From an uncultured Candidatus Saccharibacteria bacterium (GTDB lineage: Bacteria > Patescibacteriota > Minisyncoccia > Phycocordibacterales > UBA12088): DNA of 64,000 nucleotides. Of this stretch, positions 1 to 64,000 are shown piece after piece; position 1 is the first letter of the stretch; each line of letters begins with the position of its first letter. The stretch covers positions 89,300 through 153,299 of the forward strand of contig CAZLUD010000002.1 in assembly GCA_964562615.1 (NCBI GenBank), in the 5' to 3' direction. A program made the translations under genes and the position numbers. The notes under the pieces are model-generated. The model was not told where the DNA came from. It searched no databases and was given only the letters and a program-made list of their open reading frames with translations.

Positions 1-542
1 CCGTTTACGTAGACAAAATATGCACGATCAGATACGACAAAACCATTACCACGAAGTAACCACGCATAAAACTCTACCTGTCGTTTATACTGCTCACCCC
101 AGCGACCGTCTAGTGTCGGCGCCTCATTTTTTGCGGTGGCTTTATAATCAACGACATATAGCGCACCCTCGGTGTCCACCCACAAGTCATCTACCGCTCC
201 AAAGAAAGTAATATTGGTGTACTTATGATTGTATCTGATGCCAGTAAAGTTAGCCCGCCATTCTTCAAGATTGTCATGTGAGTACGGTATCAATTCTGAC
301 AAACCTGCCTTTACGCACAACGGGTGCGGTGTCTTTGACTTTCTGTGCGCGTCAAACTCTCTTTTGAGCAATTCATCAACTGCAAGATTGAGTGTAAAGC
401 TTGCCATAGAAGGACGCTTTACACCTAAGCGTTCGAGTAAGTAGAAGCAACGTGGACACTCAAGAAACAAATCAACCTTTGATCTACTAAGCGTATGCGG
501 GGTTTTACTACCCTTTGTGTATGTCTTTGGTGTATAGCTCAT
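1..542 (-). CDS. PD-(D/E)xK (RecB/Cas4-like) nuclease family protein, 5' portion. The ORF runs off the left edge of the window.
   Basis: Minus-strand ATG at 542. My translation begins MSYTPKTYTKGSKTPHTLSRSKVDLFLECPRCFYL and ends VDDLWVDTEGALYVVDYKAT. The N-terminal 'S.S.L..FLECPR.FYL' and the 'D..hhDYK' core match the RecB-family nuclease pattern. It is absent from the ORF track because it is open at the window edge. Confidence 0.6.
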   Translation of the reverse strand, partial: MSYTPKTYTKGSKTPHTLSRSKVDLFLECPRCFYLLERLGVKRPSMASFTLNLAVDELLKREFDAHRKSKTPHPLCVKAGLSELIPYSHDNLEEWRANFTGIRYNHKYTNITFFGAVDDLWVDTEGALYVVDYKATAKNEAPTLDGRWGEQYKRQVEFYAWLLRGNGFVVSDRAYFVYVN

Positions 543-556
543 AGCAACACGAATAA

Positions 557-1072
557 CTACTCTTTGTCAGCAATTACTTCAGTATCATCTGACCATGCGT
601 GTTGCATTTGTCGTTCAACAACCCACAAAACTCTAAAGATAAATAGCACTAATAGTGTTCCAATGACCGCAATAAAGTAGTACCCGAGACCGATTGACAC
701 GCCAATAGCAGAAGTCACCCACAATCCAGCAGCGGTAGTGATGCCTTTTGGTGTTGCATCTCTAAACATAATGATACCTGCGCCAATAAAGCCGATACCA
801 GTTACCACACCAGCGATAACTCTAAATGGGTCAGAAATACCAAACCCCTCTGGGCTCACTGAGTAAAAAACCGCAAGTGAGGTGTATAGCGTGGATGCCA
901 TAGCAACCAGTGCGTGGGTACGCATGCCGGCGGTTTTGCCTGCCATCTTTCTTTCAGCACCAAGAAGCATTCCAAGGGTAATTGCAACAATTAGTTGTAG
1001 CGCCAATGTTATCTCTTGTGTGGTGATGAAAGTGCTTATCTCCATAGAGTAATTATTGTGATGTCGCGACAA
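557..1072 (-). CDS. MgtC/SapB family membrane protein
   Basis: 171 aa with 4-5 TM helices and the MgtC signature 'LGAERKMAGKTAGMRTHALV'. Confidence 0.85.
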   Translation of the reverse strand: MSRHHNNYSMEISTFITTQEITLALQLIVAITLGMLLGAERKMAGKTAGMRTHALVAMASTLYTSLAVFYSVSPEGFGISDPFRVIAGVVTGIGFIGAGIIMFRDATPKGITTAAGLWVTSAIGVSIGLGYYFIAVIGTLLVLFIFRVLWVVERQMQHAWSDDTEVIADKE

Positions 1073-1616
1073 AGAACTTCATAATAACTTGCGATGTACC
1101 TACATCCGTAAGTGGTTTATCTGTAGTAAGAGTAAATTGTCTATCACCATTATCTCCGTACAACACCGCTGCATAGGTGTTACCTACCACGGTATTTCTA
1201 AGAAGTGAGACCGTACCACTCCATGAGCCCTCGCTAAAGTATTGTGCTCCTAGTGCGTTACCAAGCTCTCCTTCGCTTACTTCATGAATTACCACCCACC
1301 CACCCATTGATGGAAAGGTAACTGAAGTGATGTTTACATGGTTACCTGATAGCTGGTTGTTAACCTCAAGATCAACCGCTGATGCTGATACTGATGTGGC
1401 AGTGCTTGTGCTTGGGGTATCTGTTGGCTTTTGTGAAGTGGTTGTTGCAAGCGTGCTCTTGCTTGTCTCATCGCTTTTTTCTGGAGCCTCTACGTTTTTT
1501 GTATTAACAGACCATATCCACACCGCGCCCGCACCTACCAATAAGCCCACCACAAATGCAATTGCGAGTTGCTTGTGTGAATCTGCACTCAATTCGTATG
1601 TTGGCATGCTGTCCAT
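1053..1616 (-). CDS. Hypothetical membrane-anchored protein with a Ser/Thr-rich linker and a C-terminal extracytoplasmic domain
   Basis: The N-terminal TM helix is LAIAFVVGLLVGAGAVWIW, followed by a Thr/Ser-rich low-complexity stretch and a ~110-aa beta-rich domain. It overlaps the mgtC-like gene by 20 nt. No recognisable family. Confidence 0.5.
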   Translation of the reverse strand: MDSMPTYELSADSHKQLAIAFVVGLLVGAGAVWIWSVNTKNVEAPEKSDETSKSTLATTTSQKPTDTPSTSTATSVSASAVDLEVNNQLSGNHVNITSVTFPSMGGWVVIHEVSEGELGNALGAQYFSEGSWSGTVSLLRNTVVGNTYAAVLYGDNGDRQFTLTTDKPLTDVGTSQVIMKFFVATSQ

Positions 1617-1649
1617 AATGTATCCTTAACTGCTAGTAGTATGATGCTA

Positions 1650-2501
1650 TTATACCGCGGCACCAGGTACGCACAACACCTCGCTCTCTTTTAGTACACT
1701 AGCTACCTTGCTCTCTTTGATACCAGATTTTCGCATGATATCAGGGTTGTCTTTCAGTGTTTTGCACAAAACAACTTTGGTTTCCAGTAATCGTTGCTTT
1801 TCCTGAGTAGAAAGCGAAGTAAGGCACGTAAGCGGATGAAGACCAGTCTCTTCAATAAGGTCTTCTAGGTTACCCTTTTTAGGGTAGCTCCACCCTATGA
1901 GCTCAAGTCCAACACACGCTGCGTAATCAATTGCATTTTTTGTAAACTTGGTGTTGGTGATTAGTAGTCTACGCGTTACATCAATACCACCAGTAACTGA
2001 AACGGCGTGAGTATGGATGTCTTCAAAGCGAGCGTGTACATACAATGCCACCTTTAAATCTGTTTTCATTCCAAGATTGTTATGAAATTTGAGCTCAGCG
2101 CCAATTCTCTCCATGCGCTTTTCGGCGAGTACGTCGATTTCGTGCTTTGAGCAATGACCTCTGAGCATGACACCAGTTCGTGCTCTATATCCCTTTGCTC
2201 TAAATATTTCTGCAACAAAACTTTCAAAAGGAAACCCGCTTGGACCAAGATCAAAGAGTGCGCGTCTTAGCGAGTAGCGTGCAGCTGCAGTCCTGTTATT
2301 TGTTTGCTGTAATTTTGTATATACCTTGTGGTATATGTCGTTAGTAGAATTTCCCTCTCTCACTTCGTCCGATACTTCTTGTACTATCGCTTCGATATCG
2401 CCCCGTAACACTCCCAATCGCTTTAGTGACGACTGTAGTTTTGATAATTTGAACGGCTCTTCAGTACCATCGGCTTTTACGATGGGAATTATTTTTTCCA
2501 T
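1650..2501 (-). CDS. ATP-cone domain fused to an Mrr-type (PD-(D/E)xK) restriction endonuclease-like domain
   Basis: The N-terminal ~90 aa resemble an ATP-cone (KADGTEEPF.L.KL..SL...G). The middle has the Mrr_cat-like motif 'FESFVAEIFRAKGYRARTGVMLRGHCSKHEIDVLAEK', which matches D...(E/Q)xK. Confidence 0.7.
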   Translation of the reverse strand: MEKIIPIVKADGTEEPFKLSKLQSSLKRLGVLRGDIEAIVQEVSDEVREGNSTNDIYHKVYTKLQQTNNRTAAARYSLRRALFDLGPSGFPFESFVAEIFRAKGYRARTGVMLRGHCSKHEIDVLAEKRMERIGAELKFHNNLGMKTDLKVALYVHARFEDIHTHAVSVTGGIDVTRRLLITNTKFTKNAIDYAACVGLELIGWSYPKKGNLEDLIEETGLHPLTCLTSLSTQEKQRLLETKVVLCKTLKDNPDIMRKSGIKESKVASVLKESEVLCVPGAAV

Positions 2502-2507
2502 ACACCA

Positions 2508-3596
2508 CTAGTGTACTATGAACCCGCCTCCAACACACCGTGTATTGTCGTATAAGACGAGTGCCTGCCCCTCGGGGATGTGCGGTATTGGTGTTTCTAG
2601 GCTTACCGTGGCACTTTCTTTCGTTACAGAGGCAATAGTGCAAGGAAATAACGTTTGTCTGTGGCGCAATCTTGCCTGTAGCGTGTCTCCAACTGAAGGG
2701 GTCGCATTTATCCAATTTGCCTCGGTAATACTAATCTTATGATGATCATATTGTGGAGTAAGGTACCCAACTTCATCACTTACGACTAAAATATTTTTTT
2801 CTACATCTTTACTAACCACAAAGTATGGTTGTTGATTATGAGAATGAGTCTTCGCTGTAAACCCATGCCGTTGTCCAACAGTATAAAAAAGAGCTCCATC
2901 ATGTGTACCAATCTCCTCACCGTGTTGATTGACCACCACCCCCTGCGTAGCGGTGACAAAATGTGACAAAAATTCTTTAAGGTCTATATGTCCAACAAAA
3001 CATAATCCTTGGCTATCTTTACGTGCAGCACTAGGAAGATGTACTGCTGCAGCCATTTCGCGTACCGCATCTTTGGTCATGTGCCCAATTGGAAATATGA
3101 TGTGTGAGAGTTGTGCCTGGGTGAGTGTCCAAAGAAAGTATGTCTGATCCTTGTTTTCATCAACACTTCTATGCAACTCGTACTCGTCTGTGCTTGTATT
3201 CAGCCTTCTTTGTGCGTAGTGGCCAGTTGCTACCGCGTCAAATCCTTTTAGAAGTGCATGAGAAAGAAATGCGCCAAACTTCACTTCTTTGTTGCATAGC
3301 ACGTCTGGATTTGGTGTCTTTCCGGCACGGTACGCTGAAATCATATAGTCAACCACTTCCCTTTTGTACGTATCAGCAAGGTCAATAGTACTGCATGGTA
3401 CATCAAGGTGCGCAGCGACCTTGATGGCATCTTTTCTGTCCTGCTCTTGTGAGCATGGCAAAAAGTCAGGTTGCCAGACTTTTATAAAACCAGCATGTAC
3501 ATCACTCCCTGCTTCTTTGAGTAAATACGCAGAAAGCGAGGAGTCTACTCCCCCAGATAGTCCTACCATTATTTTGCTCGCACCTATTTTTGACAT
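2508..3596 (-). CDS. mnmA: tRNA-specific 2-thiouridylase MnmA
   Basis: PP-loop 'VGLSGGVDSS' plus the 'NPDVLCNKEVKFGAF' and 'KDQTYFLW' motifs. The length of 362 aa is typical. Confidence 0.9.
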   Translation of the reverse strand: MSKIGASKIMVGLSGGVDSSLSAYLLKEAGSDVHAGFIKVWQPDFLPCSQEQDRKDAIKVAAHLDVPCSTIDLADTYKREVVDYMISAYRAGKTPNPDVLCNKEVKFGAFLSHALLKGFDAVATGHYAQRRLNTSTDEYELHRSVDENKDQTYFLWTLTQAQLSHIIFPIGHMTKDAVREMAAAVHLPSAARKDSQGLCFVGHIDLKEFLSHFVTATQGVVVNQHGEEIGTHDGALFYTVGQRHGFTAKTHSHNQQPYFVVSKDVEKNILVVSDEVGYLTPQYDHHKISITEANWINATPSVGDTLQARLRHRQTLFPCTIASVTKESATVSLETPIPHIPEGQALVLYDNTRCVGGGFIVH

Positions 3597-3653
3597 GCCG
3601 TTTATTGTATTACATAATCGAAATCAGGAAAGACCCTGTCTAAGGAGGACACT

Positions 3654-3821
3654 ATGTCTGTTTATCAACTCGCAGATATTTTACTTGTGGCGCTTATTTT
3701 GGCAGTGCCTGCCTTTATTTTACGTTTTGCCGTTAAGTGGTGGCTCCAACCAAAAAATGGAGAGAATAGCGTAATTGCTTGGTACACACCACGGCGCACT
3801 CTTGATGATGACGACTGGTGA
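3654..3821 (+). CDS. Small membrane protein of 55 aa, missed by the ORF track
   Basis: A strong SD 'TAAGGAGG' sits 5 nt upstream of the ATG at 3654. The protein MSVYQLADILLVALILAVPAFILRFAVKWWLQPKNGENSVIAWYTPRRTLDDDDW has one TM helix. Confidence 0.45.
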   Translation: MSVYQLADILLVALILAVPAFILRFAVKWWLQPKNGENSVIAWYTPRRTLDDDDW

Positions 3822-3920
3822 AATATGCTTCTACTCAGACATAGAACTCTTGCAAGTAAGAAACTTTCTTGTATAACAATACCAGCAAGACACTTATGTC
3901 TTGAGTCACGGAGAGTCGCC

Positions 3921-4049
3921 ATGGACTATGTCGGATTACTTGGAGCGTGGGGACCAATTGCATTGGTGGTTGCGCTATTGCTTGTTTATATTATTCAACA
4001 CGTAAGGAAACCGAGGCGTGATATTTATGGAGAAGAGCGCCATCACTAG
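3921..4049 (+). CDS. Small membrane protein of 42 aa, missed by the ORF track
   Basis: SD-like 'GGAGAG' lies 5 nt upstream. The protein MDYVGLLGAWGPIALVVALLLVYIIQHVRKPRRDIYGEERHH has one TM helix and is followed by a terminator. Confidence 0.35.
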   Translation: MDYVGLLGAWGPIALVVALLLVYIIQHVRKPRRDIYGEERHH

Positions 4050-4061
4050 AGAGGTATTGAG

Positions 4062-4091
4062 ACCCCCCGCGCATTGCGCGGGGGGTTTTGC
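4062..4091 (+). terminator. Rho-independent terminator
   Basis: GC-rich hairpin ACCCCCCGCGC-att-GCGCGGGGGGT followed by TTTGCTT. Confidence 0.7.
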
Positions 4092-5087
4092 TTAATCAAG
4101 ATGTAGTTGCCTGTTTCGTATGTGTCCTGCAAAGGTGCTGCTGTAATACATTTTTCCGTCATCACCGGTAAGATAAAAGAGATAATTGGACTTTGTTGGA
4201 GTAAGTACCGCTTCAATAGATGAAAGTCCCGGGTTGGCGATTGGTCCAGGGGGTAATCCTTTGTATTTATAAACATTATACGGCGAATCAACCTCAAGGT
4301 CAGAGTGTAAAGGATGAAAGGTTTTGGTACGCTTTATATACCCAAATACCGCATCAATTTGAAGCGGCATGTTGATTGCCAGTCTGTTCTCAATAATTCC
4401 AGCTATAACCCGTCGTGTTTCTAATTTTCTTGCCTCCTTTTCTACAAGTGACGCAATAGTGAGTATTTCATTTACGCTATAGCTTGAACTCGCCATAAGA
4501 GGTGCCAAATGCTCTGTTCGTACATAAAAGGTGTTTTCCATCTCACGCACAATTTTTTTAGGTTTATCCGTAGGGAGGAAAAAATATGTATCAGGAAAAA
4601 GATACCCTTCTTTCTTTTCTGCGAGGGTAAGAAACTCGCCGGCATTAAATGCGTAGAGTGACTTTTCTAGGATGTTTGCTATTTGATACGACGTAGCCCC
4701 CTCTGGAATGGTCACCTTAACAGGATGAATACCAAAGTCACCGGTAAGTATTCGTATGGCTACGGTATACGCACCCACAGGAGCATGAAAGGCATAGTCA
4801 CCTGCCTTGAGTGTGCTTGGATCCCCCACTATTCGAACAAGTACATCAAACACCACGGCGTACCGTACAATACGCTCTTCTTCTAGTTGTGTCGCAATAC
4901 TTGAGAGTGTCCCGCCCTCATCAATAGTGATAATAGTACCTGATGGAAATGCGCTTGGTGGGCCAATAGTAAGGTACGCGCCAAGCACAAACACACATAC
5001 AACGGTGCCAGCATAAAAAGGAACGGTAATTGGTATCGCTTTGAGCCACAATAGCCAGGTGATAACTCGAGACTTTTCCATAGACAT
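4092..5087 (-). CDS. mltG: Endolytic murein transglycosylase MltG (YceG family)
   Basis: N-terminal TM helix and YceG-like domain with the hallmark 'YNVYKYKGLPPGPIANPG'. Confidence 0.9.
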   Translation of the reverse strand: MSMEKSRVITWLLWLKAIPITVPFYAGTVVCVFVLGAYLTIGPPSAFPSGTIITIDEGGTLSSIATQLEEERIVRYAVVFDVLVRIVGDPSTLKAGDYAFHAPVGAYTVAIRILTGDFGIHPVKVTIPEGATSYQIANILEKSLYAFNAGEFLTLAEKKEGYLFPDTYFFLPTDKPKKIVREMENTFYVRTEHLAPLMASSSYSVNEILTIASLVEKEARKLETRRVIAGIIENRLAINMPLQIDAVFGYIKRTKTFHPLHSDLEVDSPYNVYKYKGLPPGPIANPGLSSIEAVLTPTKSNYLFYLTGDDGKMYYSSTFAGHIRNRQLHLD

Positions 5088-6343
5088 TAGATAGGGAGAT
5101 TCGAAGGCGCTTCCATTCTTCGCGTTTGAATCTTTTCAAGCATTGGTGTGCGAGCAACATCGCCCGGAAAGTGGTAAATGGTAGCAACCTCCTCAGTGGT
5201 AAGCACAAACGGTGTAGGCCAATATTGCATATCAAAGAATGCTCTTCTTCGGTACATCCTAAAAACCTCTTTCTTTGCTGCTGCACTGTTCTTTCCGCCA
5301 AAGTCTTGCCAAGGAAAGGCAAAGTCAGCAAGCCAACCAGTCGGTACAATGGTATTCATTTCATTTGACGCGAATGGTTTAAACAGGTTTGCCACCTGAG
5401 GAACTATTGATCCGTCGTAGGTTTCTTTTGGTCCAAAGTACACCGCACGAATACCTGCTTCAAAGGATAACTTTTCAAGCGAGCGCTCAAGTGCTTTTAT
5501 CTTTCTTTGTTGTACGTCACTTAACTCACCAATTGATGGAAGATTCATCGTGCCTCGTGTGGCTTGAAGATCAGTAAGCATCTTCTTTATTTCTGCCTTT
5601 ACTTCATCCTTCATTCTATCGGTGGTTTTAAACCATCCCGCATTTTGGTCTCCCTTTCGTGCGCGAAGCACTATTTGTACCCAGAGTTGATGTTGTGGCC
5701 CAACAAGGCTAAGTAATTCAAGCACTGCAGTAATAGGATCTACCTTGTATTCTTCTTTAGGGTTTTTATCTAATCCGTAGTCTATATAGGTAAGAATAGG
5801 ATACGCATCTTTTTGTCGTAGTTTGTAGTCACATCCCCACAAATTCATAGTTGACTCATCGTACTCGCGGAGTCTCGCATAGTCCTCTGATTCAATAATT
5901 TGTATATCTGGGTACTGTGCGTATAGCTGTGCTTCAACCTGATTTTTGAAAAATGAACGCGTACGAATATAAAATTTTACCTTGCCACCATCAGAGACAA
6001 GCTCGAGAGACCAAAATGGACGCATCTTTGCAAGGATGTATTTATCGTAAAAGGTTCCTTCACCACCTGCATTGTGTATGTTGGTAAGAAATACCTCCAT
6101 AGCAAGCGGAGATTTATCAATAATTCGAGGGAGTTTAATTTCAAGCAGTGTATATTTTTGCTTTGATAGAAAAAAGGCGCGTCTAAAGTACCACGAGATA
6201 CGCCATAGTCCGTACCCAAAAAGTAACGGCGCCCATATTGGTGAGAGGCGTAGAAGCACTATCGCAATGTCATACGCAAGCGCCGGAAAAAATACAACAA
6301 TAAAAATTCCGACAAAAGCAAATATGTAGAGGTACATTCGCAT
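5087..6343 (-). CDS. Hypothetical membrane protein with two N-terminal TM helices and a large soluble domain
   Basis: 418 aa with no P-loop or other recognisable catalytic motif. It overlaps the mltG start (ATGA) and so is co-transcribed with mltG. Confidence 0.5.
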   Translation of the reverse strand: MRMYLYIFAFVGIFIVVFFPALAYDIAIVLLRLSPIWAPLLFGYGLWRISWYFRRAFFLSKQKYTLLEIKLPRIIDKSPLAMEVFLTNIHNAGGEGTFYDKYILAKMRPFWSLELVSDGGKVKFYIRTRSFFKNQVEAQLYAQYPDIQIIESEDYARLREYDESTMNLWGCDYKLRQKDAYPILTYIDYGLDKNPKEEYKVDPITAVLELLSLVGPQHQLWVQIVLRARKGDQNAGWFKTTDRMKDEVKAEIKKMLTDLQATRGTMNLPSIGELSDVQQRKIKALERSLEKLSFEAGIRAVYFGPKETYDGSIVPQVANLFKPFASNEMNTIVPTGWLADFAFPWQDFGGKNSAAAKKEVFRMYRRRAFFDMQYWPTPFVLTTEEVATIYHFPGDVARTPMLEKIQTRRMEAPSNLPI

Positions 6344-6402
6344 GCCTCTGTAGTATAGCAGTCTAGTACCTATGATTAAAAGCCTTGTGTGAGTATAGGA
6401 GA

Positions 6403-7440
6403 TTACTCATCATCTCTGAGGATGTAGTGCCCCTGCTTATCTCGCTTAAAGAGATTAGTATCTTGGAGATTAACGACAATAGTATTGTCCTTTACGTATC
6501 GCTCACGTTTTACCCGCTCAACAATATCTTGTCGTGATAGCGCACCGTTTGCTCTTAGGATATCAATAATGACATCTTTAACTACACCGTTTGCGTAGCC
6601 CCATTCTTTAAGTGCGTACAGACCTCTTCCAACAAGTACAAATCGATTGTCTTTAATGAGTTCATTATGGCAGGTAGCCTCGTGCGCCTTTTTGTTAAAG
6701 AGTTCAGTAATGGCATGCGCAACCTCTCTAAAGTGCATTGGCGATCCATGTCGCTTGATAACAAGGTACGCATAGTCACGTATGCCTTTTACTCGTACAT
6801 TTGGAGAATCAAATCTACCCCACTCACCAAGTGGATTTCTTCCTAGTTGTTTTGAAAGAGATAGCCATCGTCTAACAATCTCTTCATTGAGGTAGGTATC
6901 GTTGATACCCTTAAGATCATCAAGGATTCGCTCAATGAGGTCGTGCTCAGGAATAAGCTCATCATCAGCAAGATTTTTGTACAACGTTTTTAGCGATTTT
7001 TGTACTTTTTCTGCTAAATCTTTATCAACGAGCCATCTGTTTTTTAATTCTGGTGTTTCTTTTTCGTGAACAAAAGGAATACCAACCACCAAAAGAAGGT
7101 GAAAATGGTTCTGAGTAACTGACTCTTTAGAAAGTAGTGGTAGGAGCTCTTCTTCTGCAATAACACCACCATAGCCTTCTATTACTGCTTTGAGCTCCTC
7201 AAATACTGGTGCATGTTCTTCAAATGCTTTTGACTTTCGTATAAGGGATAGTGCGTAATTTTCGATTTGACGTACACGCTCTCTGGTAATGCCGTATCTA
7301 CCGCCAATAGCCTCAAGCGTCATTCGCTCTGGGTTTTTGCCAAGTCCGTATCGGCTTTCCAGCACTTCTCGAGCCCTTGTCGGAAGGACTCCAAGAAGCT
7401 TTTTTGTGACTTGTTTTGGCTTAAATGTTAGCTTTACCAT
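6403..7440 (-). CDS. Sigma-70 region-4-like HTH protein with a C-terminal HARE-HTH domain
   Basis: N-terminus 'LESRYGLGKNPERMTLEAIGGRYGITRERVRQIENYAL' matches the sigma-70 region 4.2 HTH. C-terminus 'FREVAHAITELF...RFVLVGRGLYALKEWGY' matches the HARE-HTH motif. Confidence 0.65.
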   Translation of the reverse strand: MVKLTFKPKQVTKKLLGVLPTRAREVLESRYGLGKNPERMTLEAIGGRYGITRERVRQIENYALSLIRKSKAFEEHAPVFEELKAVIEGYGGVIAEEELLPLLSKESVTQNHFHLLLVVGIPFVHEKETPELKNRWLVDKDLAEKVQKSLKTLYKNLADDELIPEHDLIERILDDLKGINDTYLNEEIVRRWLSLSKQLGRNPLGEWGRFDSPNVRVKGIRDYAYLVIKRHGSPMHFREVAHAITELFNKKAHEATCHNELIKDNRFVLVGRGLYALKEWGYANGVVKDVIIDILRANGALSRQDIVERVKRERYVKDNTIVVNLQDTNLFKRDKQGHYILRDDE

Positions 7441-7493
7441 AGAAGTTTGTTATTTGTAACACATCAAATCAATTACGTCAATAATGCCATCAT

Positions 7494-9890
7494 CTATGGC
7501 GCGGTTACATAACTGATAATCTTATTTTCAATATAGACAATCTTAATTGGCTCATGTTGACCAAGCCATTTAGCAACTTCGTCGAGTGCGCGAGCGGTGG
7601 TATCTACTACTTCCCTACTAGTGCCGCGCGCTACCTCAAGCGTGCCGCGTACCTTGCCGTTAACCTGTACGGCGATAGTAACCGTATCAGATTCAAGATA
7701 GGCAGGATCAAATTGTGGCCATGGCGATGAATGTACTGACAACTCTGGAGTAATCTGATGCCACAATTCCTCTGTAAGATGGGGTGCAAACGGTGAAAGT
7801 AACTTGATAAAGGTAGCAAAAGACGATGATGGGATGGCTGGTAGCTCTTGAAGAGTATTTGCAAAAATCATGAGCGAAGATATTGCCGTATTAAACTTCA
7901 TAGATTCAATATCCTCAGTCACCTTCTTTATAGTTATATGCTCTGTCCTCCGTAGACTTGGGCTACAATCAGCATCTTGAGATACCTTCTTCGAAAGCGC
8001 GATTACACGCTCAAGAAAGCGTCGCGCACCAACGAGTCCATCTGTTGACCAGGCAATAGCTTGATCAAATGGCCCCATAAACATCTCGTATACTCTTAAG
8101 GTATCAGCACCAAAGGTGGCGACAATATCATCTGGATTAACCACGTTACCTCGTGACTTACTCATCTTTTCTCCATCGCCAGCAAGAATCATTCCATGAC
8201 TGGTGCGCTTTTTATACGGCTCGCTTGTAGGAACAACACCAATGTCAAAAAGAAACTTATGCCAAAAACGCGAGTACAAGAGGTGAAGCACTGTGTGCTC
8301 CATGCCCCCGTTGTACCAATCTACTGGTGTCCAGTACGCAAGCTTGCCTTTATCTGCTAGTGCTCTGTTGTTACTTGGATCAGCGTATCTAAGATAGTAC
8401 CAACTTGACCCTGCCCAGTTTGGCATGGTGTCAGTTTCGCGGCGTGCCTCACCACCACACGTAGGACAAGTAGTAGTGACCCACTCATGCATTGTTGCAA
8501 GTGGTGACTCGCCAGTATCGGTGTACTCGTATGAAGCAACATATGGCAACGTCACCGGCAGTTGTTCAACCGGTACTGGTACCCACCCGCATGATGCGCA
8601 ATTGATCATTGGTATTGGCTCACCCCAATATCGTTGACGAGAAAAGACCCAATCACGAAGCTTAAAGGTGGTAGTCCATTCACCACCTACTTTTTCAGTT
8701 ATCTTCTTTTTTGCATCCTGTGATGGTAGCCCATCAAGCTCACCTGAGTTAATAAGTACCCCATCACCAGTCCACACACCCGGTGAGTCGTGCGTAGGTT
8801 GTACCACGTGCGTGATAGCACAATGGTACTTTGTTGCAAATTCATAATCACGCTCGTCATGTGCTGGTACTGCCATAATGGCGCCAGTACCCACATCACC
8901 AAGCACATAGTTAGTAATCCACACCGGTATAGTTGCATTGGTAGCCGGGTTGGTTGCGATAACACCTGACTCCATGCCTAATTTCTCAGTGATCTCTCCC
9001 CTACCAAGAGACGCCTTTACCTTCAGTATATCATTAACAAAATTGCGAATTTCAATCGATGGATTCCATCCACCATCTATCCATCGCTGTGCTAGTTCAG
9101 CAGATATACCTATAAAGGTTGCGCCATATATAGTGTCTGGGCGAGTGGTAAAGACGGTAAGCGACGAAACATTTGAAATGCCGGTAAGTGGGAAAGAGAT
9201 TTTTGCTCCTTCACTAGGTCCAATCCAGTTTCGTTGTTGTGTTTTAGCTCGTTCGATGTAATCAACGGTTTCAAGATCATCATAGAGGCGCTGTGCGTAC
9301 TTGGTGATTGCAAGCATCCACTGTTCTTTCTCTCGCTTTTCTACTGGTGTGCCGCAGCGCTCGCACATGCCGTCTATCACCTCTTCATTTGCAAGCCCGA
9401 TTTTGTCTTTTGGGCACCAATTAATGTGACTAGTAGCCTTATACGCAAGTCCAGCGTTGTACATCTGAATAAATATCCATTGCGTCCATTTGTAGTATTC
9501 AGGACTTGTGGTGTTTATCTCACGTGACCAATCAAATGAGATACCCATCGCTTTGAGCTGGCGTCTGAAGGTATCAGTATTTTCTTTGGTTATTTCTTCT
9601 GGTGGCTTTCCTGTCTTAATGGCGTAATTCTCTGTCGGAAGACCGAATGCATCCCACCCAATGGGATACAGTACATTGAGTCCTTCAGCTCTTCGCTTTC
9701 TCGCAATAACATCCATTGCGGTATAACTGCGGACATGCCCAGTATGAAGCCCCGCCCCTGAAGGGTACGGAAACTCAACGAGAAGAAATGACTTAGGTAG
9801 TGACGTGTTGTCTGTTGCAACAGCGTGGTTTGTGCGAGTCCACGTATCTTGCCACTTCTTCTCTATTTCTTTGTGATCGTAGTCGTGCAC
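7494..9890 (-). CDS. leuS: Leucine--tRNA ligase
   Basis: HIGH motif 'PYPSGAGLHTGHVRSY', KMSKS motif, 798 aa. Confidence 0.95.
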   Translation of the reverse strand: MHDYDHKEIEKKWQDTWTRTNHAVATDNTSLPKSFLLVEFPYPSGAGLHTGHVRSYTAMDVIARKRRAEGLNVLYPIGWDAFGLPTENYAIKTGKPPEEITKENTDTFRRQLKAMGISFDWSREINTTSPEYYKWTQWIFIQMYNAGLAYKATSHINWCPKDKIGLANEEVIDGMCERCGTPVEKREKEQWMLAITKYAQRLYDDLETVDYIERAKTQQRNWIGPSEGAKISFPLTGISNVSSLTVFTTRPDTIYGATFIGISAELAQRWIDGGWNPSIEIRNFVNDILKVKASLGRGEITEKLGMESGVIATNPATNATIPVWITNYVLGDVGTGAIMAVPAHDERDYEFATKYHCAITHVVQPTHDSPGVWTGDGVLINSGELDGLPSQDAKKKITEKVGGEWTTTFKLRDWVFSRQRYWGEPIPMINCASCGWVPVPVEQLPVTLPYVASYEYTDTGESPLATMHEWVTTTCPTCGGEARRETDTMPNWAGSSWYYLRYADPSNNRALADKGKLAYWTPVDWYNGGMEHTVLHLLYSRFWHKFLFDIGVVPTSEPYKKRTSHGMILAGDGEKMSKSRGNVVNPDDIVATFGADTLRVYEMFMGPFDQAIAWSTDGLVGARRFLERVIALSKKVSQDADCSPSLRRTEHITIKKVTEDIESMKFNTAISSLMIFANTLQELPAIPSSSFATFIKLLSPFAPHLTEELWHQITPELSVHSSPWPQFDPAYLESDTVTIAVQVNGKVRGTLEVARGTSREVVDTTARALDEVAKWLGQHEPIKIVYIENKIISYVTAP

Positions 9891-9902
9891 AAAGAATATA
9901 TA

Positions 9903-10868
9903 TTACATCTTTACGTCGTAACGCTTGGGGTCAATAACTCTGTCAAAACATGTTCTTCCTTCTTTATGAGTCCATGTCTCATTAGCAAATGGTGAAGTTT
10001 CGTACAGACGAGCATCCATTTGAGATGACCTATCTGGTTTGTTAAAGGTTGCGCAAAGTGAAAATGTAAGAGGAGTAGTGACGATATACTCGTATACCTC
10101 TCCAGTTTCTGGATCAATTGGGGTAATAAATCCAGTCATAGGATCACTAAGTACATCAAGTGATGCAGGAAGTGTTTCGGTGGTTTGCCAGTAGTTTAGC
10201 ACTTGCCATTGAATGTTCTGCAAATCAATTACTTTTTGTTCATCAAATCGATAGAGACGCTGCTCGCTAGGTGAACCCATAATAAAGAATCCAAGCACAA
10301 CAGAGAGCACCACTACCGCGCCTGCGACTGACCCGTATAGTACAGATGCAGTTTTTCGCTCTTCCCAATATCCTTTGAGTGCAAGCACAAAGTAGGTAAA
10401 TACAGAGCCAACAACCACAAGAACAGCAAGTACTTTAGAAATAAACGCAACGGTGATATCACCAGCAAGGAAGCTATTAACTAGTACAATCAAATCAATA
10501 ATCATTGTCGCGCCAGCAATGAGGAGGGTAATATAGATAAGCCATTTTCTATAGCCAAGTTCAGCCTTTTCCTTGTGCGCTCTTATGTCGTTATTTGTAT
10601 ATCGAGTGAGTGCGATAAAGAGTGGAAATACCACAAACAATGTTGCAATCGATGTACGCATTGCGGTTGAGTATGGATCAACATAGGAAAGCTGATCAGG
10701 AAAGAGAAAGCTAATGTACTCAAAAATAAGTGCAAGAAATGCAAACGTGCTCACATAGAGTGAAATCATGAGCGATGAGTAGACCACAAAATCCTTTGGA
10801 CTAAGAGTTGGTTTTTCTCCACTAAAAAGAGCTGTCATAATGTGTAGCTTACTACTAATGATGTACAT
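9903..10868 (-). CDS. Polytopic membrane protein, possibly DUF5671-like
   Basis: About six TM helices followed by a C-terminal soluble tail. No catalytic motif. Confidence 0.5.
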   Translation of the reverse strand: MYIISSKLHIMTALFSGEKPTLSPKDFVVYSSLMISLYVSTFAFLALIFEYISFLFPDQLSYVDPYSTAMRTSIATLFVVFPLFIALTRYTNNDIRAHKEKAELGYRKWLIYITLLIAGATMIIDLIVLVNSFLAGDITVAFISKVLAVLVVVGSVFTYFVLALKGYWEERKTASVLYGSVAGAVVVLSVVLGFFIMGSPSEQRLYRFDEQKVIDLQNIQWQVLNYWQTTETLPASLDVLSDPMTGFITPIDPETGEVYEYIVTTPLTFSLCATFNKPDRSSQMDARLYETSPFANETWTHKEGRTCFDRVIDPKRYDVKM

Positions 10869-10950
10869 AATTGTACAATGAAAATCAAAAAGAGCAACTT
10901 GTCATTGTGTGTATTTGTGGTGAAGAAAAACTCATCAGATTAAATGTTGG

Positions 10951-10984
10951 TAAAAAACAGGAAGCCTCCGTTTCCGGAGGCTTC
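10951..10984 (-). terminator. Rho-independent terminator, bidirectional in appearance
   Basis: GAAGCCTCCG-tttc-CGGAGGCTTC hairpin. It is flanked by an A-run on plus, which is a T-run on minus. Confidence 0.7.
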
Positions 10985-10998
10985 TGTGCCGAATATTA

Positions 10999-11244
10999 CT
11001 AATGTTTTTGTTTCGATAACATTAATACAGCAACATGAAATATAGTTTTTGGAGCAAAGACAATACGTAAGCAATGTAGAAGTATTCTCTGTATCTTCCC
11101 TACCTTTCCAAATTTTCTCTCTATAAGCGAATCATATTCGCTCCTAAGTTCTCTTATACATAGATAAGAGATTACGCAGAGGAAGAAAGCGCAAAAGACT
11201 AACGCAACGATTATTGCAAGAATTGCTTCTACAACAGCAAACAT
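10999..11244 (-). CDS. Small membrane protein of ~81 aa
   Basis: The internal ATG at 11244 has the SD 'AGGGGG' 6 nt upstream. MFAVVEAILAIIVALVFCAFFLCVISYL forms one TM helix. Confidence 0.4.
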   Translation of the reverse strand: MFAVVEAILAIIVALVFCAFFLCVISYLCIRELRSEYDSLIERKFGKVGKIQRILLHCLRIVFAPKTIFHVAVLMLSKQKH

Positions 11245-11386
11245 ACTCGCCCCCTTCGATGACCAACTGCACAAGTTATAACATCAAAGCAGAGAGTGTC
11301 AATATCACCGTAATTAGTTTAGCCCTGTAATGGCTCAACTCTTTGGATGCTGCATGACGCAATATCATTTTGCAACAATAATTGCT

Positions 11387-12523
11387 CTAAACTTTAAACT
11401 CAATAACATCACCGTCCTTTACCACGTACTCCTTGCCCTCAGTGCGTACCAAGCCCTTCTCTCTCGCTGCTGCGTATGAACCTGCATGTAGCAGTGTGTC
11501 CGTGCCAATAACTTCTGCACGTATAAAGGTGTCCCTAAAATCAGTGTGTATAGCGGCGCCGGCTTCAGGAGCTTTTGCGCCGTCTCTAATGGTCCATGCA
11601 CGAGTTTCTTTTTCTCCGGTAGTAAAGTAAGTAATTAAGCCGAGCATGCGATACCCTGCTTTAATAAGGTCATCAATACCGTCTGTAACTACACCAAATT
11701 CTTGTCTAAAGGTCTGCTTGTCATCAACAGCGACATCCTTTAGCTCATCTTCTATTCGGGCATCAACAACCACATAAGGCTTTGCACCATCCTCTAAAAA
11801 TTGCATAAGGCGTATCCAGCGCTCATCATGTGGTGTTTCGTCTAAATTATGCCCTCCTGCTTTTTTATTAAGCACATACAATATAGGCTTCGTGGTAAGT
11901 AGTGAAAACTGAGGCAGTAGCTTCTTTTCTGTATCTGAAAGCTCAGTGTGTATTGCAAGGTTTCCACTCTCTAGCGTGTGTGCAATCTTTTTTGCCACTT
12001 CGTATAAGGCAACTGCCTCCTTTACCCCCCGCTTTGCATCTCGCTCCAAATTCCCCACTCGTTTACTTATCGTCTCTCGATCAGCAAGGATAAGCTCAAG
12101 ATTGATGACTTCAATATCAGAAACAGGATCAATGGTGCCGTGGACGTGCGTGACATTGGTATCATCAAAAATACGCACCACTTGTGCTATGGCATTAGTC
12201 TCACGTATATGAGAAAGAAACTGGTTACCAAGCCCTTCACCACTTGCTGCGCCTTTAACAAGGCCAGCAATATCAACAAATTCAACCGCAGCAGGGATAG
12301 TCTTTTGCGTGTGTGAAAATTCAGAGAGTCTCCACAGCCTTTCATCGGGTACCGCAACCACCCCAACCGATGGGTCTATTGTACAAAACGGAAAGTTCTC
12401 CGCAGGAACGGCCTTTTTGGTGAGTGCATTAAACAGTGTAGACTTGCCAACATTTGGAAGTCCAACAATACCTATTGATAGTGCCATATCACTATCTTGT
12501 ATCACAAAAATGTCGTTTCTCAA
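11387..12523 (-). CDS. ychF: Ribosome-binding ATPase YchF (Obg-family GTPase)
   Basis: G1 '[18 protein letters not shown]', and a TGS domain at the C-terminus. Confidence 0.95.
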
Positions 12524-12527
12524 AAAC

Positions 12528-12573
12528 TAATAAAAGAAGTACACCCCCTCTATTGCAAGCAATAGAGGGGGTG
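12528..12573 (-). terminator. Rho-independent terminator
   Basis: CACCCCCTCTATTGC / GCAATAGAGGGGGTG inverted repeat followed on the minus strand by a T-rich tract. Confidence 0.7.
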
Positions 12574-12583
12574 TGGTGTCGAG

Positions 12584-13123
12584 CTAGCTGTCACCCAAAA
12601 CATATTCCACTTCATACACTAGAAGTGGGTTTTGTGATTTCGGCAGCGGAAATTGTTCATCGAGCAATGTCAATATTTTTTGTGCATCATCATCACGTCG
12701 AGGAATTATCGTCAGAAGAAAGCCACTTTCCGACGATTGCCTAGGTGGCGCAAGAAAAGTTGACACAACAACCTTTCTTGCTGGAACATACACTAGTCCA
12801 AAATGGAAAGGTGTATAGATGTGGGAATGCGACCCATAGTTTAAGATGGACACCTTCCATCTATGTACCAGCTGGTGCCGACCTGTTATGGCAACGCCGA
12901 CACGGTCAAATTCTTGAAGGACCTCCCCGGGAATATTCCAAGGCGACATCCAGTGCACCTCGCACTCGATGCTTAAATATAGTTCAGATGTTATCTTCAC
13001 TACTTCTCCACCACAATTTGGTGGCGAATACTGTCTTGATACCATTTCCTCAGCTTGCGAAGCAGTGCTGTGGAGCGAGAAGAAAAGAGTAGCAGCAAAA
13101 ATTAGGCCGCGGAGCGACATCAT
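12584..13123 (-). CDS. Secreted hypothetical protein
   Basis: Signal peptide MMSLRGLIFAATLFFSLHSTASQA. No family recognised. Confidence 0.5.
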   Translation of the reverse strand: MMSLRGLIFAATLFFSLHSTASQAEEMVSRQYSPPNCGGEVVKITSELYLSIECEVHWMSPWNIPGEVLQEFDRVGVAITGRHQLVHRWKVSILNYGSHSHIYTPFHFGLVYVPARKVVVSTFLAPPRQSSESGFLLTIIPRRDDDAQKILTLLDEQFPLPKSQNPLLVYEVEYVLGDS

Positions 13124-13191
13124 GTAAGCCTCCAGTTAAGTTGCCGTCACACATAGTGCAACAAATAGGCTATGTAGTCAATAGCGTGGCA

Positions 13192-13767
13192 CTATCTTGC
13201 ATCTCCACCAAGCTTTTTTACCTCACTCATCCAAACATCTCTTTGCTCACCTGAGCAGTGCTCACAAGGGCCAAATGCTGACACCTTCACATCAAATCCA
13301 GCAAAACCTAGGATGCCGCGCTCAATTTCATTAGTAAAATCACCATACTTCCACCAAGTCATAAATGGAGATTGCGTTCCTGCAACTACTACCACTCGTG
13401 CAGTCTTTCCTTGCATGCGCTGAATTAGCTTGTGGCTTGGCTTTTCAAAGTTAAAAGCAAATCCAGGAAGCCATGCCCTATCAAAAAATCCTTTAAGAAG
13501 GGCTGGCATGGTATTCCACCAGTTTGGATAGACAAGCACAAAGTGGTCGCACCACTTAATATCTTCCTGAAGCGATACAAGATCTGGCTCTAGTTGTTGA
13601 ATAGTCTTGTACCCTTTGTGCAAAATAGGATCAAATGCCACATCACCAAGGTTTTTTCTTCGTACTTCATGCCCTGCTTCTGTTGCGGCCTTTTCGTACG
13701 CATCCGCCATACTACCAGAGAAAGAATCCTTATCTGGATTACCGAGCAATATAAAAACTTTTTTCAT
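13192..13767 (-). CDS. Flavodoxin-fold NAD(P)H-dependent oxidoreductase (quinone-reductase-like)
   Basis: N-terminus 'MKKVFILLGNPDKDSFSGSMADAYE' and 'VLVYPNWWNTMPALLKGFFDR' are typical of the NAD(P)H dehydrogenase (quinone)/KefF-like family. Confidence 0.7.
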   Translation of the reverse strand: MKKVFILLGNPDKDSFSGSMADAYEKAATEAGHEVRRKNLGDVAFDPILHKGYKTIQQLEPDLVSLQEDIKWCDHFVLVYPNWWNTMPALLKGFFDRAWLPGFAFNFEKPSHKLIQRMQGKTARVVVVAGTQSPFMTWWKYGDFTNEIERGILGFAGFDVKVSAFGPCEHCSGEQRDVWMSEVKKLGGDAR

Positions 13768-13786
13768 GTGTGTATGTTATGCGTAA

Positions 13787-14317
13787 TTATGAGTCAAGCG
13801 TTGCTCGTTTGAGTGCTTGTTGATAGCGATCTACATACAGTATTTTAACGAGTCTAAGGAATACTGCAAACACCCCAACAAACAATACGTAGTATCCAAT
13901 CCATGAAAGGTATGGAAGTTCGTACGCTTTAAGGGTGTTGACTATCGCAAGGGTATACCACGACCCGCCCGCAATAGCAGGACCAATAATCATTGGCATA
14001 ATATGCAACTGCATGAGTGTGGCATTGACGATAATCACCGCAAGAATTGTCCACATTGCCCAAAAAGCACCATTAACAAGTGCTTCCAAGCTACTAAATT
14101 GGTAGTACCACACCACAAACAGTAGCTGCGAAATAATGATAAGCCCCATGCCTATGCGCAGCACCGCATATACCGTGTGCAAAAATGATTTTTCCGACGC
14201 GTCAATTACCCCATCTCTAATAGACTTGTAATAAAAAATTAGTGCAAAGGTGGATGAACCAATAGCAACAGATATGCCAAAGGTTTGAAGCACCTGCAAT
14301 AGTACGTACATACTCAT
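13787..14317 (-). CDS. Hypothetical polytopic membrane protein
   Basis: 176 aa with 4-5 predicted TM helices. Confidence 0.45.
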   Translation of the reverse strand: MSMYVLLQVLQTFGISVAIGSSTFALIFYYKSIRDGVIDASEKSFLHTVYAVLRIGMGLIIISQLLFVVWYYQFSSLEALVNGAFWAMWTILAVIIVNATLMQLHIMPMIIGPAIAGGSWYTLAIVNTLKAYELPYLSWIGYYVLFVGVFAVFLRLVKILYVDRYQQALKRATLDS

Positions 14318-14341
14318 GGATATATTCTACCCCGAGTAGTG

Positions 14342-14635
14342 CTATTGTTCCATCATTTTTTTCAACTCCGCCTGATGTTTTTGCATTACCGACATCATGG
14401 CAGTAAATTGGTCTACGCCACTTTTCTTTTTCTCCTCTACCTCTTTAGCTATTTGCTCAAAGAGTTTTGGATTCTTCTCTACCATGAGCATGATTTTTTC
14501 TGCCTGATCTTTAGGAACATTTTTTAGCTGACGCTCCATCAGTTTTCTCATCAAAAAGTTTTTAAGCATAGAATTGTTTACACTAGTACAGATTGGTAAC
14601 CCCCGTAGTGTAGCAAAGGAGTTTGTGTATTGCAC
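14342..14635 (-). CDS. Small Met/Lys-rich hypothetical protein. The true start is probably the internal Met of 'MLKNFLMRKL'.
   Basis: Open ORF with no motif recognised. Confidence 0.3.
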   Translation of the reverse strand: MQYTNSFATLRGLPICTSVNNSMLKNFLMRKLMERQLKNVPKDQAEKIMLMVEKNPKLFEQIAKEVEEKKKSGVDQFTAMMSVMQKHQAELKKMMEQ

Positions 14636-14700
14636 CTACATCCAAAACTTTGACTTATTAGTAGATACATTGTATAGTTATACGGCTCTAAAATTACATT

Positions 14701-16326
14701 ATGTTAAAAAATATACTTAATTCGTTTATCTCATCTTCACTTACTCGCAAACACATGTACGCGGGTCTCGCGGTGCTTGTTGTTATCATATTCCTTGTCC
14801 TTATCTTTAAAAAGGATGCACCTGTCGAGATTACAAAACAAGAATCTAATCGTACTGTTAGTATAATGGATGTTGCATCGCTCTCTAGCGAAGCTACTCC
14901 TCTACCCCTTATAGGAGAGGTGCGCTCTCAAAATGAAGCCATCCTTCGTACAGAATCATCAGGCACCGTAACTGCTGTATACAGAAAGGCTGGTGACTAT
15001 GTGGCTGCCGGCACGGTAATTGCTGAGCTTGAAAACTCTGCACAGCGCGCATCAGTTGCGCAAGCGCGTGCCCTCGTCTCGCAAGCAGAGGCATCACTAG
15101 CCAAGGTGAAAAAAGGCGCGCGTGATGAGCAACTTGCTGTGCTTGGTATCAGCGCAGAGAGTGCAGAGACTACCCTACGCACTGCAAAACAACAAGCGGT
15201 AAATACCGTGCTTTCATCATATGCTACTGGTGAAGATGTAGTACTACGCACCACTGATAAGCTGGTATCAAATCCTACATCAGCAAGTCCAACATTCATT
15301 CTTGCTACATCTGACTCGCAGCTTTCTACTAATATTGCTAATGCGCGCCTAACGATAGAGGGCAGGCTATCTAACGCCACTGCCATTAAAGACTCGCTAC
15401 GTGCTGATACTAATATACTGGTTGCGATAAGTGCGGCAGAGGCAGATTTGTCATACATACGAAATTATCTTGATACTATTGCAAGCGCGCTTGCTAAAGC
15501 TATTCCATCAAACACCGTTACCCCTGCCATTATTGGCGGATACCAAGCTGAGGTTTCTTCAGCTCGAAGCGCAATCATCGGGCAACTATCTACACTCGCT
15601 GCCGCTAAACAATCTATTGAGGGTGCGGAAGCTGGTCTAAGTATCTCTCTCCAAAATCAAAGCGAGATTGTCTCTGGCGCACGAAGCGAGGATGTCGCCC
15701 TTGCAGCAGCTGGTGTTGAGCAGGCACAAGCAGGACTACGCGCTACTCTTGCCCAACTTGAAAACACCATTATACGTACACCAATAAGTGGCCGTATCGC
15801 TTCTCTATCACTCACCCGAGGCGAATTTGCATCACAATTTTCTCCTGCAGCAATCGTATCTAATCAAAACGCTCTCGAAATAGTCTCGTACATATCTGAA
15901 GGTGAGCGCGAAAATATCGCCATTGGCGCAAAAGCACTTATTGAAGAAGAGGTGCGTGGTGTAGTAACCGGCATTGCTCCAGGGCTTGATCCCGCAACAA
16001 AAAAGATTCGCTTATCAATTGGAGTCACCGATGAGGGAGCCCCACTTACCCACGGATCATCAGTCTCACTTACCATCGAGCGCTCACGCCCTGCCGTAAG
16101 TGAAAATATTACCGATATCATCATTCCTATATCTGCGCTCAAGCTTACCGTCGATAAAGCTATTGTCTTTAGTGTTAACCCTGAGGGAATCCTTACTGAA
16201 CACCCTGTAACCATGGGTAGAGTCCTTGGAAACAAGGTTCATATTGTAAGTGGTCTCACTCCTTCAATGATTATTGTGGTTGACGCAAGAGGACTCAAGG
16301 CAGGACAAGTAGTAACCATACAATAA
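14701..16326 (+). CDS. Efflux transporter periplasmic adaptor (membrane-fusion protein, HlyD/AcrA family)
   Basis: N-terminal TM anchor, a long Ala/Ser-rich coiled coil, and the C-terminal beta-domain 'IRTPISGRIASLSLTRGEF'. It sits 4 nt upstream of the RND gene. Confidence 0.8.
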   Translation: MLKNILNSFISSSLTRKHMYAGLAVLVVIIFLVLIFKKDAPVEITKQESNRTVSIMDVASLSSEATPLPLIGEVRSQNEAILRTESSGTVTAVYRKAGDYVAAGTVIAELENSAQRASVAQARALVSQAEASLAKVKKGARDEQLAVLGISAESAETTLRTAKQQAVNTVLSSYATGEDVVLRTTDKLVSNPTSASPTFILATSDSQLSTNIANARLTIEGRLSNATAIKDSLRADTNILVAISAAEADLSYIRNYLDTIASALAKAIPSNTVTPAIIGGYQAEVSSARSAIIGQLSTLAAAKQSIEGAEAGLSISLQNQSEIVSGARSEDVALAAAGVEQAQAGLRATLAQLENTIIRTPISGRIASLSLTRGEFASQFSPAAIVSNQNALEIVSYISEGERENIAIGAKALIEEEVRGVVTGIAPGLDPATKKIRLSIGVTDEGAPLTHGSSVSLTIERSRPAVSENITDIIIPISALKLTVDKAIVFSVNPEGILTEHPVTMGRVLGNKVHIVSGLTPSMIIVVDARGLKAGQVVTIQ

Positions 16327-16329
16327 TAT

Positions 16330-19300
16330 ATGTATAGCATTTGGAGCTTTTTCACCCTACACAAGAGCTTTAGCTATCTTGTTCTTGTTACCCTTGTTGC
16401 GTTTGGTTCATACGCACTTGTCACTATCCCTAAGGAATCAGCTCCTGAGGTGCAGATTCCTATTGCCATTGTCTCTGTTGCCCTCCCTGGCGCGTCTGCT
16501 GTTGACATAGAAAAGCTCATAACCAACAAGGTAGAAACCGCACTCAATAATTCACTTGAAGATGTAAAAAAGATCACTTCATCATCGCAAGAAGGGTTTT
16601 CTTCTGTGGTCGTAGAGTTTCTCCCTTCTGCAAATATTGATGACTCCGTTCGTGATGTAAAAGATGAAATTGACAAGGTAAAGCCCGAGCTCCCAGAAGA
16701 CGCAACCGAGCCAATAGTAAGTGATGTTAATTTTGTAAATCAACCAATTATTACCTTTGCTATTGGTGCTGATCTCCCTGATGCTGAGCTTGTTGCACTC
16801 GCCGATGCAGTTGAAGATGAAATAAAAAAGGTTGAGGGAGTATCAGATGTAACCATTGGTGGATACAGAGCACGCGAGACACAAGTTATTGTAAGAAAGG
16901 AGGCGCTTGAAACCTACGGACTACGACTTGTTGATATCATTGGTGGCATTGCGCGTGCCAACAACACCTTTCCTGTCGGTAACATACTAGTAGACTCTAT
17001 TGCCTACAACGTACAGTTTGAAGGTGACCTCAATGACCCTGCGGAGGTAGCAAACATTGCTATATTTCTTCAAGGCGGGCAGCCAGTATATGTACGAGAC
17101 GTTGCTACGGTAGTAGATGGACTAGAAGAGGCTCGAAGCATCTCGCGCATCTCGCTTGATAGCGAGCCATCATCATCTGCCCTTTCCATTCAAGTATTTA
17201 AACGATCGGGAGGTGATATCACCAAAATAACAGACGAAGTTAAAAAGACCCTTGATACATTAAAGAGTGATGGTGGCATACTCAGCGATGCAACCACGCT
17301 TGTAGTATTTGATAATGGTAAAGAGTTAAAGAATGATCTAGTCTCACTTGGCAGCAGCGGTGCGCAGACGGTTGTTCTGGTTATGATTTCTCTTTTTATG
17401 GTGATTGGATGGCGCGAGGCGCTCATTGCTGGTTCTGCAATCCCTCTTTCATTCTTGCTAGCATTTATCGCACTTGAAGCATCTGGTAACACACTTAACT
17501 TTGTCTCCTTGTTTGCCCTTATCCTTGCGGTAGGCGTACTTGTTGACTCAGCTATTGTGATAATTGAAGGCATCAACCGAAACATGCGGTTGGATCCGCT
17601 TTTGTCTAAAAAGGACGCGTCACTTGCCGCCATTAAAGAATTTCATGGTCCTATCACCTCAGGAACACTCACTACCGTTGCGGTGTTTGTCCCTCTCTTC
17701 TTTATCTCAGGTGTAACCGGAGAATTTATCGCGAGTATTCCCTTCACGATTATCTTTGTCCTTATCGCCTCACTTATTATTGCGGTAGCAATTGTGCCGT
17801 TGTTTGCGTCATTATTTTTGACAAGACACGAACCAAGCAAGCTAGAGCTCATACAAGCTGAGTACCAAGAGAAAGTTGGGCGTTGGTACAAACAAAAGCT
17901 TGAATCAATATTAGGCAATCCAAAGCGCGAACGCATAGTCATATGGGGAATCTTGGCAATGTTTTTTGTTGCCATGACACTCCCCATACTAGGACTAGTT
18001 AAGGTAGAGTTTTTCCCTGCGGGAGACAGTGACTTTGTTGTTATTGAGCTTGAGCTCCTAGAAGGATCGCCTCTCTCACAAACAGATATAGAAATGCGAA
18101 AGCTTGAAGAAATACTATACGAGTACTCTATTATAGAGTCATTTGTGATGACTGCTGGCGAATCAAGCGCATTTAGCGGCTCACAATCAGTAAGTGCAGG
18201 GGCAAAATTTGCAAATGCATTTGTCACCTTGAAAAAGGATAGACCAGTTACCTCACAAGAATTTGCTGATGACCTCAGGGCTAAAACTGCTGCAATTGGT
18301 ACGGCTGAGGTGCGTATTAGCCAAGTTGAAAATGGTCCTCCAACCGGCACACCGGTGCTTATCAAATTTTTAGGTGACGACCTAGCTACCCTTGAAGAAA
18401 CCGTGCAAAAAGCTGCAACCATTCTTGAGAATACAGAGGGCTCTGCGGATGTAGTAACCAGCGCTAAAAACGATGGTACACAGTATGTGGTTGAGGTTGA
18501 TCCTGCTAAAGCTAGTGCGCTTGGACTTGATGCATCACTTATTTCTCAAACACTCCGTACTGCGGTAAGTGGTGTAAAGGCAACGTCTATTGTTTCAAAT
18601 GATGAGGATATTGATGTGGTGGTAAAGCTCAACCTCAATACTAACTACATGGATGCGCACGATACCGACCGCACCACAATAGACTCCCTAGGACAAATCT
18701 CAATTCAAACCCCAAATGGTCCAGTACTTCTTGCGTCAGTACTTGAAGTATCACTTGCAAAAAACAACACCGTAATTCAACACGAAAATCTTAAACGGGT
18801 AGTGAGCGTTGGATCACAGCTTGAGTCAGGCGCTAACCTTGTTGAGGTGGTAGCTGCCTTTGAAGAGAAAGTAAAAGAAGAGCTTGTACTGCCACAAGGA
18901 GTAACCATGGTAATTGGTGGTGAAAACGAAGAGAACAATCAAGCATTCACCGAAATGTTTTATGCGCTCATTGTAGGACTCGTGCTTATGCTTGCGATAC
19001 TCGTATTTGAATTTAGCTCATACCGACATGCGCTCTACGTTCTTTCAGTAACTCCACTTGCGCTTATTGGTATCATGATTGGTCTTATGGTGACGGGCAA
19101 GGCACTTTCCTTCCCTACGCTCATGGGCTTTATTGCACTTATGGGTATTGTGGTAAACAACTCAATCATATTGATTGACACCATGAATGCAATGAGAAAG
19201 ACAGACCCAGCAAAGCCAATACGTGATGTGGTACTTGAAGGCTCTGCGTCACGACTTCGCCCCATATTCCTTACCACCATCACCACAGTTATCGGTATGG

Positions 19301-19437
19301 TACCGCTTACCTACGCTGATGCATTATGGTCGCCACTTGCATGGGCAATTATATTCGGTCTTTCATTTTCTGTGGTACTCACTCTTCTTCTGGTACCTAT
19401 TCTCTACGGCAGAAAGCCCGGTGAGCTTGAGAGGTAA
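16330..19437 (+). CDS. RND family efflux permease (AcrB/HAE1-like)
   Basis: 1035 aa with a 12-TM architecture and two large periplasmic loops. Typical AcrB-type motifs are present in TM4 and TM10. Confidence 0.9.
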   Translation: MYSIWSFFTLHKSFSYLVLVTLVAFGSYALVTIPKESAPEVQIPIAIVSVALPGASAVDIEKLITNKVETALNNSLEDVKKITSSSQEGFSSVVVEFLPSANIDDSVRDVKDEIDKVKPELPEDATEPIVSDVNFVNQPIITFAIGADLPDAELVALADAVEDEIKKVEGVSDVTIGGYRARETQVIVRKEALETYGLRLVDIIGGIARANNTFPVGNILVDSIAYNVQFEGDLNDPAEVANIAIFLQGGQPVYVRDVATVVDGLEEARSISRISLDSEPSSSALSIQVFKRSGGDITKITDEVKKTLDTLKSDGGILSDATTLVVFDNGKELKNDLVSLGSSGAQTVVLVMISLFMVIGWREALIAGSAIPLSFLLAFIALEASGNTLNFVSLFALILAVGVLVDSAIVIIEGINRNMRLDPLLSKKDASLAAIKEFHGPITSGTLTTVAVFVPLFFISGVTGEFIASIPFTIIFVLIASLIIAVAIVPLFASLFLTRHEPSKLELIQAEYQEKVGRWYKQKLESILGNPKRERIVIWGILAMFFVAMTLPILGLVKVEFFPAGDSDFVVIELELLEGSPLSQTDIEMRKLEEILYEYSIIESFVMTAGESSAFSGSQSVSAGAKFANAFVTLKKDRPVTSQEFADDLRAKTAAIGTAEVRISQVENGPPTGTPVLIKFLGDDLATLEETVQKAATILENTEGSADVVTSAKNDGTQYVVEVDPAKASALGLDASLISQTLRTAVSGVKATSIVSNDEDIDVVVKLNLNTNYMDAHDTDRTTIDSLGQISIQTPNGPVLLASVLEVSLAKNNTVIQHENLKRVVSVGSQLESGANLVEVVAAFEEKVKEELVLPQGVTMVIGGENEENNQAFTEMFYALIVGLVLMLAILVFEFSSYRHALYVLSVTPLALIGIMIGLMVTGKALSFPTLMGFIALMGIVVNNSIILIDTMNAMRKTDPAKPIRDVVLEGSASRLRPIFLTTITTVIGMVPLTYADALWSPLAWAIIFGLSFSVVLTLLLVPILYGRKPGELER

Positions 19438-19465
19438 TAAATAGTAAAACTTTTTCACTAGTGTT

Positions 19466-19948
19466 TTACTTGTTTGAAGCAAATTTCTTCCACGCCATAG
19501 AAAGACGCAAGGTCTTTCCTCTCACATCAATATAGGTTTTTGAAAGCTCTTCAATGCGAACAGTATTAGCATTTTCTGAAAGAGCAGCGTACAGCTCGAG
19601 GTACACAACCATTTTGTTGCACCCTTGCATTGCCTTCTCAAGGCGCGCAAGCGCTTGTGCATGGTCATCAAAGCGCATGCCGTGTGCCTCGGCTATCATA
19701 AGAGGCGTATTGAGCGCACAGTTTCGCATACCCTCTGTATGAATAAAATGAGGGTCTGGTGTATCGCCAAGCACCTCCTTTTCTACCGCAATAGCGGAGG
19801 TCATAGCAATATGATATATGTCTAGGTCACGAAATGACTTTATATTTTTGCGCGGAATAAATTTTGCCTTTGCACCCCTCACAAACTGTGGTGTGTAGCC
19901 ACTTCTATTACTCTCTCCACCAGAGCTATTCCATTTATGTTCTGTCAT
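19466..19948 (-). CDS. Four-helix-bundle protein (23S rRNA IVS / Avd-like family)
   Basis: The segments 'FRDLDIYHIA', 'MRNCALNTPLMIAEAHGMR' and 'ALARLEKAMQGCNKMVVYLELYAAL' fit the family pattern, in which helix 1 reads F.DL.VW, helix 2 reads RRAA.SI..NIAEG.GR and helix 3 reads FL.IA.GS..ELE. The N-terminal ~35 aa are extra. Confidence 0.55.
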   Translation of the reverse strand: MTEHKWNSSGGESNRSGYTPQFVRGAKAKFIPRKNIKSFRDLDIYHIAMTSAIAVEKEVLGDTPDPHFIHTEGMRNCALNTPLMIAEAHGMRFDDHAQALARLEKAMQGCNKMVVYLELYAALSENANTVRIEELSKTYIDVRGKTLRLSMAWKKFASNK

Positions 19949-19980
19949 ACATTAGTAGTAGTATAGTATCCCTCGTTGTT

Positions 19981-21246
19981 TTATGCGTAGGTTGCCTTGT
20001 TATCTTTTGGAATGGTGGCAACACTACCATCGCGATAATGGATCCTTTTGGTCCGAGTCCTTTGTAGTTTTTTCACAATATGGAGTGGGTAAAACTCATA
20101 ATAGCTCTTTTCGTCAAACCACGCGCACTTGAAGTCTCTAAGGCGTAATCCCGTACGCCGTGATAGCGCAAGCGCGTACCAGGTAAGCTGTTCGACAGGG
20201 CGCTCATTTTCGGCATGTGGCTTGTAGTCAAGGATATGCACAACGCCATTTCTTACCTGCACCAAATCAATGTGCCCAGTCAGTATTGCCGGGAATGGTT
20301 CTACATTTTTATTACCTTTCATGCGTACGTCACCATCTTCAGTAACAGAAAACTTTAGCACTTTTTCAAAATGTATAACATCCTCTTTTTGAATATATAC
20401 GGGGACTTCTGTGGCAATCGTCACCGAATCATTAGCAATAAAAAAACGCTGTAGCTCTTCATGACGCTGTGTATTTTTAGGCACACCTTGAAGGACAAAA
20501 CGAGCAATATGATTTGCATAATTTTCCTTGCCCTTTATAACCACCTCGCTTAAATCAAACTTGCTTCTGACTTCACTCATGCGTGCTCCCTTTTCAAAGT
20601 ATTGGTGTGGGGTGTCGGTCGCAACCGTATCAAGATAATCAAGAAGTCTGGTAAAGGTTTTATTCTTATATTCCTCTAGGAGCAAAATAAGCTTAGGCCG
20701 GTGATACCTGAAGCGGTACAGCTGGCGGTGTGCCAAGGTGGTGGTTTCTACCATGTAAAACTTGACGCCATCTTTCTTCCCCTTCTGTTGCCACAGCGAG
20801 AGAATCTTTTTTGCGTACTTGCGCATACGCTCAAACCGACACAGCTCCTTACTCTGCTCATACCACGATGCTACGGTACGTGCAGCTGGCAACACTCCAT
20901 ATTTCTTTTCTATCACCGCAGGCACCTGCTCACACGCAAATCCAAGATTGACATAGCTAATCGCGTCAAGCACCGCTGGCCACGGATAGGGTGAGCCCTT
21001 CATGGCTCTTCCAGTAAAAGTTTTTCCGCAATCATACTCCCTGCAAATGAAAAGCTGTACCTGCTGATGCTTATTTTGCCGGACCCCTCTCTTTACAAAA
21101 TCCCGACTTTCGCAGTATGGGCAGTTATTTACCGAACGCTCTAGGAATGTGTCTTTAGAGAGTAGGATTGCATTGTCCCTTGTAGAGGGGTTCTCAGTGG
21201 GATTGATAGGATTGTTCTCTTTTTCTTCAGGGCTTTTCATAATCAC
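19981..21246 (-). CDS. InsA-like zinc-ribbon/HTH domain fused to a C-terminal RecB/Cas4-like PD-(D/E)xK nuclease
   Basis: N-terminus 'CPYCESRDFVKRGVRQNKHQQVQLFICREYDCGKTFTG' matches the IS1 InsA-type zinc ribbon (CPxC...V[KR]xG...Q.[YF].C..C..TF), followed by a putative HTH 'GVLPAARTVASW'. The C-terminus has 'GHIDLVQV...VVHILDYK' and 'QLTWYALAL', which correspond to RecB-family motifs II, III and QhxxY. Confidence 0.6.
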   Translation of the reverse strand: MIMKSPEEKENNPINPTENPSTRDNAILLSKDTFLERSVNNCPYCESRDFVKRGVRQNKHQQVQLFICREYDCGKTFTGRAMKGSPYPWPAVLDAISYVNLGFACEQVPAVIEKKYGVLPAARTVASWYEQSKELCRFERMRKYAKKILSLWQQKGKKDGVKFYMVETTTLAHRQLYRFRYHRPKLILLLEEYKNKTFTRLLDYLDTVATDTPHQYFEKGARMSEVRSKFDLSEVVIKGKENYANHIARFVLQGVPKNTQRHEELQRFFIANDSVTIATEVPVYIQKEDVIHFEKVLKFSVTEDGDVRMKGNKNVEPFPAILTGHIDLVQVRNGVVHILDYKPHAENERPVEQLTWYALALSRRTGLRLRDFKCAWFDEKSYYEFYPLHIVKKLQRTRTKRIHYRDGSVATIPKDNKATYA

Positions 21247-21577
21247 TAGCGATAGTCTTGATCAAGTGATGTGGTAGGGCGATAGTATATGAATAAGTAT
21301 ACTCATATCACGAATTCTTCATACCCCCATAGCACGACTATAGGCAATTTCGACATGCTTATACGCTAGTCGTGATATGGATTTGGTACGTTTTTTTGAC
21401 ATATGTCAATGTTTGTGCTTCTTCATTTTTCTTTAATGATATCCTTGAAAGTGCTCGTACTAGTATCTGCTTGCCTACTATTTTTGTATCAAACTGCATA
21501 GGATATACCCTTCCATGTGAGTTGAAGACGTATAAACCCCTCTGTACGTATCCATAGCTTCAGAAGCGCATTCCCAT

Positions 21578-24500
21578 CTATGGTTGAGGCGCCTCTGCTG
21601 GACCCTCATCAGCACCTTCTCCAGCAGACACTATCACGGTACGGGTGCTAGTTGCAGTATTGCCAGTTAGATCCCTCGCTACATAGGTTATGATATGCTC
21701 CATCACTTGTGTGGTATCAATTTGCACCGCGGTGACTTCTGTACCTAGGTAGTACGTGCGAAGGGTGGCGATACCACTATCATCAGTAGCAACAGCGCCA
21801 AGGTCGGCATAACTTTCCCCTACAGTAAGTAGTGCCGGGTTGTTTCCTTGCATGATTATGATCGGTGCAGTGGTATCTGCTGGCAATTCCTCGGGTGTAT
21901 CATCTTGCTCAGTACCCCCAGAATCATCACCAGTTGAGCCATTTTGTGACCCTTCTTCTCTAAGCAAAAGAAGTTCTTGAAGGTCGCTCTCAGTGATGCA
22001 GGTGTCCCCGATACAGAGGCGCTCTTTCACATACACCACATTTGCCGTAAATATATTTATGGTTAGTTCAGTGACTTGCGATAGTACTCTACGCACACTC
22101 TCAACAAACCATGACGGTTCACTACCAGACTGTAGCAGGTCAAAATTACTTTGATGTTCCTTCACTACTGCTGATAGCACCGCGGTTATTTCGGCATAGT
22201 GTACCGAGCGTGGCGAGCCATCGGTGTCACGCGCAACAAGCCTTGGCTCTATGGTTTCTATTTGCTCGGCGATAAAACCAAGTCGAGGCTCGTTAGTGCC
22301 ATTGTATTTAAATGATACTGGTTCAATACCTAATACTATTCTTTTTGCTTCTTCAGTTGTGAGTGTTTCAATATCGTGCTTAAACTGTGCGGATGATACC
22401 GTACAGTTAGAGGTGCCGGTGTTAACCACCATCTCTTTACTTGCAGACAGACACAATGCGGATGGCGTACCCGCTGCCGCGGTTAATCCATTTATTGCAA
22501 CTCCACCCTCAACTGAAAGTTTTTTCCATGGACTCGTCGTCCCGATGCCGACGTTGCCGCTCGAATTTATATTGATACCCCTTACGCTACCGTACCCGTC
22601 CCCACCTGTCGTAATTTGCAAACTATCAGTGGAGTGTAGGTATGAGATAATTCCCGCATATTGGGACGCTCCATCCGAGAAGAAAATGTTCGAGCGGGTC
22701 GCACCGGCAATGGTAACGCCATTGCTACCCGAAGCGGTTCCAATTGTGAGGTTATCAGTGTCTGCGTATGACCATGGACTCGTCGTCCCAATGCCGACGT
22801 TGCCCGTGTTTCTACTTATAAACATATCATCAGTATTTAAATCAGCCCCGCCATAATTTCTTCTGAAAACTAATCCATCAGCAGTAGGGTCATATCCAAG
22901 TCCCACATATGGGACATAACCCACACCATCAAACGAGATATATTCTCCGCTTGCATCATAACCAAATCCCAATTTATGTATTGGCCCCGTCGTCCCAATG
23001 CCGACGTTGCCGCTCGTTGGGTTTAATAATGTATTGTTTCCTTGACTATTTATTTTCAATGGTTTAGACGCCCAGCTTTGTATGTAGTTATAGCTCGCAT
23101 CACTACCAAACGAAAGATTATCAACAGTCTGATTTCTTAACATAAATCCATAGCTTGCATTTGTTCCGTCAGTGGTATTAGCAGCTTGATTTATTGTAAG
23201 CAGGTTTCCTGGCGCCGTCGTCCCAATGCCGACGTTGCCGCCGTTTGGCTGTAATGTGAGTGGTCTGTTCGTCCAACTTACCCCATCTGAAAAAGACTGG
23301 ATGTAGGAGTAATCTCCTGAAGCAGATGCGCCAAGCGCAAGTTCTGAATCTAATGAAGCTGAAAGTATAGAAAGACCAAAGCTGCCTTCTGCTGGAGTAC
23401 CATCTTTAAAAATTTGCAGCTTCTCCTGCGGCGCACTCGTCCCGATGCCGACGTTGCCGTCTGTTTTTACATAGAGACCCGCATTACCAAACTGATAATT
23501 CGTACCATCAAAGTATAGATAATTGCTTGAACTATCACCAAAGTAGTAAGCGCCAGTATTAGATGAACGACGTGCAACAATGTCACCAGCAACGCCTGAC
23601 CCTCCACTGTTGGCACCTACCCGCAGGTAACCGGTAACAAGAGCATTTCCGCTCACCTCAAGCTTCTGATTAGGTGCCGTCGTCCCGATGCCGACGTTGC
23701 CGTTCGTATCTATTCTGACCTTTTCCGTTCCCGTCGTAACAAACGCCAATTCTGTCTGAGAAGAATTGTTGTGAATACCATAAATGCCGGAAAATTGATT
23801 TGCCCCGGCGTCCATATTAAACGTCAAACCCAAATGTGCGTAAGTCCCGTTACCTGCCGCTAATCCCGTGTCCAACGCTATCCCTTTATTCTTTGACCCA
23901 GTCGGAGTAAACGCAGCGTTCTGATAATCGCTCGTAACATACAATTTGGAAGCCGGACTCGTCGTCCCCACCCCCACATTCCCCGTCGCTCTGTACACAT
24001 TGCCACCAGAGAGGGTCCAGTTCCCCACCGTGGCACCAGCAACAAGCGCACCATTCCAGTAGAGGGAGGAGGCATTGTTGTATAGGCGGTTGGTGGTAGC
24101 AAGAGGAGTGGATGAGGCAAGGAAGAGTGAACCAGTCACTGAGGCATCTCCAGAAACTGAGAGCGTACTCCAGGGGGTGGTGGTACCAATACCAAGATTG
24201 CTTCCGGTGAAAGAGAAGAGAGGGGTGGTTGCGATTTGTTTTGAAGCGTTAGTGAAGAGGACTGAAGAGGGAGATTGGGTAGCGAGGGTGGTGGTACCAC
24301 TAAGGACAGAGAGTGTGGAGGTGCCGGTAGCGGTGTATCCCACAATGGTGGGGTTGTTGAGAGTGACAGACGAGAGAGAACCACCGGTGATGGTAGGGTT
24401 TGTGATGACGGCAGAGGGTATCTGCACTCCCACAGAGAGGTTGTCTATCTTCTGGGTGAGTCCCCAGACGGGAGTCGAGGGTGGCTGGTATGAGGAGTAG

Positions 24501-25531
24501 GTGCCATAGCCGGTGAAGGTAGTGGCGGTTTGTGTGGGGAGAGTGTTTAGTTTTGTGGTGAGGAGAGCAAGAGATGATTCGAGGAAGGAGATGCGACTCA
24601 AGAGGTCGGTGTTGTTTGCTTCTATGGTGATGTACTCTGGGGTCACCACTCGTTCAACCACTCGTGTTGGTGCTTGTGGAGGGAGAGGTGTGGGAGCAGA
24701 GCTGGTCTTCTTTTGTGGTACCTGTCCTGCGCTTGTTGAAGGGGTGGGAGGAGTGGTCTCTTTGATGCGCTCTTCGACAGGGACAAAGGTGGTTGGGGTG
24801 GGAGTTGGTGTGACGGGAGTCTCCTCTTCCTTGCAGGTGTTGAGTCCTAGAGTGTTGTTCACAAAGCAGAAGAAAGAGACTGCCGTCTCTGACAGAGAGG
24901 CAGCTCCTAGCTGGGTGGTGTTTTCTTGTGCGAGGAGGTAGATGAGTTCTCCGGTGGTGCTGTCTATTGCCACGCCAAGGGCTTGTGGGATGTTGGTGAG
25001 GGTGGTATCCACTCCTTTGGTGAAGGATTCACCTACCTTGGTATAGGTCTCTTTTGGAGAGAAAGAGAAGAGTGATGTGAAGAAACTGTCTATGTGAGTT
25101 GCTATGGTGTCCTTCACTGAAGGAGGGGTGTCAGAGAGGTATGAAGATGCGCCTGCTACCCATGGAGCAAGGACAAACATGACAATGCAAAAGAGGGTGG
25201 TGCGCATGGTGTGCAAAGAGACGTATGAGGCATCTCGGTGTTCGATTAAGAAATCATCAATCGACATAGTATCAATGAGCTGCTCCTCCGCCACAGAAGG
25301 AAAGCCTGCCTCAACCGCGCCAAGTAGTTTTACCTCACTAAACAAATGCGTAGGAATGAGCTTTCCGGTATGGTCCTTTTGAATAAATCCTGCATCAATA
25401 AGTTTAGTGACTAGTGAAAACGCCGCATTTTTAGATGCATATCCCATAAGGTCTGCTATCTCTCGGTAGCTAGGCATCCGTTTATGGGTGTAGTAAAAAT
25501 CTAGAATCTTTTTTCCTTCTCCTTGTGTCAT
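21578..25531 (-). CDS. Giant membrane/surface protein of 1317 aa. An N-terminal LexA-like DNA-binding domain and cleavage-site linker is followed by a signal-anchor/TM helix, a Pro/Thr-rich stalk, about eight tail-fibre-like 'GNVGIGTT(S/A)P' repeats, a Peptidase-S74 intramolecular-chaperone domain and a DUF5011-like Ig domain.
   Basis: aa 8-108 align with E. coli LexA 5-125. 'MPSYREIADLMGYASKNAAFSLVTKLIDAGFI' matches '[33 protein letters not shown]', 'LLGAVEAGFPSVAEEQ' matches 'LVGRVAAGEPLLAQQH', and 'VSLHTM' matches 'VSGMSM'. The LexA catalytic domain is absent. aa 109-130 'MRTTLFCIVMFVLAPWVAGASS' is a signal-peptide-like segment (nt 25142-25207). The S74-like segment near nt 22148-22393 reads 'FKHDIETLTTEEAKRIVLGIEPVSFKYNGT...RLGFIAEQIETIEPRLV...RSVHYAEITAVLSAVVKEHQ'. 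The Ig-like domain lies near nt 21632-21868. An alternative start at M109 (ATG 25207) would give a conventional secreted protein. Neither start has a clear SD. Confidence 0.7.
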   Translation of the reverse strand: MTQGEGKKILDFYYTHKRMPSYREIADLMGYASKNAAFSLVTKLIDAGFIQKDHTGKLIPTHLFSEVKLLGAVEAGFPSVAEEQLIDTMSIDDFLIEHRDASYVSLHTMRTTLFCIVMFVLAPWVAGASSYLSDTPPSVKDTIATHIDSFFTSLFSFSPKETYTKVGESFTKGVDTTLTNIPQALGVAIDSTTGELIYLLAQENTTQLGAASLSETAVSFFCFVNNTLGLNTCKEEETPVTPTPTPTTFVPVEERIKETTPPTPSTSAGQVPQKKTSSAPTPLPPQAPTRVVERVVTPEYITIEANNTDLLSRISFLESSLALLTTKLNTLPTQTATTFTGYGTYSSYQPPSTPVWGLTQKIDNLSVGVQIPSAVITNPTITGGSLSSVTLNNPTIVGYTATGTSTLSVLSGTTTLATQSPSSVLFTNASKQIATTPLFSFTGSNLGIGTTTPWSTLSVSGDASVTGSLFLASSTPLATTNRLYNNASSLYWNGALVAGATVGNWTLSGGNVYRATGNVGVGTTSPASKLYVTSDYQNAAFTPTGSKNKGIALDTGLAAGNGTYAHLGLTFNMDAGANQFSGIYGIHNNSSQTELAFVTTGTEKVRIDTNGNVGIGTTAPNQKLEVSGNALVTGYLRVGANSGGSGVAGDIVARRSSNTGAYYFGDSSSNYLYFDGTNYQFGNAGLYVKTDGNVGIGTSAPQEKLQIFKDGTPAEGSFGLSILSASLDSELALGASASGDYSYIQSFSDGVSWTNRPLTLQPNGGNVGIGTTAPGNLLTINQAANTTDGTNASYGFMLRNQTVDNLSFGSDASYNYIQSWASKPLKINSQGNNTLLNPTSGNVGIGTTGPIHKLGFGYDASGEYISFDGVGYVPYVGLGYDPTADGLVFRRNYGGADLNTDDMFISRNTGNVGIGTTSPWSYADTDNLTIGTASGSNGVTIAGATRSNIFFSDGASQYAGIISYLHSTDSLQITTGGDGYGSVRGININSSGNVGIGTTSPWKKLSVEGGVAINGLTAAAGTPSALCLSASKEMVVNTGTSNCTVSSAQFKHDIETLTTEEAKRIVLGIEPVSFKYNGTNEPRLGFIAEQIETIEPRLVARDTDGSPRSVHYAEITAVLSAVVKEHQSNFDLLQSGSEPSWFVESVRRVLSQVTELTINIFTANVVYVKERLCIGDTCITESDLQELLLLREEGSQNGSTGDDSGGTEQDDTPEELPADTTAPIIIMQGNNPALLTVGESYADLGAVATDDSGIATLRTYYLGTEVTAVQIDTTQVMEHIITYVARDLTGNTATSTRTVIVSAGEGADEGPAEAPQP
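22534..24205 (-). repeat. Intragenic tandem repeats of ~225-245 bp (8 units) encoding the GNVGIGTT(S/A)P motif
   Basis: The near-identical 24-nt core CGTCGTCCCAATGCCGACGTTGCC recurs at 22534, 22780, 22988, 23216, 23436 and 23678. Diverged copies occur at 23956 and 24182. Confidence 0.85.
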
Positions 25532-25544
25532 GGGCTTAGTATAC

Positions 25545-25558
25545 TGAACGAACGTTCA
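25545..25558. promoter_or_regulatory. SOS-box-like palindrome (GAAC-N4-GTTC, Cheo-box type) in the divergent promoter of the LexA-domain gene
   Basis: TGAACGAACGTTCA lies 14 nt upstream of the ATG of the LexA-like ORF, immediately next to the self-complementary AGTATACT (a TATACT -10-like hexamer on both strands). Confidence 0.5.
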
Positions 25559-25589
25559 CTATACAACTGTGGATAAGTAGCAGCCCATT

Positions 25590-25844
25590 TTGCTGAGTAT
25601 TCCACTCGATTCCCTTGCTCAATATGAGAGACGTGCCACACTAGAGGTATTACTCAATAAGCTATGTAATCGTATGGGAGAACATTATGTATGTACGGGC
25701 GGTTGTGAAGGAGTATCACCAAAGCAAACAACATGCGGAGCACCCGAGTGTCCAAAGCACGACACCCCCCTTACCGCTTGTTCATGTGTTGATGGTATGC
25801 ACCTAGAGGCATACGAAAAAGATGAAAAGGATGGGGCAATGTAA
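25590..25844 (+). CDS. Small Cys-rich hypothetical protein (7 Cys in 84 aa)
   Basis: Contains 'CTGGCEGVSPKQTTCGAPECPKHDTPLTACSC'. It is divergent from the giant gene. Confidence 0.4.
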   Translation: MLSIPLDSLAQYERRATLEVLLNKLCNRMGEHYVCTGGCEGVSPKQTTCGAPECPKHDTPLTACSCVDGMHLEAYEKDEKDGAM

Positions 25845-25864
25845 CATTTGGTATACTCTTATAT

Positions 25865-26431
25865 ATGATACTGACTACGAAGCAACAGCTCTTACTTGGA
25901 TTATTAGTGATTATTGGGATATTGGCAATTGTATTCTACTTTCCAGGTCCAAAGACGTGGCTCGAAAAAAAGCTTAACAAAAAACCTGATAGTGCGATCA
26001 CTACCTTTGAAGAATGCGCAAAGTACTATCCGGTTCTTGAGTCATATCCAGAGAGATGCTCTACCAAAAGCGGCGCATCTTTTACAAGAGACATTGGTAA
26101 TGAACTAGAAAAAGCAGATCTCATCAAAAGTACTACCCCTCGCCCAGGAGACACTATAATGAATCCACTTGTCATAGAGGGAGAGGCACGTGGGTATTGG
26201 TTTTTTGAAGCGACTGCGCCTGTTGAGTTGTACAACAATAGTGGAGTACAAATAGCGAGCGGATACATTGAAGCGCAAGGCGAATGGATGACTGAAGACT
26301 TTGTGCCGTATACCGGAACACTCGACTTTCCACCTGCAGCCTCTGGTAGTGGCTACCTCCTTATCAAAAAGGCAAATGCTTCTGGACTACCAGAGCATGA
26401 TGACTCACTTAGCATTCCGGTAGTCTTTTAA
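25865..26431 (+). CDS. Membrane-anchored protein with a Gmad2-type Ig-like domain
   Basis: N-terminal TM helix LLLGLLVIIGILAIVFYF. The segment 'PLVIEGEARGYWFFEATAPVELYNNSGVQIASGYIEAQGEWMTEDFVPYTGTLDF' resembles the GerMN/Gmad2 Ig-like fold. Confidence 0.5.
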   Translation: MILTTKQQLLLGLLVIIGILAIVFYFPGPKTWLEKKLNKKPDSAITTFEECAKYYPVLESYPERCSTKSGASFTRDIGNELEKADLIKSTTPRPGDTIMNPLVIEGEARGYWFFEATAPVELYNNSGVQIASGYIEAQGEWMTEDFVPYTGTLDFPPAASGSGYLLIKKANASGLPEHDDSLSIPVVF

Positions 26432-26433
26432 CC

Positions 26434-27087
26434 ATGAGCAAAAAGACACTACACAACGCTATCGCTATTGTTTCTTCACTTGTATTTGTGTACCTGATGT
26501 GGTCAGGCTCAATCACCCTTACCGAGGACACCACAAAGGAACCGCTCCATGACCAAGGTGCCGTAGTTGCAGAATACGCAACCACACCCGATGAGGCAGA
26601 AGAAGACACTACTTTTGCCCCCACTACGGTGAGTGAGGCCTCATTTCCAAAAATCACTACCGTCATGCGCGTAATAGATGGCGATACGTTTGTAGTATCT
26701 ATGAATGACAAGCCGGTAACTGTACGACTCTTAGGAATAGACACCCCTGAGACAGTACATCCAAATAAACCAGTTGAATGCTTTGGGAGAGAGGCATCAG
26801 AATATCTTACCTACCTCATTAATCAGCACGAGCTAGTGTTGGTTCTTGATCCTACGCAAGGCGCCTATGATAAATACGGCAGACTACTTGCGTATGCGTA
26901 TCTTCCTGATGGACGAAGCGTAAATGAGATACTACTACGAGATGGTTTTGCGTATGAGTACCTGTACCAAACCCCCTACGAGTTACATGATAGGTACGTT
27001 GCTATAGAACAAAAGGCAATTGATGCAAAACGAGGCTTGTGGGCAGAAGGTGTGTGTCAACAAGAAGAATCGTTAGAGGTACAATAA
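26434..27087 (+). CDS. Membrane-anchored thermonuclease (staphylococcal nuclease homologue)
   Basis: TM anchor followed by the SNase core 'VIDGDTFVVSMNDKPVTVRLLGIDTPE' and 'YGRLLAYAY...NEILLRDGFA'. Confidence 0.85.
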   Translation: MSKKTLHNAIAIVSSLVFVYLMWSGSITLTEDTTKEPLHDQGAVVAEYATTPDEAEEDTTFAPTTVSEASFPKITTVMRVIDGDTFVVSMNDKPVTVRLLGIDTPETVHPNKPVECFGREASEYLTYLINQHELVLVLDPTQGAYDKYGRLLAYAYLPDGRSVNEILLRDGFAYEYLYQTPYELHDRYVAIEQKAIDAKRGLWAEGVCQQEESLEVQ

Positions 27088-27091
27088 TCAC

Positions 27092-27325
27092 ATGACAAAT
27101 TTCAGCGACATCACCATACTAGACATATTTGGCACCTCGCCTATGGGAGCTGCCTTTAATATTGTGGCATTTGTATTTGTGGTGTTTAGCTTGTTGTTTG
27201 TATATCACCTGACTAAATACAGTGTCGGCAATGCCGTCATGAGTACCGCGCTTCTTGTATATTTTGGCGTAGCAGGGTTTCTTTTTTTTGTACTCATCAT
27301 TAGTATGTCCAGTATTGCATCATGA
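27092..27325 (+). CDS. Small 2-TM membrane protein
   Basis: 77 aa and hydrophobic. It overlaps the downstream gene by 4 nt. Confidence 0.35.
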   Translation: MTNFSDITILDIFGTSPMGAAFNIVAFVFVVFSLLFVYHLTKYSVGNAVMSTALLVYFGVAGFLFFVLIISMSSIAS

Positions 27326-27939
27326 TACATTTAGGCCCCGATGAAAGAATAATAACCACCGCGCGCAAACATATATTTGTGCTCATTGGTGAATTGTTAC
27401 CAGTCGGTGTACTTCTTGCTGTGCCCTTTCTGGTACTTCCCTTTATTCCTGAATCAGTGTCACTCTCTCGCTTTATTCCTTCTGAAGAAGAAATAATTGT
27501 GGCAGTGTCCATCGATAATGCGGTTATAGTATTTAGCCTTGCGATATGGACATTGCTGTTATGGATGCGAATGTTTTGGATATGGATCGACTACTATCTT
27601 GATGTATGGATAATTACCAATCATCGATTAATCGATATTGAGCAAAAGGGATTTTTTAACAGAAATGTTGCCAATGTTCGACTTGATTTTATACAAGATG
27701 TTACCTACGAGATACGCGGTGTTATCGCCTCACTATTAAATTTTGGCAGCATCGAGATACAGACAGCCGGAGAAACACGCCACTTTACCCTCCACGGTGT
27801 CTCCCACCCAGAAAGATTGCGTGATACGTTGGTACAAATAAAAGCTGAAGAGAAGAAAGGAGTATCGGGGGTAAGCGGAGTTGAGTTTGAAGAGGATGAT
27901 GAATTCAATCGAATGATTAACCGTGATGTGGATGAATAG
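27322..27939 (+). CDS. Membrane protein with a bacterial PH domain (YdbT/DUF304-like)
   Basis: Two TM helices followed by 'YLDVWIITNHRLIDIEQKGFFNRNV...IEIQTAGE'. Confidence 0.6.
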   Translation: MIHLGPDERIITTARKHIFVLIGELLPVGVLLAVPFLVLPFIPESVSLSRFIPSEEEIIVAVSIDNAVIVFSLAIWTLLLWMRMFWIWIDYYLDVWIITNHRLIDIEQKGFFNRNVANVRLDFIQDVTYEIRGVIASLLNFGSIEIQTAGETRHFTLHGVSHPERLRDTLVQIKAEEKKGVSGVSGVEFEEDDEFNRMINRDVDE

Positions 27940-28684
27940 CATCTTCTAGAGTAAGGTCGCCTACTTTTGTACGCACAATACTAAATGCAAGCGCAGGCAC
28001 ACCAAGCGCGTCCCCTATCTCCTTTACCAGCTCTCGCATATAGGCTCCACTACCGCACGTCACGATGATTTCAGCAAGAGGAAACGTTTTGTTCGATAGC
28101 TTTCTGAGAGTGTCGTCCCAAACTGCTTTAATTTTTTCTTGTCTAAAGTCTCCGGTAACACGTGCGCAAGCGGCATCAACTAGTGACTGTATGTCTTGCA
28201 CCCCAATCGAAGAAGATGCGGTAAGGGTTATAGAGTTGATGGTAATTGTATGCGTAGGCAATTCTACTTGAACACCATTTCTTCCGTATTCATGGAGCTG
28301 CTTGCCCTCAACTGTTTTTGAAGAAAAGAGTGGATATGATTGCTCACGAGTCCCTACTAAACCATTAAGCACAGAAAGAAGTGTGACGAGTGATGGTGCT
28401 GATACCTGCTCTACCTTTTCTAATACACCAAGGACATCAGCAGTGTCTGTAGAAAAGCCAAAGAGTATCTGCACTCGATATTCCTTTGGAAGTGCTGTTA
28501 TCGTGTCTTTCTTGTGTACTGCTTCTCCAAAAAGGATTGGTAGTACTCCCTCAGCAAGTGGATCAAGCCTCCCTGCGTATGTTGCCTTAATATCTGCATA
28601 CTCGGGGTGCAATTGCACATACGCATGAAGACACTCTTTTGGCGTCTCGAATCGCTCTTTGTATAGGTTCACCATATTGTCCAT
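27917..28684 (-). CDS. truB: tRNA pseudouridine(55) synthase TruB
   Basis: Catalytic 'GRLDPLAEGVLPILFGEAVHK' and C-terminal 'CGSGAYMRELVKEIGDALGVPA'. The start is set at the internal Met (MDNMVNLY) because the longer ORF would overlap hisS. Confidence 0.8.
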   Translation of the reverse strand: MDNMVNLYKERFETPKECLHAYVQLHPEYADIKATYAGRLDPLAEGVLPILFGEAVHKKDTITALPKEYRVQILFGFSTDTADVLGVLEKVEQVSAPSLVTLLSVLNGLVGTREQSYPLFSSKTVEGKQLHEYGRNGVQVELPTHTITINSITLTASSSIGVQDIQSLVDAACARVTGDFRQEKIKAVWDDTLRKLSNKTFPLAEIIVTCGSGAYMRELVKEIGDALGVPALAFSIVRTKVGDLTLEDAIHPHHG

Positions 28685-28706
28685 ATTTGCTACAATGAAC
28701 CTCATC

Positions 28707-30023
28707 ATGAAAGAAAACGCAAGCCACATAAGCAAAGAGCCATACAAGGGGGTAAGAGATTTCTATCCTGAGGATATGCGCGTTATGCGATATATCACCG
28801 AAGTGATGCGTACAAGCGCTGAAGCCTTTGGCTACGAAGAATACACCGCCTCGGTACTTGAAAGCGCAGAACTGTATGAAGCAAAAAGCGGAGAAGAGAT
28901 GGTAACTAACGAAACCTATACCTTTATTGATCGTGGTGAACGGCGTGTTACCCTTCGCCCTGAAATGACCCCTACCGTGGCTCGCATGATAGCTGCCAAG
29001 CGCAAGGAGCTTATGTTTCCACTACGCTGGTACTCTATACCTAACTTGTTTAGATATGAACGTCCACAACGTGGCCGTCTTCGAGAACACTGGCAACTAA
29101 ATTGCGATTTGTTTGGAGCTAAAAGCATTGCCGCTGATGCAGAAATACTGCTTCTTGCCTCTACCATCATGAAAAAGTTTGGTGCCAAAGAAGAGGATTT
29201 TGAAATTCGCATCAACCATCGAAGTCTCATGAACTCACTCTTTGATGATGTGCTATCTCTAGAGACAGATGCTCGCTACAAACTTGCAAAACTTCTTGAT
29301 AAAAAAGAAAAAATATCCAAAGAAGAATTTCTTAATGAGCTCACGGTACTTATCCCAGAAAAAGCAACCATGCTCAGTCATATGCTTGAAGCAAAAACAC
29401 TTGATGAGTTTTTGCAACATTCACCACTTCTTAGCTCATCAGAAGGTGCGCAGGATGTTCTTTCATTACTTGCACACCTCAGCACTCTCTCACTTCATAA
29501 TGTACGATTTGTACCTACCCTCATGCGTGGCTTTGACTACTACAACGGCATGGTCTTTGAGGTGTTTGATACCAATCCAGAAAACAGACGCTCTATTTTT
29601 GGTGGAGGAAGATATGATCACCTTGTAGACATATTTGGGGTAGAGAGTGTTCCTGCTGTTGGATTTGGCATGGGTGATGTCACTATTGCTGATTTTTTGA
29701 CTACGCATGATTTGCTTCCGGCATTCTCATCAGCACATCAATTGTATATTGCCACCGTTACCGAAGGAGATATTGCTTTTGCACACACCCTTGCAACAAA
29801 CCTAAGAGCAAGCGGGATCAATGTGTTGGTAAATGTCACCAACAAAAAACTAGGCGAGCAAGTATCGTACGCAGCAAAAAAATCTATCCCATTTGTGCTC
29901 ACCGTAGGAGAAAACGAACGTGCGCAACACGCCTATCCGCTTAAAAATATGCTCACCAAAGAAGAGTGTGTGGTATCAATAGAAGACGTTGCTTCCCTAT
30001 TACTCAATACAACCACCAACTAG
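28707..30023 (+). CDS. hisS: Histidine--tRNA ligase
   Basis: 'KGVRDFYPEDM', 'RYERPQRGRLREHWQ', 'GGGRYD', and a C-terminal anticodon-binding domain. The start is taken at MKEN. Confidence 0.9.
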   Translation: MKENASHISKEPYKGVRDFYPEDMRVMRYITEVMRTSAEAFGYEEYTASVLESAELYEAKSGEEMVTNETYTFIDRGERRVTLRPEMTPTVARMIAAKRKELMFPLRWYSIPNLFRYERPQRGRLREHWQLNCDLFGAKSIAADAEILLLASTIMKKFGAKEEDFEIRINHRSLMNSLFDDVLSLETDARYKLAKLLDKKEKISKEEFLNELTVLIPEKATMLSHMLEAKTLDEFLQHSPLLSSSEGAQDVLSLLAHLSTLSLHNVRFVPTLMRGFDYYNGMVFEVFDTNPENRRSIFGGGRYDHLVDIFGVESVPAVGFGMGDVTIADFLTTHDLLPAFSSAHQLYIATVTEGDIAFAHTLATNLRASGINVLVNVTNKKLGEQVSYAAKKSIPFVLTVGENERAQHAYPLKNMLTKEECVVSIEDVASLLLNTTTN

Positions 30024-30024
30024 T

Positions 30025-30603
30025 ATGCGAAAGGTGGTATTTGATATTGAGACAAAAAATATTTTTTCTGATGTTGGAAAAAACGACCCAACGCTTCTTG
30101 ATATTTCGATGCTCTGCGCGTGGGATTCAGAGACAAATGAGTTTACGAGTTATCTTGAAGAAGAATTACCTAAACTCTGGCCACTCCTTGAACGGGCAGA
30201 TATGCTTATTGGCTATAATAGCGACCACTTTGATATTCCGCTCCTTAACAAATATTATCCGGGTGACCTAACGCATATTAAGAGCCTCGATATCCTCAAA
30301 GAGATTCAAAAATCATTTGGGCGAAGACTTAAACTAGATGCCATTGCAGAGGCGACACTTGGTATTGGCAAAAGTGGTCACGGCCTTCAGGCATATGAGT
30401 GGTGGAAGCAAGGTGAAATAGAGAAAATAAGAAAGTACTGCATAGACGATGTAAAAATAACCAGAGACGTGTACGACTACGCACGCAAACACGGGTACGT
30501 TAAATACAAGGACTTTGGAGAAACTAAAAAAATACCTCTCGATACAAGCCATTGGGAAGAGCCTACTGACAATGGTGCCATGACCCACACCTTGCCATTT
30601 TAG
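30025..30603 (+). CDS. DEDD-family 3'-5' exonuclease (RNase-H-like fold)
   Basis: Exo I 'VVFDIET', Exo II 'GYNSDHFDIPLL', Exo III 'YCIDDVKITRDVY'. The start is taken at MRKVVF, immediately after the hisS stop. Confidence 0.6.
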   Translation: MRKVVFDIETKNIFSDVGKNDPTLLDISMLCAWDSETNEFTSYLEEELPKLWPLLERADMLIGYNSDHFDIPLLNKYYPGDLTHIKSLDILKEIQKSFGRRLKLDAIAEATLGIGKSGHGLQAYEWWKQGEIEKIRKYCIDDVKITRDVYDYARKHGYVKYKDFGETKKIPLDTSHWEEPTDNGAMTHTLPF

Positions 30604-30624
30604 ATAATTAAAAAGCCAACGATC

Positions 30625-30650
30625 AGGACCCCCGTTGTAACGGGGGTCCT
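30625..30650. terminator. Bidirectional rho-independent terminator
   Basis: AGGACCCCCGTT/AACGGGGGTCCT hairpin between convergent genes. Confidence 0.7.
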
Positions 30651-30655
30651 ATATA

Positions 30656-30940
30656 TTACTGTTTATACTTTTCAAGAAGTTCCAATACTGCACTAAGAAC
30701 TTTGAGGATTTCCGGTGGAAGTTCTTTTGCCTCAAGGGCTATTGCTAGTAAATCAGGTAGATGCAAAGTCAAGATTTGCTTTGCGCATTCAAGTGACTTT
30801 GCCTCTGTCACATTAAATTCGTAACGCAAAACACTCGAAAAATATCTCATCATCACATCTAGATATGCTTTGGTGTTCCCTTCCGCTGGCATTACTGGCA
30901 TCGCGATACTCCTCACGGTTAGCTCGAGGTAATATGCCAC
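30656..30940 (-). CDS. Hypothetical cytoplasmic protein of 94 aa
   Basis: Open ORF downstream of uppP. No motif. Confidence 0.4.
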   Translation of the reverse strand: MAYYLELTVRSIAMPVMPAEGNTKAYLDVMMRYFSSVLRYEFNVTEAKSLECAKQILTLHLPDLLAIALEAKELPPEILKVLSAVLELLEKYKQ

Positions 30941-30982
30941 AAAAATTACATCGTTACAAGATGTATACCAAACGGTATCAAA

Positions 30983-31810
30983 CTACAAAGTAAAAAATAG
31001 AATGCCGAGCGCAAGCGCTACGCGGTATACCACAAACGGAATAAGTGTGTGTGAACGTAAAAAGGTAATCATAAAGTGTATCGCAGCTAAACCAACCACA
31101 AATGCACTTATCGCGCCCGCAATTATGAGCGATGCATCGCTTGCAAGTGCTCCGCTTGTTTCCAGCTCAACAAATTTTTTAAGTCCCGCGCCAAGTATGA
31201 CCGGAAACGAAAGAAGGAATGCAAATCTCGCCGCATCCTCGCGTGATATACCAAGAAGTAATCCGCCAGATATGGTAGCTCCCGAACGAGACATACCAGG
31301 TATAAGGGCAAGCACTTGAAAAAATCCTATCGCAACTGCCTTGTACACCGTAAGCGAGGCCGTGGCAAAAGTGTTGCGTGTACGAGTGTGGACATACTCT
31401 GCAAATAGCATAAGCAGTGACCCTGCAATCAGTGTCCATGCAACCACAGTGGTAGAGCGAAACACCGTTTCCATACTCTCTTCAAGGTATAGCCCAAGCA
31501 CTACAACAGGTATGGTACCGAGTATGAGTCCAAAAAGTAAGGTTTTGGTTTTAGGATCTACCCCCTTCCTTACCACCATCCGATACGCATTATAGGCAAG
31601 ACTAAGAAAGTCGCGCCAAAAATATACCATAACTGCTCCTGCCGTTGCTAGGTGAAGTACCGCATCAAAGGCAAGTCCATATTCAGACGAAAAACCCAGC
31701 ACATCCCGCGCAAGAATAAGATGCCCAGTTGAGGAAACTGGCAAAAACTCAGTAATTCCTTGGACGATTCCAAGGATAATACCAGGAGCAATAGCTGAAA
31801 TTATATCCAT
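30983..31810 (-). CDS. uppP: Undecaprenyl-diphosphatase
   Basis: BacA signature 'GITEFLPVSSTGHLIL'. Eight TM helices. Confidence 0.9.
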   Translation of the reverse strand: MDIISAIAPGIILGIVQGITEFLPVSSTGHLILARDVLGFSSEYGLAFDAVLHLATAGAVMVYFWRDFLSLAYNAYRMVVRKGVDPKTKTLLFGLILGTIPVVVLGLYLEESMETVFRSTTVVAWTLIAGSLLMLFAEYVHTRTRNTFATASLTVYKAVAIGFFQVLALIPGMSRSGATISGGLLLGISREDAARFAFLLSFPVILGAGLKKFVELETSGALASDASLIIAGAISAFVVGLAAIHFMITFLRSHTLIPFVVYRVALALGILFFTL

Positions 31811-31896
31811 GTGTCTATATTCTCACATTGACTATAAATGTGCTAGGATAGTAGTAATTTACTAACTAGAGCGCCATTTTTAGCACAACAACACAC

Positions 31897-32676
31897 ATGG
31901 AACAAAATAAATTAATTCCCCTTTCGATTCTTGCTGCAGGTATTATTATTGCCGTTTCGGTATTTTTTGTGGGTAAATCATCTACCACTGATGAGGAGCA
32001 AAAGACAGCAACCGTACCGACGAGCGGTAAAGAAATTCGTGGTGTTAGTGAAGCAGATCACCTACGTGGCAATCCAGATGCGCCAGTTGTTATTGTTGAG
32101 TACTCTGATTTTGAATGTCCGTTCTGCCAACGTTTCCATAAGGACCTAAAAACCGTGATGGACACGAGGGGTAAGAGTGGCGAGCTTGCGTGGGTATACC
32201 GACACTTCCCGCTTCAAGAACTTCACTCTAAGGCGCCATTTGTATCACTCGCATCAGAGTGTGTGGCAAGTCTAGGAGGCAATGACGCGTTTTGGAACTT
32301 TGCAGATACCTATTACGAAACAACACCATCAAATAACCAAATCGATCTTGCAACCCTCCCATCACTCGCTGGTAGTGTAGGAGTAGATAAGGATGCGTTT
32401 GGGGCATGCGTTGCAGAGACCACCTACCAATCAGAGGTAGACACAGATTTTGCAGAAGCAAGAGCAGCTGGTGGTACTGGTACGCCATTTTCAGTATTTA
32501 TCTTTAAAGAGCCTATCAAGGCAGAGGTAAAAAAATTGGCTGAGTCATTTAACGCACAGTATGGCAATGCACTCTTTAGTGTTATTACCGAGAATCAACT
32601 TGGCATGAGCGGTGCGCTCCCTGCAGATATTGTTGCACTTATCGTAGATACACAGATAGGAAAGGCGGCACAATAA
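31897..32676 (+). CDS. DsbA-family thiol:disulfide oxidoreductase, membrane-anchored
   Basis: TM anchor and the thioredoxin-fold CxxC site 'FECPFCQRFH'. Confidence 0.8.
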   Translation: MEQNKLIPLSILAAGIIIAVSVFFVGKSSTTDEEQKTATVPTSGKEIRGVSEADHLRGNPDAPVVIVEYSDFECPFCQRFHKDLKTVMDTRGKSGELAWVYRHFPLQELHSKAPFVSLASECVASLGGNDAFWNFADTYYETTPSNNQIDLATLPSLAGSVGVDKDAFGACVAETTYQSEVDTDFAEARAAGGTGTPFSVFIFKEPIKAEVKKLAESFNAQYGNALFSVITENQLGMSGALPADIVALIVDTQIGKAAQ

Positions 32677-32692
32677 GTAGCGACAAAGGCAT

Positions 32693-32732
32693 AACAAACA
32701 CGGCAGAGTCTACTGACTGTGCCGTGTTTGTT
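32693..32732. terminator. Bidirectional terminator hairpin
   Basis: AACAAACACGGCA...TGCCGTGTTTGTT 13-bp stem between convergent genes. Confidence 0.65.
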
Positions 32733-32741
32733 TATGTATAA

Positions 32742-35651
32742 TTACTGAGAGAATCGTGCTTTATACTCCTCTACTAGATCGCAATAATCACATGTTTTAG
32801 GATCGCACGGCGCGGTGAGATACGCCCCAGTGAGTAATTCGTTCACCACGGTGTGTATCTGTTCCTTAAGCGTTGTTACCGCATCATCTGGTATAACAAA
32901 TGCCTCCGTGTGTATTTCTCCTTTTTTATCTGGCTCAACAAATTGCAGTATGCCCTTTTTCATGTGGCCAACACCACCTGCTTCTAGTAGCAGTTTGTAA
33001 AATACAAGTTGTCGATAATAGCCACCGTCACTGTTTGCTGCTACTCCCTCAATCTCATTTCTTGATTTAGGCTCTCCCGTTTTGTAGTCGATTACTACTA
33101 GACCATCTGGTTCAGTGCGCAACAAATCTAATTCGCCGGTAAGCACTATATCAGTATCACCTACTTGTATAGGGGTCTTTATACGGCGCTTTGGCTCTCC
33201 TTTCATTACCAACTCATCAGACATTGTGGCAAACAGTGTCGAGAGTGCCTCAATCCCTCGCGTTCGATAATGTTCAAATTCATGAGCAGCAATAGGCTCC
33301 TTTTCTAGAGCTTCTTCAAAAAGGGCAATCAACTCGTGCTGTTCTTTTTTGCCCAACAGGACAAATTTTTCAAGCGCTTTATCAATCGCAGTACCATACA
33401 TCAAATGATGCTTTTTTGCTGAAGGCACGCGTAGGAATGTTGAAAATATAAATCGCCATGGATTGTCCATGTATTGATTAAGACCCGTCACTGAGAATCC
33501 GTCTTTTGTGAGGTGCTCACGCATCAACTCACTCAGGGTGGTAGTTATTTCAGACGATGAAAAATGCCCCGATGTTTCCTCGCGCTCTTCTGGTGGCGCT
33601 ACCACTCTATGTAATAGCGCACTATCTATGTCATCAATAAACCTACTTGGTTCTGCCTCTTTTCCATCAGGAAGCTCTTGTGCATAGGTGAGAGTAAGCT
33701 CCTGCTTTGCTCTTGTCATTGCCACATACAAGAGACGACGCTCATCCTCAATAGCGAGGTGTTCGGTATCTTCTTTATACAATGGCATGATGAAAAATTC
33801 TTTGTCTGCCCTTCCTCGCCATTCTCTATCAACAAGATGAGTAATATATACTTTTTCAAACTCAAGTCCTTTTGCCTTGTGCGCAGTCATAAGGCGAACA
33901 GAGCCTTCTCTAATTCTGTATGATCTATGGATGTCTATGTGGTGGCGTTCCATAACCACAAGCCGCTCCATGAGCGTCTCGATAGTGGCGCCAGGGCTTT
34001 CATAGACTAGTGCTTGTGCAAATGAAAAGAGGCCAAGGTACGATTCGTATACATCTTCACGTGAAAGGGCGTACGAAAGAAATCCCGTCTCTCGTGCCAC
34101 TATTTCAATAAAAGTGAGAAGTGGCGTGACTCGTGCAATAGCGGTATGTGAAAGGAGCATCTTTTTTATTGATGCCACATCGTCGTGGGTGTCCATAACT
34201 GAGAGCACTGATCGTCTATCCTTGACCCGTTCACGCATCACACTAAAAAAGGTGGTAAGTGATATCGCCATCCACGGACTTGCAAGTGCTCGTACCATAC
34301 TCTCTTCATCTCCATAACAGACTCCCCGAAAGTACGCGAGCAATAGTCCAATAGCCGGGACAGAAAATATGCTGCGCTCAGACTCTATGACGTGCGGTAT
34401 ACCTCGCTGTGAAAGCGCGTGAGAAATAGCTAGCGCATTGTTATTTTTTCTGTATAAAATCGCAATTTCATGAGGATGTGTACCGTCTGTTATATCTTTT
34501 GCCACGCGCGCGGCAACCACAGATAATTCATCCATCACACTCTCGCAGGCAAGTAGGGTGGGGACTACGCCACTTTTCTCTTTAGCGGCAATGAGTGATG
34601 GTTGGGTATCAAATCCACCATGTGCAATAAGTGAGTGTGATGAATCTAATATCGATTGTGTTGATCGGTAATTATGCGTGAGGGTGATAACTCGAACCGT
34701 AGGGGCAAATGCTCGTATACCATGAAAGTTTTCCATAGACGCTCCTTGAAAGCGATATATCGCTTGCTTTTCGTCTCCCACCACAAACAAGTTTGGCTCG
34801 TCATGAAAGCCGGTAATAAGCTCTAGTAATCTATTCTGAGCTCTGTTTGTATCTTGATGTTCATCAACTAATACATACAATGACTCCTCTGAAAGAATAA
34901 GGAGAAGCTCCTCCTCCTTTTCACACGCCTCTATTACCGAGAGCACCATGTCCTCATAGTCATGTCTTTTCATTTTTGCGAGTGACTCTTGGTACGCACT
35001 GTATGCGGTAACAACCTCAAAACTTCGAGCGAGTTTTTGTTGATACGTAAGATGCTCTGCCTTCATCTTCCCTTTTGTCTTCCCTCTTGTTGAAAGTAAA
35101 TCATCCCTCGAATAAAAAGTATCGCGAGCTTTTTCAAGTCGCGTCTGAAGCTCCTCTGGCGAAACCTTTTCTTGTTTTGCTTTTTTAACCGCTTCCTTTA
35201 CTTCATACATGTAGTAAAAGGGATCGTTAGACGTACGAAGATGGACAAATGATTGCGTACGAAAAATATCCTCCCATACGATAGCTCGCTCGAGGTCGCT
35301 AAGTGCTTTGCTCCCCGCCATATGAGAAAAGTAGGAAGGAAATCGCTCGATAATGGAATTCGCATACCCATGAAAAGTATGTATCGCAACTTTGTAGGCA
35401 TCCTCGCCAATGATACTTCGTAGCCTAGAGCGCATGGCCGCTACTCCAGACTCAGTAAACGTAAGACACAATATGCCGCTCGCGGGTGTGTCTGTTTGCT
35501 TGAGAATATTTGCAATCCGTAATGCAAGCACCTGTGTTTTGCCTGTCCCGGGGCCTGCTACAAGCATTACCGGACCCTCAATAGTATCTACCGCCTCTTT
35601 TTGGGCGGTATTTAGCGCGGTATATGCCCTCAGGAAGGCGTCATGCTTCAT
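32742..35651 (-). CDS. UvrD/PcrA-family helicase fused to a C-terminal Cas4/RecB-like PD-(D/E)xK nuclease with a Cys cluster
   Basis: Walker A 'VAGPGTGKTQVL'. The helicase motifs span about 650 aa. The C-terminus has 'GELDLLRTEPDGLVVIDYKTG', 'YYRQLVFY' and 'CDPKTCDYCDL', an Fe-S-type 3-Cys cluster. Confidence 0.85.
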   Translation of the reverse strand: MKHDAFLRAYTALNTAQKEAVDTIEGPVMLVAGPGTGKTQVLALRIANILKQTDTPASGILCLTFTESGVAAMRSRLRSIIGEDAYKVAIHTFHGYANSIIERFPSYFSHMAGSKALSDLERAIVWEDIFRTQSFVHLRTSNDPFYYMYEVKEAVKKAKQEKVSPEELQTRLEKARDTFYSRDDLLSTRGKTKGKMKAEHLTYQQKLARSFEVVTAYSAYQESLAKMKRHDYEDMVLSVIEACEKEEELLLILSEESLYVLVDEHQDTNRAQNRLLELITGFHDEPNLFVVGDEKQAIYRFQGASMENFHGIRAFAPTVRVITLTHNYRSTQSILDSSHSLIAHGGFDTQPSLIAAKEKSGVVPTLLACESVMDELSVVAARVAKDITDGTHPHEIAILYRKNNNALAISHALSQRGIPHVIESERSIFSVPAIGLLLAYFRGVCYGDEESMVRALASPWMAISLTTFFSVMRERVKDRRSVLSVMDTHDDVASIKKMLLSHTAIARVTPLLTFIEIVARETGFLSYALSREDVYESYLGLFSFAQALVYESPGATIETLMERLVVMERHHIDIHRSYRIREGSVRLMTAHKAKGLEFEKVYITHLVDREWRGRADKEFFIMPLYKEDTEHLAIEDERRLLYVAMTRAKQELTLTYAQELPDGKEAEPSRFIDDIDSALLHRVVAPPEEREETSGHFSSSEITTTLSELMREHLTKDGFSVTGLNQYMDNPWRFIFSTFLRVPSAKKHHLMYGTAIDKALEKFVLLGKKEQHELIALFEEALEKEPIAAHEFEHYRTRGIEALSTLFATMSDELVMKGEPKRRIKTPIQVGDTDIVLTGELDLLRTEPDGLVVIDYKTGEPKSRNEIEGVAANSDGGYYRQLVFYKLLLEAGGVGHMKKGILQFVEPDKKGEIHTEAFVIPDDAVTTLKEQIHTVVNELLTGAYLTAPCDPKTCDYCDLVEEYKARFSQ

Positions 35652-35784
35652 ATCTGAAGTATACCCTTAGCGGTGGAAAGCTGCCATTGTCGCTAAAGCT
35701 AAAGAGGAGTATAGTGGCTTTTGTTTGTGCTCAACGAATTGATTAGAGATAGTTGGGCAAATTACCACATTATTAAACAAATGC

Positions 35785-37899
35785 ATGCTGACATACTATT
35801 TCGTATTATTCTTCCTATTAGCACTTTCTAGTGTCTCGTATCTTATTGCTAAACGATTGCAGGTACCGTATACAGTATTTTTGGTAGTAATAGGAGTGGT
35901 ACTTGGAGCGCTATCTCTTGTTCCAGGATTCGGCTTTTTTACCGAATTTAAGCTCACCCCAGAGTTGCTGTTTTATATCTTCCTTCCGACCCTTATCTTT
36001 GAGTCTGCATATAACATAAACATTAGGCGCGTGATGGAAAACAACACCATCATTTGGCTTTTTGCCATACTCAGTCTAGTGATTAGCGCCGGTGCGATTG
36101 CCTTTTTACTCTCGCTTATATTCCCAGCAATTGGACTAGAGGTGCCATTCATTATATTACTTCTCTTTGGTGCCCTCATCAGTGCCACCGACCCAGTTGC
36201 CGTACTTGCTCTATTTAAAGAATACGGTGCCCCCCGAAGACTCTCACTTATATTTGAAGGAGAATCACTCTTTAATGACGCGACGGCAGTGGCACTGTTC
36301 TTGATCGTCCTTGAAATAGCAATGTTTGGCTACAAGGGAGTAACGTCAATCAGCGAAGGCATGCTCACCTTCTCAACTATGATCGTTGGTGGTATTGCGT
36401 TTGGTTTACTTATGGGAGGGGTGTTTACACGCCTCATCAGCATGACAAAATCAAACGAGATGGTCTCTATTGTGCTAACGGTAGTACTTGCGCACACCAC
36501 ATTCATTTCATCAGAAGCAATTTCTCACTATGCGCATTTTGGTGACTTCCATCTCATTATTTCTTCTATCATCGCTACCACCGTTGCCTCATTGGTTATG
36601 GGCAACTATGGCAGATCTAAAATATCACCTCACGCAGAAGAATTTGTTGAAAAGTTCTGGGGTATTTTTGCGTTCATTGCTAATTCCCTTGTCTTTATCC
36701 TCATTGGTCTTATCTTTGTTGAGCTACCTGCTAACGTACCGTCACTTATTATCCCAATTGGTATCACTATCTTGGTGGTTGCTTTTGCTCGAGCGCTATC
36801 GATTTATCCTGTCGCTGAGGCGTATAATGCATTTGCAAAAGAAGAGAAGAAAGTACCTCGCTCATGGCAGCACCTACTCTCATGGGGGTCACTGCGTGGC
36901 GCGCTTGCAATTACCATGGTGTTGCTTATTCCTTCTGATTTTACTGTTCCTGGTTGGGCGCTTCCTTACTCAGTACAAGAATTTCTTCTTGCGCTTACCG
37001 TTGGTTGTATATTTGCCACCCTCTTTATCAAAGCAACCACCATTAATTACTTCATTAAAAAGCTTGGACTTGATGCCCTTACCGCACTTGAAAAGCTCGA
37101 ATATGCACAAGCTCGTGCGCTTATTCACCGCACAGTACTCGCGCGTCTTGATACCTTTCATGCAAAAGGCTACATAGACGCAAACACGTACACCACTCTC
37201 ACTGAGACACATCGAGGTGACTTTGCTAAATACTGTGCGGATTGTTCAGATACCGACAAGAGCGACCATGCGATCATGGATAGAACGCTCCGTCTTCATG
37301 CGATTGGTATTGAGCGAAAGTATCTAAAGGATCTCTTTGCCTACGACGAAATAACCGAGCCAGTATATAAGCGCATCGCAGGAAAGCTCACCCTACAATT
37401 TGAGGCAATTGAAAAAAATGCCCCTCTTGAAGACCTCTCAAAGTACAAAGATAAGATGGATGTCTTTGAGATAATATCTGATGTATTTCTTAGATTCTTT
37501 GTACCGTGGCGATCTCGAGAGCTTGCCATCGAGGAGCAGTATATGTATTACCGCGCGCAAACTATCATCTCTCGCAAAGTACTTAAAGAACTCGACACCC
37601 TTACTGACGACAAAGAGTCAGAAATGCTACTGTCACTTTCATCTCTTAATGAGGTAAAGAAGATATACGAAACCTTTAAGGATGGCGCAAAGGAAAAAAT
37701 GAGAAACCTTGAGACTGAACACCCAGAAATCATTCACGCGCTCAACACTACCTTAGCAAAAAAGGGTATCGCTAAAGTAGAAGAGCATATTCTTGAAGAG
37801 CTCTCTAGCAAGGAACTTATCACCCCAAAGCTAGTCATAACCATAAAAAATGATCTTGAGCGTGAGGACGCTGAGGCGCATCGCGCGCACGCGGCGTAA
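35785..37899 (+). CDS. CPA1-family Na+/H+ antiporter with a long cytoplasmic C-terminal domain
   Basis: 'FEGESLFNDATAVALF' is the classic CPA1/NhaP motif. There are 12-13 TM helices followed by a ~300-aa soluble tail. Confidence 0.85.
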   Translation: MLTYYFVLFFLLALSSVSYLIAKRLQVPYTVFLVVIGVVLGALSLVPGFGFFTEFKLTPELLFYIFLPTLIFESAYNINIRRVMENNTIIWLFAILSLVISAGAIAFLLSLIFPAIGLEVPFIILLLFGALISATDPVAVLALFKEYGAPRRLSLIFEGESLFNDATAVALFLIVLEIAMFGYKGVTSISEGMLTFSTMIVGGIAFGLLMGGVFTRLISMTKSNEMVSIVLTVVLAHTTFISSEAISHYAHFGDFHLIISSIIATTVASLVMGNYGRSKISPHAEEFVEKFWGIFAFIANSLVFILIGLIFVELPANVPSLIIPIGITILVVAFARALSIYPVAEAYNAFAKEEKKVPRSWQHLLSWGSLRGALAITMVLLIPSDFTVPGWALPYSVQEFLLALTVGCIFATLFIKATTINYFIKKLGLDALTALEKLEYAQARALIHRTVLARLDTFHAKGYIDANTYTTLTETHRGDFAKYCADCSDTDKSDHAIMDRTLRLHAIGIERKYLKDLFAYDEITEPVYKRIAGKLTLQFEAIEKNAPLEDLSKYKDKMDVFEIISDVFLRFFVPWRSRELAIEEQYMYYRAQTIISRKVLKELDTLTDDKESEMLLSLSSLNEVKKIYETFKDGAKEKMRNLETEHPEIIHALNTTLAKKGIAKVEEHILEELSSKELITPKLVITIKNDLEREDAEAHRAHAA

Positions 37900-37919
37900 C
37901 GTATGTTTATACAGTGAGA

Positions 37920-37946
37920 AAAGCCCGCAGCATGCGGGCTTTTCTA
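37920..37946 (+). terminator. Rho-independent terminator
   Basis: AAGCCCGCAGCATGCGGGCTTTTCT. Confidence 0.8.
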
Positions 37947-38170
37947 TTGCTTGACAGGTGGTCAAAAACACTATAAAAGTATTTTATGGATCGAATATAT
38001 CCACAACCATATACAGATTGCCGAGCGAATATGTGGGCGCGAGCTATTTCCTATGCTGGAATGCTCTCTATTACCCTACTATCGCTTTGTTTGGCTGTGG
38101 CTATTCAATCTCTCTCCTATCTATAACGAGCATTGAATCTCTAAAGCTGAACAAATGCCTGTTCAGCTAC

Positions 38171-38746
38171 ATGGAGCTCTTTGATATGACAACCATCAGC
38201 GCTACTCCTTGCGAGCCTCGTATTGTGTTCCTTAGTGGGTCAAAGATAGACCTTGTCATCATAGAAAAACGGGATGCCCGTACACTGACTACGTACATGA
38301 ATGATCCAGAGGTAAATCGGTATCTACTACGATACATGCCTCTCCATGTGCAAGAAGAGGAAACATGGATACAGTCCATGACAGAAAGAAAAAATGGGCT
38401 TGTCCTCGGAATAGTAAGAAAGGAGGAAACCACACTTATTGGCACCACTAGCTTGGGGTGGAAGAAAGACAATAGAGATCGCACCGCAAGCTTTGGGCTT
38501 ATGATTGGCGACAAAAATGCATGGGGTAAGGGGTACGGCACTGAAGCAACCTCACGTATGCTTGCCTACGCATTCAACACCGCAGATCTACGAGGTGTAG
38601 AATTGTGTCTGTACAGCTCAAACACAGCAGCTAAAAAAGTGTATGAGAAGTGTGGGTTTGTTGAAATTGGAAGATTGCGTAACTGGTTATATAGTTCACC
38701 AACTACCTACGACGATGAGGTACTCATGGTGTGTATGCGTCCATAA
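38171..38746 (+). CDS. GNAT-family N-acetyltransferase (RimJ/RimL-like)
   Basis: 'LGIVRKEETTLIGTTSLGW' and 'MIGDKNAWGKGYGTEA' correspond to the acetyl-CoA-binding motif A. The start is taken at the internal MELFDM. Confidence 0.75.
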   Translation: MELFDMTTISATPCEPRIVFLSGSKIDLVIIEKRDARTLTTYMNDPEVNRYLLRYMPLHVQEEETWIQSMTERKNGLVLGIVRKEETTLIGTTSLGWKKDNRDRTASFGLMIGDKNAWGKGYGTEATSRMLAYAFNTADLRGVELCLYSSNTAAKKVYEKCGFVEIGRLRNWLYSSPTTYDDEVLMVCMRP

Positions 38747-38756
38747 TACTGGACGC

Positions 38757-38786
38757 AAAAGGGGGCGCATAGCGCCCCCTTTTGTA
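38757..38786. terminator. Bidirectional terminator
   Basis: AAAGGGGGCGC-ata-GCGCCCCCTTTT between the convergent GNAT gene and rpoD. Confidence 0.8.
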
Positions 38787-38802
38787 TTGCTATATTTGTA
38801 TC

Positions 38803-40107
38803 CTAGTAACTCCTTAATTGCTTTGATCCGTCGTGTGCGCGTATCTTTTCGATTGCCTTTGCCTCAATCTGTCTGATACGCTCACGGGTAACACCGAACT
38901 CTTTACCCACCTCTTCAAGCGTGTGGTAAATACCGTCTTCAAGTCCATGACGCATTTCAAGAATCTTACGTTCCTTAGGAGAGAGGTCATCGAGGATACT
39001 TCGAATTTGCTCCGCTAGAATGTTGTGTGCAGTTTCTTGATCTGGAGACTGTATCTTATCGTCAGCAATAAAGTCACCTAGTACCGATCTATCATCATCA
39101 CCATCCCCTACTGGTGATTCAAGGGACACGGTTGTCTGGTCAATTTTTTCAATGGTATGAATCTTTTCAACTTCAAGTCCCATTTCATCAGCAATCTCTT
39201 CAGGCATAGGGTCCCTTCCCAAGTCTTGAGAGAGACGTCTAAATACCTGCTTGTATTTTGCAATGGTTTCTACCATGTGTACTGGTATACGGATAGTGCG
39301 TGATTGGTCTGCAAGCGCTCTTGTTATAGCTTGTCTAATCCACCATGTTGCATAGGTAGAAAATTTGTATCCCTTTGTGTAGTCAAATTTATCTACTGCC
39401 TTAAAGAGACCAAGGTTTCCCTCTTGAATAAGGTCAAGCAGAGTAAGATCTGCCGATCGTCCAATGTACTTTTTTGCGATAGACACCACAAGACGAAGGT
39501 TGGCTCTTGCGAGAAGATTTTTAGCATCAATGTCACCATCCATCACTCGTTTTGCTAGCTCACGCTCTTCTGAAACATTAAGTAGAGGATACTGTCCAAT
39601 CTCTCTTAGATACATCTGAATAGAGTCGTATGAAGAATCACTTCCTCCTTTGTAGGTATTCTTTTTATCAAGCAGATCATCTGATACTGAATCGTCGAGA
39701 ATATTTCCGCCTTCAAGCACGTCAATGCCTGACGTGCTGAATTTCTCATACAAGGTTTCAAGAAAGACTACATCTTCTTCTATACGAGGAAATACTTGCA
39801 AAATCTGGTCGAAAGTAACGTACCCGCGCTCATTTCCTTTCTCAACCAGCTTTTGCGCCTTTACCTCCATTTCTGCCTCGCTTTTTGATGGCGCACCCTT
39901 TTTCTTTGGAACGACAATATTTTGTATCTCCCGTTTTTGTAGTCCTTTTGTTCGTACTACTGGCTTTGGTGCTGGTTTAGCGGAGGTGTTCTTTTTTACC
40001 ACCTTTGTGGTGACCTTCTTTTTTGGTGCTACTTTTTTTGAAACTGGCTTTTTAGGCATTTTCTTTGCCTTAGTTACTGCTTTTTTTGCGGGTCGTTTTT
40101 GTATCAT
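38803..40107 (-). CDS. rpoD: RNA polymerase sigma factor RpoD (sigma-70) with a lysine-rich N-terminal tail
   Basis: Region 2 '[40 protein letters not shown]', and region 4 '[20 protein letters not shown]'. Confidence 0.9.
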
Positions 40108-40117
40108 AAAAATGTTA

Positions 40118-41881
40118 TTACTTACGAGTAAGTGACTCTAACTCGGTAAGCTCCTTGGTTAGTTGATGTAGCGTTGATAGTAATGTTGCTTGCTTCTCTT
40201 GATCCCCTTCTTCTTCCGCAAGGCGTAATGCCTTTGATACATCAAAAAATGTATCCTTGATTGTTACTAATCGTAAATCATATACCGCATCTTTGACAAG
40301 CGCCACCTTGTGCATCGTACCTTCTAGCATCATTTCTATCTCAAAAGGAAGTGCTCTATCATCGCTATACCTACTAAGTAATTCTTGCACGGATGTTCCC
40401 TTGAGCGCCATCGTGACATCAGTAGTGAGAGAGTCATACTGTATGTCCTTATCAACCTGTGCTCGAAGTAAGAATCCCGCTACCACCCTCTCAAGTCCAG
40501 CGCGCCGAGTGATAATGTGTACGTCCTTCTCAATTTCAGCACCCTGCGCATCCTCAGTATGCTGATCACTAAATGACTTTTGTTGGCGAATTGTTTCAAC
40601 CTCCTCGTACACCGTATCATTATGCAGACGTGCAAATTCAGACACCTCTCTTGCAATAAGCGACCTGTCCATACTATTGGGCATCGATGCAATAAGCGGA
40701 AGTACCTGTTCTCGTAAATTGCGCACCAACGCTTGTTCATTTTTTGTACCTACTTTTGCATTGTGCATAGCAAACGTAATAAGTGGCACCGCTTCCCTTA
40801 TTGCCTTTCTCCAATCATCAACGTTACCCCGTATCATATCTGCAGGATCAACCCCCATTGGTAGTACGGCAACCTTCACGTCCATTCCTCGTTTAAGCGC
40901 CAATATCCCTGCCTTATGCGTAGAGGCAATACCCGCACTATCCGCATCAAAGGCAAGCACCACCTTTTTAGTCATTCTGCTTACTACATCCATATGCTCA
41001 TTAGTAAGTCCCGTACCAGAAACCGCAACGGCACTCGTATACCCACTTTGATGTGACAGCACAAGATCCATCTGTCCTTCTACTAAAATAGCGAAGTCAT
41101 GCTTTCGCATTGCCTGCTTTGCTTTATCAATACCATACAACAGTGACGACTTGTGATATAACGGCGTCTCTGGACTATTTAGATATTTAGGAGAGAGCCC
41201 ACTTGTATCATTTGGAAAAAGCCTGCCTGAAAACCCCACCACGCGACCCGATACATCCTTTAGTGGAAACATGATCCTTGATCTAAATCGATCATACGGT
41301 GTACCTGTTGGTGATTCGTCCTTTCTCTTAATGAGTCCAACACGTTCTATTTCGTGCGGTTCAAACCCCTCCTTGAGTAGCGCATCATACATGAATGTCC
41401 ATCCTTTCTTTTTAGGATCAGGAGCGTATCCAATACCCCACGCGAGTATGGTTTCTGGAGTACACCCTCGGCTCTCGATATACGCCATAGCGTCAGGCGT
41501 ATGCGTGAGCTCTTGTGCGTAGATGGCAGCTGCACGCTCTAGCACTCGAAAGAGACGCTCTCGTGAATTCTTATCTTCCTTAAGTTCGTTGGTTAGGGTA
41601 ATACCCGCTCTTTCAGCAAGTAATCGAAGTGCTCCTTGAAAATCCACCCTCTCCATCTCTTCGATAAAGGTAAATATGTCTCCTCCTTTATTGGTTGAAA
41701 AGCAATAGTACATACCTTTATCAGGAGACACGTAGAAAGAGGGTGTCTTTTCTTTCTTGAAAGGAGACAATCCTTTGTATGACCTTCCCGCCTTTGTAAG
41801 ACGCACATACGAACCAATGAGTTCGACTATGTCTACCCTGTCTTTTATTTGCTGAACAGCATCAAGCGACATATGTATCAC
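40118..41881 (-). CDS. dnaG: DNA primase DnaG with a degenerate zinc-binding domain
   Basis: Toprim 'VEGQMDLV' and RNA-polymerase-domain motifs. In the zinc-ribbon region '[14 protein letters not shown]...[10 protein letters not shown]', three of the four canonical Cys/His ligands of CPFHxEKTPSF...HCFGCG are replaced. Confidence 0.9.
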
Positions 41882-41923
41882 CCCTCTTAGGGGTACGTGT
41901 TATACAGCGAGGCAAGGAATACA

Positions 41924-44900
41924 TTATTCGGTGATTTCCTTTACCGAATGAGTTACCTCTACATTTTCATCAAACACATCAGTTGAGTCTAAACGAGCCT
42001 GTAGCGATTTAATTGCACCTTGCTTCTTGCTACCAGCAAATCCAGTACCTGCAGGGATGAGGCGTCCAATGATAACGTTTTCTTTAAGACCCTTTAGATC
42101 GTCTTGTGATCCTCTTACTGCTGCGTTAATGAGTATGCGTGGTGTGTGTTGGAATGATGCCGCTGAGAGGAAGCTCTTTCTGGTAAGCGATACTTCGGTG
42201 ATACCAAGCACGAGCGGTTCATATGTTGCTGCTCGTAGTCCCTCTTTCTCGGCTTCGGTGTTAAGTACCTCTATTTCCCAATCTTCAACAATGTCACCAA
42301 CGTTAAGCGCTACATCACCTGCATCTTTAACCTTTACACGAGAGAACATCTGCTTTACCACTACCTCGATATGCTTTCGTGAAATAAACACACCCTGTAG
42401 CTCGTAAATCTTTGTAGTTTCTTGAATGATATATTCTTGTGCGAGCTCTTTGCCTCCGTATTTGTATAGCTCAGAAATATCCGCAGAACCGTCAGTGATA
42501 AGTTGTCCTTTTTTGACCTCATCGCCAACTTTAACCAAGATCATACGCCTAAAGTGTACGCTGTATTCAATTGGCTTTTTGTTTTTGGGAGCGTGTTTGT
42601 CACCGATTTCTGGTGTCACAACAATCACTCGCTCACCTCCTTCATTTTTTATTTCAGTAACAACACCTGCAGTTTTTGATACAGTAGCAGGATTCTTTGG
42701 TGCGCGTCGTTCAAATACCTCTTCCACACGAGGAAGACCTTGGGTGATGTCACCACCAACACTTGATACTCCTCCGGTATGGAAGGTACGCATAGTAAGC
42801 TGTGTACCCGGCTCACCAATAGCTTGCGCTGCAACCGTACCTACCGCTTCTCCAAGATCAATAAGCTCTTGCGTTGTAAGGTCAATACCGTAGCAGTGCT
42901 GACAGACACCATAGAGTGTCTTACAGCTCATTGGTGATCGAACAGTTACCTCAGAAATTCCTGACTCCTCGATTTTTGCTGCATCAACCGTAGTTACCAA
43001 ATGACCACGCTTGTACGTAGTACCATCAGCAAGCGTGAGGTCTGTTGCCAAGAATCTTCCAGAAATACTCTTTGCAAGTGCAATTTCAATTCCTGAAGCT
43101 CCCTTCTTTGAGATGCGCACACCAGTCTTTACTCCACAATCTACCTCTGAAACAATTGCATTTTGTGCGACGTCGAAGAGTTTTCGAGTAAGGTAACCAG
43201 CGGCAGCAGTCTTGAGCGCGGTATCAGCTAGACCCTTTCGCGCACCGTGAGTGGTGGTGAAGTATTCAATAGGAGAAAGTCCTTCTTTCATTGAGGCAAT
43301 AACGGGGAACTCAATAATTTCTCCACTTGTTGACTGCATGAGTCCCTTCATACCTGCCATCTGTGTGATCTGTCCCATAGAACCTCTCGCTCCTGAGACA
43401 ACAAGGTCGTGTACTGATCCGTTTGGATCAAGTGCCCCTGGCATGTGCTTTTCAATTTCTCCCTTTGCATGTTGCCAGATTTCAATAGAGAGACGCTTTC
43501 GCTCTTCTCGCGAGAGAAGACCCTCATTGAATTGACTCATGATAAGTCGTTGCTTTTCAAAGCCTTCATTGATGATGCCTTCCTTTTCTTTTGGTACGAC
43601 AAGATCGTCAACGCTGAAGGTGATACCAGACTTGGTTGCATAGTAAAAGCCGAATGCTTTTATTTTGTCGATAATTTCAGGAATCTTATCAAGTCCGTAC
43701 TTTTCGATTAGCTTATCGGTAAGCTTTGGTAGCATTCCCTTCTTCATTTCTTCGTTCACGTACGGGAAGTCCTTAGGAAGTACGCTATTGAAAAGTAGTC
43801 TTCCTACTGTTGTTTCAAATAGCTTTCCTTCGTACACACTGTATTTTGGCGAATCAGTTGGAAGTACTTTTATCTTTGCTCTAAATCCAACAATGTCGTA
43901 GTCGTATGCGCTGATTGCCTCATTAGGACTTGAGAAGTATTTTCCTTCACCCTTTTCTCCGTTTACATCTTTCGTCATCCAGTATGAACCAAGCACGATG
44001 TCTTTATCGAGTGCAATAACGGGCGCTCCTGATCCTGGCTTGAGAATGTTTTTTCGAGCAGAAATGATATTTGCTGCTTCCCATTGTGCCTCTTCTGAGA
44101 GTGGTACGTGTACCGCCATCTGGTCGCCGTCGAAGTCTGCATTGAATGCAGGACATACCTGTGGGTGAAGACGGATAGCATTTCCTTCAATAAGGATAGG
44201 ACGGAAGGCTTGGATACTTTGTCGGTGCAGGGTAGGTGCGCGGTTAAGTAGTACGTGTTTGTCCTTGATTACATTTTCAAGAATAGCCCACACTTCTGGC
44301 TCACCTTCCTCTATAAGACGACCTGCGCCACGAATGTTGTACGCAAGCTCGCGCTTTAGAAGTTCTGCAATGATAAATGGGCGGAAGAGCTCAAGCGCCA
44401 TATGCTTTGGCAAACCACATTCATCAAGGTGAAGCTCTGGACCTACCACAATTACTGATCGTCCAGAATAGTCAACACGCTTACCAAGAAGGTTTTGTCT
44501 GAAGTATCCTTGCTTTCCTCGTAGATAATCAGAAAGTGATTTTAGTGGGCGGCGCTGTGCGGTGTTTGCAGCAGCCTGCTGTGAACCATGGCGAATAGAG
44601 TTATCAAGCAATGCATCTACTGCTTCTTGCAAAATACGCTTTTCGTTTCGGAGAATAACTTCAGGCGCATGAATATCAATGAGTTTGCGCAAGCGATTAT
44701 TTCTGTTGATTACTCTTCTGTAGAGGTCGTTTACATCGCTTGTTGCGTGACGTCCACCTTCTAGTGGAACCATAGGACGCAAGCCCGGTGGCATAACCGG
44801 AAGTGTCGTAAGAAACATCCATTCAGGACGAATCTTTGCCTTTATCATTGACCTTACAAGAGACAGTCTTTTTTCAATCTTGCTTCGCTCTGCTGCACCG

Positions 44901-45631
44901 GCTGTTTCTCGCTCCTTTTCAAGCTCATCTCGAAGGATTTCAAGATTGATACCTTTAAATATATTATAGATAGCATCAGCACCAATACCCGCCTCAAAAA
45001 CGGTACCAAACTTTACGCTGTAGCGGTGATACATCGCCTCATCAAGCACAAGCCCCGGTCGAAGACTTTCAAGGTCTTGCTTTACCGCGCTAAAGAGATC
45101 CTTTAGTTTTTTCTTTTCTTGTTCTGTTGCAGACTTAACCTTTGTTTTGTATTCAGTATCAATTTCTCTAAGGACTCGGTCTTTTTCTGATGCGTGAATG
45201 TTGGTCACGATATAACCAGCAAAGTACACAACTTTTTCAATTTCAGCAGCAGACGCACCAAGAATCATGGCAACACGAGAAGGAATACTTCTGAGGAACC
45301 AAATGTGCGCTACTGGTGTTGATAGCTCGATGTGTCCCATTCGCTCACGACGAACAATAGATCGAGTAAGCTCGACTCCGCATCTATCGCACACAATACC
45401 CTTGTAGCGAATGCCTTTATACTTTTGGCAGAAACACTCAAAGTCACGCTCTGGTCCGAAGATTTTTTCATCAAACAGACCGTTTTTTTCTGAGCGCTGT
45501 GTTCTATAGTTAATGGTTTCAGGTTTAGTAACCTCTCCAAATGACCATTCACGAATTCTTTCAGGTGAAGCAAGGGTAAGTACTACCTTGTCGAAATCAT
45601 GTGAGTCTATGGTTTTTTTGTCTTGATTCAT
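41924..45631 (-). CDS. rpoC: DNA-directed RNA polymerase subunit beta'
   Basis: 'NADFDGDQMAVH' catalytic motif and zinc-finger Cys near the N-terminus. 1235 aa. Confidence 0.97.
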   Translation of the reverse strand: MNQDKKTIDSHDFDKVVLTLASPERIREWSFGEVTKPETINYRTQRSEKNGLFDEKIFGPERDFECFCQKYKGIRYKGIVCDRCGVELTRSIVRRERMGHIELSTPVAHIWFLRSIPSRVAMILGASAAEIEKVVYFAGYIVTNIHASEKDRVLREIDTEYKTKVKSATEQEKKKLKDLFSAVKQDLESLRPGLVLDEAMYHRYSVKFGTVFEAGIGADAIYNIFKGINLEILRDELEKERETAGAAERSKIEKRLSLVRSMIKAKIRPEWMFLTTLPVMPPGLRPMVPLEGGRHATSDVNDLYRRVINRNNRLRKLIDIHAPEVILRNEKRILQEAVDALLDNSIRHGSQQAAANTAQRRPLKSLSDYLRGKQGYFRQNLLGKRVDYSGRSVIVVGPELHLDECGLPKHMALELFRPFIIAELLKRELAYNIRGAGRLIEEGEPEVWAILENVIKDKHVLLNRAPTLHRQSIQAFRPILIEGNAIRLHPQVCPAFNADFDGDQMAVHVPLSEEAQWEAANIISARKNILKPGSGAPVIALDKDIVLGSYWMTKDVNGEKGEGKYFSSPNEAISAYDYDIVGFRAKIKVLPTDSPKYSVYEGKLFETTVGRLLFNSVLPKDFPYVNEEMKKGMLPKLTDKLIEKYGLDKIPEIIDKIKAFGFYYATKSGITFSVDDLVVPKEKEGIINEGFEKQRLIMSQFNEGLLSREERKRLSIEIWQHAKGEIEKHMPGALDPNGSVHDLVVSGARGSMGQITQMAGMKGLMQSTSGEIIEFPVIASMKEGLSPIEYFTTTHGARKGLADTALKTAAAGYLTRKLFDVAQNAIVSEVDCGVKTGVRISKKGASGIEIALAKSISGRFLATDLTLADGTTYKRGHLVTTVDAAKIEESGISEVTVRSPMSCKTLYGVCQHCYGIDLTTQELIDLGEAVGTVAAQAIGEPGTQLTMRTFHTGGVSSVGGDITQGLPRVEEVFERRAPKNPATVSKTAGVVTEIKNEGGERVIVVTPEIGDKHAPKNKKPIEYSVHFRRMILVKVGDEVKKGQLITDGSADISELYKYGGKELAQEYIIQETTKIYELQGVFISRKHIEVVVKQMFSRVKVKDAGDVALNVGDIVEDWEIEVLNTEAEKEGLRAATYEPLVLGITEVSLTRKSFLSAASFQHTPRILINAAVRGSQDDLKGLKENVIIGRLIPAGTGFAGSKKQGAIKSLQARLDSTDVFDENVEVTHSVKEITE

Positions 45632-45644
45632 AGTAGTGATTCGA

Positions 45645-48600
45645 TTAGTAATTATCCCTTCCTCCCTTTTCTAGGCGCACATCAAGTGCAAGCCCTCGCA
45701 AGTGGTTGAGGAGTACATTAAACGCCGCTGGCGCGTGCTGTTGAGTAATACGCTTTCCTTTAACAATTGCATCAAAGGCTGCTGATCTACCTTGTATGTC
45801 ATCAGATTTAATAGTGAGCATTTCTCTGAGTGTGTATGCTGCGCCATATCCAAGAAGTGCCCATACTTCCATCTCTCCAAATCGCTGTCCTCCCCCCTGT
45901 GCCTTTCCTCCAAGTGGCTGTTGCGTGATAAGCGAGTACGGACCAATAGATCGCATGTGTATCTTATCTTCAACCATGTGGTGGAGTTTAAGAATGTACA
46001 TGTAGCCAACTGAAATAGGTTGGTTGAAGGCTTCGCCAGTGCGTCCATCAAAGAGCGTCATTTTTCCGTCTTCACGGTGTCCCGCCTTAACAAGCTCATC
46101 CTTAATTTCTCGTTCAGTCGCACCGGCAAATGGTGGCACTATTGCTTGGTAGCCAAGTGTATTTGCGGCAAGTCCCAAGTGAAGTTCAAGAATCTGTCCG
46201 ATGTTCATACGGCTTGGTACACCAAGCGGAGTAAGGATGACATCTACTGGCTCGCCATTTTCATCGTATGGCATATCTTCTTCAGGAAGAATGCGTGAGA
46301 TAACACCCTTGTTACCGTGTCTACCAGCAAGCTTGTCACCTACTGAGACGTTTCGTAACTGTGCTACGGTAATGATTACCTTTTTAAGGATTCCTGATTC
46401 AAGCTGATCACCTGCTTCTCGTGAGAATACTTTTACCGAGATAACACGTCCTCTCTTTCCTCCCTCAAGACGTAGTGATGAGTCTTTTACATCTTTAGCT
46501 TTTTCTCCAAAGATAGAACGGAGAAGTCGCTCTTCAGGAGAGAGTTGTGTCTCACCCTTTGGTGTTACCTTTCCTACAAGAATATCACCTGATCGAACTT
46601 CTGCACCAATACGAATGATGCCATCCTCATCGAGATTCTTTAGCTTCATTTCACCCACGTTAGGGATGTCATGAGTGGTTACTTCTGGACCAAGCTTGGT
46701 GTCGCGTACTACACATTCAAAATCTTCAATGTGAATAGTTGAGAACTTACTATCCTTTACGAGTCGTTGTGAGAGGATAATCGCGTCTTCGTAGTTAGCA
46801 CCAGACCAACTAAGGAATGCCACGCGTGCATTTTGTCCAAGCGCCAATTCTCCTTGAACGCTTGATGATGCATCTGCAAGCACTTCACCACGAGCTACCT
46901 TTTGACCAACAGAGACAATAGGTCTTTGGTGGAAGTTAGACATTTCATTTGTCTTGTGGAAGTTAACCAATCTAAATTCGGTAGTCTTACCCTTCGTATC
47001 CTTAAAGACAATGTGTCGTGCATCTACCGCCTCGATAACTCCTTCTGCAGGCGCAATAACAAGTCGTCCTGTATCACGAGCGGCAGTTTCTTCTATACCA
47101 GTTGCAACAAGCGGCGCTTCAGGCACCACACATGGGGTAGCCTGCTTCTGCATGTTTGATCCCATGAGCGCTCTGTTTGAGTCGTCATTTTCGAGGAATG
47201 GGATAAGTGAGGTCGCAACTGAGAACGCTTGGTTAGTTGCTACGTCAATATATTCAACCTGATCTCGTGGCACGAGGTGTGGCTCACCACGGTAACGAAC
47301 TTCAACCATGTCCTCGATGATTCTTTCTTTTTCATCAGTACGAGTAGCGGCATGAGCAATATACTTACCCTCTTCTACGTGCGCATTAAGCAAGTCTACC
47401 TCACCGGTAACTACCCCTTTATGTACTTTTACAAATGGCGTTCTGATGATGCCAAATTCATCAATCTGTGCGTAGTTTGCAAGGTGGAGTATAAGACCAA
47501 TGTTTGGACCTTCTGGGGTATGAATTGGACATACTCGTCCGTAGTGACTTGGATGTACGTCACGAACTTCAAAGCCAGCACGCTCTCGAGTAAGACCACC
47601 CGGACCAAGCGCTGAAAGAATACGCAAGTGCTCAAGCTCATTGAGAATGTTTTGCTGCTGCATAAACTGCGAAAGCTGGTTTGCCGTAAAGAATTCTTTT
47701 ACTGATGCAGCAAATGGTCGTGGGTTAAGGAGTTGTATTGGTTGTGATGTCTCAGGCTCAACGGTACTCATTCTGTCCTGTACATTTCTCTTCATGCGCG
47801 ACATACCAACTCGCATTTTTTGCAACATCATTTCACCAACAAATCGAACTCGTCTAAATCCGAGGTGATCAATGTCGTCTTCTAGTGCGCCGGTGGTGTT
47901 ATTGAGCGTGATGATGTTGCTGATGATAGTCACCATGTCGTCAAGCGAGAGGGTGCGGCGAGCAAGCTCTTTATCATCCATCTTTTTGTTAAAACGCTGA
48001 TTGAAACGATATCGTCCAACAGGTGAAAGGTCGTATCGCTCAGTCGCAAAAATAGACGCAACAAACTCCCGCGCATTATCAGGTGTTGCCGGGTCGCCAT
48101 CTCGTAGCTTCTTGTGTATTTCTATATATGCCTCTACTTCATTTGTTGCAGGATCCTTAGCAAGTGATGCATCAATATATGACTTTGCCTCTGGTTGATG
48201 TGCAAAAAGGTCGTAGATTTCTTTTTCTGTCTTAGCACCAAGCGCTCTAAGCAGTGTTGTGATGGCAAATTTTCTCTTTTTGTCGATTTTTACATAAATC
48301 GCTCCATCAGATTCTGATTCAACCTCTATCCATGCGCCTCGAGATGGAATTATCTTTGCGCCGAAGTTTCTCTTTCCCTTGCTCTCATTGATGGTGAAGA
48401 AAATACCAAATGAACGCGCAAGCTGTGGGACAATAGCGCGTTCGACACCGTTAATGACAAAGGTACCGTGGTCGGTCATCACAGGAAAATCTGCGAGGAA
48501 AATTTCCTGCTCTTTGTCGAGTCCGGTTGTCTTATTCTTCAAAAGCACAGTCGCTCGTAGTGGCGCCTGATAGGTAAGCAAATTTTCTTTTGCGTAAAAT

Positions 48601-48824
48601 TCATCAAACTGAGGCTTCCCTACTTCGAACTTTGTAAATTCGAGACGGAATTTCTTTCCACTATAATCCTCAATTGGTGAGAACTCACTAAATAGCTCTT
48701 TTAGCCCTTCTTCAAGAAGGAGCTTGAATGAGCGTAGTTGTGGTTCAACAAGATTCGGCAGGGGCGCTCGCGGTTCTCGGTAGCGCGCAAAATACTTTTT
48801 CTTTAGTCCCTGATTCTCTCGCAT
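45645..48824 (-). CDS. rpoB: DNA-directed RNA polymerase subunit beta
   Basis: 1059 aa with conserved rifampicin-cluster and C-terminal motifs. It lies immediately upstream of rpoC. Confidence 0.97.
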   Translation of the reverse strand: MRENQGLKKKYFARYREPRAPLPNLVEPQLRSFKLLLEEGLKELFSEFSPIEDYSGKKFRLEFTKFEVGKPQFDEFYAKENLLTYQAPLRATVLLKNKTTGLDKEQEIFLADFPVMTDHGTFVINGVERAIVPQLARSFGIFFTINESKGKRNFGAKIIPSRGAWIEVESESDGAIYVKIDKKRKFAITTLLRALGAKTEKEIYDLFAHQPEAKSYIDASLAKDPATNEVEAYIEIHKKLRDGDPATPDNAREFVASIFATERYDLSPVGRYRFNQRFNKKMDDKELARRTLSLDDMVTIISNIITLNNTTGALEDDIDHLGFRRVRFVGEMMLQKMRVGMSRMKRNVQDRMSTVEPETSQPIQLLNPRPFAASVKEFFTANQLSQFMQQQNILNELEHLRILSALGPGGLTRERAGFEVRDVHPSHYGRVCPIHTPEGPNIGLILHLANYAQIDEFGIIRTPFVKVHKGVVTGEVDLLNAHVEEGKYIAHAATRTDEKERIIEDMVEVRYRGEPHLVPRDQVEYIDVATNQAFSVATSLIPFLENDDSNRALMGSNMQKQATPCVVPEAPLVATGIEETAARDTGRLVIAPAEGVIEAVDARHIVFKDTKGKTTEFRLVNFHKTNEMSNFHQRPIVSVGQKVARGEVLADASSSVQGELALGQNARVAFLSWSGANYEDAIILSQRLVKDSKFSTIHIEDFECVVRDTKLGPEVTTHDIPNVGEMKLKNLDEDGIIRIGAEVRSGDILVGKVTPKGETQLSPEERLLRSIFGEKAKDVKDSSLRLEGGKRGRVISVKVFSREAGDQLESGILKKVIITVAQLRNVSVGDKLAGRHGNKGVISRILPEEDMPYDENGEPVDVILTPLGVPSRMNIGQILELHLGLAANTLGYQAIVPPFAGATEREIKDELVKAGHREDGKMTLFDGRTGEAFNQPISVGYMYILKLHHMVEDKIHMRSIGPYSLITQQPLGGKAQGGGQRFGEMEVWALLGYGAAYTLREMLTIKSDDIQGRSAAFDAIVKGKRITQQHAPAAFNVLLNHLRGLALDVRLEKGGRDNY

Positions 48825-49085
48825 ATGATATAAGGTGACAGTAATAAATTTCCCTTGTGACGTTAGTAACGAACCTCAGTGTGTTTTTTTAGACTCCACG
48901 GTACCCCAATGCAAATACGCCAAACGCACACCATAATGTGTGCAATTCAAAAACCACTTCTATTAGTGGGCTATAGTATTCAAATGCTTATTAAAAGGCG
49001 TGTAATGTATCGAGCTTGCAACCTAGACTCAATCCACCCGAATTGAGCATATAGTACCAGAACCATGCCCACGGTGTCAAATAAA

Positions 49086-49113
49086 CAAGCGCCCGGTTAT
49101 GGGCGCTTGTTAG
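49086..49113 (-). terminator. Rho-independent terminator
   Basis: ACAAGCGCCC-ggttat-GGGCGCTTGT, followed on the minus strand by TTTATTTG. Confidence 0.75.
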
Positions 49114-49117
49114 TAAT

Positions 49118-49297
49118 CTAAGGTGCTGCAACGAGCCTTGGTCGATGATAGATCAAGGGGTAAAAATGAAGTGCCGCAATGACAATCAATAAACGAGGAA
49201 TGATCTCTACAAAAAATCCGAATTGAAGAAGAGCAAGACAGATTGAGATGGTAGACAACGTTAGAGCGTTGCACCAATCAATTACCTGTTCAGACAT
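49118..49297 (-). CDS. Small membrane protein of 59 aa, below the ORF-track cutoff
   Basis: SD 'GGAGGT' lies 6 nt upstream of the ATG. The protein is MSEQVIDWCNALTLSTISICLALLQFGFFVEIIPRLLIVIAALHFYPLIYHRPRLVAAP. Confidence 0.45.
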   Translation of the reverse strand: MSEQVIDWCNALTLSTISICLALLQFGFFVEIIPRLLIVIAALHFYPLIYHRPRLVAAP

Positions 49298-49333
49298 CTT
49301 AGTACCTCCTTTGGTTTCCGAGAAGATAGTACC

Positions 49334-49557
49334 TCATTTGCTCTTCTTTAGAAAGAGCTTGGTCATATCCGTGAAGAAGAGAACATACACAAGTAGGAAA
49401 AGAGCTATCAATATAATGAGGCCAGCCCAGTAGGTGCCAGATTCTGTGTAGTGGCTTAGACCAAAATATACAGGTGGTGATATCAATGCCCATACAACCA
49501 ACAAAGCAAAGATAAGACCTAGTATCCACTTTCTATACTTCCTCGCGAGCGTAAGCA
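49334..49557 (-). CDS. Small 2-TM membrane protein of 74 aa
   Basis: SD 'AAGGAG' lies 5 nt upstream of the internal ATG (MLTLARKYRKWILG...). Confidence 0.5.
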
Positions 49558-49615
49558 TTGTTTCTCCTTTCAAAGGGTATCGCTCTTTTGAATATATACA
49601 CCTGAGCACTTGTGG

Positions 49616-50263
49616 TCAATCCTTTGTGGCACGCTTCCACTCGTCAATCTTTGCATGATGTCCAGTTTTTAACACCTCAGGAACAGAGTGGTGCTTCTTT
49701 TTCCATACCAACGTCTCTGGGCGTGTATACACATCTCTTGCTGCAACCCGGCGCTCTTCAACTGAGCATGCGTCACCAAGCACCCCTTTAATCCTTCGCG
49801 ATACTGCATCGATAACCACCATAGCAGGAAGCTCTCCACCGGTAAGAGTATACGGACCTATCGACATAGGTGTCGCGTTCATGATTTCTTTTACACGAGC
49901 ATCTATACCTTCATACCTCCCGCACACCAGCACAAGGTGCTTTTTATGAGCAATATATTCGTCTGCAATAGTATTTGAAAACTCTTGTGCGTGTGGTTCA
50001 AACCACACAATCTCAACAGTATCTCGCCGTTTCTTCCCTATCGCCTTTTCAATTGCACGCAACACTGGCTCTGGACGCAGTACCATGCCAGGACCTCCAC
50101 CATACGGCCTATCGTCTATTCGCTTTTTTTTGTTTGGTTCAAAATCCTTTGGATTATAAAAAGAAACGGTTACCTTTTTTTGTGTAATTGCCCGCTTTAA
50201 AATCGACTCATGCAAGTACCCGGAGAATGCCTCTGGAAATAGAGTGATGATATGAAAATGCAT
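49616..50263 (-). CDS. trmD: tRNA (guanine37-N1)-methyltransferase
   Basis: 'MHFHIITLFPE', and the SPOUT knot motifs 'GRYEGIDARV' and 'SIGPYTLTGGELPAMV'. Confidence 0.9.
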   Translation of the reverse strand: MHFHIITLFPEAFSGYLHESILKRAITQKKVTVSFYNPKDFEPNKKKRIDDRPYGGGPGMVLRPEPVLRAIEKAIGKKRRDTVEIVWFEPHAQEFSNTIADEYIAHKKHLVLVCGRYEGIDARVKEIMNATPMSIGPYTLTGGELPAMVVIDAVSRRIKGVLGDACSVEERRVAARDVYTRPETLVWKKKHHSVPEVLKTGHHAKIDEWKRATKD

Positions 50264-50311
50264 AATTCGAGAATAGCACAACCTAGTAGGACTTTCACGT
50301 ACTAACCAGTA

Positions 50312-51106
50312 CTATCGCTTTACCCCGGTAATGACATGATATTCTATCTCCTCTCGTAAGGAGCCATTTCCTTCTATTGAAAATAAACGGGTTCGTAGGG
50401 TGCTCAGCAATGTCTCACGTGTTGCGGTATCGAGTTGTCGCAAGCTTTCTAGTGTTTCAAGGTATCCAACCACACTTTGCGTATCCCACTCCCTTCTTCT
50501 TTTATATGTTCGTACCGAGTAGTTAATAAATGCAGATGCGTTAAGAGAGCGCTTGTGTGACTCTGATAACGAAAAAAGATCCATATCATTATGCAAAAGC
50601 CCCACACCAAACTCACGCAACGTATCTCTAATGGCGTGATGCCAAAGGAGGTCATTTTGAAACGGCGCAATCGTCTCATCATTAACAATCGCAATACCAC
50701 CTCCCACCTGTACCATGGCGTACGCTCTATCAAGCACCTTCTCTTGATCCATATGATGAAAACTTCTTCCTAAGGTAACAAGGCGTATAGCACTGTCTTC
50801 AATGGGACAATATTCGGCATCAGCGACTACCCACATAGGCTTTGACAGCGCACCCGTTGGAATCTCGTCACGCGTACGAGCGTACGTAATGCTATCGATA
50901 TCATTATCTAGTCCAATTACCCGCTTTGCATACCGAGTAAAAGGATAGGTAAGATGCCCTACCCCACAACCAAGATCAACATGATTACCTTCATAGACAT
51001 TAAAGGCGCTTGCTAAGTCGGTCACAAGCGCAGTTGGATATGCAGGCCAATAGGTAGCCATAAGTGCATACCGAGAAAGAAGTGGTGAATGTGCATTTGC
51101 TTCCAT
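50312..51106 (-). CDS. Class I SAM-dependent methyltransferase, in the position where rimM normally sits
   Basis: Motif I 'VDLGCGVGHLT'. Start and length are uncertain. Confidence 0.65.
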   Translation of the reverse strand: MEANAHSPLLSRYALMATYWPAYPTALVTDLASAFNVYEGNHVDLGCGVGHLTYPFTRYAKRVIGLDNDIDSITYARTRDEIPTGALSKPMWVVADAEYCPIEDSAIRLVTLGRSFHHMDQEKVLDRAYAMVQVGGGIAIVNDETIAPFQNDLLWHHAIRDTLREFGVGLLHNDMDLFSLSESHKRSLNASAFINYSVRTYKRRREWDTQSVVGYLETLESLRQLDTATRETLLSTLRTRLFSIEGNGSLREEIEYHVITGVKR

Positions 51107-51190
51107 ACTGAATAGTGTCGTACTGCAACACGCAAACAAGCTATGCAAGTATTGTAGCGCATAGCTTGTTTGCGTAGCTATTGACTAAGA

Positions 51191-51499
51191 TTATATTTTG
51201 AGGTCTTCCACTGCTTCATCAACCGTCTTTGGCACCATAGTAGCAACGCGGCCTTCTGGTTCATTTACCTTTAGATTTACGCGTGCGTTATTTTTCATGC
51301 CAACTACCCTTAGGAGGGTGCGTATCGCCTTTGCGGTATTACCCGATCGGCCGATAATCTTTCCCATGTCCTCTGGGTGGACATCAAGTGAGAGTAATAC
51401 TCCCATCTCGTCTACCGTTCGATTGATTCGAACATCACTAGGATGATCGACTAATGCCTTGACGACATACTCTAAAAAATCTTTGTCTTGGAGTTCCAT
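51191..51499 (-). CDS. KH-domain RNA-binding protein (YlqC/UPF0109-like)
   Basis: 'GKIIGRSGNTAKAIRTLL' GxxG KH loop. Conserved position between rpsP and trmD. Confidence 0.8.
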   Translation of the reverse strand: MELQDKDFLEYVVKALVDHPSDVRINRTVDEMGVLLSLDVHPEDMGKIIGRSGNTAKAIRTLLRVVGMKNNARVNLKVNEPEGRVATMVPKTVDEAVEDLKI

Positions 51500-51677
51500 C
51501 TTGGATTCGGTTCAGTCTATTTAGTTCATAATGTCTGACACGTACTCGACTCGTGTCACTCGTGCTCTAAAGAGCAATCGCACGTACTCTTACTGTAACG
51601 CACGAAAAAAATGCAAGCAATATAGGAGCATGTGGAGAAGTAGTTATACAACACAGAACGATGCTCTGTGGTAACGC

Positions 51678-51989
51678 TTAGGCAGCGGGAGTTGCTGGAG
51701 CTTCTTCCTTCTGTGGAGCAGTTTTCTTTGGGAGAACGTTCACTTTCTTTCCCTTGATAACCTGCTGATTGATGAGCATGTTATGGACTGTGCCAGATGG
51801 CTTAGCACCAACACTCATCCAATACTCGATTCTGTCTTTTACTAGCGTAACGGTATCAGTATGAGGATTGTACGAACCAAGAATCTCAAGATTCTTGCCG
51901 CTTGTAGGTGTTTTTTGGTGTTCAGAAACAACCACGCGAAATTCAGCATGGTTCTTCCTCCCGACTCTCTGTAGCCTTATTTTGAGCAT
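51678..51989 (-). CDS. rpsP: 30S ribosomal protein S16
   Basis: 'MLKIRLQRVGRKNHAEFRVVV', with a C-terminal extension. The start is taken at the internal Met. Confidence 0.9.
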   Translation of the reverse strand: MLKIRLQRVGRKNHAEFRVVVSEHQKTPTSGKNLEILGSYNPHTDTVTLVKDRIEYWMSVGAKPSGTVHNMLINQQVIKGKKVNVLPKKTAPQKEEAPATPAA

Positions 51990-52055
51990 AAGTAAGAGAA
52001 ATCTACCAGAATAAACCTTTAGGGTCAAGGCGTACGGTAGAGGCGCCCTAGTATA

Positions 52056-52118
52056 CACAAAAGAAACACCGCTTCATATAAGCGGGTTTCGATAACGATA
52101 GCGCGTAATGAAGCGGTG
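52056..52118 (-). promoter_or_regulatory. Terminator/attenuator-like hairpin with a U-run in the rpsP upstream leader region
   Basis: CACCGCTTCAT...ATGAAGCGGTG 11-bp stem with an ~30-nt loop, followed on the minus strand by TTTCTTTTGTG. A second stem, GCGTAAG...CTTACGC, lies just upstream on the minus strand at 52129-52158. Confidence 0.4.
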
Positions 52119-52230
52119 AAAGGTAAAGAACAGACAGGCGTAAGATGGGCAGTGAGCCACCTTACGCATTCCCATCTATTAGTACGCTTATCCACCGTCT
52201 AAAGTTACACTTCCTGCTATACTACAGGTA

Positions 52231-54192
52231 ATGCATAAACATAAACCACCCACAACACCCACCCTTTCAGAAAAAAAGTTTTCTGGATTTATTAGCGTAA
52301 ACGGTAAAGGCACTGGATTTTTAAAAGTACCCACCCTCAAAGAAGACATCGTTATCGAGCGAGAGTACCTCAATACCGCACTCCACGGAGACACAGTGAC
52401 TGTTTCCCTACTCCCTCATAGAGCGCGTGATACCCGCACTCGTGGTGAGGTACTATCCGTTGACACACGAGCAAGAACTCGTTTTGTTGGTACTACGCAC
52501 ACAGAGCGTGGTATGTGTTTTGTATCTCTTGGTGACAGAAGGATGTATACCCAGTTTATTCTTTCTGAAGATACTCGAAAGTCAGTCGCGGGAGGACTCA
52601 AGGTGGTAATAGATATGCAAGAGTGGAAGGATCCCCGCTCTATGCCAGTTGCTACCCTTGTTGAAATACTTGGCCCTGCCGGTGAACACGAGACAGAAAT
52701 GCGCGCCGTGGTTATCAATGCTGGGTTTGACTATCACTACCCAGAAGAAGTAGAACAAGAAGCACGATACATCCAAGAAAAAAAGGCCGAGATATTTAAA
52801 GAAGCGCTTAAAACAAGAAGAGACTTTAGAGGCACCACCACATTTACCATAGACCCCTTTGATGCAAAGGACTTTGATGATGCAATATCAGTAAAAGACT
52901 TAGGAGACGGTACCTACGAAATGGGAGTGCATATTGCTGACGTGTCTCATTACGTACTTCAGAATGATGCAATCGACAAAGAAGCCCTTGCGCGAGGTAC
53001 CTCTATCTACCTTGTCGACAGAACTATCCCCATGCTACCTGAAGTCCTCTCTAACGATGTATGCTCTCTCAATCCCAATGAAGACAAACTTACCTTTTCA
53101 GCAGTATTTGTGATGACTCGTGATGGAGAAGTAAAAAGCGAGTGGTTTGGGGAAACGGTCATTCGATCTGATAAGCGGTTTAATTATGAAGAGGCGCAAC
53201 GAATACTCGATGCTGGTAGTGGTACCCTCTTAGAGGAGCTCACCACTATGCAAATAATCGCTCGCGCCCTTAGAGCAAAGCGATACAGGGAGGGGTCTAT
53301 CAACTTTGATACAGACGAAATCCAATTTACTCTTGATCAACAAGGGGCACCAATAAGCGTACGAAGAAAGGTTCGCACAGAGACCATGCTCCATATAGAA
53401 GATTTTATGCTACTTGCTAATAGACGTATCGCTGCATGGATGAGTAATAATCTTGAACGTCTCCCTGATGATCAAAAAATATTCGTGTACCGAATTCATG
53501 ATTCACCAAAAGAAGAGCGCATGGATCAGCTTATGCTATTTTTAAAGGCACTAGGTCATGAACTAAAGGCTCCAAAAGGAGTTATTGGCGCTAATGGAAT
53601 CAATTCACTCCTTAAAAGTATTGAAGGCACTCCCGAAGAGGATTTGGTAAAGACCGCAACCATACGCACCATGGCAAAGGCGATATACTCACTAAAAAAC
53701 ATTGGTCACTTTGGACTTGCCTTCTCTTATTACACACACTTCACCTCACCCATTAGACGATACCCGGATCTTATGGTGCATCGATTAGTAAAGACACATC
53801 TACAAGGCCATAGCGTGCCCGCTGCCGAGTACGCCATATACGAACAACACGCAGCGCATTCATCAGAAAGAGAGGTGGCTGCAGTAGAGGCAGAACGGGA
53901 ATCAGTACGCATGAAGCAGGTGGAGTTTCTTTCTAAACAGATTGGTACTACCTTTGAAGGGGTTGTCTCTGGTGTTACAGAATGGGGAATGTACGTAGAA
54001 GAGTTAAGTACCATGGCTGAAGGTATGGTACGCCTCAGAGATATGAAAGATGACTTCTATATGCTCGGTGAACACGGGTATGAACTCATTGGAGAAAATA
54101 CCGGAAAGAAATACCGACTTGGTGATAAGGTAAAAATTAAGCTCATTGGCACAGATCTTGGAGCTCGAACTATCGATTGGCAATTAGTGTAA
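52231..54192 (+). CDS. rnr: Ribonuclease R (RNB family 3'-5' exoribonuclease)
   Basis: RNB catalytic 'DPFDAKDFDDAISV', a cold-shock/OB N-terminus, and a C-terminal S1 domain. Confidence 0.9.
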   Translation: MHKHKPPTTPTLSEKKFSGFISVNGKGTGFLKVPTLKEDIVIEREYLNTALHGDTVTVSLLPHRARDTRTRGEVLSVDTRARTRFVGTTHTERGMCFVSLGDRRMYTQFILSEDTRKSVAGGLKVVIDMQEWKDPRSMPVATLVEILGPAGEHETEMRAVVINAGFDYHYPEEVEQEARYIQEKKAEIFKEALKTRRDFRGTTTFTIDPFDAKDFDDAISVKDLGDGTYEMGVHIADVSHYVLQNDAIDKEALARGTSIYLVDRTIPMLPEVLSNDVCSLNPNEDKLTFSAVFVMTRDGEVKSEWFGETVIRSDKRFNYEEAQRILDAGSGTLLEELTTMQIIARALRAKRYREGSINFDTDEIQFTLDQQGAPISVRRKVRTETMLHIEDFMLLANRRIAAWMSNNLERLPDDQKIFVYRIHDSPKEERMDQLMLFLKALGHELKAPKGVIGANGINSLLKSIEGTPEEDLVKTATIRTMAKAIYSLKNIGHFGLAFSYYTHFTSPIRRYPDLMVHRLVKTHLQGHSVPAAEYAIYEQHAAHSSEREVAAVEAERESVRMKQVEFLSKQIGTTFEGVVSGVTEWGMYVEELSTMAEGMVRLRDMKDDFYMLGEHGYELIGENTGKKYRLGDKVKIKLIGTDLGARTIDWQLV

Positions 54193-54241
54193 CCTCATCC
54201 ACTACCTCGGGTAGTAGTAACAGGAAGCAAAGGAAGCGCTC

Positions 54242-54409
54242 ATGTCTGAATCCGACACACCAAAAAAGCTACCAGCTCCTCACACAGTAGTGAGGATACC
54301 AGTAGGGCCTACCCCACTGTATGGAAGAGAAAAAGGAAGAAAAAAGATTAATATGTACGGCGATAGAATACCAATTACGGACACATCAAAATACGGTCTT
54401 TTGAACTAG
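54242..54409 (+). CDS. Small basic hypothetical protein of 55 aa
   Basis: SD-like AAGGAAG lies 7 nt upstream, and a terminator follows. No motif. Confidence 0.3.
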   Translation: MSESDTPKKLPAPHTVVRIPVGPTPLYGREKGRKKINMYGDRIPITDTSKYGLLN

Positions 54410-54413
54410 AGGC

Positions 54414-54483
54414 AAAAATCAGGCGCTTACGCGCCTGATTTTTAAAAGAAACTAGCCCATCACATACAGAAGTGGTGGGCTAG
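54414..54483. terminator. Tandem terminator hairpins between convergent genes
   Basis: AAAAATCAGGCGC-ttac-GCGCCTGATTTTT, then CTAGCCCATCAC...GTGGTGGGCTAG immediately after the pyrF stop. Confidence 0.7.
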
Positions 54484-54491
54484 TTAAGGAC

Positions 54492-55250
54492 TCACGTTAA
54501 AGCTGAATCAATCTCGGCAATTATTTTTAAGATTACTTGAGCGATATCACCCGACTCAGTGATAGGTCGTCCAACAATCAGCCTTGTGGCGCCTTGCTGA
54601 ATCGCCTTGAGGGGACTCATTGTTCTTGTGTGACCAGATAAACCAGAATACCATAATGGTCTTATCCCTGGACAAACAATTTCAAGATCATCGCCAAAAT
54701 GTTTTCTTAGGTGTGCAACATCATGCGGTAACGCAATTATGCCATCCGCACCCCTACGTAAGGCTCTTTCAGAGAGCCTTACTACGGTAGTGTGATGCTT
54801 TGTTTTGTATACCTCTCTTACATCGCTGTCCGCCATATCAGTAAGTACTGATACCGCAAGAACAATAGTATCCTTACCAACAATTTCTTTGATAACCGTA
54901 ATATCATCTAGTGAACTCATTACGGTCAGAAAACGAGGTTTGTATAACTCAATAGCTCGCGCATATCTCATTATTGTATCTCTTGTATCCACAAACTTGA
55001 GATCAGCAAAGACAGGGCAGTGGTTTTGAACAGCCTCGATAATAGAGTAGCCACAAGCATGGATAGCGGTATTTAGCTTAACCACAACTCCGTACGCTGA
55101 TAACAAGCGAGCAGTGGCTAGAACCTCGCTGTATAGATGTAAATCATTTGCCTCACTTGAGTCTAAAGCTACGATAAGCCGTTCGTTAGCACTCAGCACG
55201 ACACCATTCTCCCAGTTGATTGGACTTGAGAGAGAATATACAACTACCAC
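54492..55250 (-). CDS. pyrF: Orotidine-5'-phosphate decarboxylase
   Basis: 'LIVALD', 'VFADLKFVDTRDT', and 'VCPGIRP...TRTMSP...LIVGRPITESGD', which resembles the type-1 OMPDC motifs. Confidence 0.75.
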   Translation of the reverse strand: MVVVYSLSSPINWENGVVLSANERLIVALDSSEANDLHLYSEVLATARLLSAYGVVVKLNTAIHACGYSIIEAVQNHCPVFADLKFVDTRDTIMRYARAIELYKPRFLTVMSSLDDITVIKEIVGKDTIVLAVSVLTDMADSDVREVYKTKHHTTVVRLSERALRRGADGIIALPHDVAHLRKHFGDDLEIVCPGIRPLWYSGLSGHTRTMSPLKAIQQGATRLIVGRPITESGDIAQVILKIIAEIDSALT

Positions 55251-55265
55251 GTAATAGGCAAGACC

Positions 55266-56009
55266 CTACTTCAATACCACAGACTCTATAATCACTGGGG
55301 TTACCGGCCTATCACTTTCGTTTGTCTTTGTTTTTACAATTTTCTCTACAACATCCATACCTGCTACCACCTTTCCGAAGACGGGATGTTTTCCGTCGAG
55401 GAATGTATTGTCTGCAACGTTAATGAAGAATTGACTTCCTCCTGTATTTGGACCTGCATTTGCCATTGAGATAGTACCAACTACATTTGAGTGATTCCCA
55501 GTAAATTCATCTTTAATACTATATCCAGGACCTCCTGTTCCCCATCTGTTTACTTGTGCATCATCTTTAGTAAGAGGATCTCCCCCTTGAATCATAAACC
55601 CATCAATGATGCGGTGAAATTTTGTTCCATTATAAAATCCTTTTGATGCAAGTGAGATAAAGTTCTCTGTAGTTACTGGCATGGTGTCAGTAAACAGCTC
55701 TAGAGTAAAGGTACCCATTGAGGTAGTAAATGTTGCGCTCTTTATGTTTTGTGGTGTTTGTGTGTCATTCATAGTTGGTGTGGTAGTTGCGGTAGTGGTT
55801 ACTCCTGTTGCTAATCCCGTTGGCGCTTCTGTTACCTCTTCTTGTTTCTCACCGGTTGCAAGCTCTGCTTTATCACGTGAGGTGCTATACCAATACAATC
55901 CACCTCCTGCTATCACCATAAGGATGATACCAGCAAATATAGTCATGGGGTCTGTTGTAGAGTCTTTCATATGCGTGTGAGTATACCAAAACAGATACAC
56001 TATCTGCAA
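55266..56009 (-). CDS. Membrane-anchored cyclophilin-type peptidyl-prolyl isomerase
   Basis: TM anchor and a Thr-rich linker, then 'FHRIIDGFMIQGGDP' and 'FFINV' cyclophilin motifs. Confidence 0.9.
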   Translation of the reverse strand: MQIVYLFWYTHTHMKDSTTDPMTIFAGIILMVIAGGGLYWYSTSRDKAELATGEKQEEVTEAPTGLATGVTTTATTTPTMNDTQTPQNIKSATFTTSMGTFTLELFTDTMPVTTENFISLASKGFYNGTKFHRIIDGFMIQGGDPLTKDDAQVNRWGTGGPGYSIKDEFTGNHSNVVGTISMANAGPNTGGSQFFINVADNTFLDGKHPVFGKVVAGMDVVEKIVKTKTNESDRPVTPVIIESVVLK

Positions 56010-56073
56010 ACAGCAAACGCTCTCGATATACGAGAGCGTCTACGACTATATGAATTAAAGAACAAATTGAAAA

Positions 56074-56208
56074 TTAGTGGGTTTCCTTACCCATGACAAC
56101 AATACCACTTCCTTGGATTGTTGATTTGATATTGGTATGACCATACTCCATAAACACAAGAAAAAGCAGTAAACAGCAAACGACCCAACCAAGGATTCTT
56201 TTTGCCAT
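56074..56208 (-). CDS. Small membrane protein of 44 aa
   Basis: Strong SD 'AAGGAGGT' lies 7 nt upstream of the ATG. The protein is MAKRILGWVVCCLLLFLVFMEYGHTNIKSTIQGSGIVVMGKETH. Confidence 0.4.
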   Translation of the reverse strand: MAKRILGWVVCCLLLFLVFMEYGHTNIKSTIQGSGIVVMGKETH

Positions 56209-56275
56209 GAGGGTACCTCCTTTTTTTCTCACCCATTGCAAGCGACGCACGGGATGTCGATTCCTTACACTTGGA

Positions 56276-58558
56276 TTATTTTGCGTATTTGAGACCCTCC
56301 TCAAACTTTACCGAAAGCAGCCTCGATGCCCCATCAGCGCCCATAGTGACCCCGTACAACACCCCCGCTCTACTCATGGTCTCGCGGTTATGAGTGATAA
56401 GTATGAGCTGAGAATCCTTCGCAAGAGTCTCAATCATATCCCCATATCTTCTTGAATTTGCTTCATCAAGAGCAGCGTCTGTCTCGTCAAGAATAATAAA
56501 CGGTGGTGGATTTACCCTACTCATCGCAAAGATAAGTGCAATTGAGGTAAGCGCCCTCTCGCCACCAGAGAGCATCTGAAGGCCTTTAATGCGCTTATTT
56601 GGAAGCGCTACTGACACCTCCACCCCTTCTTCGCTCTCATCTAGTCCCTCAGCAGTAGGCATAGGTCCTTTGTCGTCAGCATCCTCAAGTACCACGTCTG
56701 TATCAATACGAGAGCGCTTTTTTTCTTTTACCACCGTAAGACCAGCCGACCCTCCGCCAAACATCAGGGTGAAGAGGGTATTAAACTCTTTAGAAATAGT
56801 CGTAATTCCCTCTTTGAACTTTTCATCAAGCTTAGATTCTAAATCCTTTATGAGTCCCTCAAGAGAGTGTACCGTGGCTTCAAGATCGGCAATCTCTTTA
56901 AGTAAAAATTCTGCTCTTCCATGCACCTCTTCGTATTCTTTCATTATCTCATCTGCGTTAGCGCCACCAAGCTCCTCGAGTCGAATTTTTAACTTCTCAA
57001 GGTGACGTCTACGTTCATATTGCACATCTCGTGCTTCAGCCACTATCTCATCATCTGTAATTGGCGTGCCATCCTCACGTAACAGCTCTGTCTCTTCAAA
57101 ACCACGTACTGCATGCCCTATCAATACCACCGCTTCTCGTACTTCGCGTTCATACTCTTCGGTATCCCTCTTATGAACCAGTTCTTTTGTTTTAATTTTA
57201 TCTATAGTGGCACGCAACTCTGTTTGTCTTGCCATGAGACGAAATACTTCTTTTTCTGCTTCTCTTCCTTCATTGCGTTCATTCTCAATATCTTTCTCGA
57301 GTTGTTTATATGATTGATAGACACGCTCTTCACGAGCAGCAAGTGTTTGGAGTGCGTCTTTTAACGTTTGATGTCGCTCAACTAAGCGTAGGCGCTCTTC
57401 CTCATCTTCTTTGTGATGATCTTCTGCGCCTCTGTGATCGGTAATAAAGGTGGCGATAATTTCTTTCGCTCTTGCTATAACCTCTCGCAACAATGACGCC
57501 TCTTTTGCTTCAGCTCCTTCAAAGAGCGTGGTGATATTTTCTGCAAGAGTCTCTACTCGCGAAAAGGCCACCACCGTATCGCTCCCCATCCTCTCTTTAG
57601 CCCGCTCTATGCTATTTTCTAGACTCACAATCTCTCCTTCTAACCTTCCTATCATTCTGTATTGCTCGTCCTTTTCTTTGCGCACCTGAGCTATTTCGCT
57701 TTCAAGCGAAAGGAGCATGTCGCTTTTTTCATCATGATGACCATTAGTCTCAAGTGTGTGACGCGCGCGCTCGATATCCTTCTCACACAGTGCAAGCTCG
57801 TTAGTAGGTCCTTCAAGATCGCGAGCGAGTATTGTACGCTCACGCGCAAGATACAACGCTTCTCGTTTTAAATATTCTCGTACATCCTTTGCGAGTGATT
57901 CGCGTACCTCTTTTGCTTTTTCAAGTTTTTTTACTTGTCGCTCTAAAAACCGTAGGTGCGGTTCGATTTCTTTTTGCAAGGAAAGTATGTGGGCTTTGTT
58001 TTCGTTTGTCTTTTTTAGCTTTCGCTCGCTTTCTGTTTTTTTGTATTGAAATACCTTAAGACCTAGTGCATCCTCAATCATGAGGCGACGATCCTTTGGT
58101 GGCGCAGACAATATTCTGTCTGCCTCCCCCTGAGAGATGATATGGTGTCCACTTGGGCCAATATTAGCCCCCGCAAGAAGCTCGATGATGTCTTTGAGTC
58201 GTACTACCGAACCATTCAATCGATACTCATTAGTGCCATCTTTATATACCACCCGTTCAAGAGTTACCTCATCAAAATCTATAGCTAAAAATCGTTTAGT
58301 ATTATCAAATACCAATGTTACCGATGCGCGTCCCTGTCCAGGGATTGCCTGTGTTCCAGAAAATATCAAATCCTCTCCCCGCTTTCCTCGCATCGATTTA
58401 AATGATTGTTCACCAAGTACAAATCTAAAACTCTCCGCAAAATTACTCTTGCCTGACCCATTAGGGCCAACGATAGACGTGATTGGTGAGGTAAACTCAA
58501 ACTCCGTTTTTTTTGCAAACGATTTAAATCCTGTTATTTCGAGAGAACGAAGGTGCAT
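56276..58558 (-). CDS. SMC-family chromosome-segregation ATPase, short form of 760 aa
   Basis: N-terminal Walker A 'GPNGSGKSN'. The C-terminal ABC signature is 'LSGGERALTSIALIFA' and Walker B is 'FIILDETDAALD'. The coiled coil is about half the length of canonical SMC and no obvious hinge is present. Confidence 0.75.
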   Translation of the reverse strand: MHLRSLEITGFKSFAKKTEFEFTSPITSIVGPNGSGKSNFAESFRFVLGEQSFKSMRGKRGEDLIFSGTQAIPGQGRASVTLVFDNTKRFLAIDFDEVTLERVVYKDGTNEYRLNGSVVRLKDIIELLAGANIGPSGHHIISQGEADRILSAPPKDRRLMIEDALGLKVFQYKKTESERKLKKTNENKAHILSLQKEIEPHLRFLERQVKKLEKAKEVRESLAKDVREYLKREALYLARERTILARDLEGPTNELALCEKDIERARHTLETNGHHDEKSDMLLSLESEIAQVRKEKDEQYRMIGRLEGEIVSLENSIERAKERMGSDTVVAFSRVETLAENITTLFEGAEAKEASLLREVIARAKEIIATFITDHRGAEDHHKEDEEERLRLVERHQTLKDALQTLAAREERVYQSYKQLEKDIENERNEGREAEKEVFRLMARQTELRATIDKIKTKELVHKRDTEEYEREVREAVVLIGHAVRGFEETELLREDGTPITDDEIVAEARDVQYERRRHLEKLKIRLEELGGANADEIMKEYEEVHGRAEFLLKEIADLEATVHSLEGLIKDLESKLDEKFKEGITTISKEFNTLFTLMFGGGSAGLTVVKEKKRSRIDTDVVLEDADDKGPMPTAEGLDESEEGVEVSVALPNKRIKGLQMLSGGERALTSIALIFAMSRVNPPPFIILDETDAALDEANSRRYGDMIETLAKDSQLILITHNRETMSRAGVLYGVTMGADGASRLLSVKFEEGLKYAK

Positions 58559-58586
58559 GTGTACTCAGTATACAAAAGGCGTACCG

Positions 58587-59282
58587 TTATCGCCATCCCT
58601 TAGATTCAAGCGCGTGATCAGCAGCTTCTTGTTCTGCTTCTTGTTTAGACTTTCCACTACCCTTTGCAATGCATTCATCAGCAATATACACACCGACCAC
58701 AAACTGCTTATCATGATCAGGACCACTTTCAGAAAGAAGTTCATAAACTGGAGTAACACCATGTACTTCTTGCGCCTTTTCTTGGAAAAAACTTTTACTG
58801 TCCTGCCACAATCTCCCTTCAATAACAGAGTCCATTTTATGCAAGAGGGTGGTGGTGATAAATGCACGTGCGCCTTCATAGCCATTATCCAAAAACAGCG
58901 CCCCGATAAATGCCTCGTAGGTATTAGCAAGAATATACTGACGTGCTCTGCCGGTATCCTTTTGTTCGCCTCGTGAGAGGTACAGATAATCATTCATCCC
59001 AAGAGCCGTTGCAGATTCAGAAAGTGATTGTGTATTCACTAGCGCTGCTCTGTAGGCAGTTAAATCTCCTTCTGTTTTATCAGGATACTTTTCAAACAAA
59101 AAGTTAGTAACCACAAGCTCAAGTACTGCATCTCCTAAAAACTCGAGCCGTTCGTTATGCTCGATTTTCTCTCCCCTATGTTCATTTACATATGAACGAT
59201 GAACAAACGCCTGTCTAAGGAGGTGTTTGTCAGTAAAGGTAATACCTACTGAATCTGCAAAAGTTTTTCCGTCGCTGTTCAT
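58587..59282 (-). CDS. rnc: Ribonuclease III
   Basis: 'ERLEFLGDAVLELVV' signature plus a C-terminal dsRBD. Confidence 0.9.
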   Translation of the reverse strand: MNSDGKTFADSVGITFTDKHLLRQAFVHRSYVNEHRGEKIEHNERLEFLGDAVLELVVTNFLFEKYPDKTEGDLTAYRAALVNTQSLSESATALGMNDYLYLSRGEQKDTGRARQYILANTYEAFIGALFLDNGYEGARAFITTTLLHKMDSVIEGRLWQDSKSFFQEKAQEVHGVTPVYELLSESGPDHDKQFVVGVYIADECIAKGSGKSKQEAEQEAADHALESKGWR

Positions 59283-59285
59283 GAT

Positions 59286-60200
59286 TTACCCTCGTTTTAC
59301 GAGAATATTTATTGCATTGGTGACAACGGGGAGTATATCGTTATAAAAATTAAGGTCAAGGATGTTTGCAAGCTTAAACCACTTTGCATCATCTAGCCCT
59401 CCCTTTTCTTCAAGAACCAAATCTACAAAAGGTGATTCGCCCAAAAAGTACGTAACCTGCTTTCGAACCTTACCTTTTTCTGGTGTAGTCGCCACATACT
59501 CATTTTGACCAAGCTTTTCATGGACCACTATATCAAGTCCAATTTCGTCTTTTATTTCTCTCTTTACGGCATCCTCAAGTGCGGTGGTGGTATCACCAAC
59601 ACTACCCTTAGGTAGTGTCCAATGACCAAATACATCATGGACAAGCGCTACGTACAAATCTTTACCGTCCTCAGCAAATACCACTGCGCCTACCTTGCGC
59701 TCAATGGGCATCTTATCAAACGGTACATCGCGCTTCTTTTTTTCCTTTTTGCCAGTTTCTGCTTTTCCTGGTTCACCAATTTCTTTGTATACGGCACCTA
59801 GTACTCCGTTTATAAATCTACCGCTATTCTCTCCACCGAAATTTTTTGCAAGTTCAATAGCTTCATTGATAGCAACCTTTGCTGGTACCTCGTTTCTGTC
59901 TGAAAAAAGTAGTTCGTATAGTCCTATGCGTAAAATATTTCTATCAATTGGAGCAATTCTTTCAATAGGCCACTCAGGCGCTGCCTTTGAGATAATATCA
60001 TCTATATCACGGCGCTTTTCTATGACTCCACGCATGAGTTTACTCATAAACGCCTGGTCGTTTGACCCTGGGGCAAATTCTTCTATGTTGCGGGCGAGCG
60101 CCTCGCGTTCGTCTATTTTTAGGCGACTATCATGCATTGCCTCATCCCACTCAAAGAGTGTTTGAAGAACAATCGATCGTGATAGGTGCCTATTTGCCAT
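59286..60200 (-). CDS. nusB: NusB antitermination factor fused to a C-terminal Nudix hydrolase domain
   Basis: aa 1-145 read 'VPAKVAINEAIELAKNFGGENSGRFINGVL', nearly identical to the NusB core. aa ~160-304 contain the Nudix box 'GSVGDTTTALEDAVKREIKDEIGL'. It is a single uninterrupted ORF. Confidence 0.85.
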   Translation of the reverse strand: MANRHLSRSIVLQTLFEWDEAMHDSRLKIDEREALARNIEEFAPGSNDQAFMSKLMRGVIEKRRDIDDIISKAAPEWPIERIAPIDRNILRIGLYELLFSDRNEVPAKVAINEAIELAKNFGGENSGRFINGVLGAVYKEIGEPGKAETGKKEKKKRDVPFDKMPIERKVGAVVFAEDGKDLYVALVHDVFGHWTLPKGSVGDTTTALEDAVKREIKDEIGLDIVVHEKLGQNEYVATTPEKGKVRKQVTYFLGESPFVDLVLEEKGGLDDAKWFKLANILDLNFYNDILPVVTNAINILVKRG

Positions 60201-60312
60201 GAAAATGGGAACGGTATAGAAGACGTGTCACACTCCTATATCCCTATAGTGACTCAGGTTCAGTCTTTTGCCAAGAGGTAGGCTGTGAATTTCTTTTTAC
60301 CGGAGGTACGTA

Positions 60313-60573
60313 CTACTTAGCAGTAGTTTTCTTTTCAGGGAGGCGTCCGTCAGCGATTGCTTTTTTCTCACTTGCTTTTGCGAGTTTCTTTTTAGAGGTG
60401 AGGGTAACGTCAACGATCATTTTACCTCGATAGTAGCCGCACTTTGAGCACATGGTGTGTCTTCGATATGGGCTTTTGCAATTTGTGCACGTAGAAAGAC
60501 GAGGTGCCAAAACGCGATGATGGCTCCTTCGTGCGCCAGTTTTTGCCCTTGTTGACTTCATTCGTACCGACAT
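60313..60573 (-). CDS. rpmF: 50S ribosomal protein L32 with a ~30-aa Lys-rich C-terminal extension
   Basis: 'RAKTGARRSHHRVLAPRLSTCTNCKSPYRRHTMCSKCGYYRGK' fits the L32 zinc-ribbon pattern. Confidence 0.85.
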   Translation of the reverse strand: MSVRMKSTRAKTGARRSHHRVLAPRLSTCTNCKSPYRRHTMCSKCGYYRGKMIVDVTLTSKKKLAKASEKKAIADGRLPEKKTTAK

Positions 60574-60600
60574 AGTGAGAAAGACTATACCCTAAAAGCC

Positions 60601-60634
60601 TAAAAAAAGCAAACCGGCACGCATTGCGTGCCGG
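60601..60634 (-). terminator. Rho-independent terminator
   Basis: CCGGCACGC-aat-GCGTGCCGG, followed on the minus strand by TTTGCTTTTTTT. Confidence 0.75.
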
Positions 60635-60667
60635 TCCAGCTCTTTTTGAGAATCTATTGTAGTGGTA

Positions 60668-60814
60668 TCAAGAATACCTCAACAAGCTTTGTCCTTTCCT
60701 ATTTCCACTTTTTGGTGTTTTTGACAGATTTACATACATTGTTGCTCTTGCGAGCACTTGTTTGAGTTTTTTTTCTTGCCTCTTCTTTTTAGGTAAGTTT
60801 TTTTCAACCTTCAT
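60668..60814 (-). CDS. Small basic protein of 48 aa, below the ORF-track cutoff
   Basis: SD 'GGGAGGT' lies 5 nt upstream of the ATG. The protein is MKVEKNLPKKKRQEKKLKQVLARATMYVNLSKTPKSGNRKGQSLLRYS. It is followed ~30 nt later by the terminator. Confidence 0.35.
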   Translation of the reverse strand: MKVEKNLPKKKRQEKKLKQVLARATMYVNLSKTPKSGNRKGQSLLRYS

Positions 60815-60949
60815 GAGAACCTCCCATGTCACACCGCCACAATTGACGGTTCCACGAAGTATTATGCAACAATAGAATATTTAATCAAGTGCAAAATGTT
60901 GAACAGTCTTAATTGCTTATTTCGTACTATGACTAATATAAAATTATCC

Positions 60950-61429
60950 TTATGTGATCTGCTTTTTGTACTCTGCAAATGTCCCCAACCCAAGATTTTT
61001 TCTTTTCTGATCTAAGGTTTCCATATCCACTATTTCAAAAAATTCGACAGCACCGGCAATTTTCTTGTACTGGGTTCCATATATCTGTGGCAGATTTTGC
61101 AAGATATTCACACGATCAATCAAATATGCAATATCACCCTGAATAGTCTCCTTGTTCGTTTTATCTTTGAACAGTTCTATAACATGCTTCATTAGCGTAA
61201 TATTATTTGAATGCTGTACAGCAAGAAAAGCAGCTCTATATGCCTTTACAGAATTTTTATCCAAAAACGGGAACCCGTGGTTAGTGATCAAGTTATTAAT
61301 ACGTAAAGCATTCTTAGTTTGAACTTCAATAAGTTTGAGTGATGTTATTTTTCCATTCTTAAAATCCTTAATCATTTTTTGATCCTGATCAAACAGCTCC
61401 TCAAGGATTTTTTCGTTTTCGTTTTTCAA
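60950..61429 (-). CDS. Hypothetical protein in the low-GC island. The start is uncertain: the track uses TTG, and an ATG at 61375 gives 141 aa.
   Basis: No TM helix and no motif. AT-rich codon usage, unlike the neighbouring genes. Confidence 0.45.
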   Translation of the reverse strand: MKNENEKILEELFDQDQKMIKDFKNGKITSLKLIEVQTKNALRINNLITNHGFPFLDKNSVKAYRAAFLAVQHSNNITLMKHVIELFKDKTNKETIQGDIAYLIDRVNILQNLPQIYGTQYKKIAGAVEFFEIVDMETLDQKRKNLGLGTFAEYKKQIT

Positions 61430-61449
61430 ACAATTTTAATAGTTACATA

Positions 61450-61493
61450 AAAAGACACCCTACATAGGCACTCACAGAGTGATTATATAGGGT
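61450..61493 (-). terminator. Terminator/attenuator hairpin between the candidate precursor ORF and the downstream genes
   Basis: On the minus strand the sequence reads ACCCTA-tataat-CACTCtgtGAGTG-cctatg-TAGGGT, followed by GTCTTTTTAT. Confidence 0.55.
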
Positions 61494-61517
61494 ATCAAGT
61501 AGAGCTACAACTCGAGG

Positions 61518-61703
61518 TTAGATGGTGTCACCGTCACCTGAGGCCTCGTTCAAAGTGTCCACTTCCGCTAGGAAATGGGGATTTTGTTGATCCTGAACAC
61601 TCAGAAGTGGATCCATGGCCTCGGCCCGCAAAAAAGTGATCGGCATTCGCGTCTCATCGATACGACCACCTGTCACCATGGCTTCGCATTCGGGGTTATG
61701 CAA
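61518..61703 (-). CDS. Candidate graspetide precursor peptide of 61 aa from a TTG start (53 aa from the ATG at 61679)
   Basis: SD 'AGGGGGTG' lies 6 nt upstream of the TTG. The protein is MHNPECEAMVTGGRIDETRMPITFLRAEAMDPLLSVQDQQNPHFLAEVDTLNEASGDGDTI. 'PITFLRA' is loosely similar to the microviridin leader motif PFFARFL. The C-terminal tail is rich in Thr/Ser and Asp/Glu, the residue types needed for omega-ester formation. It starts 32 nt after the ATP-grasp stop. Confidence 0.3.
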   Translation of the reverse strand: MHNPECEAMVTGGRIDETRMPITFLRAEAMDPLLSVQDQQNPHFLAEVDTLNEASGDGDTI

Positions 61704-61734
61704 GATTATCACCCCCTTTCACTCCACAAAGGTA

Positions 61735-62718
61735 TCAGCATGTCAACAGGTCTGCAAGTGCTTGTGAAATCGGCATACCTGCCACAAGCTCTGATGGAAC
61801 CCACTGTCCTTGGGGGTTTATTTCTAGAAAATAGTACTCGCCGTCACTTGAGAGGCACATATCAATCACTCCAAAGCGCAGTCCAAAATATTCGACATAA
61901 TCGCGACAAAGACACTCGAGGCCTTCTGGTAACCTGAATGGCTTGTAGATCCTATTAAGCTTGTGATTCCTCCAATCCACATTATCACTACCAGCACCAG
62001 CATCAGCATCATGATGTATGGAGACTGCAAAAACATTTCTACCTACGACGGTAATTCTTATGTCTATTTTTTCGACAATGGCCTCCTGAAAGATCACGGG
62101 GCAGTTTCTCACAAGATTAATATTTTCCTGAACTTCCTCAGGATTAATGATCCTTGTGTAAACAACCAAATCCTGATGATTTCCCTCAGGAGAAAACCTG
62201 AAATGACCAGTCCCGACAGGTTTCATTATGAGTCGCAAATCCTTGTTATTCTTGAGAAAATCAAGAACGACCTGAGGGTCGTTTGAAATTACAGTGCGAG
62301 GGATTTTGAAACCCATCTTCTTTGCGACCCTTAGCTGAAAAGGTTTACTGTTAGCGATTCGAGTGTTCTCTGGATCAGAAACCCACGTGACATCAGGCAA
62401 CAACTGGAATAAAGATCTGATGAAAACCTCGGACTCCGCTTCTATATATTTATCGAGTGGATCCGTGCTTACTCCTCGTAATTTACCCTTAGGTCTTCTC
62501 CACCAAACACCCGTTACGGTGTTACTGTCGAATCCCTGATCATCTTGCCGAAAGCGAACGAAAGGTTCTTCACAGGAATAGTCAATTGAGGCAACACTTT
62601 GCGAGGGAAACAGACTGAGATCAATCAAATTATACTGCTGATCCATCTCTCTGAATCTCTCAGACAATATTTTTGTAGTTCCATCATCGGCATGCGAGAT
62701 TACAAGGACAGTCTTCAT
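61735..62718 (-). CDS. ATP-grasp ribosomal-peptide maturase, microviridin MdnC/MvdD-like
   Basis: Collinear similarity to MdnC across the whole length. 'VTGVWWRRPKGKL' matches 'VSAVWYRRMRYGL', 'QEAIVEKIDIRITVVGRNVFAVSI...DNVDWRNHK' matches 'QENIPKALELRITIVGEQIFTAAI...IYDWRKEG', 'YVEYFGLRFGVIDMCLSSDGEYYFLEINPQGQW' matches 'LMKYFGLNYGAIDMIVTPDERYIFLEINPVGEF', and 'ISQALADLL' matches 'ISQAIAEIL'. Confidence 0.8.
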   Translation of the reverse strand: MKTVLVISHADDGTTKILSERFREMDQQYNLIDLSLFPSQSVASIDYSCEEPFVRFRQDDQGFDSNTVTGVWWRRPKGKLRGVSTDPLDKYIEAESEVFIRSLFQLLPDVTWVSDPENTRIANSKPFQLRVAKKMGFKIPRTVISNDPQVVLDFLKNNKDLRLIMKPVGTGHFRFSPEGNHQDLVVYTRIINPEEVQENINLVRNCPVIFQEAIVEKIDIRITVVGRNVFAVSIHHDADAGAGSDNVDWRNHKLNRIYKPFRLPEGLECLCRDYVEYFGLRFGVIDMCLSSDGEYYFLEINPQGQWVPSELVAGMPISQALADLLTC

Positions 62719-62769
62719 GGCGATTTCTACCTTCCTAGTTCCTAGGTTGAAACTTGTGTACCAAATTAA

Positions 62770-62797
62770 AAGTATAAAAATGAATAAGCGTTGTCAA
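62770..62797 (-). promoter_or_regulatory. Sigma-70-type promoter for the ATP-grasp operon
   Basis: On the minus strand, TTGACA-N16-ATACTT lies ~50 nt upstream of the ATP-grasp ATG. Confidence 0.45.
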
Positions 62798-62841
62798 CCA
62801 CTTAATGAAGTGAGTCCAGACCACAGTGCCGGGGTGAATTC

Positions 62842-63414
62842 TCAATGACAAAACGTAATTCGGTGTTGATTACTTATCCCATGCTTTCTTATCGCCTTTT
62901 TGTGCAATTTTGTTCCATATCCTTTATGGCGGGCAAATTGATATTCTGGATATACAGCATCAAGCTCAACCATATACGCATCTCGATGCACTTTTGCCGT
63001 AATAGACGCTAGCGCAATGCAGGCAACCTTTTCATCTCCCTTTATGATTGTTTCTTGTCGTGTGTACTCGCTCCCCGCTTTGATACCTCCATCAAGAACT
63101 ATCACGCAGCAAGCGGGGTCAGCAGATACCTTTTTAAGAACGCGAGCAATCCCCACTTTAACTGCAGATACTATTCCTTTAGTATCTATATGCTTGTTAT
63201 CTATGAGCGCGTATGCGCTTTGTATGTTGCTGTCTTGTTCGAGTTTTTGTAACCACTCCTCCCTCTTTTTTGGTGACAACTTTTTTGAATCCTGTATACC
63301 TTGTAGCCACGTAGGGTAATACTCTACACTCATTTTTACTGCTCCAACCGATACCGGCCCCGCAAGCGCCCCGCGTCCCGCCTCATCAATACCGACAATA
63401 TGGGTTACCCCCAT
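62842..63414 (-). CDS. rnhB: Ribonuclease HII
   Basis: 'IVGIDEAGRGALAGPVSVGAV' is the classic RNase HII N-terminus. The start is taken at MGVTH. Confidence 0.9.
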   Translation of the reverse strand: MGVTHIVGIDEAGRGALAGPVSVGAVKMSVEYYPTWLQGIQDSKKLSPKKREEWLQKLEQDSNIQSAYALIDNKHIDTKGIVSAVKVGIARVLKKVSADPACCVIVLDGGIKAGSEYTRQETIIKGDEKVACIALASITAKVHRDAYMVELDAVYPEYQFARHKGYGTKLHKKAIRKHGISNQHRITFCH

Positions 63415-63479
63415 TTTTTTGTACGCGCGAGAAAGTTTTCGATGCATAGTGTTCTGCTATACTACCATCACCACAATTC

Positions 63480-64000
63480 ATGAACGACTTTATTCACCTT
63501 CATACCCATAGCCACTACACTCTTTTGGGGGCACTCCCCACCATAAAGGAGCTCGTTCACGCCACAAAAGATGCGGGTATGAGCGCCGTTGCGCTTACCG
63601 ACAATGGCAATTTATATGGCGCCGTTGAGTTTTATGAAGAATGTCTCAAGGAAGGGATAAAACCAATCATTGGCATTGACGCATACCTTGCGCCACGCAC
63701 CATAGCAGACAAAGAAGCGGGTATAGACAAACCTCGTAACAGAATAGTGCTCCTCGCCAAAAACTACGATGGCTACGTTAATTTAATAAAGATAGTCACC
63801 GCTTCGTATACTGAGGGGTTTTATTATCGACCACGAGTTGATAAACAATTACTTGAAACATACAAAGACAATCTCATTGCAATCATTCCTTCCTTTGCAG
63901 GAGAAGTATCTTCACTAATCCGCCAAGGTGCACAGCAAAGCGCAAAAGAAGCACTCCTGTGGTACACAGAGGTATTTGGAGAGGACTGCTACCTAGAAAT
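63480..64000 (+). CDS. dnaE: DNA polymerase III alpha subunit, N-terminal PHP domain. The ORF runs off the right edge of the window.
   Basis: 'FIHLHTHSHYTLLGALPTIKELVHATKDAGMSAVALTDNGNLYGAVEFYEEC' is the canonical DnaE start. It is open at the window end and so is absent from the track. Confidence 0.85.
   Translation, partial: MNDFIHLHTHSHYTLLGALPTIKELVHATKDAGMSAVALTDNGNLYGAVEFYEECLKEGIKPIIGIDAYLAPRTIADKEAGIDKPRNRIVLLAKNYDGYVNLIKIVTASYTEGFYYRPRVDKQLLETYKDNLIAIIPSFAGEVSSLIRQGAQQSAKEALLWYTEVFGEDCYLE

Follow-up and report, generated by a model that had tools for sequence, protein, structure and literature searches.

The window, as we call the whole stretch of 64,000 nucleotides that was analysed, carries on its minus strand a giant fibre gene (FIB), a nuclease gene (NUC) and a gene for a small AVD-like partner protein, transcribed in that order. 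The features of the locus are the following:

21578..25531, minus strand: giant fibre gene (FIB, 1317 aa) upstream of NUC, recognised by domain matches
22526..24202, minus strand: array of eight copies of a 33-nt repeat within FIB, found by repeat scan
21247..21577, minus strand: intergenic leader upstream of NUC, with hairpins (fold z = -2.5)
19981..21246, minus strand: NUC gene, an ORF of 421 aa encoding a zinc-ribbon/HTH/PD-(D/E)XK nuclease
19466..19948, minus strand: partner gene (AVD-like) for a 160-aa basic helical protein, recognised by homologues downstream of NUC in relatives

The NUC reading frame opens with GTG and its stop codon lies at 19981-19983; an alternative ATG start is present at 21240, where the identical database protein P0001 (419 aa) begins. 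The leader contains a single weak promoter-like site (21311-21284), and no intein remnant was found in any reading frame of 21247..21577. A sequence-only reading had proposed that the ORF at 19981-21246 joins an InsA-like zinc ribbon and HTH to a RecB/Cas4-like nuclease, and all the motifs that it quoted are present, both those of the zinc ribbon and the IDLV, hhDYK and QxxxY sets. Profile matches, residue conservation and an AlphaFold2 model bear this fusion out, displaying a C4 zinc ribbon, then a three-helix HTH of the IS1 InsA/IS1595 type and then a RecB/Cas4-type PD-(D/E)XK nuclease. The protein can be divided as follows:

21013..21123, minus strand: C4 zinc ribbon (aa 42-78; C42, C45, C68, C73), from the NF050000 IS1_IS1595_Zn match
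20851..20991, minus strand: three-helix HTH-like DNA-binding module (aa 86-132), from modelled helices and the profile matches of relatives
20431..20832, minus strand: helical/beta N-terminal extension of the nuclease domain (aa 139-272), from alignments A2 and A3 and the model
20077..20430, minus strand: RecB/Cas4-type PD-(D/E)XK core (aa 273-390), from Pfam PDDEXK_1, PADLOC, Foldseek and conservation
19984..20076, minus strand: basic C-terminal tail (aa 391-421), from alignment comparison

The zinc ribbon (C42-P-Y-C45 ... Q64-L-F-I-C68 ... C73-G-K-T-F77) scored 27.1 bits against NCBIfam NF050000 IS1_IS1595_Zn (E=4.6e-6, aa 42-79), just missing the cut-off of 28. The same model is matched by 98 of 104 NUC relatives at E<=0.01, and Pfam Zn_ribbon_InsA by 9 of them; the four cysteines are invariant in alignment A2 and at least 90% conserved in A3. 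Judged by sequence, homology of this ribbon to the InsA/IS1595 type is very likely. For aa 86-132 the model places helices at residues 89-100, 108-116 and 122-131 with pLDDT >90, and this module is predicted to be an HTH; among the relatives, 45 of the 104 match the IS1 transposase model and a few match HTH_23 or HTH_38.

The extension of the nuclease domain (aa 139-272) gave no family match, and it contains the invariant residues H182 and K185 together with conserved R222, S224, N242, R261 and H262 (A2, A3). The core displays the catalytic motifs in the order D273/E280, G-H-I-D327-L-V, I-L-D340-Y-K342 and Q353-L-T-W-Y357. Its match to Pfam PDDEXK_1 (PF12705) reaches 24.1 bits, above the cut-off of 22 (E=4e-5, aa 291-366), confirming the family that had been suggested, and 100 of the 104 relatives match this model too. 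The catalytic D/E/K residues are kept after alignment: K342 is invariant in both A2 and A3, D273, D327 and Q353 are invariant in A2, and E280, D340 and Y357 are at least 90% conserved in alignments down to ~30% identity. The basic tail is peculiar to the CPR fibre-linked subfamily: alignment A1 has it, and divergent relatives of 330-390 aa do not. The AlphaFold2 model, built from 104 sequences (pLDDT 89.6, pTM 0.86), shows a beta zinc ribbon at aa 50-78, three helices within 89-131 and an alpha/beta nuclease core. Foldseek matched it best to the nuclease domains of RecB and AddA, to Cas4 and to MGME1, with weak E values (2.4e-3 at best). Searches by sequence against solved structures gave nothing useful for either NUC or its partner.

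This domain reading upholds the earlier idea of a sequence-directed nuclease of mobile-element ancestry. It also brings up a new kind of insertion-sequence transposase, in which an InsA-like DNA-binding domain would be fused to a PD-(D/E)XK domain instead of DDE, and for which the homology of the N-terminal module to the N-termini of IS1, IS1595, IS6 and IS256 transposases, the name 'transposase-like protein' given to relatives in some sources and the variable genomic position of the module can be adduced. We consider this explanation very improbable. No terminal inverted or direct repeats bracket the NUC-AVD cassette above shuffle expectation in 51 of 55 loci, the window included, and the repeats flanking the remaining 4 resemble REP-type hairpin repeats; the search for terminal inverted repeats in relatives that the sequence-only reading had proposed therefore speaks against IS-type ends. 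NUC is, moreover, single-copy in nearly every genome listed (two copies in one genome among 80 loci), there is no second transposase ORF, and the neighbouring genes are conserved, unlike those of random insertion sites. Profile searches detected no DDE domain in NUC or in any of the 104 relatives, in agreement with the InsB domain having been reported absent. In the window itself, a 30-nt, 70%-complementary inverted repeat spans the whole module (19452-19481 and 25391-25420) and is probably due to chance.

NUC belongs to a family of at least 1,200 clusters in Patescibacteria (CPR), with 53-66% identity among the best 120 matches. No paper dealing with this family, with inteins in CPR fibres or with the GNVGIGT motif came up in the literature search. 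All the copies examined are intact. Over the same genome pairs, the conservation of NUC is similar to that of GAPDH (median 0.67 vs 0.64) and the two divergences are correlated (r=0.70), a behaviour that resembles vertical inheritance under housekeeping-level constraint, unlike the cycle of gain, decay and loss of selfish endonucleases. Taken together, intactness and GAPDH-like conservation count against a purely selfish role and leave room for domestication in fibre-gene recombination. With regard to signs of a homing cycle, the distribution is patchy, with relatives confirmed in 250 of 185,579 species genomes, yet there is neither decay among the copies nor divergence out of step with GAPDH. 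The more divergent relatives stand alone in unrelated contexts, and the position of the module varies: in locus L082 it lies between MraY and FtsW, which are adjacent to each other in L083. No relatives were found in IMG/VR, and a phage origin was set aside for this reason.

The GAPDH-like conservation and the RecB/Cas4-type fold and motifs would also suit an ordinary chromosomal repair or recombination nuclease, a housekeeping member of the RecB/Cas4 family that happens to lie near fibre genes. This we regard as highly doubtful, given the patchy distribution and a chromosomal position that changes while the fibre and partner context stays fixed. Relatives sit inside split inteins, the transposase-type DNA reader is foreign to repair nucleases, and the window already has an AddA-like helicase-nuclease at 32745-35651.

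The partner gene begins 32 nt downstream of NUC and its product is basic (pI ~9.2-9.5). In 68 of 75 loci NUC is followed on the same strand by a homologue of this gene, and the two genes co-evolve (Mantel r=0.77, reached by 0 of 500 permutations). The sequence-only reading had placed the three genes at one locus; the neighbours are as it described, and the order fibre, nuclease, helical partner recurs in ~80 loci with unrelated flanks. NUC and its partner therefore make up a co-evolving two-gene cassette, present in 81 related loci and nearly always situated within a giant tail-fibre-like gene or directly behind it. The partner family comprises 767 clusters, one of them named 'four helix bundle protein' by NCBI. 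As for the Avd-like character that had been ascribed to this neighbour, the helical 160-aa gene is there, and weak matches to PF05635 occur in 8 of 11 family members. All of these are below the cut-off (best E=0.0015; 13.9 bits for the window protein against a cut-off of 33.8), and a profile-profile comparison by hhalign with canonical PF05635 members from the same loci was not significant (1.7% probability). There is no reverse transcriptase among the Pfam-annotated neighbours (window ~9.9-19.4 kb and 25.9-37.9 kb), and scanning 19300-26000 for repeats revealed no pair of template and variable repeats; a reading as a diversity-generating retroelement (DGR) was rejected on these grounds.

A tightly linked pair, a nuclease followed by a small basic protein, is what would be expected of a toxin-antitoxin-like or defence module, with NUC as an effector checked by the helical partner and persistence through addiction or phage protection. 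PemK, HicB, MNT, NYN and Bro-N-like genes do accumulate at loci of this type, and in PADLOC NUC had a weak, partial match (E=5.5e-5, 44 residues) to models of Cas4-like nucleases from candidate defence systems, and the partner had none. Even so, we judge such a module improbable: beyond this generic nuclease domain no defence or toxin family was significant, so the suggestion of a defence effector gains no support. A zinc-ribbon/HTH reader is atypical of toxins, the conservation of NUC is far above that of polymorphic toxins, and the strict context of fibre gene and split intein would be left unexplained.

The FIB protein harbours a LexA-like wHTH (aa 17-103), a TM segment and GNVGIGTT repeats, followed in its C-terminal part by a Peptidase_S74 chaperone domain (aa 1046-1099) and then an Ig-like domain (aa 1227-1301). 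At least 54 of 71 loci have a fibre-like ORF upstream of NUC in the same orientation, and FIB is a candidate for both the target and the host gene of the cassette. Seven of its eight 33-nt repeats contain the near-invariant 21-nt word GGCAACGTCGGCATCGGGACG, which encodes GNVGIGT. Each fibre gene has at least seven copies of this word, fixed at synonymous sites, and its length would be close to the minimal homology for recombination; the array and its word are candidates for a recognition or recombination site. In 12 of 71 loci, where shuffles give 0.03, the left cassette edge bears a degenerate copy of the word (<=5 mismatches), mostly 39-47 nt before the first Cys codon; all three reading frames are represented. 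Of 68 NUC N-terminal tails, 6 have a fibre-like G[ND]xGxG motif, against 0.06 expected, and word-like copies were also observed downstream of AVD in 5 loci. The window has no such remnant at its cassette edge. The word is equally conserved in viral contigs devoid of NUC, implying that its conservation is independent of the nuclease, and this weakens the case for it as a NUC-specific site.

As an observation in its own right, the DNA sequence of this fibre repeat word is fixed in CPR bacteria and viruses alike, over a range of 29 to 64% G+C, which may indicate a general recombination signal for the swapping of fibre modules. The 33-nt repeats have a practical consequence too. Contigs end just upstream of NUC in ~65 of 80 loci, and the Logan contig L001 stops exactly at window position 22558, because these repeats inside the fibre gene are near-identical; an rRNA gene or a repeat element, initially considered as the cause, was replaced by this explanation.

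Although the sequence-only reading missed it, the placement of NUC relatives is the most telling feature of the family. In 17 related loci the fibre gene is interrupted by a split intein, and the NUC-AVD cassette occupies the space between the intein halves. The N-half of the intein, from Cys1 (CVTGDTLL) to block B (TxxHPYLV), precedes the cassette and forms a single ORF with NUC in 6 of the 17; the C-half (...VWDIEVEGTHNF...AHN, with T next across the boundary) follows it, fused to the remaining fibre with its S74 domain. When the exteins are virtually spliced they align unbroken to uninterrupted fibres, FIB of the window among them, and the FIB repeats match across the splice junction, as expected of a precise insertion. 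Hint/intein matches in the long homologues P0108 and P0120 had raised the possibility of inteins inside NUC; the alignment showed instead that a fibre C-terminus and an intein N-half are fused to NUC on its upstream side. In the NUC tree, intein-embedded and free-standing members are interleaved in at least three clades, which indicates repeated switches between the two states.

The gap of a split intein is the classical position of a homing endonuclease in a 'fractured gene', and the presence of the relatives there points to mobility of the homing-endonuclease type. Other selfish genes (PemK, NYN, Bro-N-like) also occupy the gap, so position alone is no proof of endonuclease function. The 'fractured gene' arrangement (Dassa et al., 2009) is seen in the 17 related loci, bracketed by intein halves, and not in the window, where the cassette is free-standing, without intein halves, and FIB is complete, with its S74 and Ig-like domains followed by a stop. 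Considering that the window copy has neither intein halves, nor a word remnant, nor a second fibre gene downstream, a homing role for it rests on its relatives.

We infer that NUC is a sequence-directed, homing-type endonuclease which, in a two-gene cassette with the basic helical partner, targets CPR surface-fibre genes, and we give this explanation an even chance. Its mechanism would run as follows. The C4 zinc ribbon and HTH would read a DNA site, as IS1 InsA and IS1595 transposases read their ends, and the RecB/Cas4-type domain would cut nearby, with a metal ion held by D327 and D340 together with K342. The cut would probably fall in or beside the 21-nt word conserved in the fibre repeats. 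A fibre allele or paralogue that lacks the cassette, once broken, could then be mended from the cassette-bearing copy; NUC-AVD would be copied in the process, along with any intein halves and fibre segments that flank it. The partner protein may act as a cofactor or as a restrainer of NUC, and the window cassette would represent the free-standing state, straight after a complete fibre gene.

The vertical pattern of divergence and the intactness of every copy also agree with a domesticated nuclease that serves the fibre gene, an alternative to which we assign a small but real chance. Here NUC and its Avd-like partner would make programmed breaks at or near the repeat word, and these would drive recombination or gene conversion among fibre modules, paralogues and incoming DNA, so that the host-attachment fibre is varied. 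The constant link to the fibre gene, the co-evolving partner and the seven or more synonymously fixed copies of a word that is presumably near the minimal recombination homology argue for it, as do the second fibre paralogues found downstream of the cassette in some loci. Against it, the word is as conserved in phage contigs without NUC, the window has no second fibre gene or donor fibre cassette elsewhere, and with so few species genomes holding confirmed relatives most CPR genomes appear to be cassette-free. The yeast HO endonuclease, an intein-derived nuclease that drives mating-type switching, offers a parallel. A bolder form, somewhat less probable again, would make NUC and its partner a retroelement-free engine of diversification for the giant host-attachment fibres of CPR bacteria. 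In such an engine the zinc ribbon and HTH would read the 21-nt word, the nuclease would cut nearby and repair would shuffle or convert fibre modules; by analogy, it might be an HO-like domestication of an intein-borne endonuclease, an idea we hold just as tentatively.

Most likely, then, the NUC cassette represents a new family of homing-type selfish nucleases and is neither a transposase nor a defence gene. If so, it would be a previously undescribed homing-endonuclease family that combines an InsA-type reader with a RecB/Cas4-type cutter, and one that is large (~1,200 clusters), strongly conserved and equipped with an obligatory partner protein. It would extend 'fractured genes' from phage DNA enzymes to the surface-fibre genes of ultra-small symbiotic bacteria, and would be a source of naturally split inteins and of a modular nuclease, probably with a long site, as possible tools. 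It would also tie a nuclease, in a concrete and testable way, to the evolution of the fibres that episymbionts presumably use for host attachment.

When compared with known systems, the N-terminal module of NUC resembles IS1 InsA and the N-termini of IS1595, IS6 and IS256 transposases in having a C4 zinc ribbon followed by a helix-turn-helix, with homology at the HMM level. It is unlike IS1 in lacking an InsB/DDE domain, a frameshift partner, terminal inverted repeats and a multi-copy state. The nuclease part shares its core fold and motif order with Cas4, with the RecB, AddA and AddB nuclease domains and with MGME1 (QhxxY), which are its best HMM or Foldseek matches. In contrast to Cas4, there is no four-Cys Fe-S cluster, C374 being the only cysteine conserved in the C-terminal part. 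TIGR00372 is matched, weakly, by 8 of 104 relatives, and no cas genes or Cas1/Cas2 context were found in the Pfam-scanned neighbours or in the synteny survey, so NUC does not classify as Cas4 proper. Unlike the Cas4/RecB group, it has no helicase and its nuclease is fused to a sequence-reading N-terminal module. The partner, for its part, is small, basic and helical like the Avd of diversity-generating retroelements and the 23S rRNA intervening-sequence proteins (PF05635), shares weakly the FxDLxVYxxA ... IAEAHG-type motifs of that family and, like Avd, adjoins a variable surface-protein gene; its companion is a nuclease, whereas that of Avd is a reverse transcriptase.

The 17 intein loci share with published fractured genes (PMC2677866) the layout of N-extein plus intein N-half, nuclease, and intein C-half plus C-extein. 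Fractured-gene endonucleases are also found as stand-alone inserts (PMC2677866), and the NUC family likewise has free-standing members without an intein, as in the window. The published nucleases are Vsr-like or GIY-YIG, the Vsr-like/EDxHD family including I-Bth0305I (PMC3239194), whereas NUC is of the RecB/Cas4 type (D..D-x-K, QxxxY) with an InsA-like zinc ribbon and HTH; NUC and the Vsr-like/EDxHD nucleases have a restriction-endonuclease-like fold in common. Further differences are that NUC often forms one ORF with the intein N-half, that a conserved second gene (AVD-like) travels with it, and that its host is a cellular surface-fibre gene of CPR bacteria, where that of fractured genes is a phage DNA-metabolism enzyme. 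The failure to find relatives in viral contigs and a conservation much above that of usual homing endonucleases set it apart as well.

I-Ssp6803I, from a group I intron in a cyanobacterial tRNA (cited in PMC2677866), provides a precedent for a homing endonuclease with the PD-(D/E)XK fold. By its description it differs from NUC: it is small, tetrameric and intron-encoded, lacks both zinc ribbon and HTH, and its sequence has no detectable relation to that of NUC. Modular homing endonucleases of the I-TevI type join a catalytic domain to a distinct DNA-binding module with zinc finger and HTH; their catalytic fold is GIY-YIG and their domain order is the reverse of that in NUC. With a separate binding module of this kind, the sites of binding and cutting may be tens of base pairs apart, and by analogy the ~36-47 nt between the fibre word and the cassette/intein junction would fit a spacing of the I-TevI type.

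The open reading frame at 19981-21246 (minus strand), here NUC, encodes 421 residues from a GTG start, and an identical protein in public data (P0001, 419 residues) begins at the next ATG. The sequence-only reading had described an InsA-like zinc ribbon fused to a RecB/Cas4-like nuclease, and every motif it quoted was recovered: CPYC (42-45), QLFIC (64-68) and CGKTF (73-77) of the ribbon, and GHID327LV, ILD340YK342 and Q353LTWY357 of the nuclease. The nuclease assignment is borne out by Pfam PDDEXK_1, against which the window protein scores 24.1 bits (curated cut-off 22) and which is matched by 100 of 104 family members. The InsA-like ribbon holds at family level, where 98 of the 104 match the NCBIfam IS1/IS1595 zinc-binding domain, and falls slightly short for the window copy itself (27.1 bits against a cut-off of 28; E=4.6e-6). 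An early structure model built from 18 sequences was of poor quality (pLDDT 60); the model from 104 sequences (pLDDT 89.6, pTM 0.86) displays a beta zinc ribbon, three helices (89-131) and an alpha/beta nuclease core. Its top Foldseek matches are RecB and AddA nuclease domains, Cas4 (4ic1, 4r5q), MGME1 and viral Cas4/RecB-like exonucleases, all with weak E-values, so that NUC has no close solved relative.

The IS1 transposase model is matched by 45 of the 104 members; none matches a DDE domain by HMM, an absence already noted from the sequence of the window protein. An IS-type transposase is further opposed by NUC being single-copy with fixed neighbours, and by the terminal repeats proposed earlier as a check, which are absent around NUC and its 3' partner gene (AVD; together, the cassette) in 51 of 55 loci. 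Direct and/or inverted repeats of 21-40 nt lie on both sides of the cassette in L022, L046, L016 and L070; they look like REP-type hairpin repeats, and Y1 transposases occur near some of these loci. The k-mer GGCCGAAGCC recurs 5' of NUC in 12 loci. In the window, a 30-nt imperfect inverted repeat (19452-19481 and 25391-25420; 70% complementary) brackets the three-gene module, with one arm at the 3' end of the partner gene and the other inside the 5' region of the fibre gene; it has no counterpart in other loci and is probably due to chance.

A word-indexed search returned 1,202 clusters of the NUC family; the best 120 share 53-66% identity over nearly the full length, and all named ones among these are Patescibacteria (CPR). 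A complete HMM search over 1.84 billion representatives yielded 2,332 matches, 293 of them at <1e-30. A search of 185,579 species genomes confirmed 250 relatives. All come from genomes labelled Patescibacteria, save for 'bacterium' MAGs without classification and a short contig that is probably mis-binned; in the 80 of these 250 loci examined, mostly MAG contigs, NUC is present at about one copy per genome. No relatives were found in the IMG/VR viral contigs. Divergent members of 330-395 residues lack the C-terminal tail and retain the four cysteines, H182/K185, D273, E280, D327, D340, K342 and Q353; they stand alone in unrelated contexts, namely an ispE-spoVG-glmU-prs cluster, a Replic_Relax contig and a contig with an archaeal-type Spt5. 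The last (GCA_053532335.1, JAIYPE010000029.1) encodes a 335-residue member at 2591-3598, with neither a fibre gene nor a recognisable partner; given its Spt5 gene (NGN+KOW), the family may extend to (DPANN-like?) archaea.

Synteny was surveyed in 81 non-redundant loci by crude ORF calls and all-against-all BLAST, together with Pfam-annotated contigs. The three-gene locus pointed out earlier proved to be a conserved, co-oriented order, in which a giant fibre gene with GNVGIGTT repeats and Peptidase_S74 is followed by NUC and a basic helical protein of 140-190 residues. The partner lies 3' of NUC in 68 of the 75 loci with sufficient downstream DNA, a fibre-like ORF lies 5' in at least 54 of 71, and NUC and partner co-evolve (Mantel r=0.77, reached by 0 of 500 permutations). 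The 'Avd-like' label for the partner fared less well: its likeness to Avd/PF05635 is sub-threshold and not significant by hhalign, and NCBI gives the name 'four helix bundle protein' to one relative. Together with the absence of a reverse transcriptase among the Pfam-annotated window neighbours, this argues against a DGR. A defence or toxin-antitoxin module, the former also suggested earlier, finds only a generic Cas4-like domain match for NUC in PADLOC and none for the partner; the sequence-directed nuclease of that same suggestion is supported. Overall, the sequence-only observation is confirmed and its interpretation upheld in part.

Genes flanking the module vary from lineage to lineage. 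In a 381-kb JGI contig (L082) the module sits between MraY and FtsW, which are adjacent in Kaiserbacteria PFBG01000012 (L083), where it lies a few kb away, upstream of ScpB. These two NUC genes are sisters at different points of a common ScpB-MraY-FtsW-MurG neighbourhood; as the module is displaced as a whole, the fibre gene moves together with the cassette. The window otherwise has the gene content of an ordinary CPR chromosome (RND pump, YchF, HisRS, TruB, BacA, AddA-like helicase-nuclease). Directly upstream of the module (25865-27084) are a Gmad2 Ig-like protein and a staphylococcal-nuclease homologue (SNase, E=1e-24), and the 969-residue UvrD-helicase/PD-(D/E)XK (AddA-like) protein at 32745-35651 means that this genome already owns a conventional RecB-family repair nuclease.

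Insertions of small selfish genes between fibre gene, NUC and partner are frequent (L005, L008, L014, L016, L024, L030, L036, L045, L055, L062, L078, L083 and others): PemK/MazF-like toxins, HicB, MNT nucleotidyltransferase, NYN, Bro-N/RhuM-like proteins, the canonical PF05635 four-helix-bundle IVP and Y1 (IS200-like) transposases, the last (220-250 residues) near the module in 16 loci.

The window fibre begins with a LexA-like winged HTH (25223-25483, residues 17-103) beside a LexA/UmuD cleavage-site-like stretch (LLGAVEAGFP), followed by a signal/TM-like segment and the extracellular fibre. The L083 fibre (3677-3950) starts with a MerR/excisionase-like HTH and a TM segment, and surface fibres with a cytoplasmic DNA-binding head seem to be recurrent. 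Of 80 related loci (L002-L081), about 65 have a contig that breaks off 1-3 kb upstream of NUC, and a Logan contig of the same organism terminates exactly at window position 22558. The cause lies in 33-nt repeats of the fibre gene that are nearly identical to one another (22526-22804 in the window, two copies 97% identical), so that short-read assemblies systematically truncate the fibre genes of these genomes.

A single 21-nt word, GGCAACGTCGGCATCGGGACG, codes for the fibre repeat GN(V/I)GIGT and is present in the window as follows:

22538-23983, minus strand: seven copies of the 21-nt fibre word, repeat GNVGIGT

Across 54 CPR loci of 33-62% G+C (surveyed among L002-L086), the word is identical in 187 of 270 occurrences; each synonymous site is fixed at 86-94%, the background being 16-36%. 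Such conservation reflects selection at the nucleic-acid level, and the word is possibly a recombination signal for fibre-module swapping. It is not NUC-specific, since more than 120 viral contigs (29-64% G+C; surveyed among L093-L172) carry the same exact word in frame in long ORFs; a literature search found no paper mentioning the GNVGIGT motif. Of 71 loci, 12 have a degenerate word (up to 5 mismatches; 0.03 in shuffles) towards the 5' end of NUC, mostly 39-47 nt 5' of the first Cys codon and with all three reading frames represented; G[ND]xGxG is still readable in six NUC N-terminal tails, and a word-like copy lies 3' of the partner gene in five loci. These remnants at its edges indicate that the cassette borders arose in fibre-repeat DNA.

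All NUC copies examined are intact, and in genome pairs sharing a linked GAPDH gene their median identity is 0.67 against 0.64 for GAPDH (r=0.70). Because NUC identity equals and correlates with that of GAPDH, these alignments argue for housekeeping-level constraint and largely vertical descent within lineages. Intactness and GAPDH-level conservation argue against a purely selfish element; either the cassette homes continually in populations or it has gained a host function, for which fibre-gene recombination is the obvious candidate. The same two observations favour a domesticated role in fibre recombination; we consider this main alternative to a homing cassette rather unlikely. We prefer, with about even confidence, to read NUC and its partner as a homing-type cassette with a sequence-directed PD-(D/E)XK endonuclease, linked to CPR fibre genes and free-standing in the window.

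Two long NUC homologues bore 'Hint/intein' annotations; an intein inside NUC was rejected, as the alignment puts the intein part upstream. In six loci (L012, L013, L035, L036, L045, L055) the fibre ORF continues into an intein N-half and then NUC with no stop between. The N-half opens with Cys1 (CVTGDTLL) and extends to block B (TxxHPYLV), while the ORF 3' of the partner opens with the C-half (...VWDIEVEGTHNF..AHN|T), fused to the remaining fibre with its S74 chaperone domain. HMMs built from the halves show NUC-AVD bracketed in this way at 17 loci; the usual form there is an upstream fibre ORF that ends in the N-half, followed by NUC with a start of its own. Exteins joined by virtual splicing give continuous alignments to uninterrupted fibres: the junction of L013 matches the L083 fibre (52% over 117 residues), and that of L012 the window's own fibre. 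In loci of this L012/L013 type the intein starts 12 codons past a 21-nt word. An NJ tree mixes intein-embedded and free copies in at least three clades; all members of the window's clade are free-standing, and in the window we found neither an intein remnant, fibre sequence 3' of the partner nor a fibre-word remnant in the cassette. A housekeeping repair nuclease is spoken against by this intein context and by the patchy distribution of NUC.

Contiguous inteins in fibre genes of two loci (L085:216-1274 and L041:1025-2305) carry an NYN (PIN-like nuclease) domain where a homing endonuclease would sit (PF01936, E=8e-28 and 1e-16, nested in PF14890), a type of intein endonuclease that appears to be undescribed so far; free-standing NYN genes of about 170 residues adjoin NUC in many loci.

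The fibre/split-intein/NUC loci have the same layout as the 'fractured gene' described by Dassa et al. (2009; PMC2677866), whose endonucleases are also found as stand-alone inserts. The split-intein/nuclease arrangement therefore has precedent; new here are the nuclease family, its obligatory partner, the class of host gene and the degree of conservation.

Follow-up and report, generated by a model that had tools for sequence, protein, structure and literature searches.

A LexA–surface-fibre chimera in a Paceibacteria-like bacterium: probably a young accident of chromosomal rearrangement

A single uninterrupted reading frame of 1317 codons, located on the minus strand of the 64,000-nucleotide window (the whole stretch of DNA analysed) from a Paceibacteria-like member of the Patescibacteria, was found to join the 5' half of a lexA gene to a giant gene for a secreted surface fibre. 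With a probability of about 0.85, this frame represents a young, accidental, strain-level chimera that arose by chromosomal rearrangement, and in which the LexA part is a remnant rather than a selected regulatory module. On that reading, the fusion is an accident, and not a new kind of membrane-bound regulator. The frame as a single 1317-residue unit, and every domain listed for it in a prior sequence-only reading, were recovered in the course of the analysis, the relevant features being as follows.

25558–25563, minus strand: -10-like hexamer TATAGT of the lexA promoter, placed by upstream alignment
25546–25557, no strand assigned: SOS box GAAC-N4-GTTC, which in relatives forms the central part of a 26-nt palindrome
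21578–25531, minus strand: chimeric ORF of 1317 aa (lexA' plus surface-fibre gene), an uninterrupted frame
25221–25531, minus strand: lexA-derived part, comprising codons 1–103 and the first two bases of codon 104, with the winged helix, linker and Ala-Gly site; the DNA match to intact lexA, as carried by contigs L077 and L005, stops at 25221
25298–25315, minus strand: Ala-Gly site VEAG/FP, aa 73–78, placed by alignment
25208–25220, minus strand: retained surface-gene leader of 13 nt (C TCT TTG CAC ACC), from junction alignments against L077, L005, L002 and L001
25148–25207, minus strand: native start M109 and signal peptide MRTT-LFCIVMFVLAPWV-AGA/SS, now internal (aa 109–128), with the A-x-A motif read from the sequence
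24662–24832, minus strand: Pro/Thr/Ser-rich stalk, aa 234–290, then the family motif RVVERVV, in the same order in proteins P0029, P0038, P0096 and P0098
22505–24205, minus strand: eight GNVGIGT(T/S)xP repeats, aa 443–1009, at a spacing of 207–282 nt, from a repeat search
22235–22396, minus strand: Peptidase_S74 intramolecular-chaperone domain, aa 1046–1099 (Pfam match, E = 7e-8)
21629–21853, minus strand: C-terminal Ig-like domain (PF16403/DUF5011), aa 1227–1301 (Pfam match, E = 3.3e-8)

When the first 134 residues were scanned alone, the lexA profile TIGR00498 was matched by residues 16–103 (E = 2.4e-6; profile positions 22–116 of 203), the score of 27.3 bits lying under the cut-off of 110.95, as expected of what is only half a protein; residues 74–104 matched the UmuD cleavage region (E = 0.0012), and the match to Pfam LexA_DNA_bind was sub-threshold (E = 0.011). 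Relatives supplied far stronger evidence: residues 1–104 were 95% identical to a related genome's intact LexA and agreed at 104/104 positions with the LexA of conspecific strains, with VEAG/FP invariant in an alignment with seven LexA proteins. A phmmer search of 1.84 billion representative proteins with full-length LexA as the query returned the ORF as third-best match (E = 2.6e-52, residues 1–104); of the 150 best LexA relatives, it was the sole long protein and the sole long fusion.

The LexA winged helix, linker and Ala-Gly site proposed previously were accordingly borne out; of the ~108 residues then aligned to LexA, residues 1–104 stood and the remainder did not, both protein and DNA homology ending inside codon 104, before the GDSM serine. 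The Thr formerly assigned to the position of LexA Ser119 (T108) is thus not homologous to it, since relatives read VLTVKGDSM at this point, and 'SLHTM' represents the leader plus start codon of the other gene, the 13 nt of leader now supplying the last base of codon 104, followed by codons 105–108 (SLHT). No match to Peptidase_S24 (PF00717) was detected in a Pfam scan of the ORF, the catalytic and dimerisation domain with its Ser/Lys dyad being absent. Relative to established LexA proteins (TIGR00498; PF01726 + PF00717), the chimera therefore shares the winged helix, linker, Ala-Gly site, GAAC-N4-GTTC operator and promoter, but has no S24 domain, runs on into an unrelated secreted protein, and has lost its Y-family polymerase operon partner from the locus.

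The part from M109 onwards follows the pattern typical of Patescibacteria 'tail fiber domain-containing' surface proteins, with the same order of parts as the giant CPR proteins of that name (PF13884 + PF16403/DUF5011): signal peptide, P/T/S linker, V(I/V)ER(V/I), NPTITGG, GNVGIGT repeats, S74 with Ser...Lys, and Ig. The hydrophobic signal-like segment previously placed at aa 109–130 corresponds to the sole hydrophobic segment of the protein (aa 111–131), and the stalk, eight repeats, S74 and DUF5011 domains of the same account were all recovered. The repeats matched phage tail-fibre PHROGs (E = 2.9e-20 and 2.6e-15); the S74 match to PF13884 covered profile positions 1–57 of 58 with 33.1 bits against a Pfam gathering score of 22, and the Bact_surface_Ig-like/DUF5011 match reached 33.9 bits against 27. 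By eye, the S74 dyad motif S1046-S-A-Q-F-K1051 ('SSAQFK') aligned with the SDERLK, SDARLK and SDQRLK of the family, such that the Ser and Lys of S-D-x-R-x-K are retained, five residues apart, but its Asp and Arg have given way to other residues. A weak match (E = 0.024) was also obtained to 6f45, the chaperone domain of a phage long tail fibre. As with the giant gene of relatives, the chimeric gene is convergent to an RND pump gene, although the fibre sequence is only about 30% identical to its positional counterpart in those relatives, which indicates a hypervariable locus. However, whereas the signal peptide of full-length family members starts right at residue 1, that of the chimera is internal, behind a cytoplasmic-type extension of 108 residues, and the gene has lost its own fibre promoter and leader.

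An identical junction was present in six other assemblies (L079, L080, L081, L082, L084 and L086), which indicates that it is not an artefact of assembly. The frame was open in all seven fusion assemblies, with no stop codon between the LexA-like segment and M109, and its 5' part ran without interruption through 497, 308 and 312 codons in the independent contigs L080, L084 and L086; a protein identical to the whole chimera (P0020) is on record from a 237 kb NCBI contig. The notion that assembly or binning had brought together halves from different places or organisms drew on the ORF being a singleton cluster in the protein database, and on two exact-pattern scans of metagenome contigs that returned nothing. 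Those empty scans were false negatives, because the scanned collection did not include the pattern-bearing JGI contig, and with the same junction recovered through different pipelines (JGI, NCBI, Logan), three other assemblies extending 0.6–1.2 kb beyond it, and both flanks confirmed by the conspecific contigs L076 and L004, an assembly chimera is refuted and retains a negligible probability.

The distribution of the fusion was narrow, being confined to a lineage >99.6% identical, within which it was nevertheless the commoner allele among sampled conspecific contigs (seven assemblies versus two samples with intact lexA). A comparison of related genomes, proposed earlier as a means of distinguishing a fusion from separate genes, located the fusion in this one intraspecific lineage only, and separate, intact lexA genes in conspecifics and all relatives. 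The conspecific contigs L077, L078 and L083 (98.9% nucleotide identity to the window over 25221–37322) carried an intact lexA of 190 codons followed by orf45 and an IMS-family (Y-family) polymerase gene; as far as 25221, the second base of codon 104, their DNA matched that of the window, and beyond this point it diverged abruptly. The relatives L005, L006, L007, L001 and L002, with lexA intact in each, were likewise collinear over window positions 35537 to 25221. Neither the 3' half of lexA nor the polymerase gene was found within the 64-kb window.

On the far side of the junction, the conspecific contig L090 matched the window up to 19432, and a lineage-specific segment could be delimited between the RND pump gene stop and lexA codon 104, in which the surface gene is accompanied by two further genes.

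19433–25220, no strand assigned: fusion-lineage-specific segment of 5788 nt; L090 matches the window to 19432, and L077 from 25221
19981–21246, minus strand: 421-aa transposase-like protein, combining a zinc-binding N-terminus of the IS1/IS1595 type with a PD-(D/E)XK nuclease domain
19466–19948, minus strand: 160-aa partner gene of the 421-aa gene, from neighbourhood comparison

Beyond 19432, L090 presented a different surface-gene allele after the RND pump gene, without the 160-aa and 421-aa genes. Of 65 loci with a homologue of the 421-aa gene, 25 had the 160-aa gene immediately downstream of it, and homologues of the 421-aa protein were scattered over bins of CPR, DPANN and Omnitrophota. 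Neither terminal repeats nor target duplications were found to mark the 5.8-kb segment.

In the nearest sequenced relative (GCA_964409035.1), a single contig carried lexA on the plus strand at about 61 kb, and the RND pump gene with its convergent giant gene on the minus strand from 181 to beyond 186.6 kb, so that the two loci, on opposite strands, were separated by at least 125 kb and their fusion requires an inversion, a deduction made from a relative at 79% nucleotide identity. The sign of the GC skew changed between the two loci in that relative and was uniform across the junction in the window, the pattern expected of an inversion spanning the origin or terminus. Such an inversion would be the simplest origin of the fusion. 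It would have acted on an autoregulated lexA–orf45–Y-family polymerase operon and on a giant secreted S74/Ig fibre gene, convergent to an RND pump gene, at a distance of at least 125 kb, cutting lexA between the second and third bases of codon 104 and joining it to the sequence that starts 13 nt before the fibre ATG; the event may have been tied to the transposase-like cassette beside the fibre gene, and the in-frame join would be a matter of chance. The reciprocal junction (fibre promoter, lexA codons 104–190 and polymerase gene) would lie outside the window and was not found. Known chimeras resulting from origin/terminus inversions or mobile elements share with this one the two breakpoints in unrelated loci, within-species polymorphism, preserved GC skew and a transposase-like neighbour; the present case differs in that breakpoint repeats were not detected, and that, through an in-frame join, a complete secreted-protein gene of 1209 codons now follows the promoter, operator and initial 104 codons of a repressor gene.

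Since both arrangements occur within one species and a transposase-like gene lies nearby, a programmed, reversible inversion was also considered, by which phase variation would alternate an intact lexA with an SOS-promoter-driven fibre gene; three Logan contigs ending exactly 30 nt past the junction hint at a second sequence leading into the fibre 5' end in those samples. However, the breakpoint showed neither inverted repeats nor a shared core sequence, identity to intact lexA ended abruptly, no sample held both lexA states, and contigs were unbranched through the lexA side. The two arrangements were moreover found on different SNP backgrounds (1.1% apart) with different fibre alleles, which argues for clonal inheritance over switching. 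Phase variation is very improbable.

The young-rearrangement reading bears directly on how the chimeric gene is now expressed. The SOS box (GAACGTTCGTTC) lies 14 nt upstream of the lexA ATG, at the same position as in L005, L001, L002 and L077, and its GAAC-N4-GTTC pattern occurs nowhere else in the window. The -10-like hexamer, TATACT in every lineage with an intact lexA, differs from that of the conspecific L077 by a single C-to-G change at 25559, and the conserved operator-flank palindrome carries a mutation at one base, in the fusion lineage only. The lexA promoter, short leader and AUG were otherwise intact in the fusion, and of the same form as in functional lexA genes.

It could be argued that, the origin being the same, the fibre is made from M109 only, lexA' persisting untranslated or irrelevant as an in-frame pseudogene remnant. 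M109 is the native start in the architecture of the family, and internal AUGs would be usable in principle because the genome initiates without Shine-Dalgarno sites (present at 6 of 44 genes). Set against this are the intact lexA promoter, leader and AUG, and the absence of any stop between that AUG and M109, such that any ribosome starting at lexA makes the chimera; in addition, no -10-like box was found upstream of M109, and the GC content of the 25 nt preceding it was atypical (52%), since 30 other ATG starts averaged 36% and just one of these reached so high a value. Initiation at M109 alone is for these reasons unlikely today, albeit the most credible of the alternatives; the fallback previously offered, an in-frame LexA remnant before a native start at M109, holds as an account of origin and probably fails as one of current translation.

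According to the preferred reading, the rearrangement would have destroyed LexA and left the SOS-box promoter driving the fibre gene, without its normal repressor because LexA' lacks the S24/dimerisation domain. Ribosomes entering at the lexA AUG would read on into the fibre gene, the old signal peptide (aa 109–128) would serve as an internal signal-anchor that keeps the N-terminus within the cell, and the ectodomain would be exported through the Sec pathway. Cleavage by signal peptidase after A-G-A128 would then yield the same mature fibre as before plus a 128-aa LexA stub in the membrane, which would explain why the accident has been tolerated; the chimera probably matures to a normal fibre via its now-internal signal peptide.

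A functional membrane-tethered SOS-type regulator would require instead that the LexA N-terminal domain bind GAAC-N4-GTTC while held by a trimeric fibre, as a non-cleavable repressor of the ToxR/MYRF type maintained under selection. This is very improbable, even though its N-terminal domain is 100% identical to that of a working LexA, its own operator and promoter are kept, an N-in topology is compatible with the residues on either side of the hydrophobic segment as read from the sequence, and the allele occurs in seven assemblies with the frame open. The low dN/dS of the lexA' branch (15 synonymous and two non-synonymous substitutions, with no excess of amino-acid changes) might appear to favour selection, but is attributable to the youth of the lineage, lexA' differing from the conspecific intact allele by only two nucleotides, both synonymous; the LexA part may still be under selection, although the fusion lineage is too young for its decay to be visible. 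The restriction of the fusion to so recent a lineage, amongst conspecifics and relatives that all retain an ordinary LexA, the want of any second long fusion among the 150 best LexA relatives, and the mutated operator-flank base all weigh against a regulator. LexA dimerisation runs through the C-terminal domain, which is the part missing here, whereas the fibre is expected to be trimeric, and the A-x-A signal-peptidase site would split the two halves.

Comparison with the eukaryotic precedent leads to the same result. In MYRF, a conserved architecture, the order is DNA-binding domain, chaperone domain and transmembrane segment, the first two being cytosolic, and cleavage frees a trimeric DNA-binding domain. 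The chimera likewise combines a DNA-binding domain, a transmembrane segment and an S74-type trimerisation domain with predicted self-cleavage, but its transmembrane segment (aa 111–131) lies between LexA' (aa 1–104) and S74 (aa 1046–1099), which would place S74 outside the cell, where its cleavage would be unable to release LexA'. Unlike MYRF, it is also a strain-level accident, with separate genes in conspecifics at 98.9% identity, and the evolved MYRF-like membrane-bound transcription factor favoured by the sequence-only reading is consequently not upheld. With ToxR/CadC-type regulators, the unprocessed chimera would share the predicted topology of a cytoplasmic winged helix, single transmembrane segment and extracytoplasmic C-terminal domain; those regulators, however, form conserved families with OmpR-type DNA-binding domains and sensor ectodomains, whereas the chimera has a LexA-type domain followed by a signal peptide of the cleavable type with an A-x-A site.

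A Pfam scan of the open reading frame, a scan of residues 1-134 alone and analysis of the sequence itself gave the following layout.

21578-25531, minus strand: a single open frame without interruption, 1317 aa
aa 16-103: match to positions 22-116 of the 203 in the NCBIfam lexA equivalog, E 2.4e-6 (aa 1-134 scanned alone)
aa 74-104: match to the UmuD cleavage region (aa 1-134 scanned alone)
aa 111-131: hydrophobic segment, the only one in the ORF
aa 234-290: P/T/S-rich stalk
repeats of the GNVGIGT type: eight
aa 1046-1099: Peptidase_S74, E 7e-8, over the gathering score
aa 1227-1301: PF16403 (DUF5011-type Ig domain), E 3.3e-8

The anatomy proposed in the sequence-only reading was correct, the LexA profile at the N-terminus, the S74 domain, the Ig domain, the eight repeats, the stalk and the single hydrophobic segment all being recovered. 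Searching PDB sequences with aa 1-134 yielded no LexA structure and only a chance match to BrxA (E 0.18), and exact look-ups of the 1317-aa product returned no record, yet the protein is present in the clustered database (P0020).

The database matches to aa 1-240 were all ordinary LexA proteins of 170-196 aa with Peptidase_S24, the best 89% identical, and each of them covered only the first ~104 residues. As this word-index search missed the ORF itself, it was not used to judge the absence of other fusions; an exhaustive phmmer search with full-length LexA against 1.84 billion representative proteins was used instead, and among its best 150 matches the chimeric ORF was the only protein longer than 325 aa. 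The alignment is near-perfect as far as ...HRDASYV, after which the relatives continue LTVKGDSM..., with the S24 serine, and the window SLHTMRTTLF.... Nucleotide similarity to five related contigs ends at window position 25221 or 25212, and the threonine previously placed at the position of LexA Ser119 therefore does not occupy a homologous position. 'CACACCATG' was also considered as a diverged form of the lexA sequence 'GACTCCATG' (GDSM), which would imply a 9-nt deletion plus replacement of Ser by Thr; this reading was rejected because the intact conspecific allele matches exactly as far as 25221 and shows no relationship beyond it. Since the S24 domain is absent, the ORF fails as a member of the LexA family.

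From M109 onwards, the ORF has the layout of the giant 'tail fiber domain-containing' proteins of Patescibacteria. Five full-length CPR members of this family (P0029, P0038, P0042, P0096 and P0098) begin directly with the signal peptide, which is followed by an A/P/T/S-rich linker, V(I/V)ER(V/I), NPTITGG, the repeats, an S74 domain with an SDxRxK-type start, and the Ig domain. Read from the sequence, MRTT-LFCIVMFVLAPWV-AGA|SS comprises the n-, h- and c-regions of a signal peptide plus an A-x-A site, and the S74 serine and lysine are retained as S1046 and K1051. Given this shared layout and family members that start at the signal peptide, M109 is the native start of the fibre gene. The ORF carries both the S74 and the DUF5011 domain and, from M109 onwards, probably belongs to the CPR surface-fibre family, extended at its N-terminus by accident. 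The repeat region of the fibre gene (22562-23434) was compared with positions 732-1515 of the conspecific contig L004, and the middle proved unrelated between L004 flanks 99.7% and 96.7% identical; the L004 gene is called as a 715-aa fragment (P0021), and either the repeat cassettes are hypervariable or L004 is mis-assembled within the repeats. Window positions 24001-25000 show a local GC peak of 0.545 and a strong positive GC skew (+0.38), an effect of Pro/Thr-rich stalk coding on the minus strand rather than a compositional island boundary.

Conspecific contigs were retrieved by exact look-up with a neighbouring 77-aa protein, and six of them carry the same junction. Three, L079 (SRR12762285; 100% identical over 12.1 kb), L081 (SRR21875703) and L082 (SRR8640622), extend 30 nt past it, while L080 (JGI 3300043411), L084 (SRR35185575) and L086 (GCA_020049755.1) extend 0.6-1.2 kb past it and keep the chimeric frame open over 497, 308 and 312 codons, respectively. 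The segment 15379-24166 was confirmed by L004 and L076, which are contigs from further samples. An assembly chimera is excluded by the recurrence of the junction in other samples' contigs and by this coverage of the flank. Exact-pattern scans of metagenome contigs with the junction and with the signal-peptide region gave no matches; these were false negatives, the pattern being present in the JGI contig. The three shorter contigs, all from Logan but from different runs, stop exactly 30 nt (k-1 for k=31) past the junction, at 25191, which suggests that in those samples another sequence also runs into the 5' end of the fibre gene; the lexA side shows no branching, and L084 continues across the point.

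Comparison with conspecific strains established how far the fusion is distributed. In three contigs from SRR13076504 and SRR13076505 (L077, L078 and L083), which match window 25221-37322 at 98.9% identity, lexA is intact (190 aa), and orf45, the IMS gene, Big_13 and further genes come after it. All 104 of the 104 shared residues of the conspecific LexA are identical in the window ORF, with two nucleotide differences, both synonymous, and the two sequences diverge after ...GCCTCATACGT. On the other side, conspecific contig L090 (97.7% identical to window 6331-19432) diverges exactly at the stop codon of the RND pump gene, beyond which lies the 3' end of a different fibre allele, like that of the relative L073, without the 160-aa and 421-aa genes. 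Taking these two points of divergence together, 19433-25220 (5788 nt) is a segment specific to the fusion lineage. The fusion is not a conserved architecture, close conspecifics having an intact lexA and the ORF being alone of its length among the best 150 LexA matches. Nor does the suggested parallel with MYRF extend to mechanism: the window ORF has its transmembrane segment between the DNA-binding domain and S74, and the architecture is not conserved. A literature search found no relevant publication.

The event is of a known kind, a chimeric ORF made by rearrangement, and it is real, reproducible and very young. A seemingly unprecedented domain architecture in a MAG can thus be real and recur in several assemblies although, on an evolutionary scale, it arose a matter of days ago, and it is comparison with conspecific strains, not domain analysis, that decides such cases. 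No new class of system is involved; the remaining interest lies in the promoter swap and in the documentation, in an uncultured Patescibacteria species, of a lineage that is naturally lexA-null and whose fusion arrangement appears to be the commoner among sampled contigs.

Four relatives (L001, L005, L006 and L007) share the gene order TruB, bPH_2, a small ORF, SNase, Gmad2, a small Cys-rich ORF and a divergent lexA (190-191 aa), followed by the IMS (Y-family polymerase) gene, Big_13, HisKA and so on. The window is collinear with the relatives from 35537 down to lexA codon 104, and neither the 3' half of lexA nor the genes downstream of it in the relatives occur within the window. A GAAC-N4-GTTC SOS box, set in a 26-nt palindrome 14 nt 5' of the lexA ATG, is shared by the window and the relatives, and this is its single occurrence in the window. 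A single rearrangement breaks the lexA/Y-family-polymerase operon and sets a giant surface-fibre gene behind an SOS-box promoter. In strains with intact lexA, namely L077 (6337-8441) and the relative L005 (10001-12114), lexA, a 45-aa ORF and the IMS gene are tightly packed with one SOS box 5', apparently a minimal SOS operon in this Patescibacteria group.

The relative GCA_964409035.1 suggests how the junction may have arisen. On one and the same contig it carries lexA on the plus strand at ~61 kb, and the RND pump with a convergent giant S74/Ig gene on the minus strand, from 181 kb to past the contig end at 186.6 kb. Because the two loci lie on opposite strands of one contig, joining the 5' part of lexA to the 5' end of the giant gene would require an inversion of at least 125 kb, in a model inferred from a relative with 79% nucleotide identity and with a reciprocal junction outside the window. 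In the relative, GC skew has opposite signs at the two loci (positive at lexA, negative at the RND pump), and in the window it is uniformly negative on both sides of the junction, as expected of an inversion that includes the origin or terminus. The reciprocal junction would, by symmetry, place 'lexA-orf45-polymerase behind the fibre gene's promoter; the phmmer search with full-length LexA against the 1.84 billion representative proteins returned no C-terminal lexA fragment from such a junction.

The lineage-specific segment contains a two-gene module (19466-21246) made up of the 421-aa gene, whose product has an IS1/IS1595-type zinc-binding N-terminus (E 4.6e-6) and a PD-(D/E)XK domain (E 4e-5), and its 160-aa partner, the resemblance of which to a diverged four-helix-bundle (rRNA-IVS/Avd-like) protein was by eye, with no profile match. 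Homologues with up to 47% identity are patchily distributed in CPR, DPANN archaeal and Omnitrophota bins (loci L008-L072), and neither conspecific L090 nor relative L073 has the module. In 25 of 65 loci the 421-aa homologue is followed immediately by the 160-aa gene, and a giant gene of the GNVGIGT/S74 type is directly upstream on the same strand in at least 15, the contig often starting inside it. The giant gene with its two neighbours may therefore form a mobile three-gene cassette that possibly took part in the rearrangement; no terminal inverted repeats or target duplications were found at the ends of the 5.8-kb segment.

Substitution counts over lexA codons 1-104 were 15 synonymous and 2 non-synonymous on the window branch, and 16 and 4 on the sister branch; the window-branch counts show no relaxation and reflect only the history before the break. 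Two bases separate the fusion allele from the intact one of the conspecific strains, and over 25191-28417 the fusion-lineage contigs do not differ among themselves. So little time has passed since the event that neither decay nor constraint can be measured. SNPs between strains (L077 and L080-L082 compared) are strongly clustered over 25191-31000: the fusion-lineage contigs have none in 25191-28417 and 13-19 in 28418-30000, and L077 has SNP-free blocks at 27000-28000 and 29000-31000, a pattern suggestive of mosaic recombination, or of a sweep, near the junction.

Across the whole window, a Shine-Dalgarno-like core precedes only 6 of 44 genes, and a TATACT-like -10 box lies within 25 nt upstream of 11 of 30 ATG starts; with so many boxes this close to starts, mRNAs of the organism apparently have very short leaders or none. 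The alternative that translation begins at M109 is borne out in so far as that codon is the native start, and is countered by the present context: the fusion lineage has kept the lexA promoter with its short leader and AUG, and M109 has no TATACT-like box, the 25 nt upstream being 52% GC against a mean of 36%. A consensus promoter scan says little on an internal promoter, since it failed to find even that of lexA. With no stop codon between the lexA AUG and M109, ribosomes starting at the former would have to produce the chimera. The charges flanking the hydrophobic segment favour an N-in orientation, and Sec export with signal-peptidase cleavage after A128 would then release the mature fibre of the native gene and leave a LexA stub in the membrane. 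The chimera is also a natural test of signal peptide function behind a folded 108-residue extension.

The roles of the S24 domain and the dimerisation domain in LexA are well established. Lacking them, the LexA fragment has no route to induction by RecA and would probably be an inefficient repressor; the lexA promoter of the fusion lineage is therefore probably constitutive. A retained or new regulatory role for the stub is very unlikely. Equally improbable is a joint reading in which the chimera, translated from the lexA AUG and membrane-anchored, still sits on SOS boxes as a repressor coupled to secretion and non-inducible through loss of the cleavable C-terminal domain, with the Y-family polymerase under a strong fibre-gene promoter, the rearrangement having spread (7 assemblies) because this rewiring is advantageous.

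In the relatives, a perfect 26-nt palindrome, GTATACTGAACGNNCGTTCAGTATAC, overlaps the lexA -10 box (window 25532-25563). A C-to-G change at 25559 in the operator-flank palindrome (TATACT to TATAGT) occurs in the fusion lineage only, the position being invariant elsewhere, and may stem from a loosening of constraint on the operator flank once LexA was lost, or from drift alone. Divergent from lexA, and sharing the SOS-box intergenic region, the plus strand at 25674-25844 encodes a conserved 56-aa Cys-rich ORF (MGEHYVCTGGCEG...CPKH...CSC), which has no Pfam match and is 63-80% identical in relatives.

Follow-up and report, generated by a model that had tools for sequence, protein, structure and literature searches.

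A probable ancestral lexA operator in front of a lexA remnant fused to a surface-protein gene in a Patescibacteria genome

Introduction

The operator recognized by LexA (DinR) in Bacillus subtilis and other Gram-positives, also known as the Cheo box, has the form CGAAC-N4-GTTCG. In E. coli, RecA-stimulated autocleavage of LexA leaves an N-terminal fragment, LexA 1-84, and the N-terminal domain alone retains weak specific operator binding. In Patescibacteria, lexA is reportedly autoregulated via a LexA-binding motif in its own promoter. The SOS network of Patescibacteria was the subject of a study (Sanchez-Osuna, Barbe & Erill 2017, Environ Microbiol 19:3465) that is cited in passages of PMC8565304 and PMC7739468, and the E. 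coli uvrB promoter has been described as being under joint control by DnaA and LexA (PMC6015884).

Here we analyze a predicted LexA operator in a 64-kb stretch of Patescibacteria DNA, the whole of which we call the window. Judged by its sequence, the box is an ordinary, cleanly documented SOS operator of the Gram-positive type in a CPR bacterium. It shares with the Cheo box a palindromic GAAC-N4-GTTC core, a free N4 and an overlap with the core promoter of lexA itself (autoregulation), but it differs in its T/A flanks (TGAAC...GTTCA), in a lineage-specific GTATAC extension on both sides and in a predicted location exactly in the spacer of a leaderless promoter. The loci compared here belong to the same superphylum as the Patescibacteria SOS network, and 35 of them yield the putative operator motif GAAC-N4-GTTC; unlike in that network, the lexA of the window is cut at codon 104 and fused to a surface-protein gene. 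Its product resembles E. coli LexA 1-84 in having a winged helix-turn-helix and linker with no dimerisation domain, and weak operator binding may be expected by analogy. In contrast to LexA 1-84, however, the truncation is genetic, lies ~20 residues past the cleavage site, and joins the DNA-binding domain to a predicted signal anchor and a 1200-aa extracellular protein. From M109 onward the window ORF has the same layout as S74 tail-fibre-like proteins, mostly from Patescibacteria, but differs from the relatives compared in its LexA N-terminal extension.

Results

The predicted operator lies inside the core promoter of the LexA-like ORF. TGAACGAACGTTCA occupies 25545-25558, where an earlier note on this DNA had placed it, with the GAAC-N4-GTTC core GAACGAACGTTC at 25546-25557 (read from the window sequence). 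We predict that this palindrome, which has no strand, is a LexA operator (SOS box) of the form TGAAC-N4-GTTCA, based on its motif and on conservation at lexA in relatives. The accompanying TATACT/AGTATA element is equally real: on the minus strand it reads TATACT from 25543 to 25538 and forms the predicted -10 hexamer in the promoter of lexA; the ATG lies 6 nt farther on (sequence reading). A predicted -35 hexamer, TTGTAT (TTGACA in most relatives), lies on the minus strand at 25561-25566, 17 nt from the -10, and the SOS box fills the 17-nt spacer of this predicted sigma70-type promoter (TTGTAT-17-TATACT). The distance of 14 nt given earlier between box and start codon is roughly right, the exact count being 13 nt between the box and the ATG at 25531. 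Since the ATG comes 6 nt after the -10, the lexA mRNA is predicted to be leaderless. A complete rpoD is encoded within the window.

As a separate observation, the window genome is essentially without Shine-Dalgarno sequences, and a TATACT-like hexamer stands 6-8 nt before the ATG at many window genes (e.g. 25865, 35651, 52231 and 58558). This pattern suggests that leaderless mRNAs are widespread in the window genome, a genome-wide habit that the leaderless lexA promoter fits.

The SOS box forms the centre of an extended imperfect palindrome of 26 nt, GTATACTGAACG/CGTTCACTATAC (25539-25564, no strand), whose arms are complementary at 11/12 positions and whose second arm overlaps the predicted -35 hexamer (25566 to 25561). 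In three relatives (L001-L003) the extended palindrome is perfect (11+4+11), and the window carries one flank substitution. Palindromes of 26 nt and of this quality number 4 in the window vs 0.17 in shuffles. The hairpin energy of the palindrome region, computed as DNA, is unremarkable (z -1.9), and Rfam matched no RNA family within the window. The remaining three 26-nt palindromes (12545-12570, 30625-30650 and 54416-54441) are GC-rich, perfect or near-perfect, and intergenic; they are probably transcription terminators. Another palindrome, AGTATA-CTTATTCA-TATACT (AGTATACTTATTCATATACT, ~21290-21309), which precedes the PD-(D/E)XK gene, was considered as a LexA site and rejected: its flanks are operator-like, though the GAAC/GTTC core is absent, and it may be a mere promoter element.

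The frequency of the motif does not contribute to this assignment. The 64 kb contain a single GAAC-N4-GTTC where 0.98 are expected, at least one match appears in 66/100 shuffles, and degenerate matches with up to 2 mismatches are not enriched but, if anything, depleted across the 64-kb window (21 vs 34.6 expected). Because the motif occurs at chance rate, its count lends no support to an operator, and the case is made by position and conservation. The window holds this single box, and neither recA, uvrA, dinB nor any other classical SOS gene was found in its 64 kb.

The box is conserved at lexA in other genomes. In lexA orientation, the window reads TTATCCACA-g-TTGTAT-agt-GAAC-GTTC-GTTC-ag-TATACT-aagccc-ATG, L001 reads TTATCCACA-c-TTGTAT-act-GAAC-GAAC-GTTC-ag-TATACT-gtttgcac-ATG, and L002 and L003 both read TTATCCACA-c-TTGTAT-act-GAAC-GCTC-GTTC-ag-TATACT-tataac-ATG. 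These three closest loci, all syntenic with the window, have GTATACTGAAC-N4-GTTCAGTATAC before an intact 191-aa lexA, with identical arms; the N4 varies by lineage (GTTC in the window, GAAC in L001, GCTC in L002/L003), and DNA farther upstream is not alignable. In such an alignment, fixed arms around a variable N4 are the signature of a putative dimer-binding operator. A wider set of 80 lexA loci came from a scan of species-representative genomes with a 6-sequence alignment, the window's own genome not being among them. A perfect GAAC-N4-GTTC lies at most 450 nt upstream of lexA in 32/80 of these loci (species level), mostly Patescibacteria, and together with L001-L003 they make up most of the Patescibacteria loci in the scan. 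The geometry of -35, box and -10 is identical in all 35 other lexA promoters, and the promoter consensus aligned on the box (n=36) is TTGaca-ngt-GAACnnnnGTTC-ac-TATAcT. The ATG follows 14-16 nt past the box and 6-7 nt past the -10 in ~20 other lexA loci, and the window has the same geometry. From lineage to lineage, moreover, the three bases beside one half-site change in symmetry with those beside the other (ggt/acc, tta/taa and act/agt).

The earlier note had proposed conservation in orthologous loci as a check on the box, which is indeed found before lexA in L001-L003 and in 32 more species; core, lexA-promoter position and conservation all agree with its reading of the site as a putative Cheo-type LexA operator. 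An alternative is that the palindrome arose by chance, derives from the promoter as an inverted repeat (two facing -10-like hexamers), or serves an unrelated regulator. The chance-rate occurrence of the core in the window is compatible with this alternative, as are arms whose TATAC hexamers double as promoter elements. We nevertheless regard it as extremely improbable, given that the core is invariant in 35 lexA promoters of different species, with N4 and surroundings varying, and that a perfect site is expected only ~0.008 times per 500-nt upstream region. Elsewhere, L001 has no LexA box before its IMS polymerase gene, and a JGI metagenome scan with the operator and DnaA-box DNA pattern returned no match.

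A DnaA-box-like element recurs upstream of these promoters. In the window, the 9-mer TTATCCACA (TTWTNCACA) lies on the minus strand at 25568-25576, 1 nt upstream of the predicted -35; by sequence it is a consensus DnaA box, and the window has no other exact copy. Allowing up to one mismatch, it occurs before 18/35 other lexA promoters, 7 of them exact (counted in lexA orientation over the 58 nt preceding the LexA box), compared with 0.4% of random windows and 1/41 other leaderless-type promoters of the same loci. Copies in other loci lie at L001 6169-6177, L005 3032-3040, L023 5700-5708, L028 5658-5666, L030 5927-5935 and L039 5897-5905. As in E. coli uvrB, a DnaA-type box and a LexA box share one SOS promoter; unlike at uvrB, the combination stands at lexA itself, in many Patescibacteria species, and consists of a single consensus 9-mer 0-20 nt upstream of the predicted -35 hexamer of the LexA-box promoter. 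We found no report in the literature of joint DnaA/LexA control at lexA promoters. The recurrence of the 9-mer suggests that DnaA may co-regulate lexA in Patescibacteria.

The gene behind the operator retains only the first half of lexA. The ORF at 21578-25531 (minus strand, 1317 aa) carries in codons 1-104 (25220-25531, minus strand) a winged helix-turn-helix, a linker, the Ala75-Gly76 cleavage site and the first strands of the C-terminal domain. Residues 1-104 are 89% identical to the intact 191-aa LexA P0001 and 79% identical to P0002 (tblastn; match confined to 1-104), both of which carry Peptidase_S24. At this level of identity and at a syntenic position, the N-terminal similarity to LexA is genuine and not due to chance, in agreement with the earlier note. 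All of the relatives matched (21/21) are LexA-like, and all but two short fragments are S24-domain proteins of 170-196 aa. Family models match the N-terminus weakly (TIGR00498 partial, E 2.4e-6; Pfam PF01726 LexA_DNA_bind, E 0.011, below threshold), Pfam on the whole 1317-aa ORF gave no LexA domain at E<=0.01, and a PDB sequence search gave no useful match.

The self-cleavage site A75-G76, within VEAGFP, is present and is invariant in the alignment. The Ser/Lys dyad (S111 and K148), invariant in relatives, is absent from the window ORF, which at the G-D-S-M catalytic position reads L-H-T-M and then continues into a signal peptide. LexA residues 105-191 had no tblastn match anywhere in the window, other frames included, and Pfam found no S24 domain in the window ORF. 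Because this domain is absent, the ORF is a lexA remnant and not a LexA family member. The proposal of a functional, autoregulated regulator is therefore not supported: only LexA 1-104 is kept, and the S24 half with the Ser/Lys dyad is missing in the window. Since the operator came along with the 5' half of lexA from an ancestor whose gene was intact, the box is no proof of a working autoregulated repressor.

What remains of lexA shows no decay. The remnant has neither frameshift nor stop, and its branch has acquired only 2 unambiguous amino-acid changes, E39S and A42T, which lie in the recognition helix at positions variable among relatives. Its undecayed state implies either that the event is recent or that the segment has been retained, and the data fit both equally. 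By analogy with the isolated E. coli domain, the N-terminal fragment may exert some residual autoregulation. A search with residues 1-108 against 1.84 billion cluster representatives found 429 relatives at E<=0.001, and among the best 150 of these 429 only the window protein has a long extension after the LexA N-terminal domain; this singleton architecture argues that, among those 150, there is no family of such fusions. A 99-aa protein with only a LexA N-terminus (P0021) was rejected as a second natural truncation, its contig being frameshift-ridden with many split genes. At L090 5001-5484, lexA is split into ORFs of 99 and 72 aa by an assembly frameshift artefact.

Comparison with relatives places a recombination junction at 25208-25221 (minus strand), as defined by DNA alignment with L001 and L002 and found identical in L084-L088. 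Nucleotide homology to lexA stops at ~25221/25220, followed by the 13 nt CTCTTTGCACACC and then by the surface-protein ATG, in frame with lexA. L001, which carries P0002, matches the window in gene order along one side of lexA (RNase H-like, HisRS, TruB, bPH_2, a small ORF, SNase, Gmad2 and the small Cys-rich gene); beyond lexA it has a Y-family polymerase (IMS), a Big_13 protein and a histidine kinase. Left of the junction, the window instead has the surface-protein gene, a PD-(D/E)XK protein, an ORF of no known function and an RND efflux pair. By tblastx, L001 is colinear with the window from 30604 down to 25220, with nothing past it. This colinearity and the end of homology at 25220 locate a rearrangement breakpoint inside lexA, 13 nt before the surface-protein ATG. 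The event may have been a deletion, an inversion or a translocation.

The same junction is found in independent data sets. The neighbouring Gmad2 protein, used as a query, recovered 11 contigs from such data sets. Two of them encode the chimera, reading 1.2 kb (L085, JGI metagenome 3300043411) and 0.6 kb (L088, Logan assembly, SRR35185575) through the junction, and three from further Logan runs (L084, L086 and L087) include the junction and end nine codons later. The junction is identical in these five independent assemblies (1 JGI metagenome and 4 Logan runs), which come from two pipelines, are 99.6-100% identical to the window and differ among themselves by SNPs elsewhere.

One could propose that the fusion of lexA and surface-protein gene is an assembly chimera and that the true genome has a normal lexA. 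Logan assemblies use k = 31 (PMC12424806). All three shorter Logan contigs end at window position 25191, exactly 30 nt (k-1) past the end of lexA homology, as expected at a branch of the assembly graph. However, these contigs already include the junction, the two longer ones read through it, and the same junction was assembled at least five times independently, from different data sets, by two pipelines and in strains with SNP differences elsewhere, which makes an assembly chimera very unlikely. The shared contig end suggests that, in those samples, the sequence running downstream from 25220 occurs behind a second upstream neighbour as well. For instance, a co-occurring strain may carry the surface-protein gene in its native context; the same pattern would arise from a polymorphism at 25190. 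Among the five strains, no SNP occurs across 24598-28417, which covers the lexA remnant with its promoter and four genes downstream. Each contig has 4-19 SNPs, and these cluster in the TruB/HisRS region (28418-30000), except for one in L085 at 24597; the SNP-free stretch may reflect a recent sweep or a recombination tract. A JGI metagenome scan with the surface-protein N-terminus gave no match.

The second partner of the fusion is a gene for a tail-fibre-like surface protein, 1209 aa from M109 (21578-25207, minus strand), assigned by Pfam and homologues. From M109 the product opens with a signal peptide (MRTTLFCIVMFVLAPWVAGA|SS) and a Pro/Thr-rich linker, followed by GNVGIGTT repeats, a Peptidase_S74 intramolecular chaperone domain (PF13884, E 7e-8, ORF residues 1046-1099) and a C-terminal Ig-like domain (PF16403, ORF residues 1227-1301). 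It has 114 relatives, mostly Patescibacteria, many of them named 'tail fiber domain-containing protein'. The complete relatives compared (3/3) start with their own signal peptide, which matches M109 MRTTLF..., and M109 (nt 25207) is therefore the native start of the surface-protein gene. A LexA N-terminal extension was found in none of the relatives compared. Internal repeats of 25-45 nt (22500-23720, the GNVGIGTT motifs) break short-read assemblies, the left-side contigs L091-L093 ending there, and in the allele P0023 (JGI) identical flanks enclose a different central part. This allele, together with the contig breaks in the repeats, indicates that the surface-protein gene is variable in the population.

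Small genes also accompany lexA in some lineages. On the other side of the promoter, a divergent gene (25675-25844, plus strand) encodes a 56-aa Cys-rich protein (MGEHYVCTGGC...C...C..H...C.C) that matches no Pfam or NCBIfam family and starts at the conserved ATG 25675, not at TTG 25590. It is conserved beside lexA, in divergent orientation, only in the window lineage and L001-L003, and with so narrow a distribution nothing supports a role as a general SOS partner. Separately, a conserved ORF of 65-70 aa lies between the LexA-box promoter and lexA in seven species (L005 ~3095-3300, L011, L013, L015, L017, L023 and L028); the window lineage does not have it. The ORF shows the motif E-I-x3-N-x2-ID-x-KII-x-G-x-Y-x2-E-x2-RH-K/R-x-L and ends in a hydrophobic C-terminus. 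Its product is a candidate small membrane protein under SOS control, perhaps a division inhibitor.

Discussion

We consider it highly probable that the box is the ancestral autoregulatory operator of a Patescibacteria (CPR) lexA that now breaks off at codon 104 and runs into a surface-protein gene, and that the box is now a relic unless an intact lexA lies elsewhere. In relatives with an intact lexA, a LexA dimer would bind TGAAC-N4-GTTCA. Because the box fills the spacer between -35 and -10, bound LexA would exclude RNA polymerase, and RecA-stimulated self-cleavage at A75-G76 by S111/K148 would relieve the repression. This scheme draws on the geometry of the site and on established LexA biology, to which the present data add motif, position and conservation. 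In the window lineage, a rearrangement linked lexA codon 104 to a site 13 nt ahead of the surface-protein start codon, and the locus lost both the dimerisation/cleavage domain and the downstream Y-family polymerase gene seen in L001. Operator and promoter would now drive the chimeric 1317-aa ORF, whose product would have neither S24-mediated dimerisation nor self-cleavage. Without a second intact lexA, the box is probably a relic that retains weak function at best.

A second, intact lexA elsewhere would keep the operator fully functional and would make the fusion a new DNA-damage-inducible member of the SOS regulon. The window covers 64 kb of a contig of at least 237 kb, and a second lexA or recA may lie outside it; the box core is intact, and the promoter region is invariant among five strains. 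We nevertheless think this unlikely. No second LexA-like sequence occurs in the window, the 5' half of lexA continues in Logan contigs one way only, into the fusion, and small CPR genomes would usually carry one lexA or none. Were such a lexA present outside the window, regulation of the operator would persist.

Returning to the probable relic operator and its fused gene, translation most likely begins at the lexA ATG, since the genome is leaderless and free of Shine-Dalgarno sequences and M109 has neither a promoter nor an upstream stop. The internal signal sequence would then serve as a signal anchor, and cleavage after AGA may export the surface protein, leaving behind a membrane-bound LexA stub of ~130 aa; we infer all three steps (start at the lexA ATG, signal anchor and AGA cleavage).

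The same features would also suit a functional chimera, in which a membrane-tethered LexA DNA-binding domain autoregulates its promoter and couples surface-protein export to transcription. This possibility, which is closest to the idea of the earlier note, is consistent with an in-frame fusion, an intact winged helix-turn-helix with its conserved residues, a hydrophobic segment (112-128) that by sequence reading would anchor the N-terminal domain at the membrane, probable translation from M1 and a remnant free of SNPs among five strains. We find it doubtful, and somewhat more so than a second lexA. The dimerisation domain is missing, the junction falls 4 codons before the canonical start and signal peptide, as would be the case for an accidental join, and the architecture is a singleton among the best 150 of 429 LexA N-terminal relatives. 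Furthermore, the fusion is restricted to a single cluster of strains, which share 99.6-100% identity with the window, and lexA is normal in the nearest relatives.

More tentatively, the two elements upstream of lexA can be read together. In this possible though less favoured scenario, Patescibacteria lexA promoters would take two inputs, through a LexA box in the spacer and a DnaA box, so that replication-initiation status and DNA damage together determine how much of the SOS master regulator is made; in the window lineage, such a promoter would have been captured by a surface-protein gene after loss of the regulatory domain and would be translated as a chimera of LexA DNA-binding domain and signal anchor.

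These results bear first on annotation: the label that suits the ORF is lexA remnant joined to the gene of a tail-fibre-like protein, rather than regulator. They also carry a caution, in that from a conserved operator it does not follow that a working repressor is still encoded behind it. In a population that turns up in many metagenomes, lexA lacks its sensor/dimerisation half, and with that half lost SOS control may be constitutively open or lost. Two leads follow for the biology of these bacteria. A surface adhesin-like gene now stands behind a lexA promoter, and Patescibacteria lexA promoters share a leaderless geometry and a recurrent DnaA-box-like element, which leads to the hypothesis that replication control and the SOS response may be coupled in reduced genomes.

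Follow-up and report, generated by a model that had tools for sequence, protein, structure and literature searches.

A probable graspetide cassette with a DUF6624 protein between rnhB and rpmF in a likely Patescibacteria genome

Organization and signals of the locus

The window (the whole 64-kb stretch of DNA that was analyzed) carries three intact open reading frames (ORFs) on its minus strand, flanked in the ORF list by rnhB and rpmF. The first encodes a graspetide-type ATP-grasp ligase of 327 amino acids (61735–62718), identified by profile HMMs and matches to solved structures. The second is the gene of a 61 amino acid precursor peptide, counted from a TTG start (61518–61703; MHNPECEAMVTGGRIDETRMPITFLRAEAMDPLLSVQDQQNPHFLAEVDTLNEASGDGDTI) and conserved as an ORF in homologous loci. 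The third encodes a DUF6624 (PF20329) protein of 159 amino acids, also counted from a TTG (60950–61429), which was assigned by a Pfam match, alignments, and an AF2 model. The gene order is thus ligase–precursor–DUF6624. Four other contigs (L001–L004), each 5 kb or longer and derived from different samples, carry an identical cassette. Neither a peptidase nor an exporter lies in the cassette or elsewhere in the 64-kb window, where a regex screen for ABC or peptidase exporters matched only SMC; leader removal and export are therefore unaccounted for.

The spacer between rnhB and the ligase gene contains a promoter-like site that can be read directly from the letters of the minus strand (62770–62797): TTGACA (62797–62792), a 15-nt spacer, and TATACT (62776–62771). 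A sequence-only reading of this DNA had proposed TTGACA-N16-ATACTT; the TTGACA element stands, whereas ATACTT matches TATAAT at just one of six positions and is out of register, so that TATACT is the better candidate. A consensus promoter scan requiring a 16–18 nt spacer made no call at 62770–62797, and three promoter-like sites were found in the region versus 6.5 expected from shuffled sequence.

Two strong hairpins are present on the same strand. A terminator or attenuator (61449–61496) lies between the precursor and DUF6624 genes and consists of a hairpin (61454–61496) followed by UUUUU (61449–61453); its folding energy is −27.6 kcal/mol (z = −5.35) and none of 200 shuffled sequences folds equally well, in agreement with the attenuator that had been proposed. 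The strong terminator that had been placed at the end of the block was likewise recovered: it lies upstream of rpmF (60600–60638) and has a 13-bp stem with a U-run (60610–60638; −30.6 kcal/mol, z = −6.23). An Rfam gathering scan of the whole 64-kb window gave zero matches.

The description of the block as low in GC holds for its 3′ part only. Together, the DUF6624 gene and its 3′ spacer (60639–61429) have a GC content of 0.34 and include the lowest 500-nt windows of the whole 64 kb (mean 0.44, sd 0.028), whereas the ligase gene (0.43) and the precursor gene (0.51) are not depleted. The AT-rich spacer itself (60639–60949, minus strand) is, judged by GC and by locus comparison, probably outside the cassette. 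It holds a basic ORF of 48 or 54 amino acids (60668–60832) that had been counted as a fourth cassette gene, an assignment that can be dropped: the ORF matches no family, is seen only in contigs of the same species, and, together with the 311-nt tail, has no similarity to the equivalent stretch in the closest relative. A search around the cassette for repeats that could delimit an insertion yielded just short chance matches.

The ligase, the precursor, and the DUF6624 protein

The best profile match of the ligase is TIGR04187 (212.8 bits, full length), followed by the MvdC model TIGR04185 (172.8 bits) and the MvdD model TIGR04184 (168 bits), all three alignments spanning the full length of the protein. 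Housekeeping models score far lower (RimK, 27.4 bits against a cut-off of 143.4; GshB models, at most 17 bits against cut-offs of 272–408), and the graspetide maturase score is about eight times the RimK score. The protein also passes the threshold of PF21068, the MvdD pre-ATP-grasp domain (35 bits, gathering threshold 27). This HMM comparison bears out the earlier assignment to the MdnC/MvdD type. The scores nevertheless do not reach the curated cut-off of any of the three TIGRFAMs (350 bits for TIGR04187, 425 for TIGR04185, and 475 for TIGR04184), so the ligase is not a microviridin enzyme; membership of the TIGR04187 GRASP_SAV_5884 subfamily was rejected on the same score. An assignment to the microviridins (group 1) was rejected because the scores stay far below the cut-offs of TIGR04184 and TIGR04185, the ligase gene is single, and the leader and core differ.

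Six solved structures were matched, every one of them a graspetide-type ATP-grasp ligase; they include MdnC, CdnC, MdnB, AMdnB, and a chain that we take to be PsnB. The best is MdnC (5ig9), which the ligase family profile matches with E = 3e-55. Among 42 aligned family members, 38 positions are invariant, and the window ligase keeps all of them. Asp248-Trp249-Arg250 and Glu299/Asn301 (in the segment FLEINPQGQW) vary little or not at all among these 42 members and align with MdnC motifs; the D(F/W)R motif is important in graspetide synthetases (PMC13097080).

Comparisons were based on a family set of 45 homologous loci, mostly from Patescibacteria, with an ATP-grasp protein of at least 35% identity. 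Close homologues occur in MAGs labelled Taylorbacteria, Parcubacteria, Paceibacterota, and Patescibacteria, and the host of the window is likely a member of the Patescibacteria (CPR). The DUF6624 gene is adjacent and co-oriented in 41 of the 45 loci; of the other four, three lie at contig ends, and locus L056 lacks the gene; in three loci the order is precursor–DUF6624–ligase. The rnhB/rpmF flanks are missing at all other loci, and the flanks differ even in the closest relative (67% identity); the flank comparison suggested by the sequence-only reading shows a changed genomic context.

The small ORF directly downstream of the ligase gene (61518–61712, minus strand) has possible starts at GTG (64 amino acids), TTG (61), and ATG (53). 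A Shine-Dalgarno (SD) sequence, AAAGGGGGTGA (61709–61719, minus strand), lies 5 nt upstream of the TTG at 61703, and the precursors of two other loci (L007 and L008) have an equivalent SD at the same spacing before ATG starts. The ORF is found in 45/45 homologous loci, and a single MAG copy (L006) is frameshifted, which speaks against a chance ORF that is absent or disrupted in relatives and upholds its identification as an SD-preceded precursor of 53–61 amino acids; all copies share the conserved leader motif and invariant Thr, Asp, and Glu residues in the core. A homologue of 61 amino acids with 79% identity is present in the representative library; the 61-residue query is too short for a productive phmmer search, which against 1.84 billion representatives returned just two true homologues.

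The segment PITFLRAE (residues 21–28; 61620–61643, minus strand), noted earlier as a possible leader motif, belongs to a pattern, P-[ILV]-T-[FLVM]-L-x-[AS], that is kept across the family loci and aligns to published CPR precursors. The core, EVDTLNEASGDGDTI (residues 47–61; 61521–61565, minus strand), departs from the microviridin pattern TxKxPSDx(E/D)(E/D), as had been recognized. In the 45 loci, which contain 26 distinct cores, it follows E-x-D-T-x8-D-T-x-stop, with Glu, Asp, Thr, Asp, and Thr invariant at positions −15, −13, −12, −3, and −2 from the end (Glu47, Asp49, Thr50, Asp59, and Thr60 of the window precursor). Each of these five residues is encoded by varying synonymous codons across loci, and the Ser at −4 alternates between TCN and AGY codons; as far as codon usage can tell, the core is under selection at the protein level. 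In about 40 of the 45 loci, a strong U-run hairpin lies 3′ of the precursor gene, and the loci in which the gene order is permuted have it too.

The third protein, described previously as unknown, is encoded by the ORF then delimited and is not an orphan: it matches PF20329 (DUF6624) with 49.3 bits (threshold 27). Its start is uncertain (159 amino acids from the TTG or 141 from an ATG at 61375), and the invariant Asp16 and Gln17 lie upstream of that ATG. It has no signal peptide. The AF2 model (pLDDT 95.8) has no detectable similarity to any solved structure, and alignments contain ten invariant or near-invariant polar residues; DUF6624 looks like a tightly linked accessory protein that resembles an enzyme. 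Its gene has no SD, so that synthesis is probably at a low level, and in many loci −10-like boxes end 6–8 nt before its start codon. Since a single-sequence search gave just five matches, a profile search was used. Stand-alone homologues occur in Shewanella and Pyrinomonadaceae (both with signal peptides) and in one archaeon, with no ATP-grasp gene within 5 kb, so graspetide clusters are not the only setting of this family.

Proposed biosynthesis and alternative readings

The preference of the ligase for RiPP maturase models and the presence of the precursor in every homologous locus support the earlier reading as a graspetide cluster, and the locus is very probably a graspetide (omega-ester peptide) cassette with three genes, of a type that occurs in Patescibacteria/CPR bacteria. 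We propose the following scheme for its expression, leader binding, chemistry, and ring connectivity. The strong SD would drive translation of the 61-residue precursor, and the ligase would bind the leader at P-I-T-F-L-R-A-E. With ATP, it would then convert Asp/Glu carboxylates of the 15-residue C-terminal core into acyl phosphates, which would be captured by Thr (possibly Ser) hydroxyls to form macrolactones. With two invariant Thr (Thr50, Thr60) and three invariant acids (Glu47, Asp49, Asp59), the minimum product would be bicyclic (−36 Da); a third ester via Ser55 is possible (−54 Da), and no lactam is expected because the core has no Lys. The U-run hairpin after the precursor gene may stop or attenuate transcription, and DUF6624 may be transcribed from its own −10 box.

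It is possible, if doubtful, that the ligase and peptide instead form a two-gene unit and that DUF6624 is a separately transcribed protein for self-protection or resistance that would, for instance, bind or hydrolyze the cross-linked peptide. The terminator between the precursor and DUF6624 genes at nearly all loci and the −10-like boxes ahead of the DUF6624 start in many of them point this way, as do the missing DUF6624 at L056 and the stand-alone homologues (two of three secreted) with no nearby ATP-grasp, which a resistance function predicts. However, the low expression expected of a gene that has no SD and lies behind a terminator is awkward for stoichiometric sequestration of the peptide, and the ten polar residues that vary little or not at all look like catalytic positions. 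In a published Branch 1 locus, moreover, just 1 nt separates the DUF6624 stop codon from the ligase start, an arrangement suggestive of coupled synthesis, and DUF6624 has been proposed as a possible biosynthetic enzyme (Carter et al., 2026; PMC13097080).

Two further readings dispense with a functional graspetide system. The cassette might be a silent or decaying remnant of horizontal acquisition that makes no product in this organism: it has a weak, uncertain promoter, its low-GC 3′ portion and a non-coding tail of 311 nt resemble acquisition scars, neither exporter nor peptidase was found in the window, and relatives include a frameshifted precursor (L006) and a lost DUF6624 (L056). This is improbable given that the three ORFs are intact, the ligase retains 38/38 family-invariant positions, the precursor retains the five invariant core residues, and the identical cassette recurs in contigs from different samples. 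Still further from the evidence is a housekeeping ligase of the RimK/GshB kind, acting for instance on a ribosomal protein, beside an incidental small ORF. The location between rnhB and rpmF and a JGI annotation as "glutathione synthase/RimK-type ligase-like" would suit such an enzyme, but a RimK-type assignment is ruled out by the HMM scores and motifs, flanks of the rnhB/rpmF type are missing in all other loci, and the small ORF is kept in every locus, which leaves this reading with hardly any probability.

Returning to the three-gene graspetide cassette, a more far-reaching model can be offered as speculation that is unlikely to be right in every part. The 45 or more loci may represent an unclassified graspetide group, with the two DT pairs of the core E-x-D-T-x8-D-T-x suggesting a hairpin that two esters of opposing polarity would staple. 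An obligatory DUF6624 would then be a new tailoring or partner enzyme with no solved fold relative, cytoplasmic in CPR and secreted in stand-alone forms elsewhere, and the product might play a part in how an episymbiotic CPR cell interacts with its host.

CPR/Patescibacteria have tiny genomes with few secondary-metabolite genes, so a conserved mobile cassette of three peptide-cyclizing genes is a plausible tool toward hosts or competitors. To our knowledge, graspetides of CPR bacteria have so far been neither produced nor tested. The locus is a sound annotation of an already predicted cassette type, is not surprising, and leaves the known distribution of graspetides unchanged. It supplies a compact set for heterologous expression (a 327-residue ligase, a 61-residue precursor, a 159-residue DUF6624 protein, and five residues to mutate) and a direct route to the role of DUF6624, a question flagged by the 2026 survey (PMC13097080).

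Comparison with known graspetide systems

CPR graspetide clusters with a DUF6624-type accessory protein have already been predicted (Makarova, 2022, PMC8939145; Carter, 2026, PMC13097080), and the earlier view that graspetide clusters are little documented in genomes of this type is outdated by these cases. The closest counterparts are the Branch 1 loci with the cluster 23 protein (e.g., those with precursor cluster1029 in Parcubacteria GW2011 genomes), which have the same precursor, DUF6624, and MvdD-type ATP-grasp components (PMC8939145). The neighbor of the cluster1029 precursors was confirmed as a PF20329 protein (P0200, locus L127), and, as in the cluster 23/DUF6624 CPR loci of Makarova Branch 1-2 and Carter group 42, the DUF6624 gene of the window shares a directon with the ligase gene. 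The window ligase is 36% identical to a published Branch 1 ligase over its full length (E = 2e-65). The leaders align (PLMFLFGE in Branch 1, PITFLRAE in the window), PITFL matching PLMFLF and PLTFEF of published clusters column for column, and P21-I-T-F-L reads P-h-T-h-h, close to but not literally the CPR leader signature Phhx(1,2)h of the first ~30 residues. Both cores have the form E-x-[DE]-[TS]...D-[TS]-x-stop, whereas the published Branch 1 core signature TxxxTx(6-10)Dx(1-4)D does not fit the window core, in which just one Thr precedes the acidic tail. The gene order also differs, the published Branch 1 order being precursor–DUF6624–ligase. Branch 1 loci, like the window locus, are known as predictions alone, with no characterized product. 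In the searchable part of the supplements of both papers, PITFL is absent, GDSDT occurs only in unrelated Streptomyces peptides, and accession numbers of family members have no relevant match.

Graspetide group 42 comprises 22 BGCs, many from candidate phyla, that combine a graspetide synthetase, a precursor, and DUF6624 (in 81.8%), the same composition as in the window (Carter, Ramesh, Saad, Mubarik, and Mitchell, 2026; PMC13097080). Its representative precursor, from Ca. Komeilibacteria (MKKNSTPKPLILDRLRQPIEDIYKGGEKAMEGFTTHGTPNDPDSGGTD), resembles the window precursor in overall layout alone (15% identity).

Microviridin MdnA/MdnB/MdnC (group 1) shares with the window the ligase fold and, as predicted here, the chemistry; both precursors have a short proline-initiated hydrophobic leader motif and a C-terminal core rich in Thr and Asp/Glu. 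In contrast to microviridin clusters, which have two ligases, the window cassette has one, and it has neither the PFFARFL leader, the TxKxPSDx(E/D)(E/D) core, the core Lys with its expected lactam, the acetyltransferase, nor the ABC transporter. Among graspetides that depend on a partner protein, rosaritide MirB/MirC (PMC13097080) resembles the window in the strict linkage of the synthetase to a small, conserved protein that is not a ligase. In rosaritide this partner, MirC, is a SurA/PpiC-like chaperone, whereas the DUF6624 fold has no solved relative; by analogy, MirC offers a precedent for a DUF6624 protein that may be needed for ligase activity or stability.

Layout of the locus and its ATP-grasp ligase

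In transcription order on the minus strand, the locus consists of rnhB (62842–63447), a 327-aa ORF encoding the ATP-grasp ligase (61735–62718), a small ORF encoding the putative precursor (61518–61712), a 159-aa ORF (60950–61429), a 54-aa ORF (60668–60832), and rpmF for L32 (60313–60573); rnhB and rpmF are HMM-confirmed. Folding places a strong intrinsic terminator at 60610–60638 on the same strand (−30.6 kcal/mol, z = −6.2). The sequence-only reading had described a low-GC block. This holds for 60639–61429, where GC content (0.34) is the minimum of the window (mean 0.44, sd 0.028), but not for the ATP-grasp gene (0.43, at the mean) or the small ORF (0.51, above it). Elsewhere, GC drops below 0.37 in just two 500-nt windows, 10751–11250 (0.356) and 14251–14750 (0.360). 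The promoter proposed for the block can be retained only in part: TTGACA is present at 62797–62792, but TATACT, at a 15-nt spacing, is the better reading of the −10 box, and a consensus promoter scan made no call at this site.

Nearby, 59286–60200 holds one 304-aa ORF that is a fusion of NusB and NUDIX hydrolase domains, judged by the Pfam families listed for an identical gene. L32 has 86 aa: its domain takes up residues 6–54, and the C-terminal extension beyond it, about 30 residues long, is Lys-rich. An SMC-like ORF at 56276–58558 spans 760 aa from the first ATG, with an N-terminal Walker A motif and an ABC signature near the C-terminus; typical bacterial SMC proteins are much longer.

The 327-aa protein gave full-length HMM matches to TIGR04187 (212.8 bits), MvdC (172.8), MvdD (168), and the grasp-with-SPASM model (74.5), versus 27.4 bits for the housekeeping model RimK and at most 17 for GshB models. 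For the MvdD pre-ATP-grasp domain it also exceeds the Pfam threshold. The only six solved structures related to it by sequence are all graspetide-type ATP-grasp ligases, including MdnC, CdnC, MdnB, and AMdnB, and a profile built from 42 family members matches MdnC over its full length (E = 3e-55). The proposed MdnC/MvdD type, a RiPP maturase rather than a RimK/GshB enzyme, is therefore upheld. The maturase, RimK, and GshB scores all lie below the curated cut-offs, which places the protein in a clade of its own, outside the microviridin enzymes. Asp248-Trp249-Arg250 (DWR motif) and Glu299/Asn301 are invariant or nearly so throughout the ligase family, and a counterpart of DWR, the "DFR" motif, is described as critical to graspetide synthetase activity (Carter et al., 2026; PMC13097080).

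Conservation of the precursor peptide

The Shine–Dalgarno (SD) sequence AAAGGGGGTGA of the precursor gene lies 5 nt upstream of a TTG at 61703. Two homologous loci (L007, L008) carry an identical SD, equally spaced from an ATG start, and a 79%-identical homologue of 61 aa exists as a called gene. Because of this SD placement and the called homologue, the product is taken as 61 aa from TTG 61703.

Homologous loci were drawn from one genome collection and one metagenome collection, and those with a ligase at least 35% identical to that of the window (n = 45) were defined as family loci. All 45 have a small ORF adjoining the ligase with the leader motif P-[ILV]-T-[FLVM]-L-x-[AS] and the C-terminus E-x-D-T-x8-D-T-x-stop, in agreement with the proposed role of the small ORF as precursor. 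Where ligases are 34% identical or less, both the leader/core motif and DUF6624 (see below) are absent. With core residues counted back from the C-terminus (window core, residues 47–61), Glu−15, Asp−13, Thr−12, Asp−3, and Thr−2 are constant in all 26 distinct cores; position −7 is Ser/Thr in 23 and position −5 Asp/Glu in 22. In a codon check of 21 loci, GAA and GAG, GAT and GAC, and three or four of the ACN codons occur at the invariant residues, and Ser −4 is encoded by TCN in some loci and by AGY in others. This synonymous variation indicates selection on the peptide rather than on the nucleotide sequence.

At one family locus, L006 (Lake Baikal MAG), a frameshift splits the precursor (5038–5230), so that leader and core (ETDTLDQGSSDSDTI) are read in different frames; the gene either was misassembled or is a pseudogene. 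Lys occupies position −11 in roughly half of the distinct cores (E-x-D-T-K...), in most cases together with Pro −9 and an additional Asp −6 (L016, L019, L021, L023, L052, L054–L059, L061, L062, L067); this subtype could form a lactam besides esters. The window core has Leu at −11.

The DUF6624 gene

The 159-aa protein belongs to DUF6624 (PF20329; 49.3 bits, threshold 27), and its gene adjoins the others in the same orientation at 41 of the 45 family loci. Of the remaining four, three lie at contig ends. The fourth, L056, has restriction-modification genes in its place (restriction endonuclease-like and methyltransferase-like, 3736–6064, opposite strand) and is the only such locus with enough downstream sequence. 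The order is precursor–DUF6624–ligase in three loci, so the trio survives rearrangement.

Downstream of the precursor gene, about 40 of the 45 loci have a hairpin plus U-run, irrespective of gene order; in the window it lies between the precursor and DUF6624 genes at 61454–61496 on the minus strand, with UUUUU at 61449–61453 (−27.6 kcal/mol, z = −5.35). This recurrence supports the putative attenuator of the sequence-only reading. DUF6624 genes have no SD, and many loci carry a −10-like box (TATAGT, TATAAT, TACAAT, TAGAAT) whose end is 6–8 nt from the start codon. In L009–L017, L021, L023, L026, and L129, such a hexamer falls in the roughly 20 nt upstream of the start, directly after the terminator hairpin. 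These features suggest that the gene may be transcribed from a promoter of its own as a leaderless mRNA. The window box, TAAAAT (within 61430–61445), stops just 3 nt short of the TTG taken as start, and thus the true start there is uncertain. At L127, a locus of the published Branch-1 type, DUF6624 (3106–3609) and ATP-grasp (3611–4603) are separated by 1 nt from stop to start, which suggests translational coupling.

Across 71 diverse DUF6624 members, Asp16, Gln17, His73, Asp105, Gln115, Gly118-Thr119-Gln120, Arg143, and Tyr154 are invariant or nearly so, a pattern that looks like an active site. Signal peptides are present in Shewanella and Pyrinomonadaceae homologues and absent from CPR proteins. 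Within 5 kb of these two homologues and of an archaeal one (loci L043, L044/L045, and L046) there is no ATP-grasp gene, which indicates that the family is wider than graspetide biosynthesis. Among the neighbors at these loci are TonB-dependent receptors and two peptidases, one M1 and one A24. Within the cassette, DUF6624 might be a tailoring enzyme, a ligase partner, or a self-protection factor.

Mobility and relation to previously predicted CPR graspetides

Next to the cassette, no other locus carries rnhB, rpmF, or the NusB–Nudix gene, and in the closest relative (67%-identical ligase, core EVDTFNAASGDGDTQ) the cassette lies between unrelated genes. These differing flanks indicate that the cassette has moved as a unit, consistent with the proposed insert. 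Delimiting repeats, an integrase, and a tRNA were sought at the cassette and not found. The AT-rich tail of 311 nt and the 54-aa ORF within it, counted originally as a fourth gene of the block, lack conservation even in the closest relative.

Comparative evidence (precursor in 45/45 loci, DUF6624 in 41/45, and the ligase matches) supports the proposed reading as a predicted graspetide cluster. Its presumed rarity in CPR genomes is not supported, as such clusters have been reported in branches 1 and 2 of the ATP-grasp tree (Makarova et al., 2022; PMC8939145) and in a survey of >20,000 predicted graspetides (Carter et al., 2026; PMC13097080). All branch 2 loci, like branch 1, encode an uncharacterized "cluster 23" protein whose conserved residues include His and Arg (PMC8939145). 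The gene beside the Branch-1 cluster1029 precursor at L127 encodes a PF20329 protein; the ligase there is 36% identical to that of the window, and leaders and C-termini of the two precursors align. [quoted passage not shown] In the supplementary text searched for the two papers, which covers the key tables in part, neither E-x-D-T-x8-D-T-x nor accession numbers of family members turned up, and the motif of the window family departs from both the core signatures and the representative precursors that have been published. The cassette adds a new member to a class of locus that earlier work had predicted, with a precursor that perhaps represents a new subfamily.
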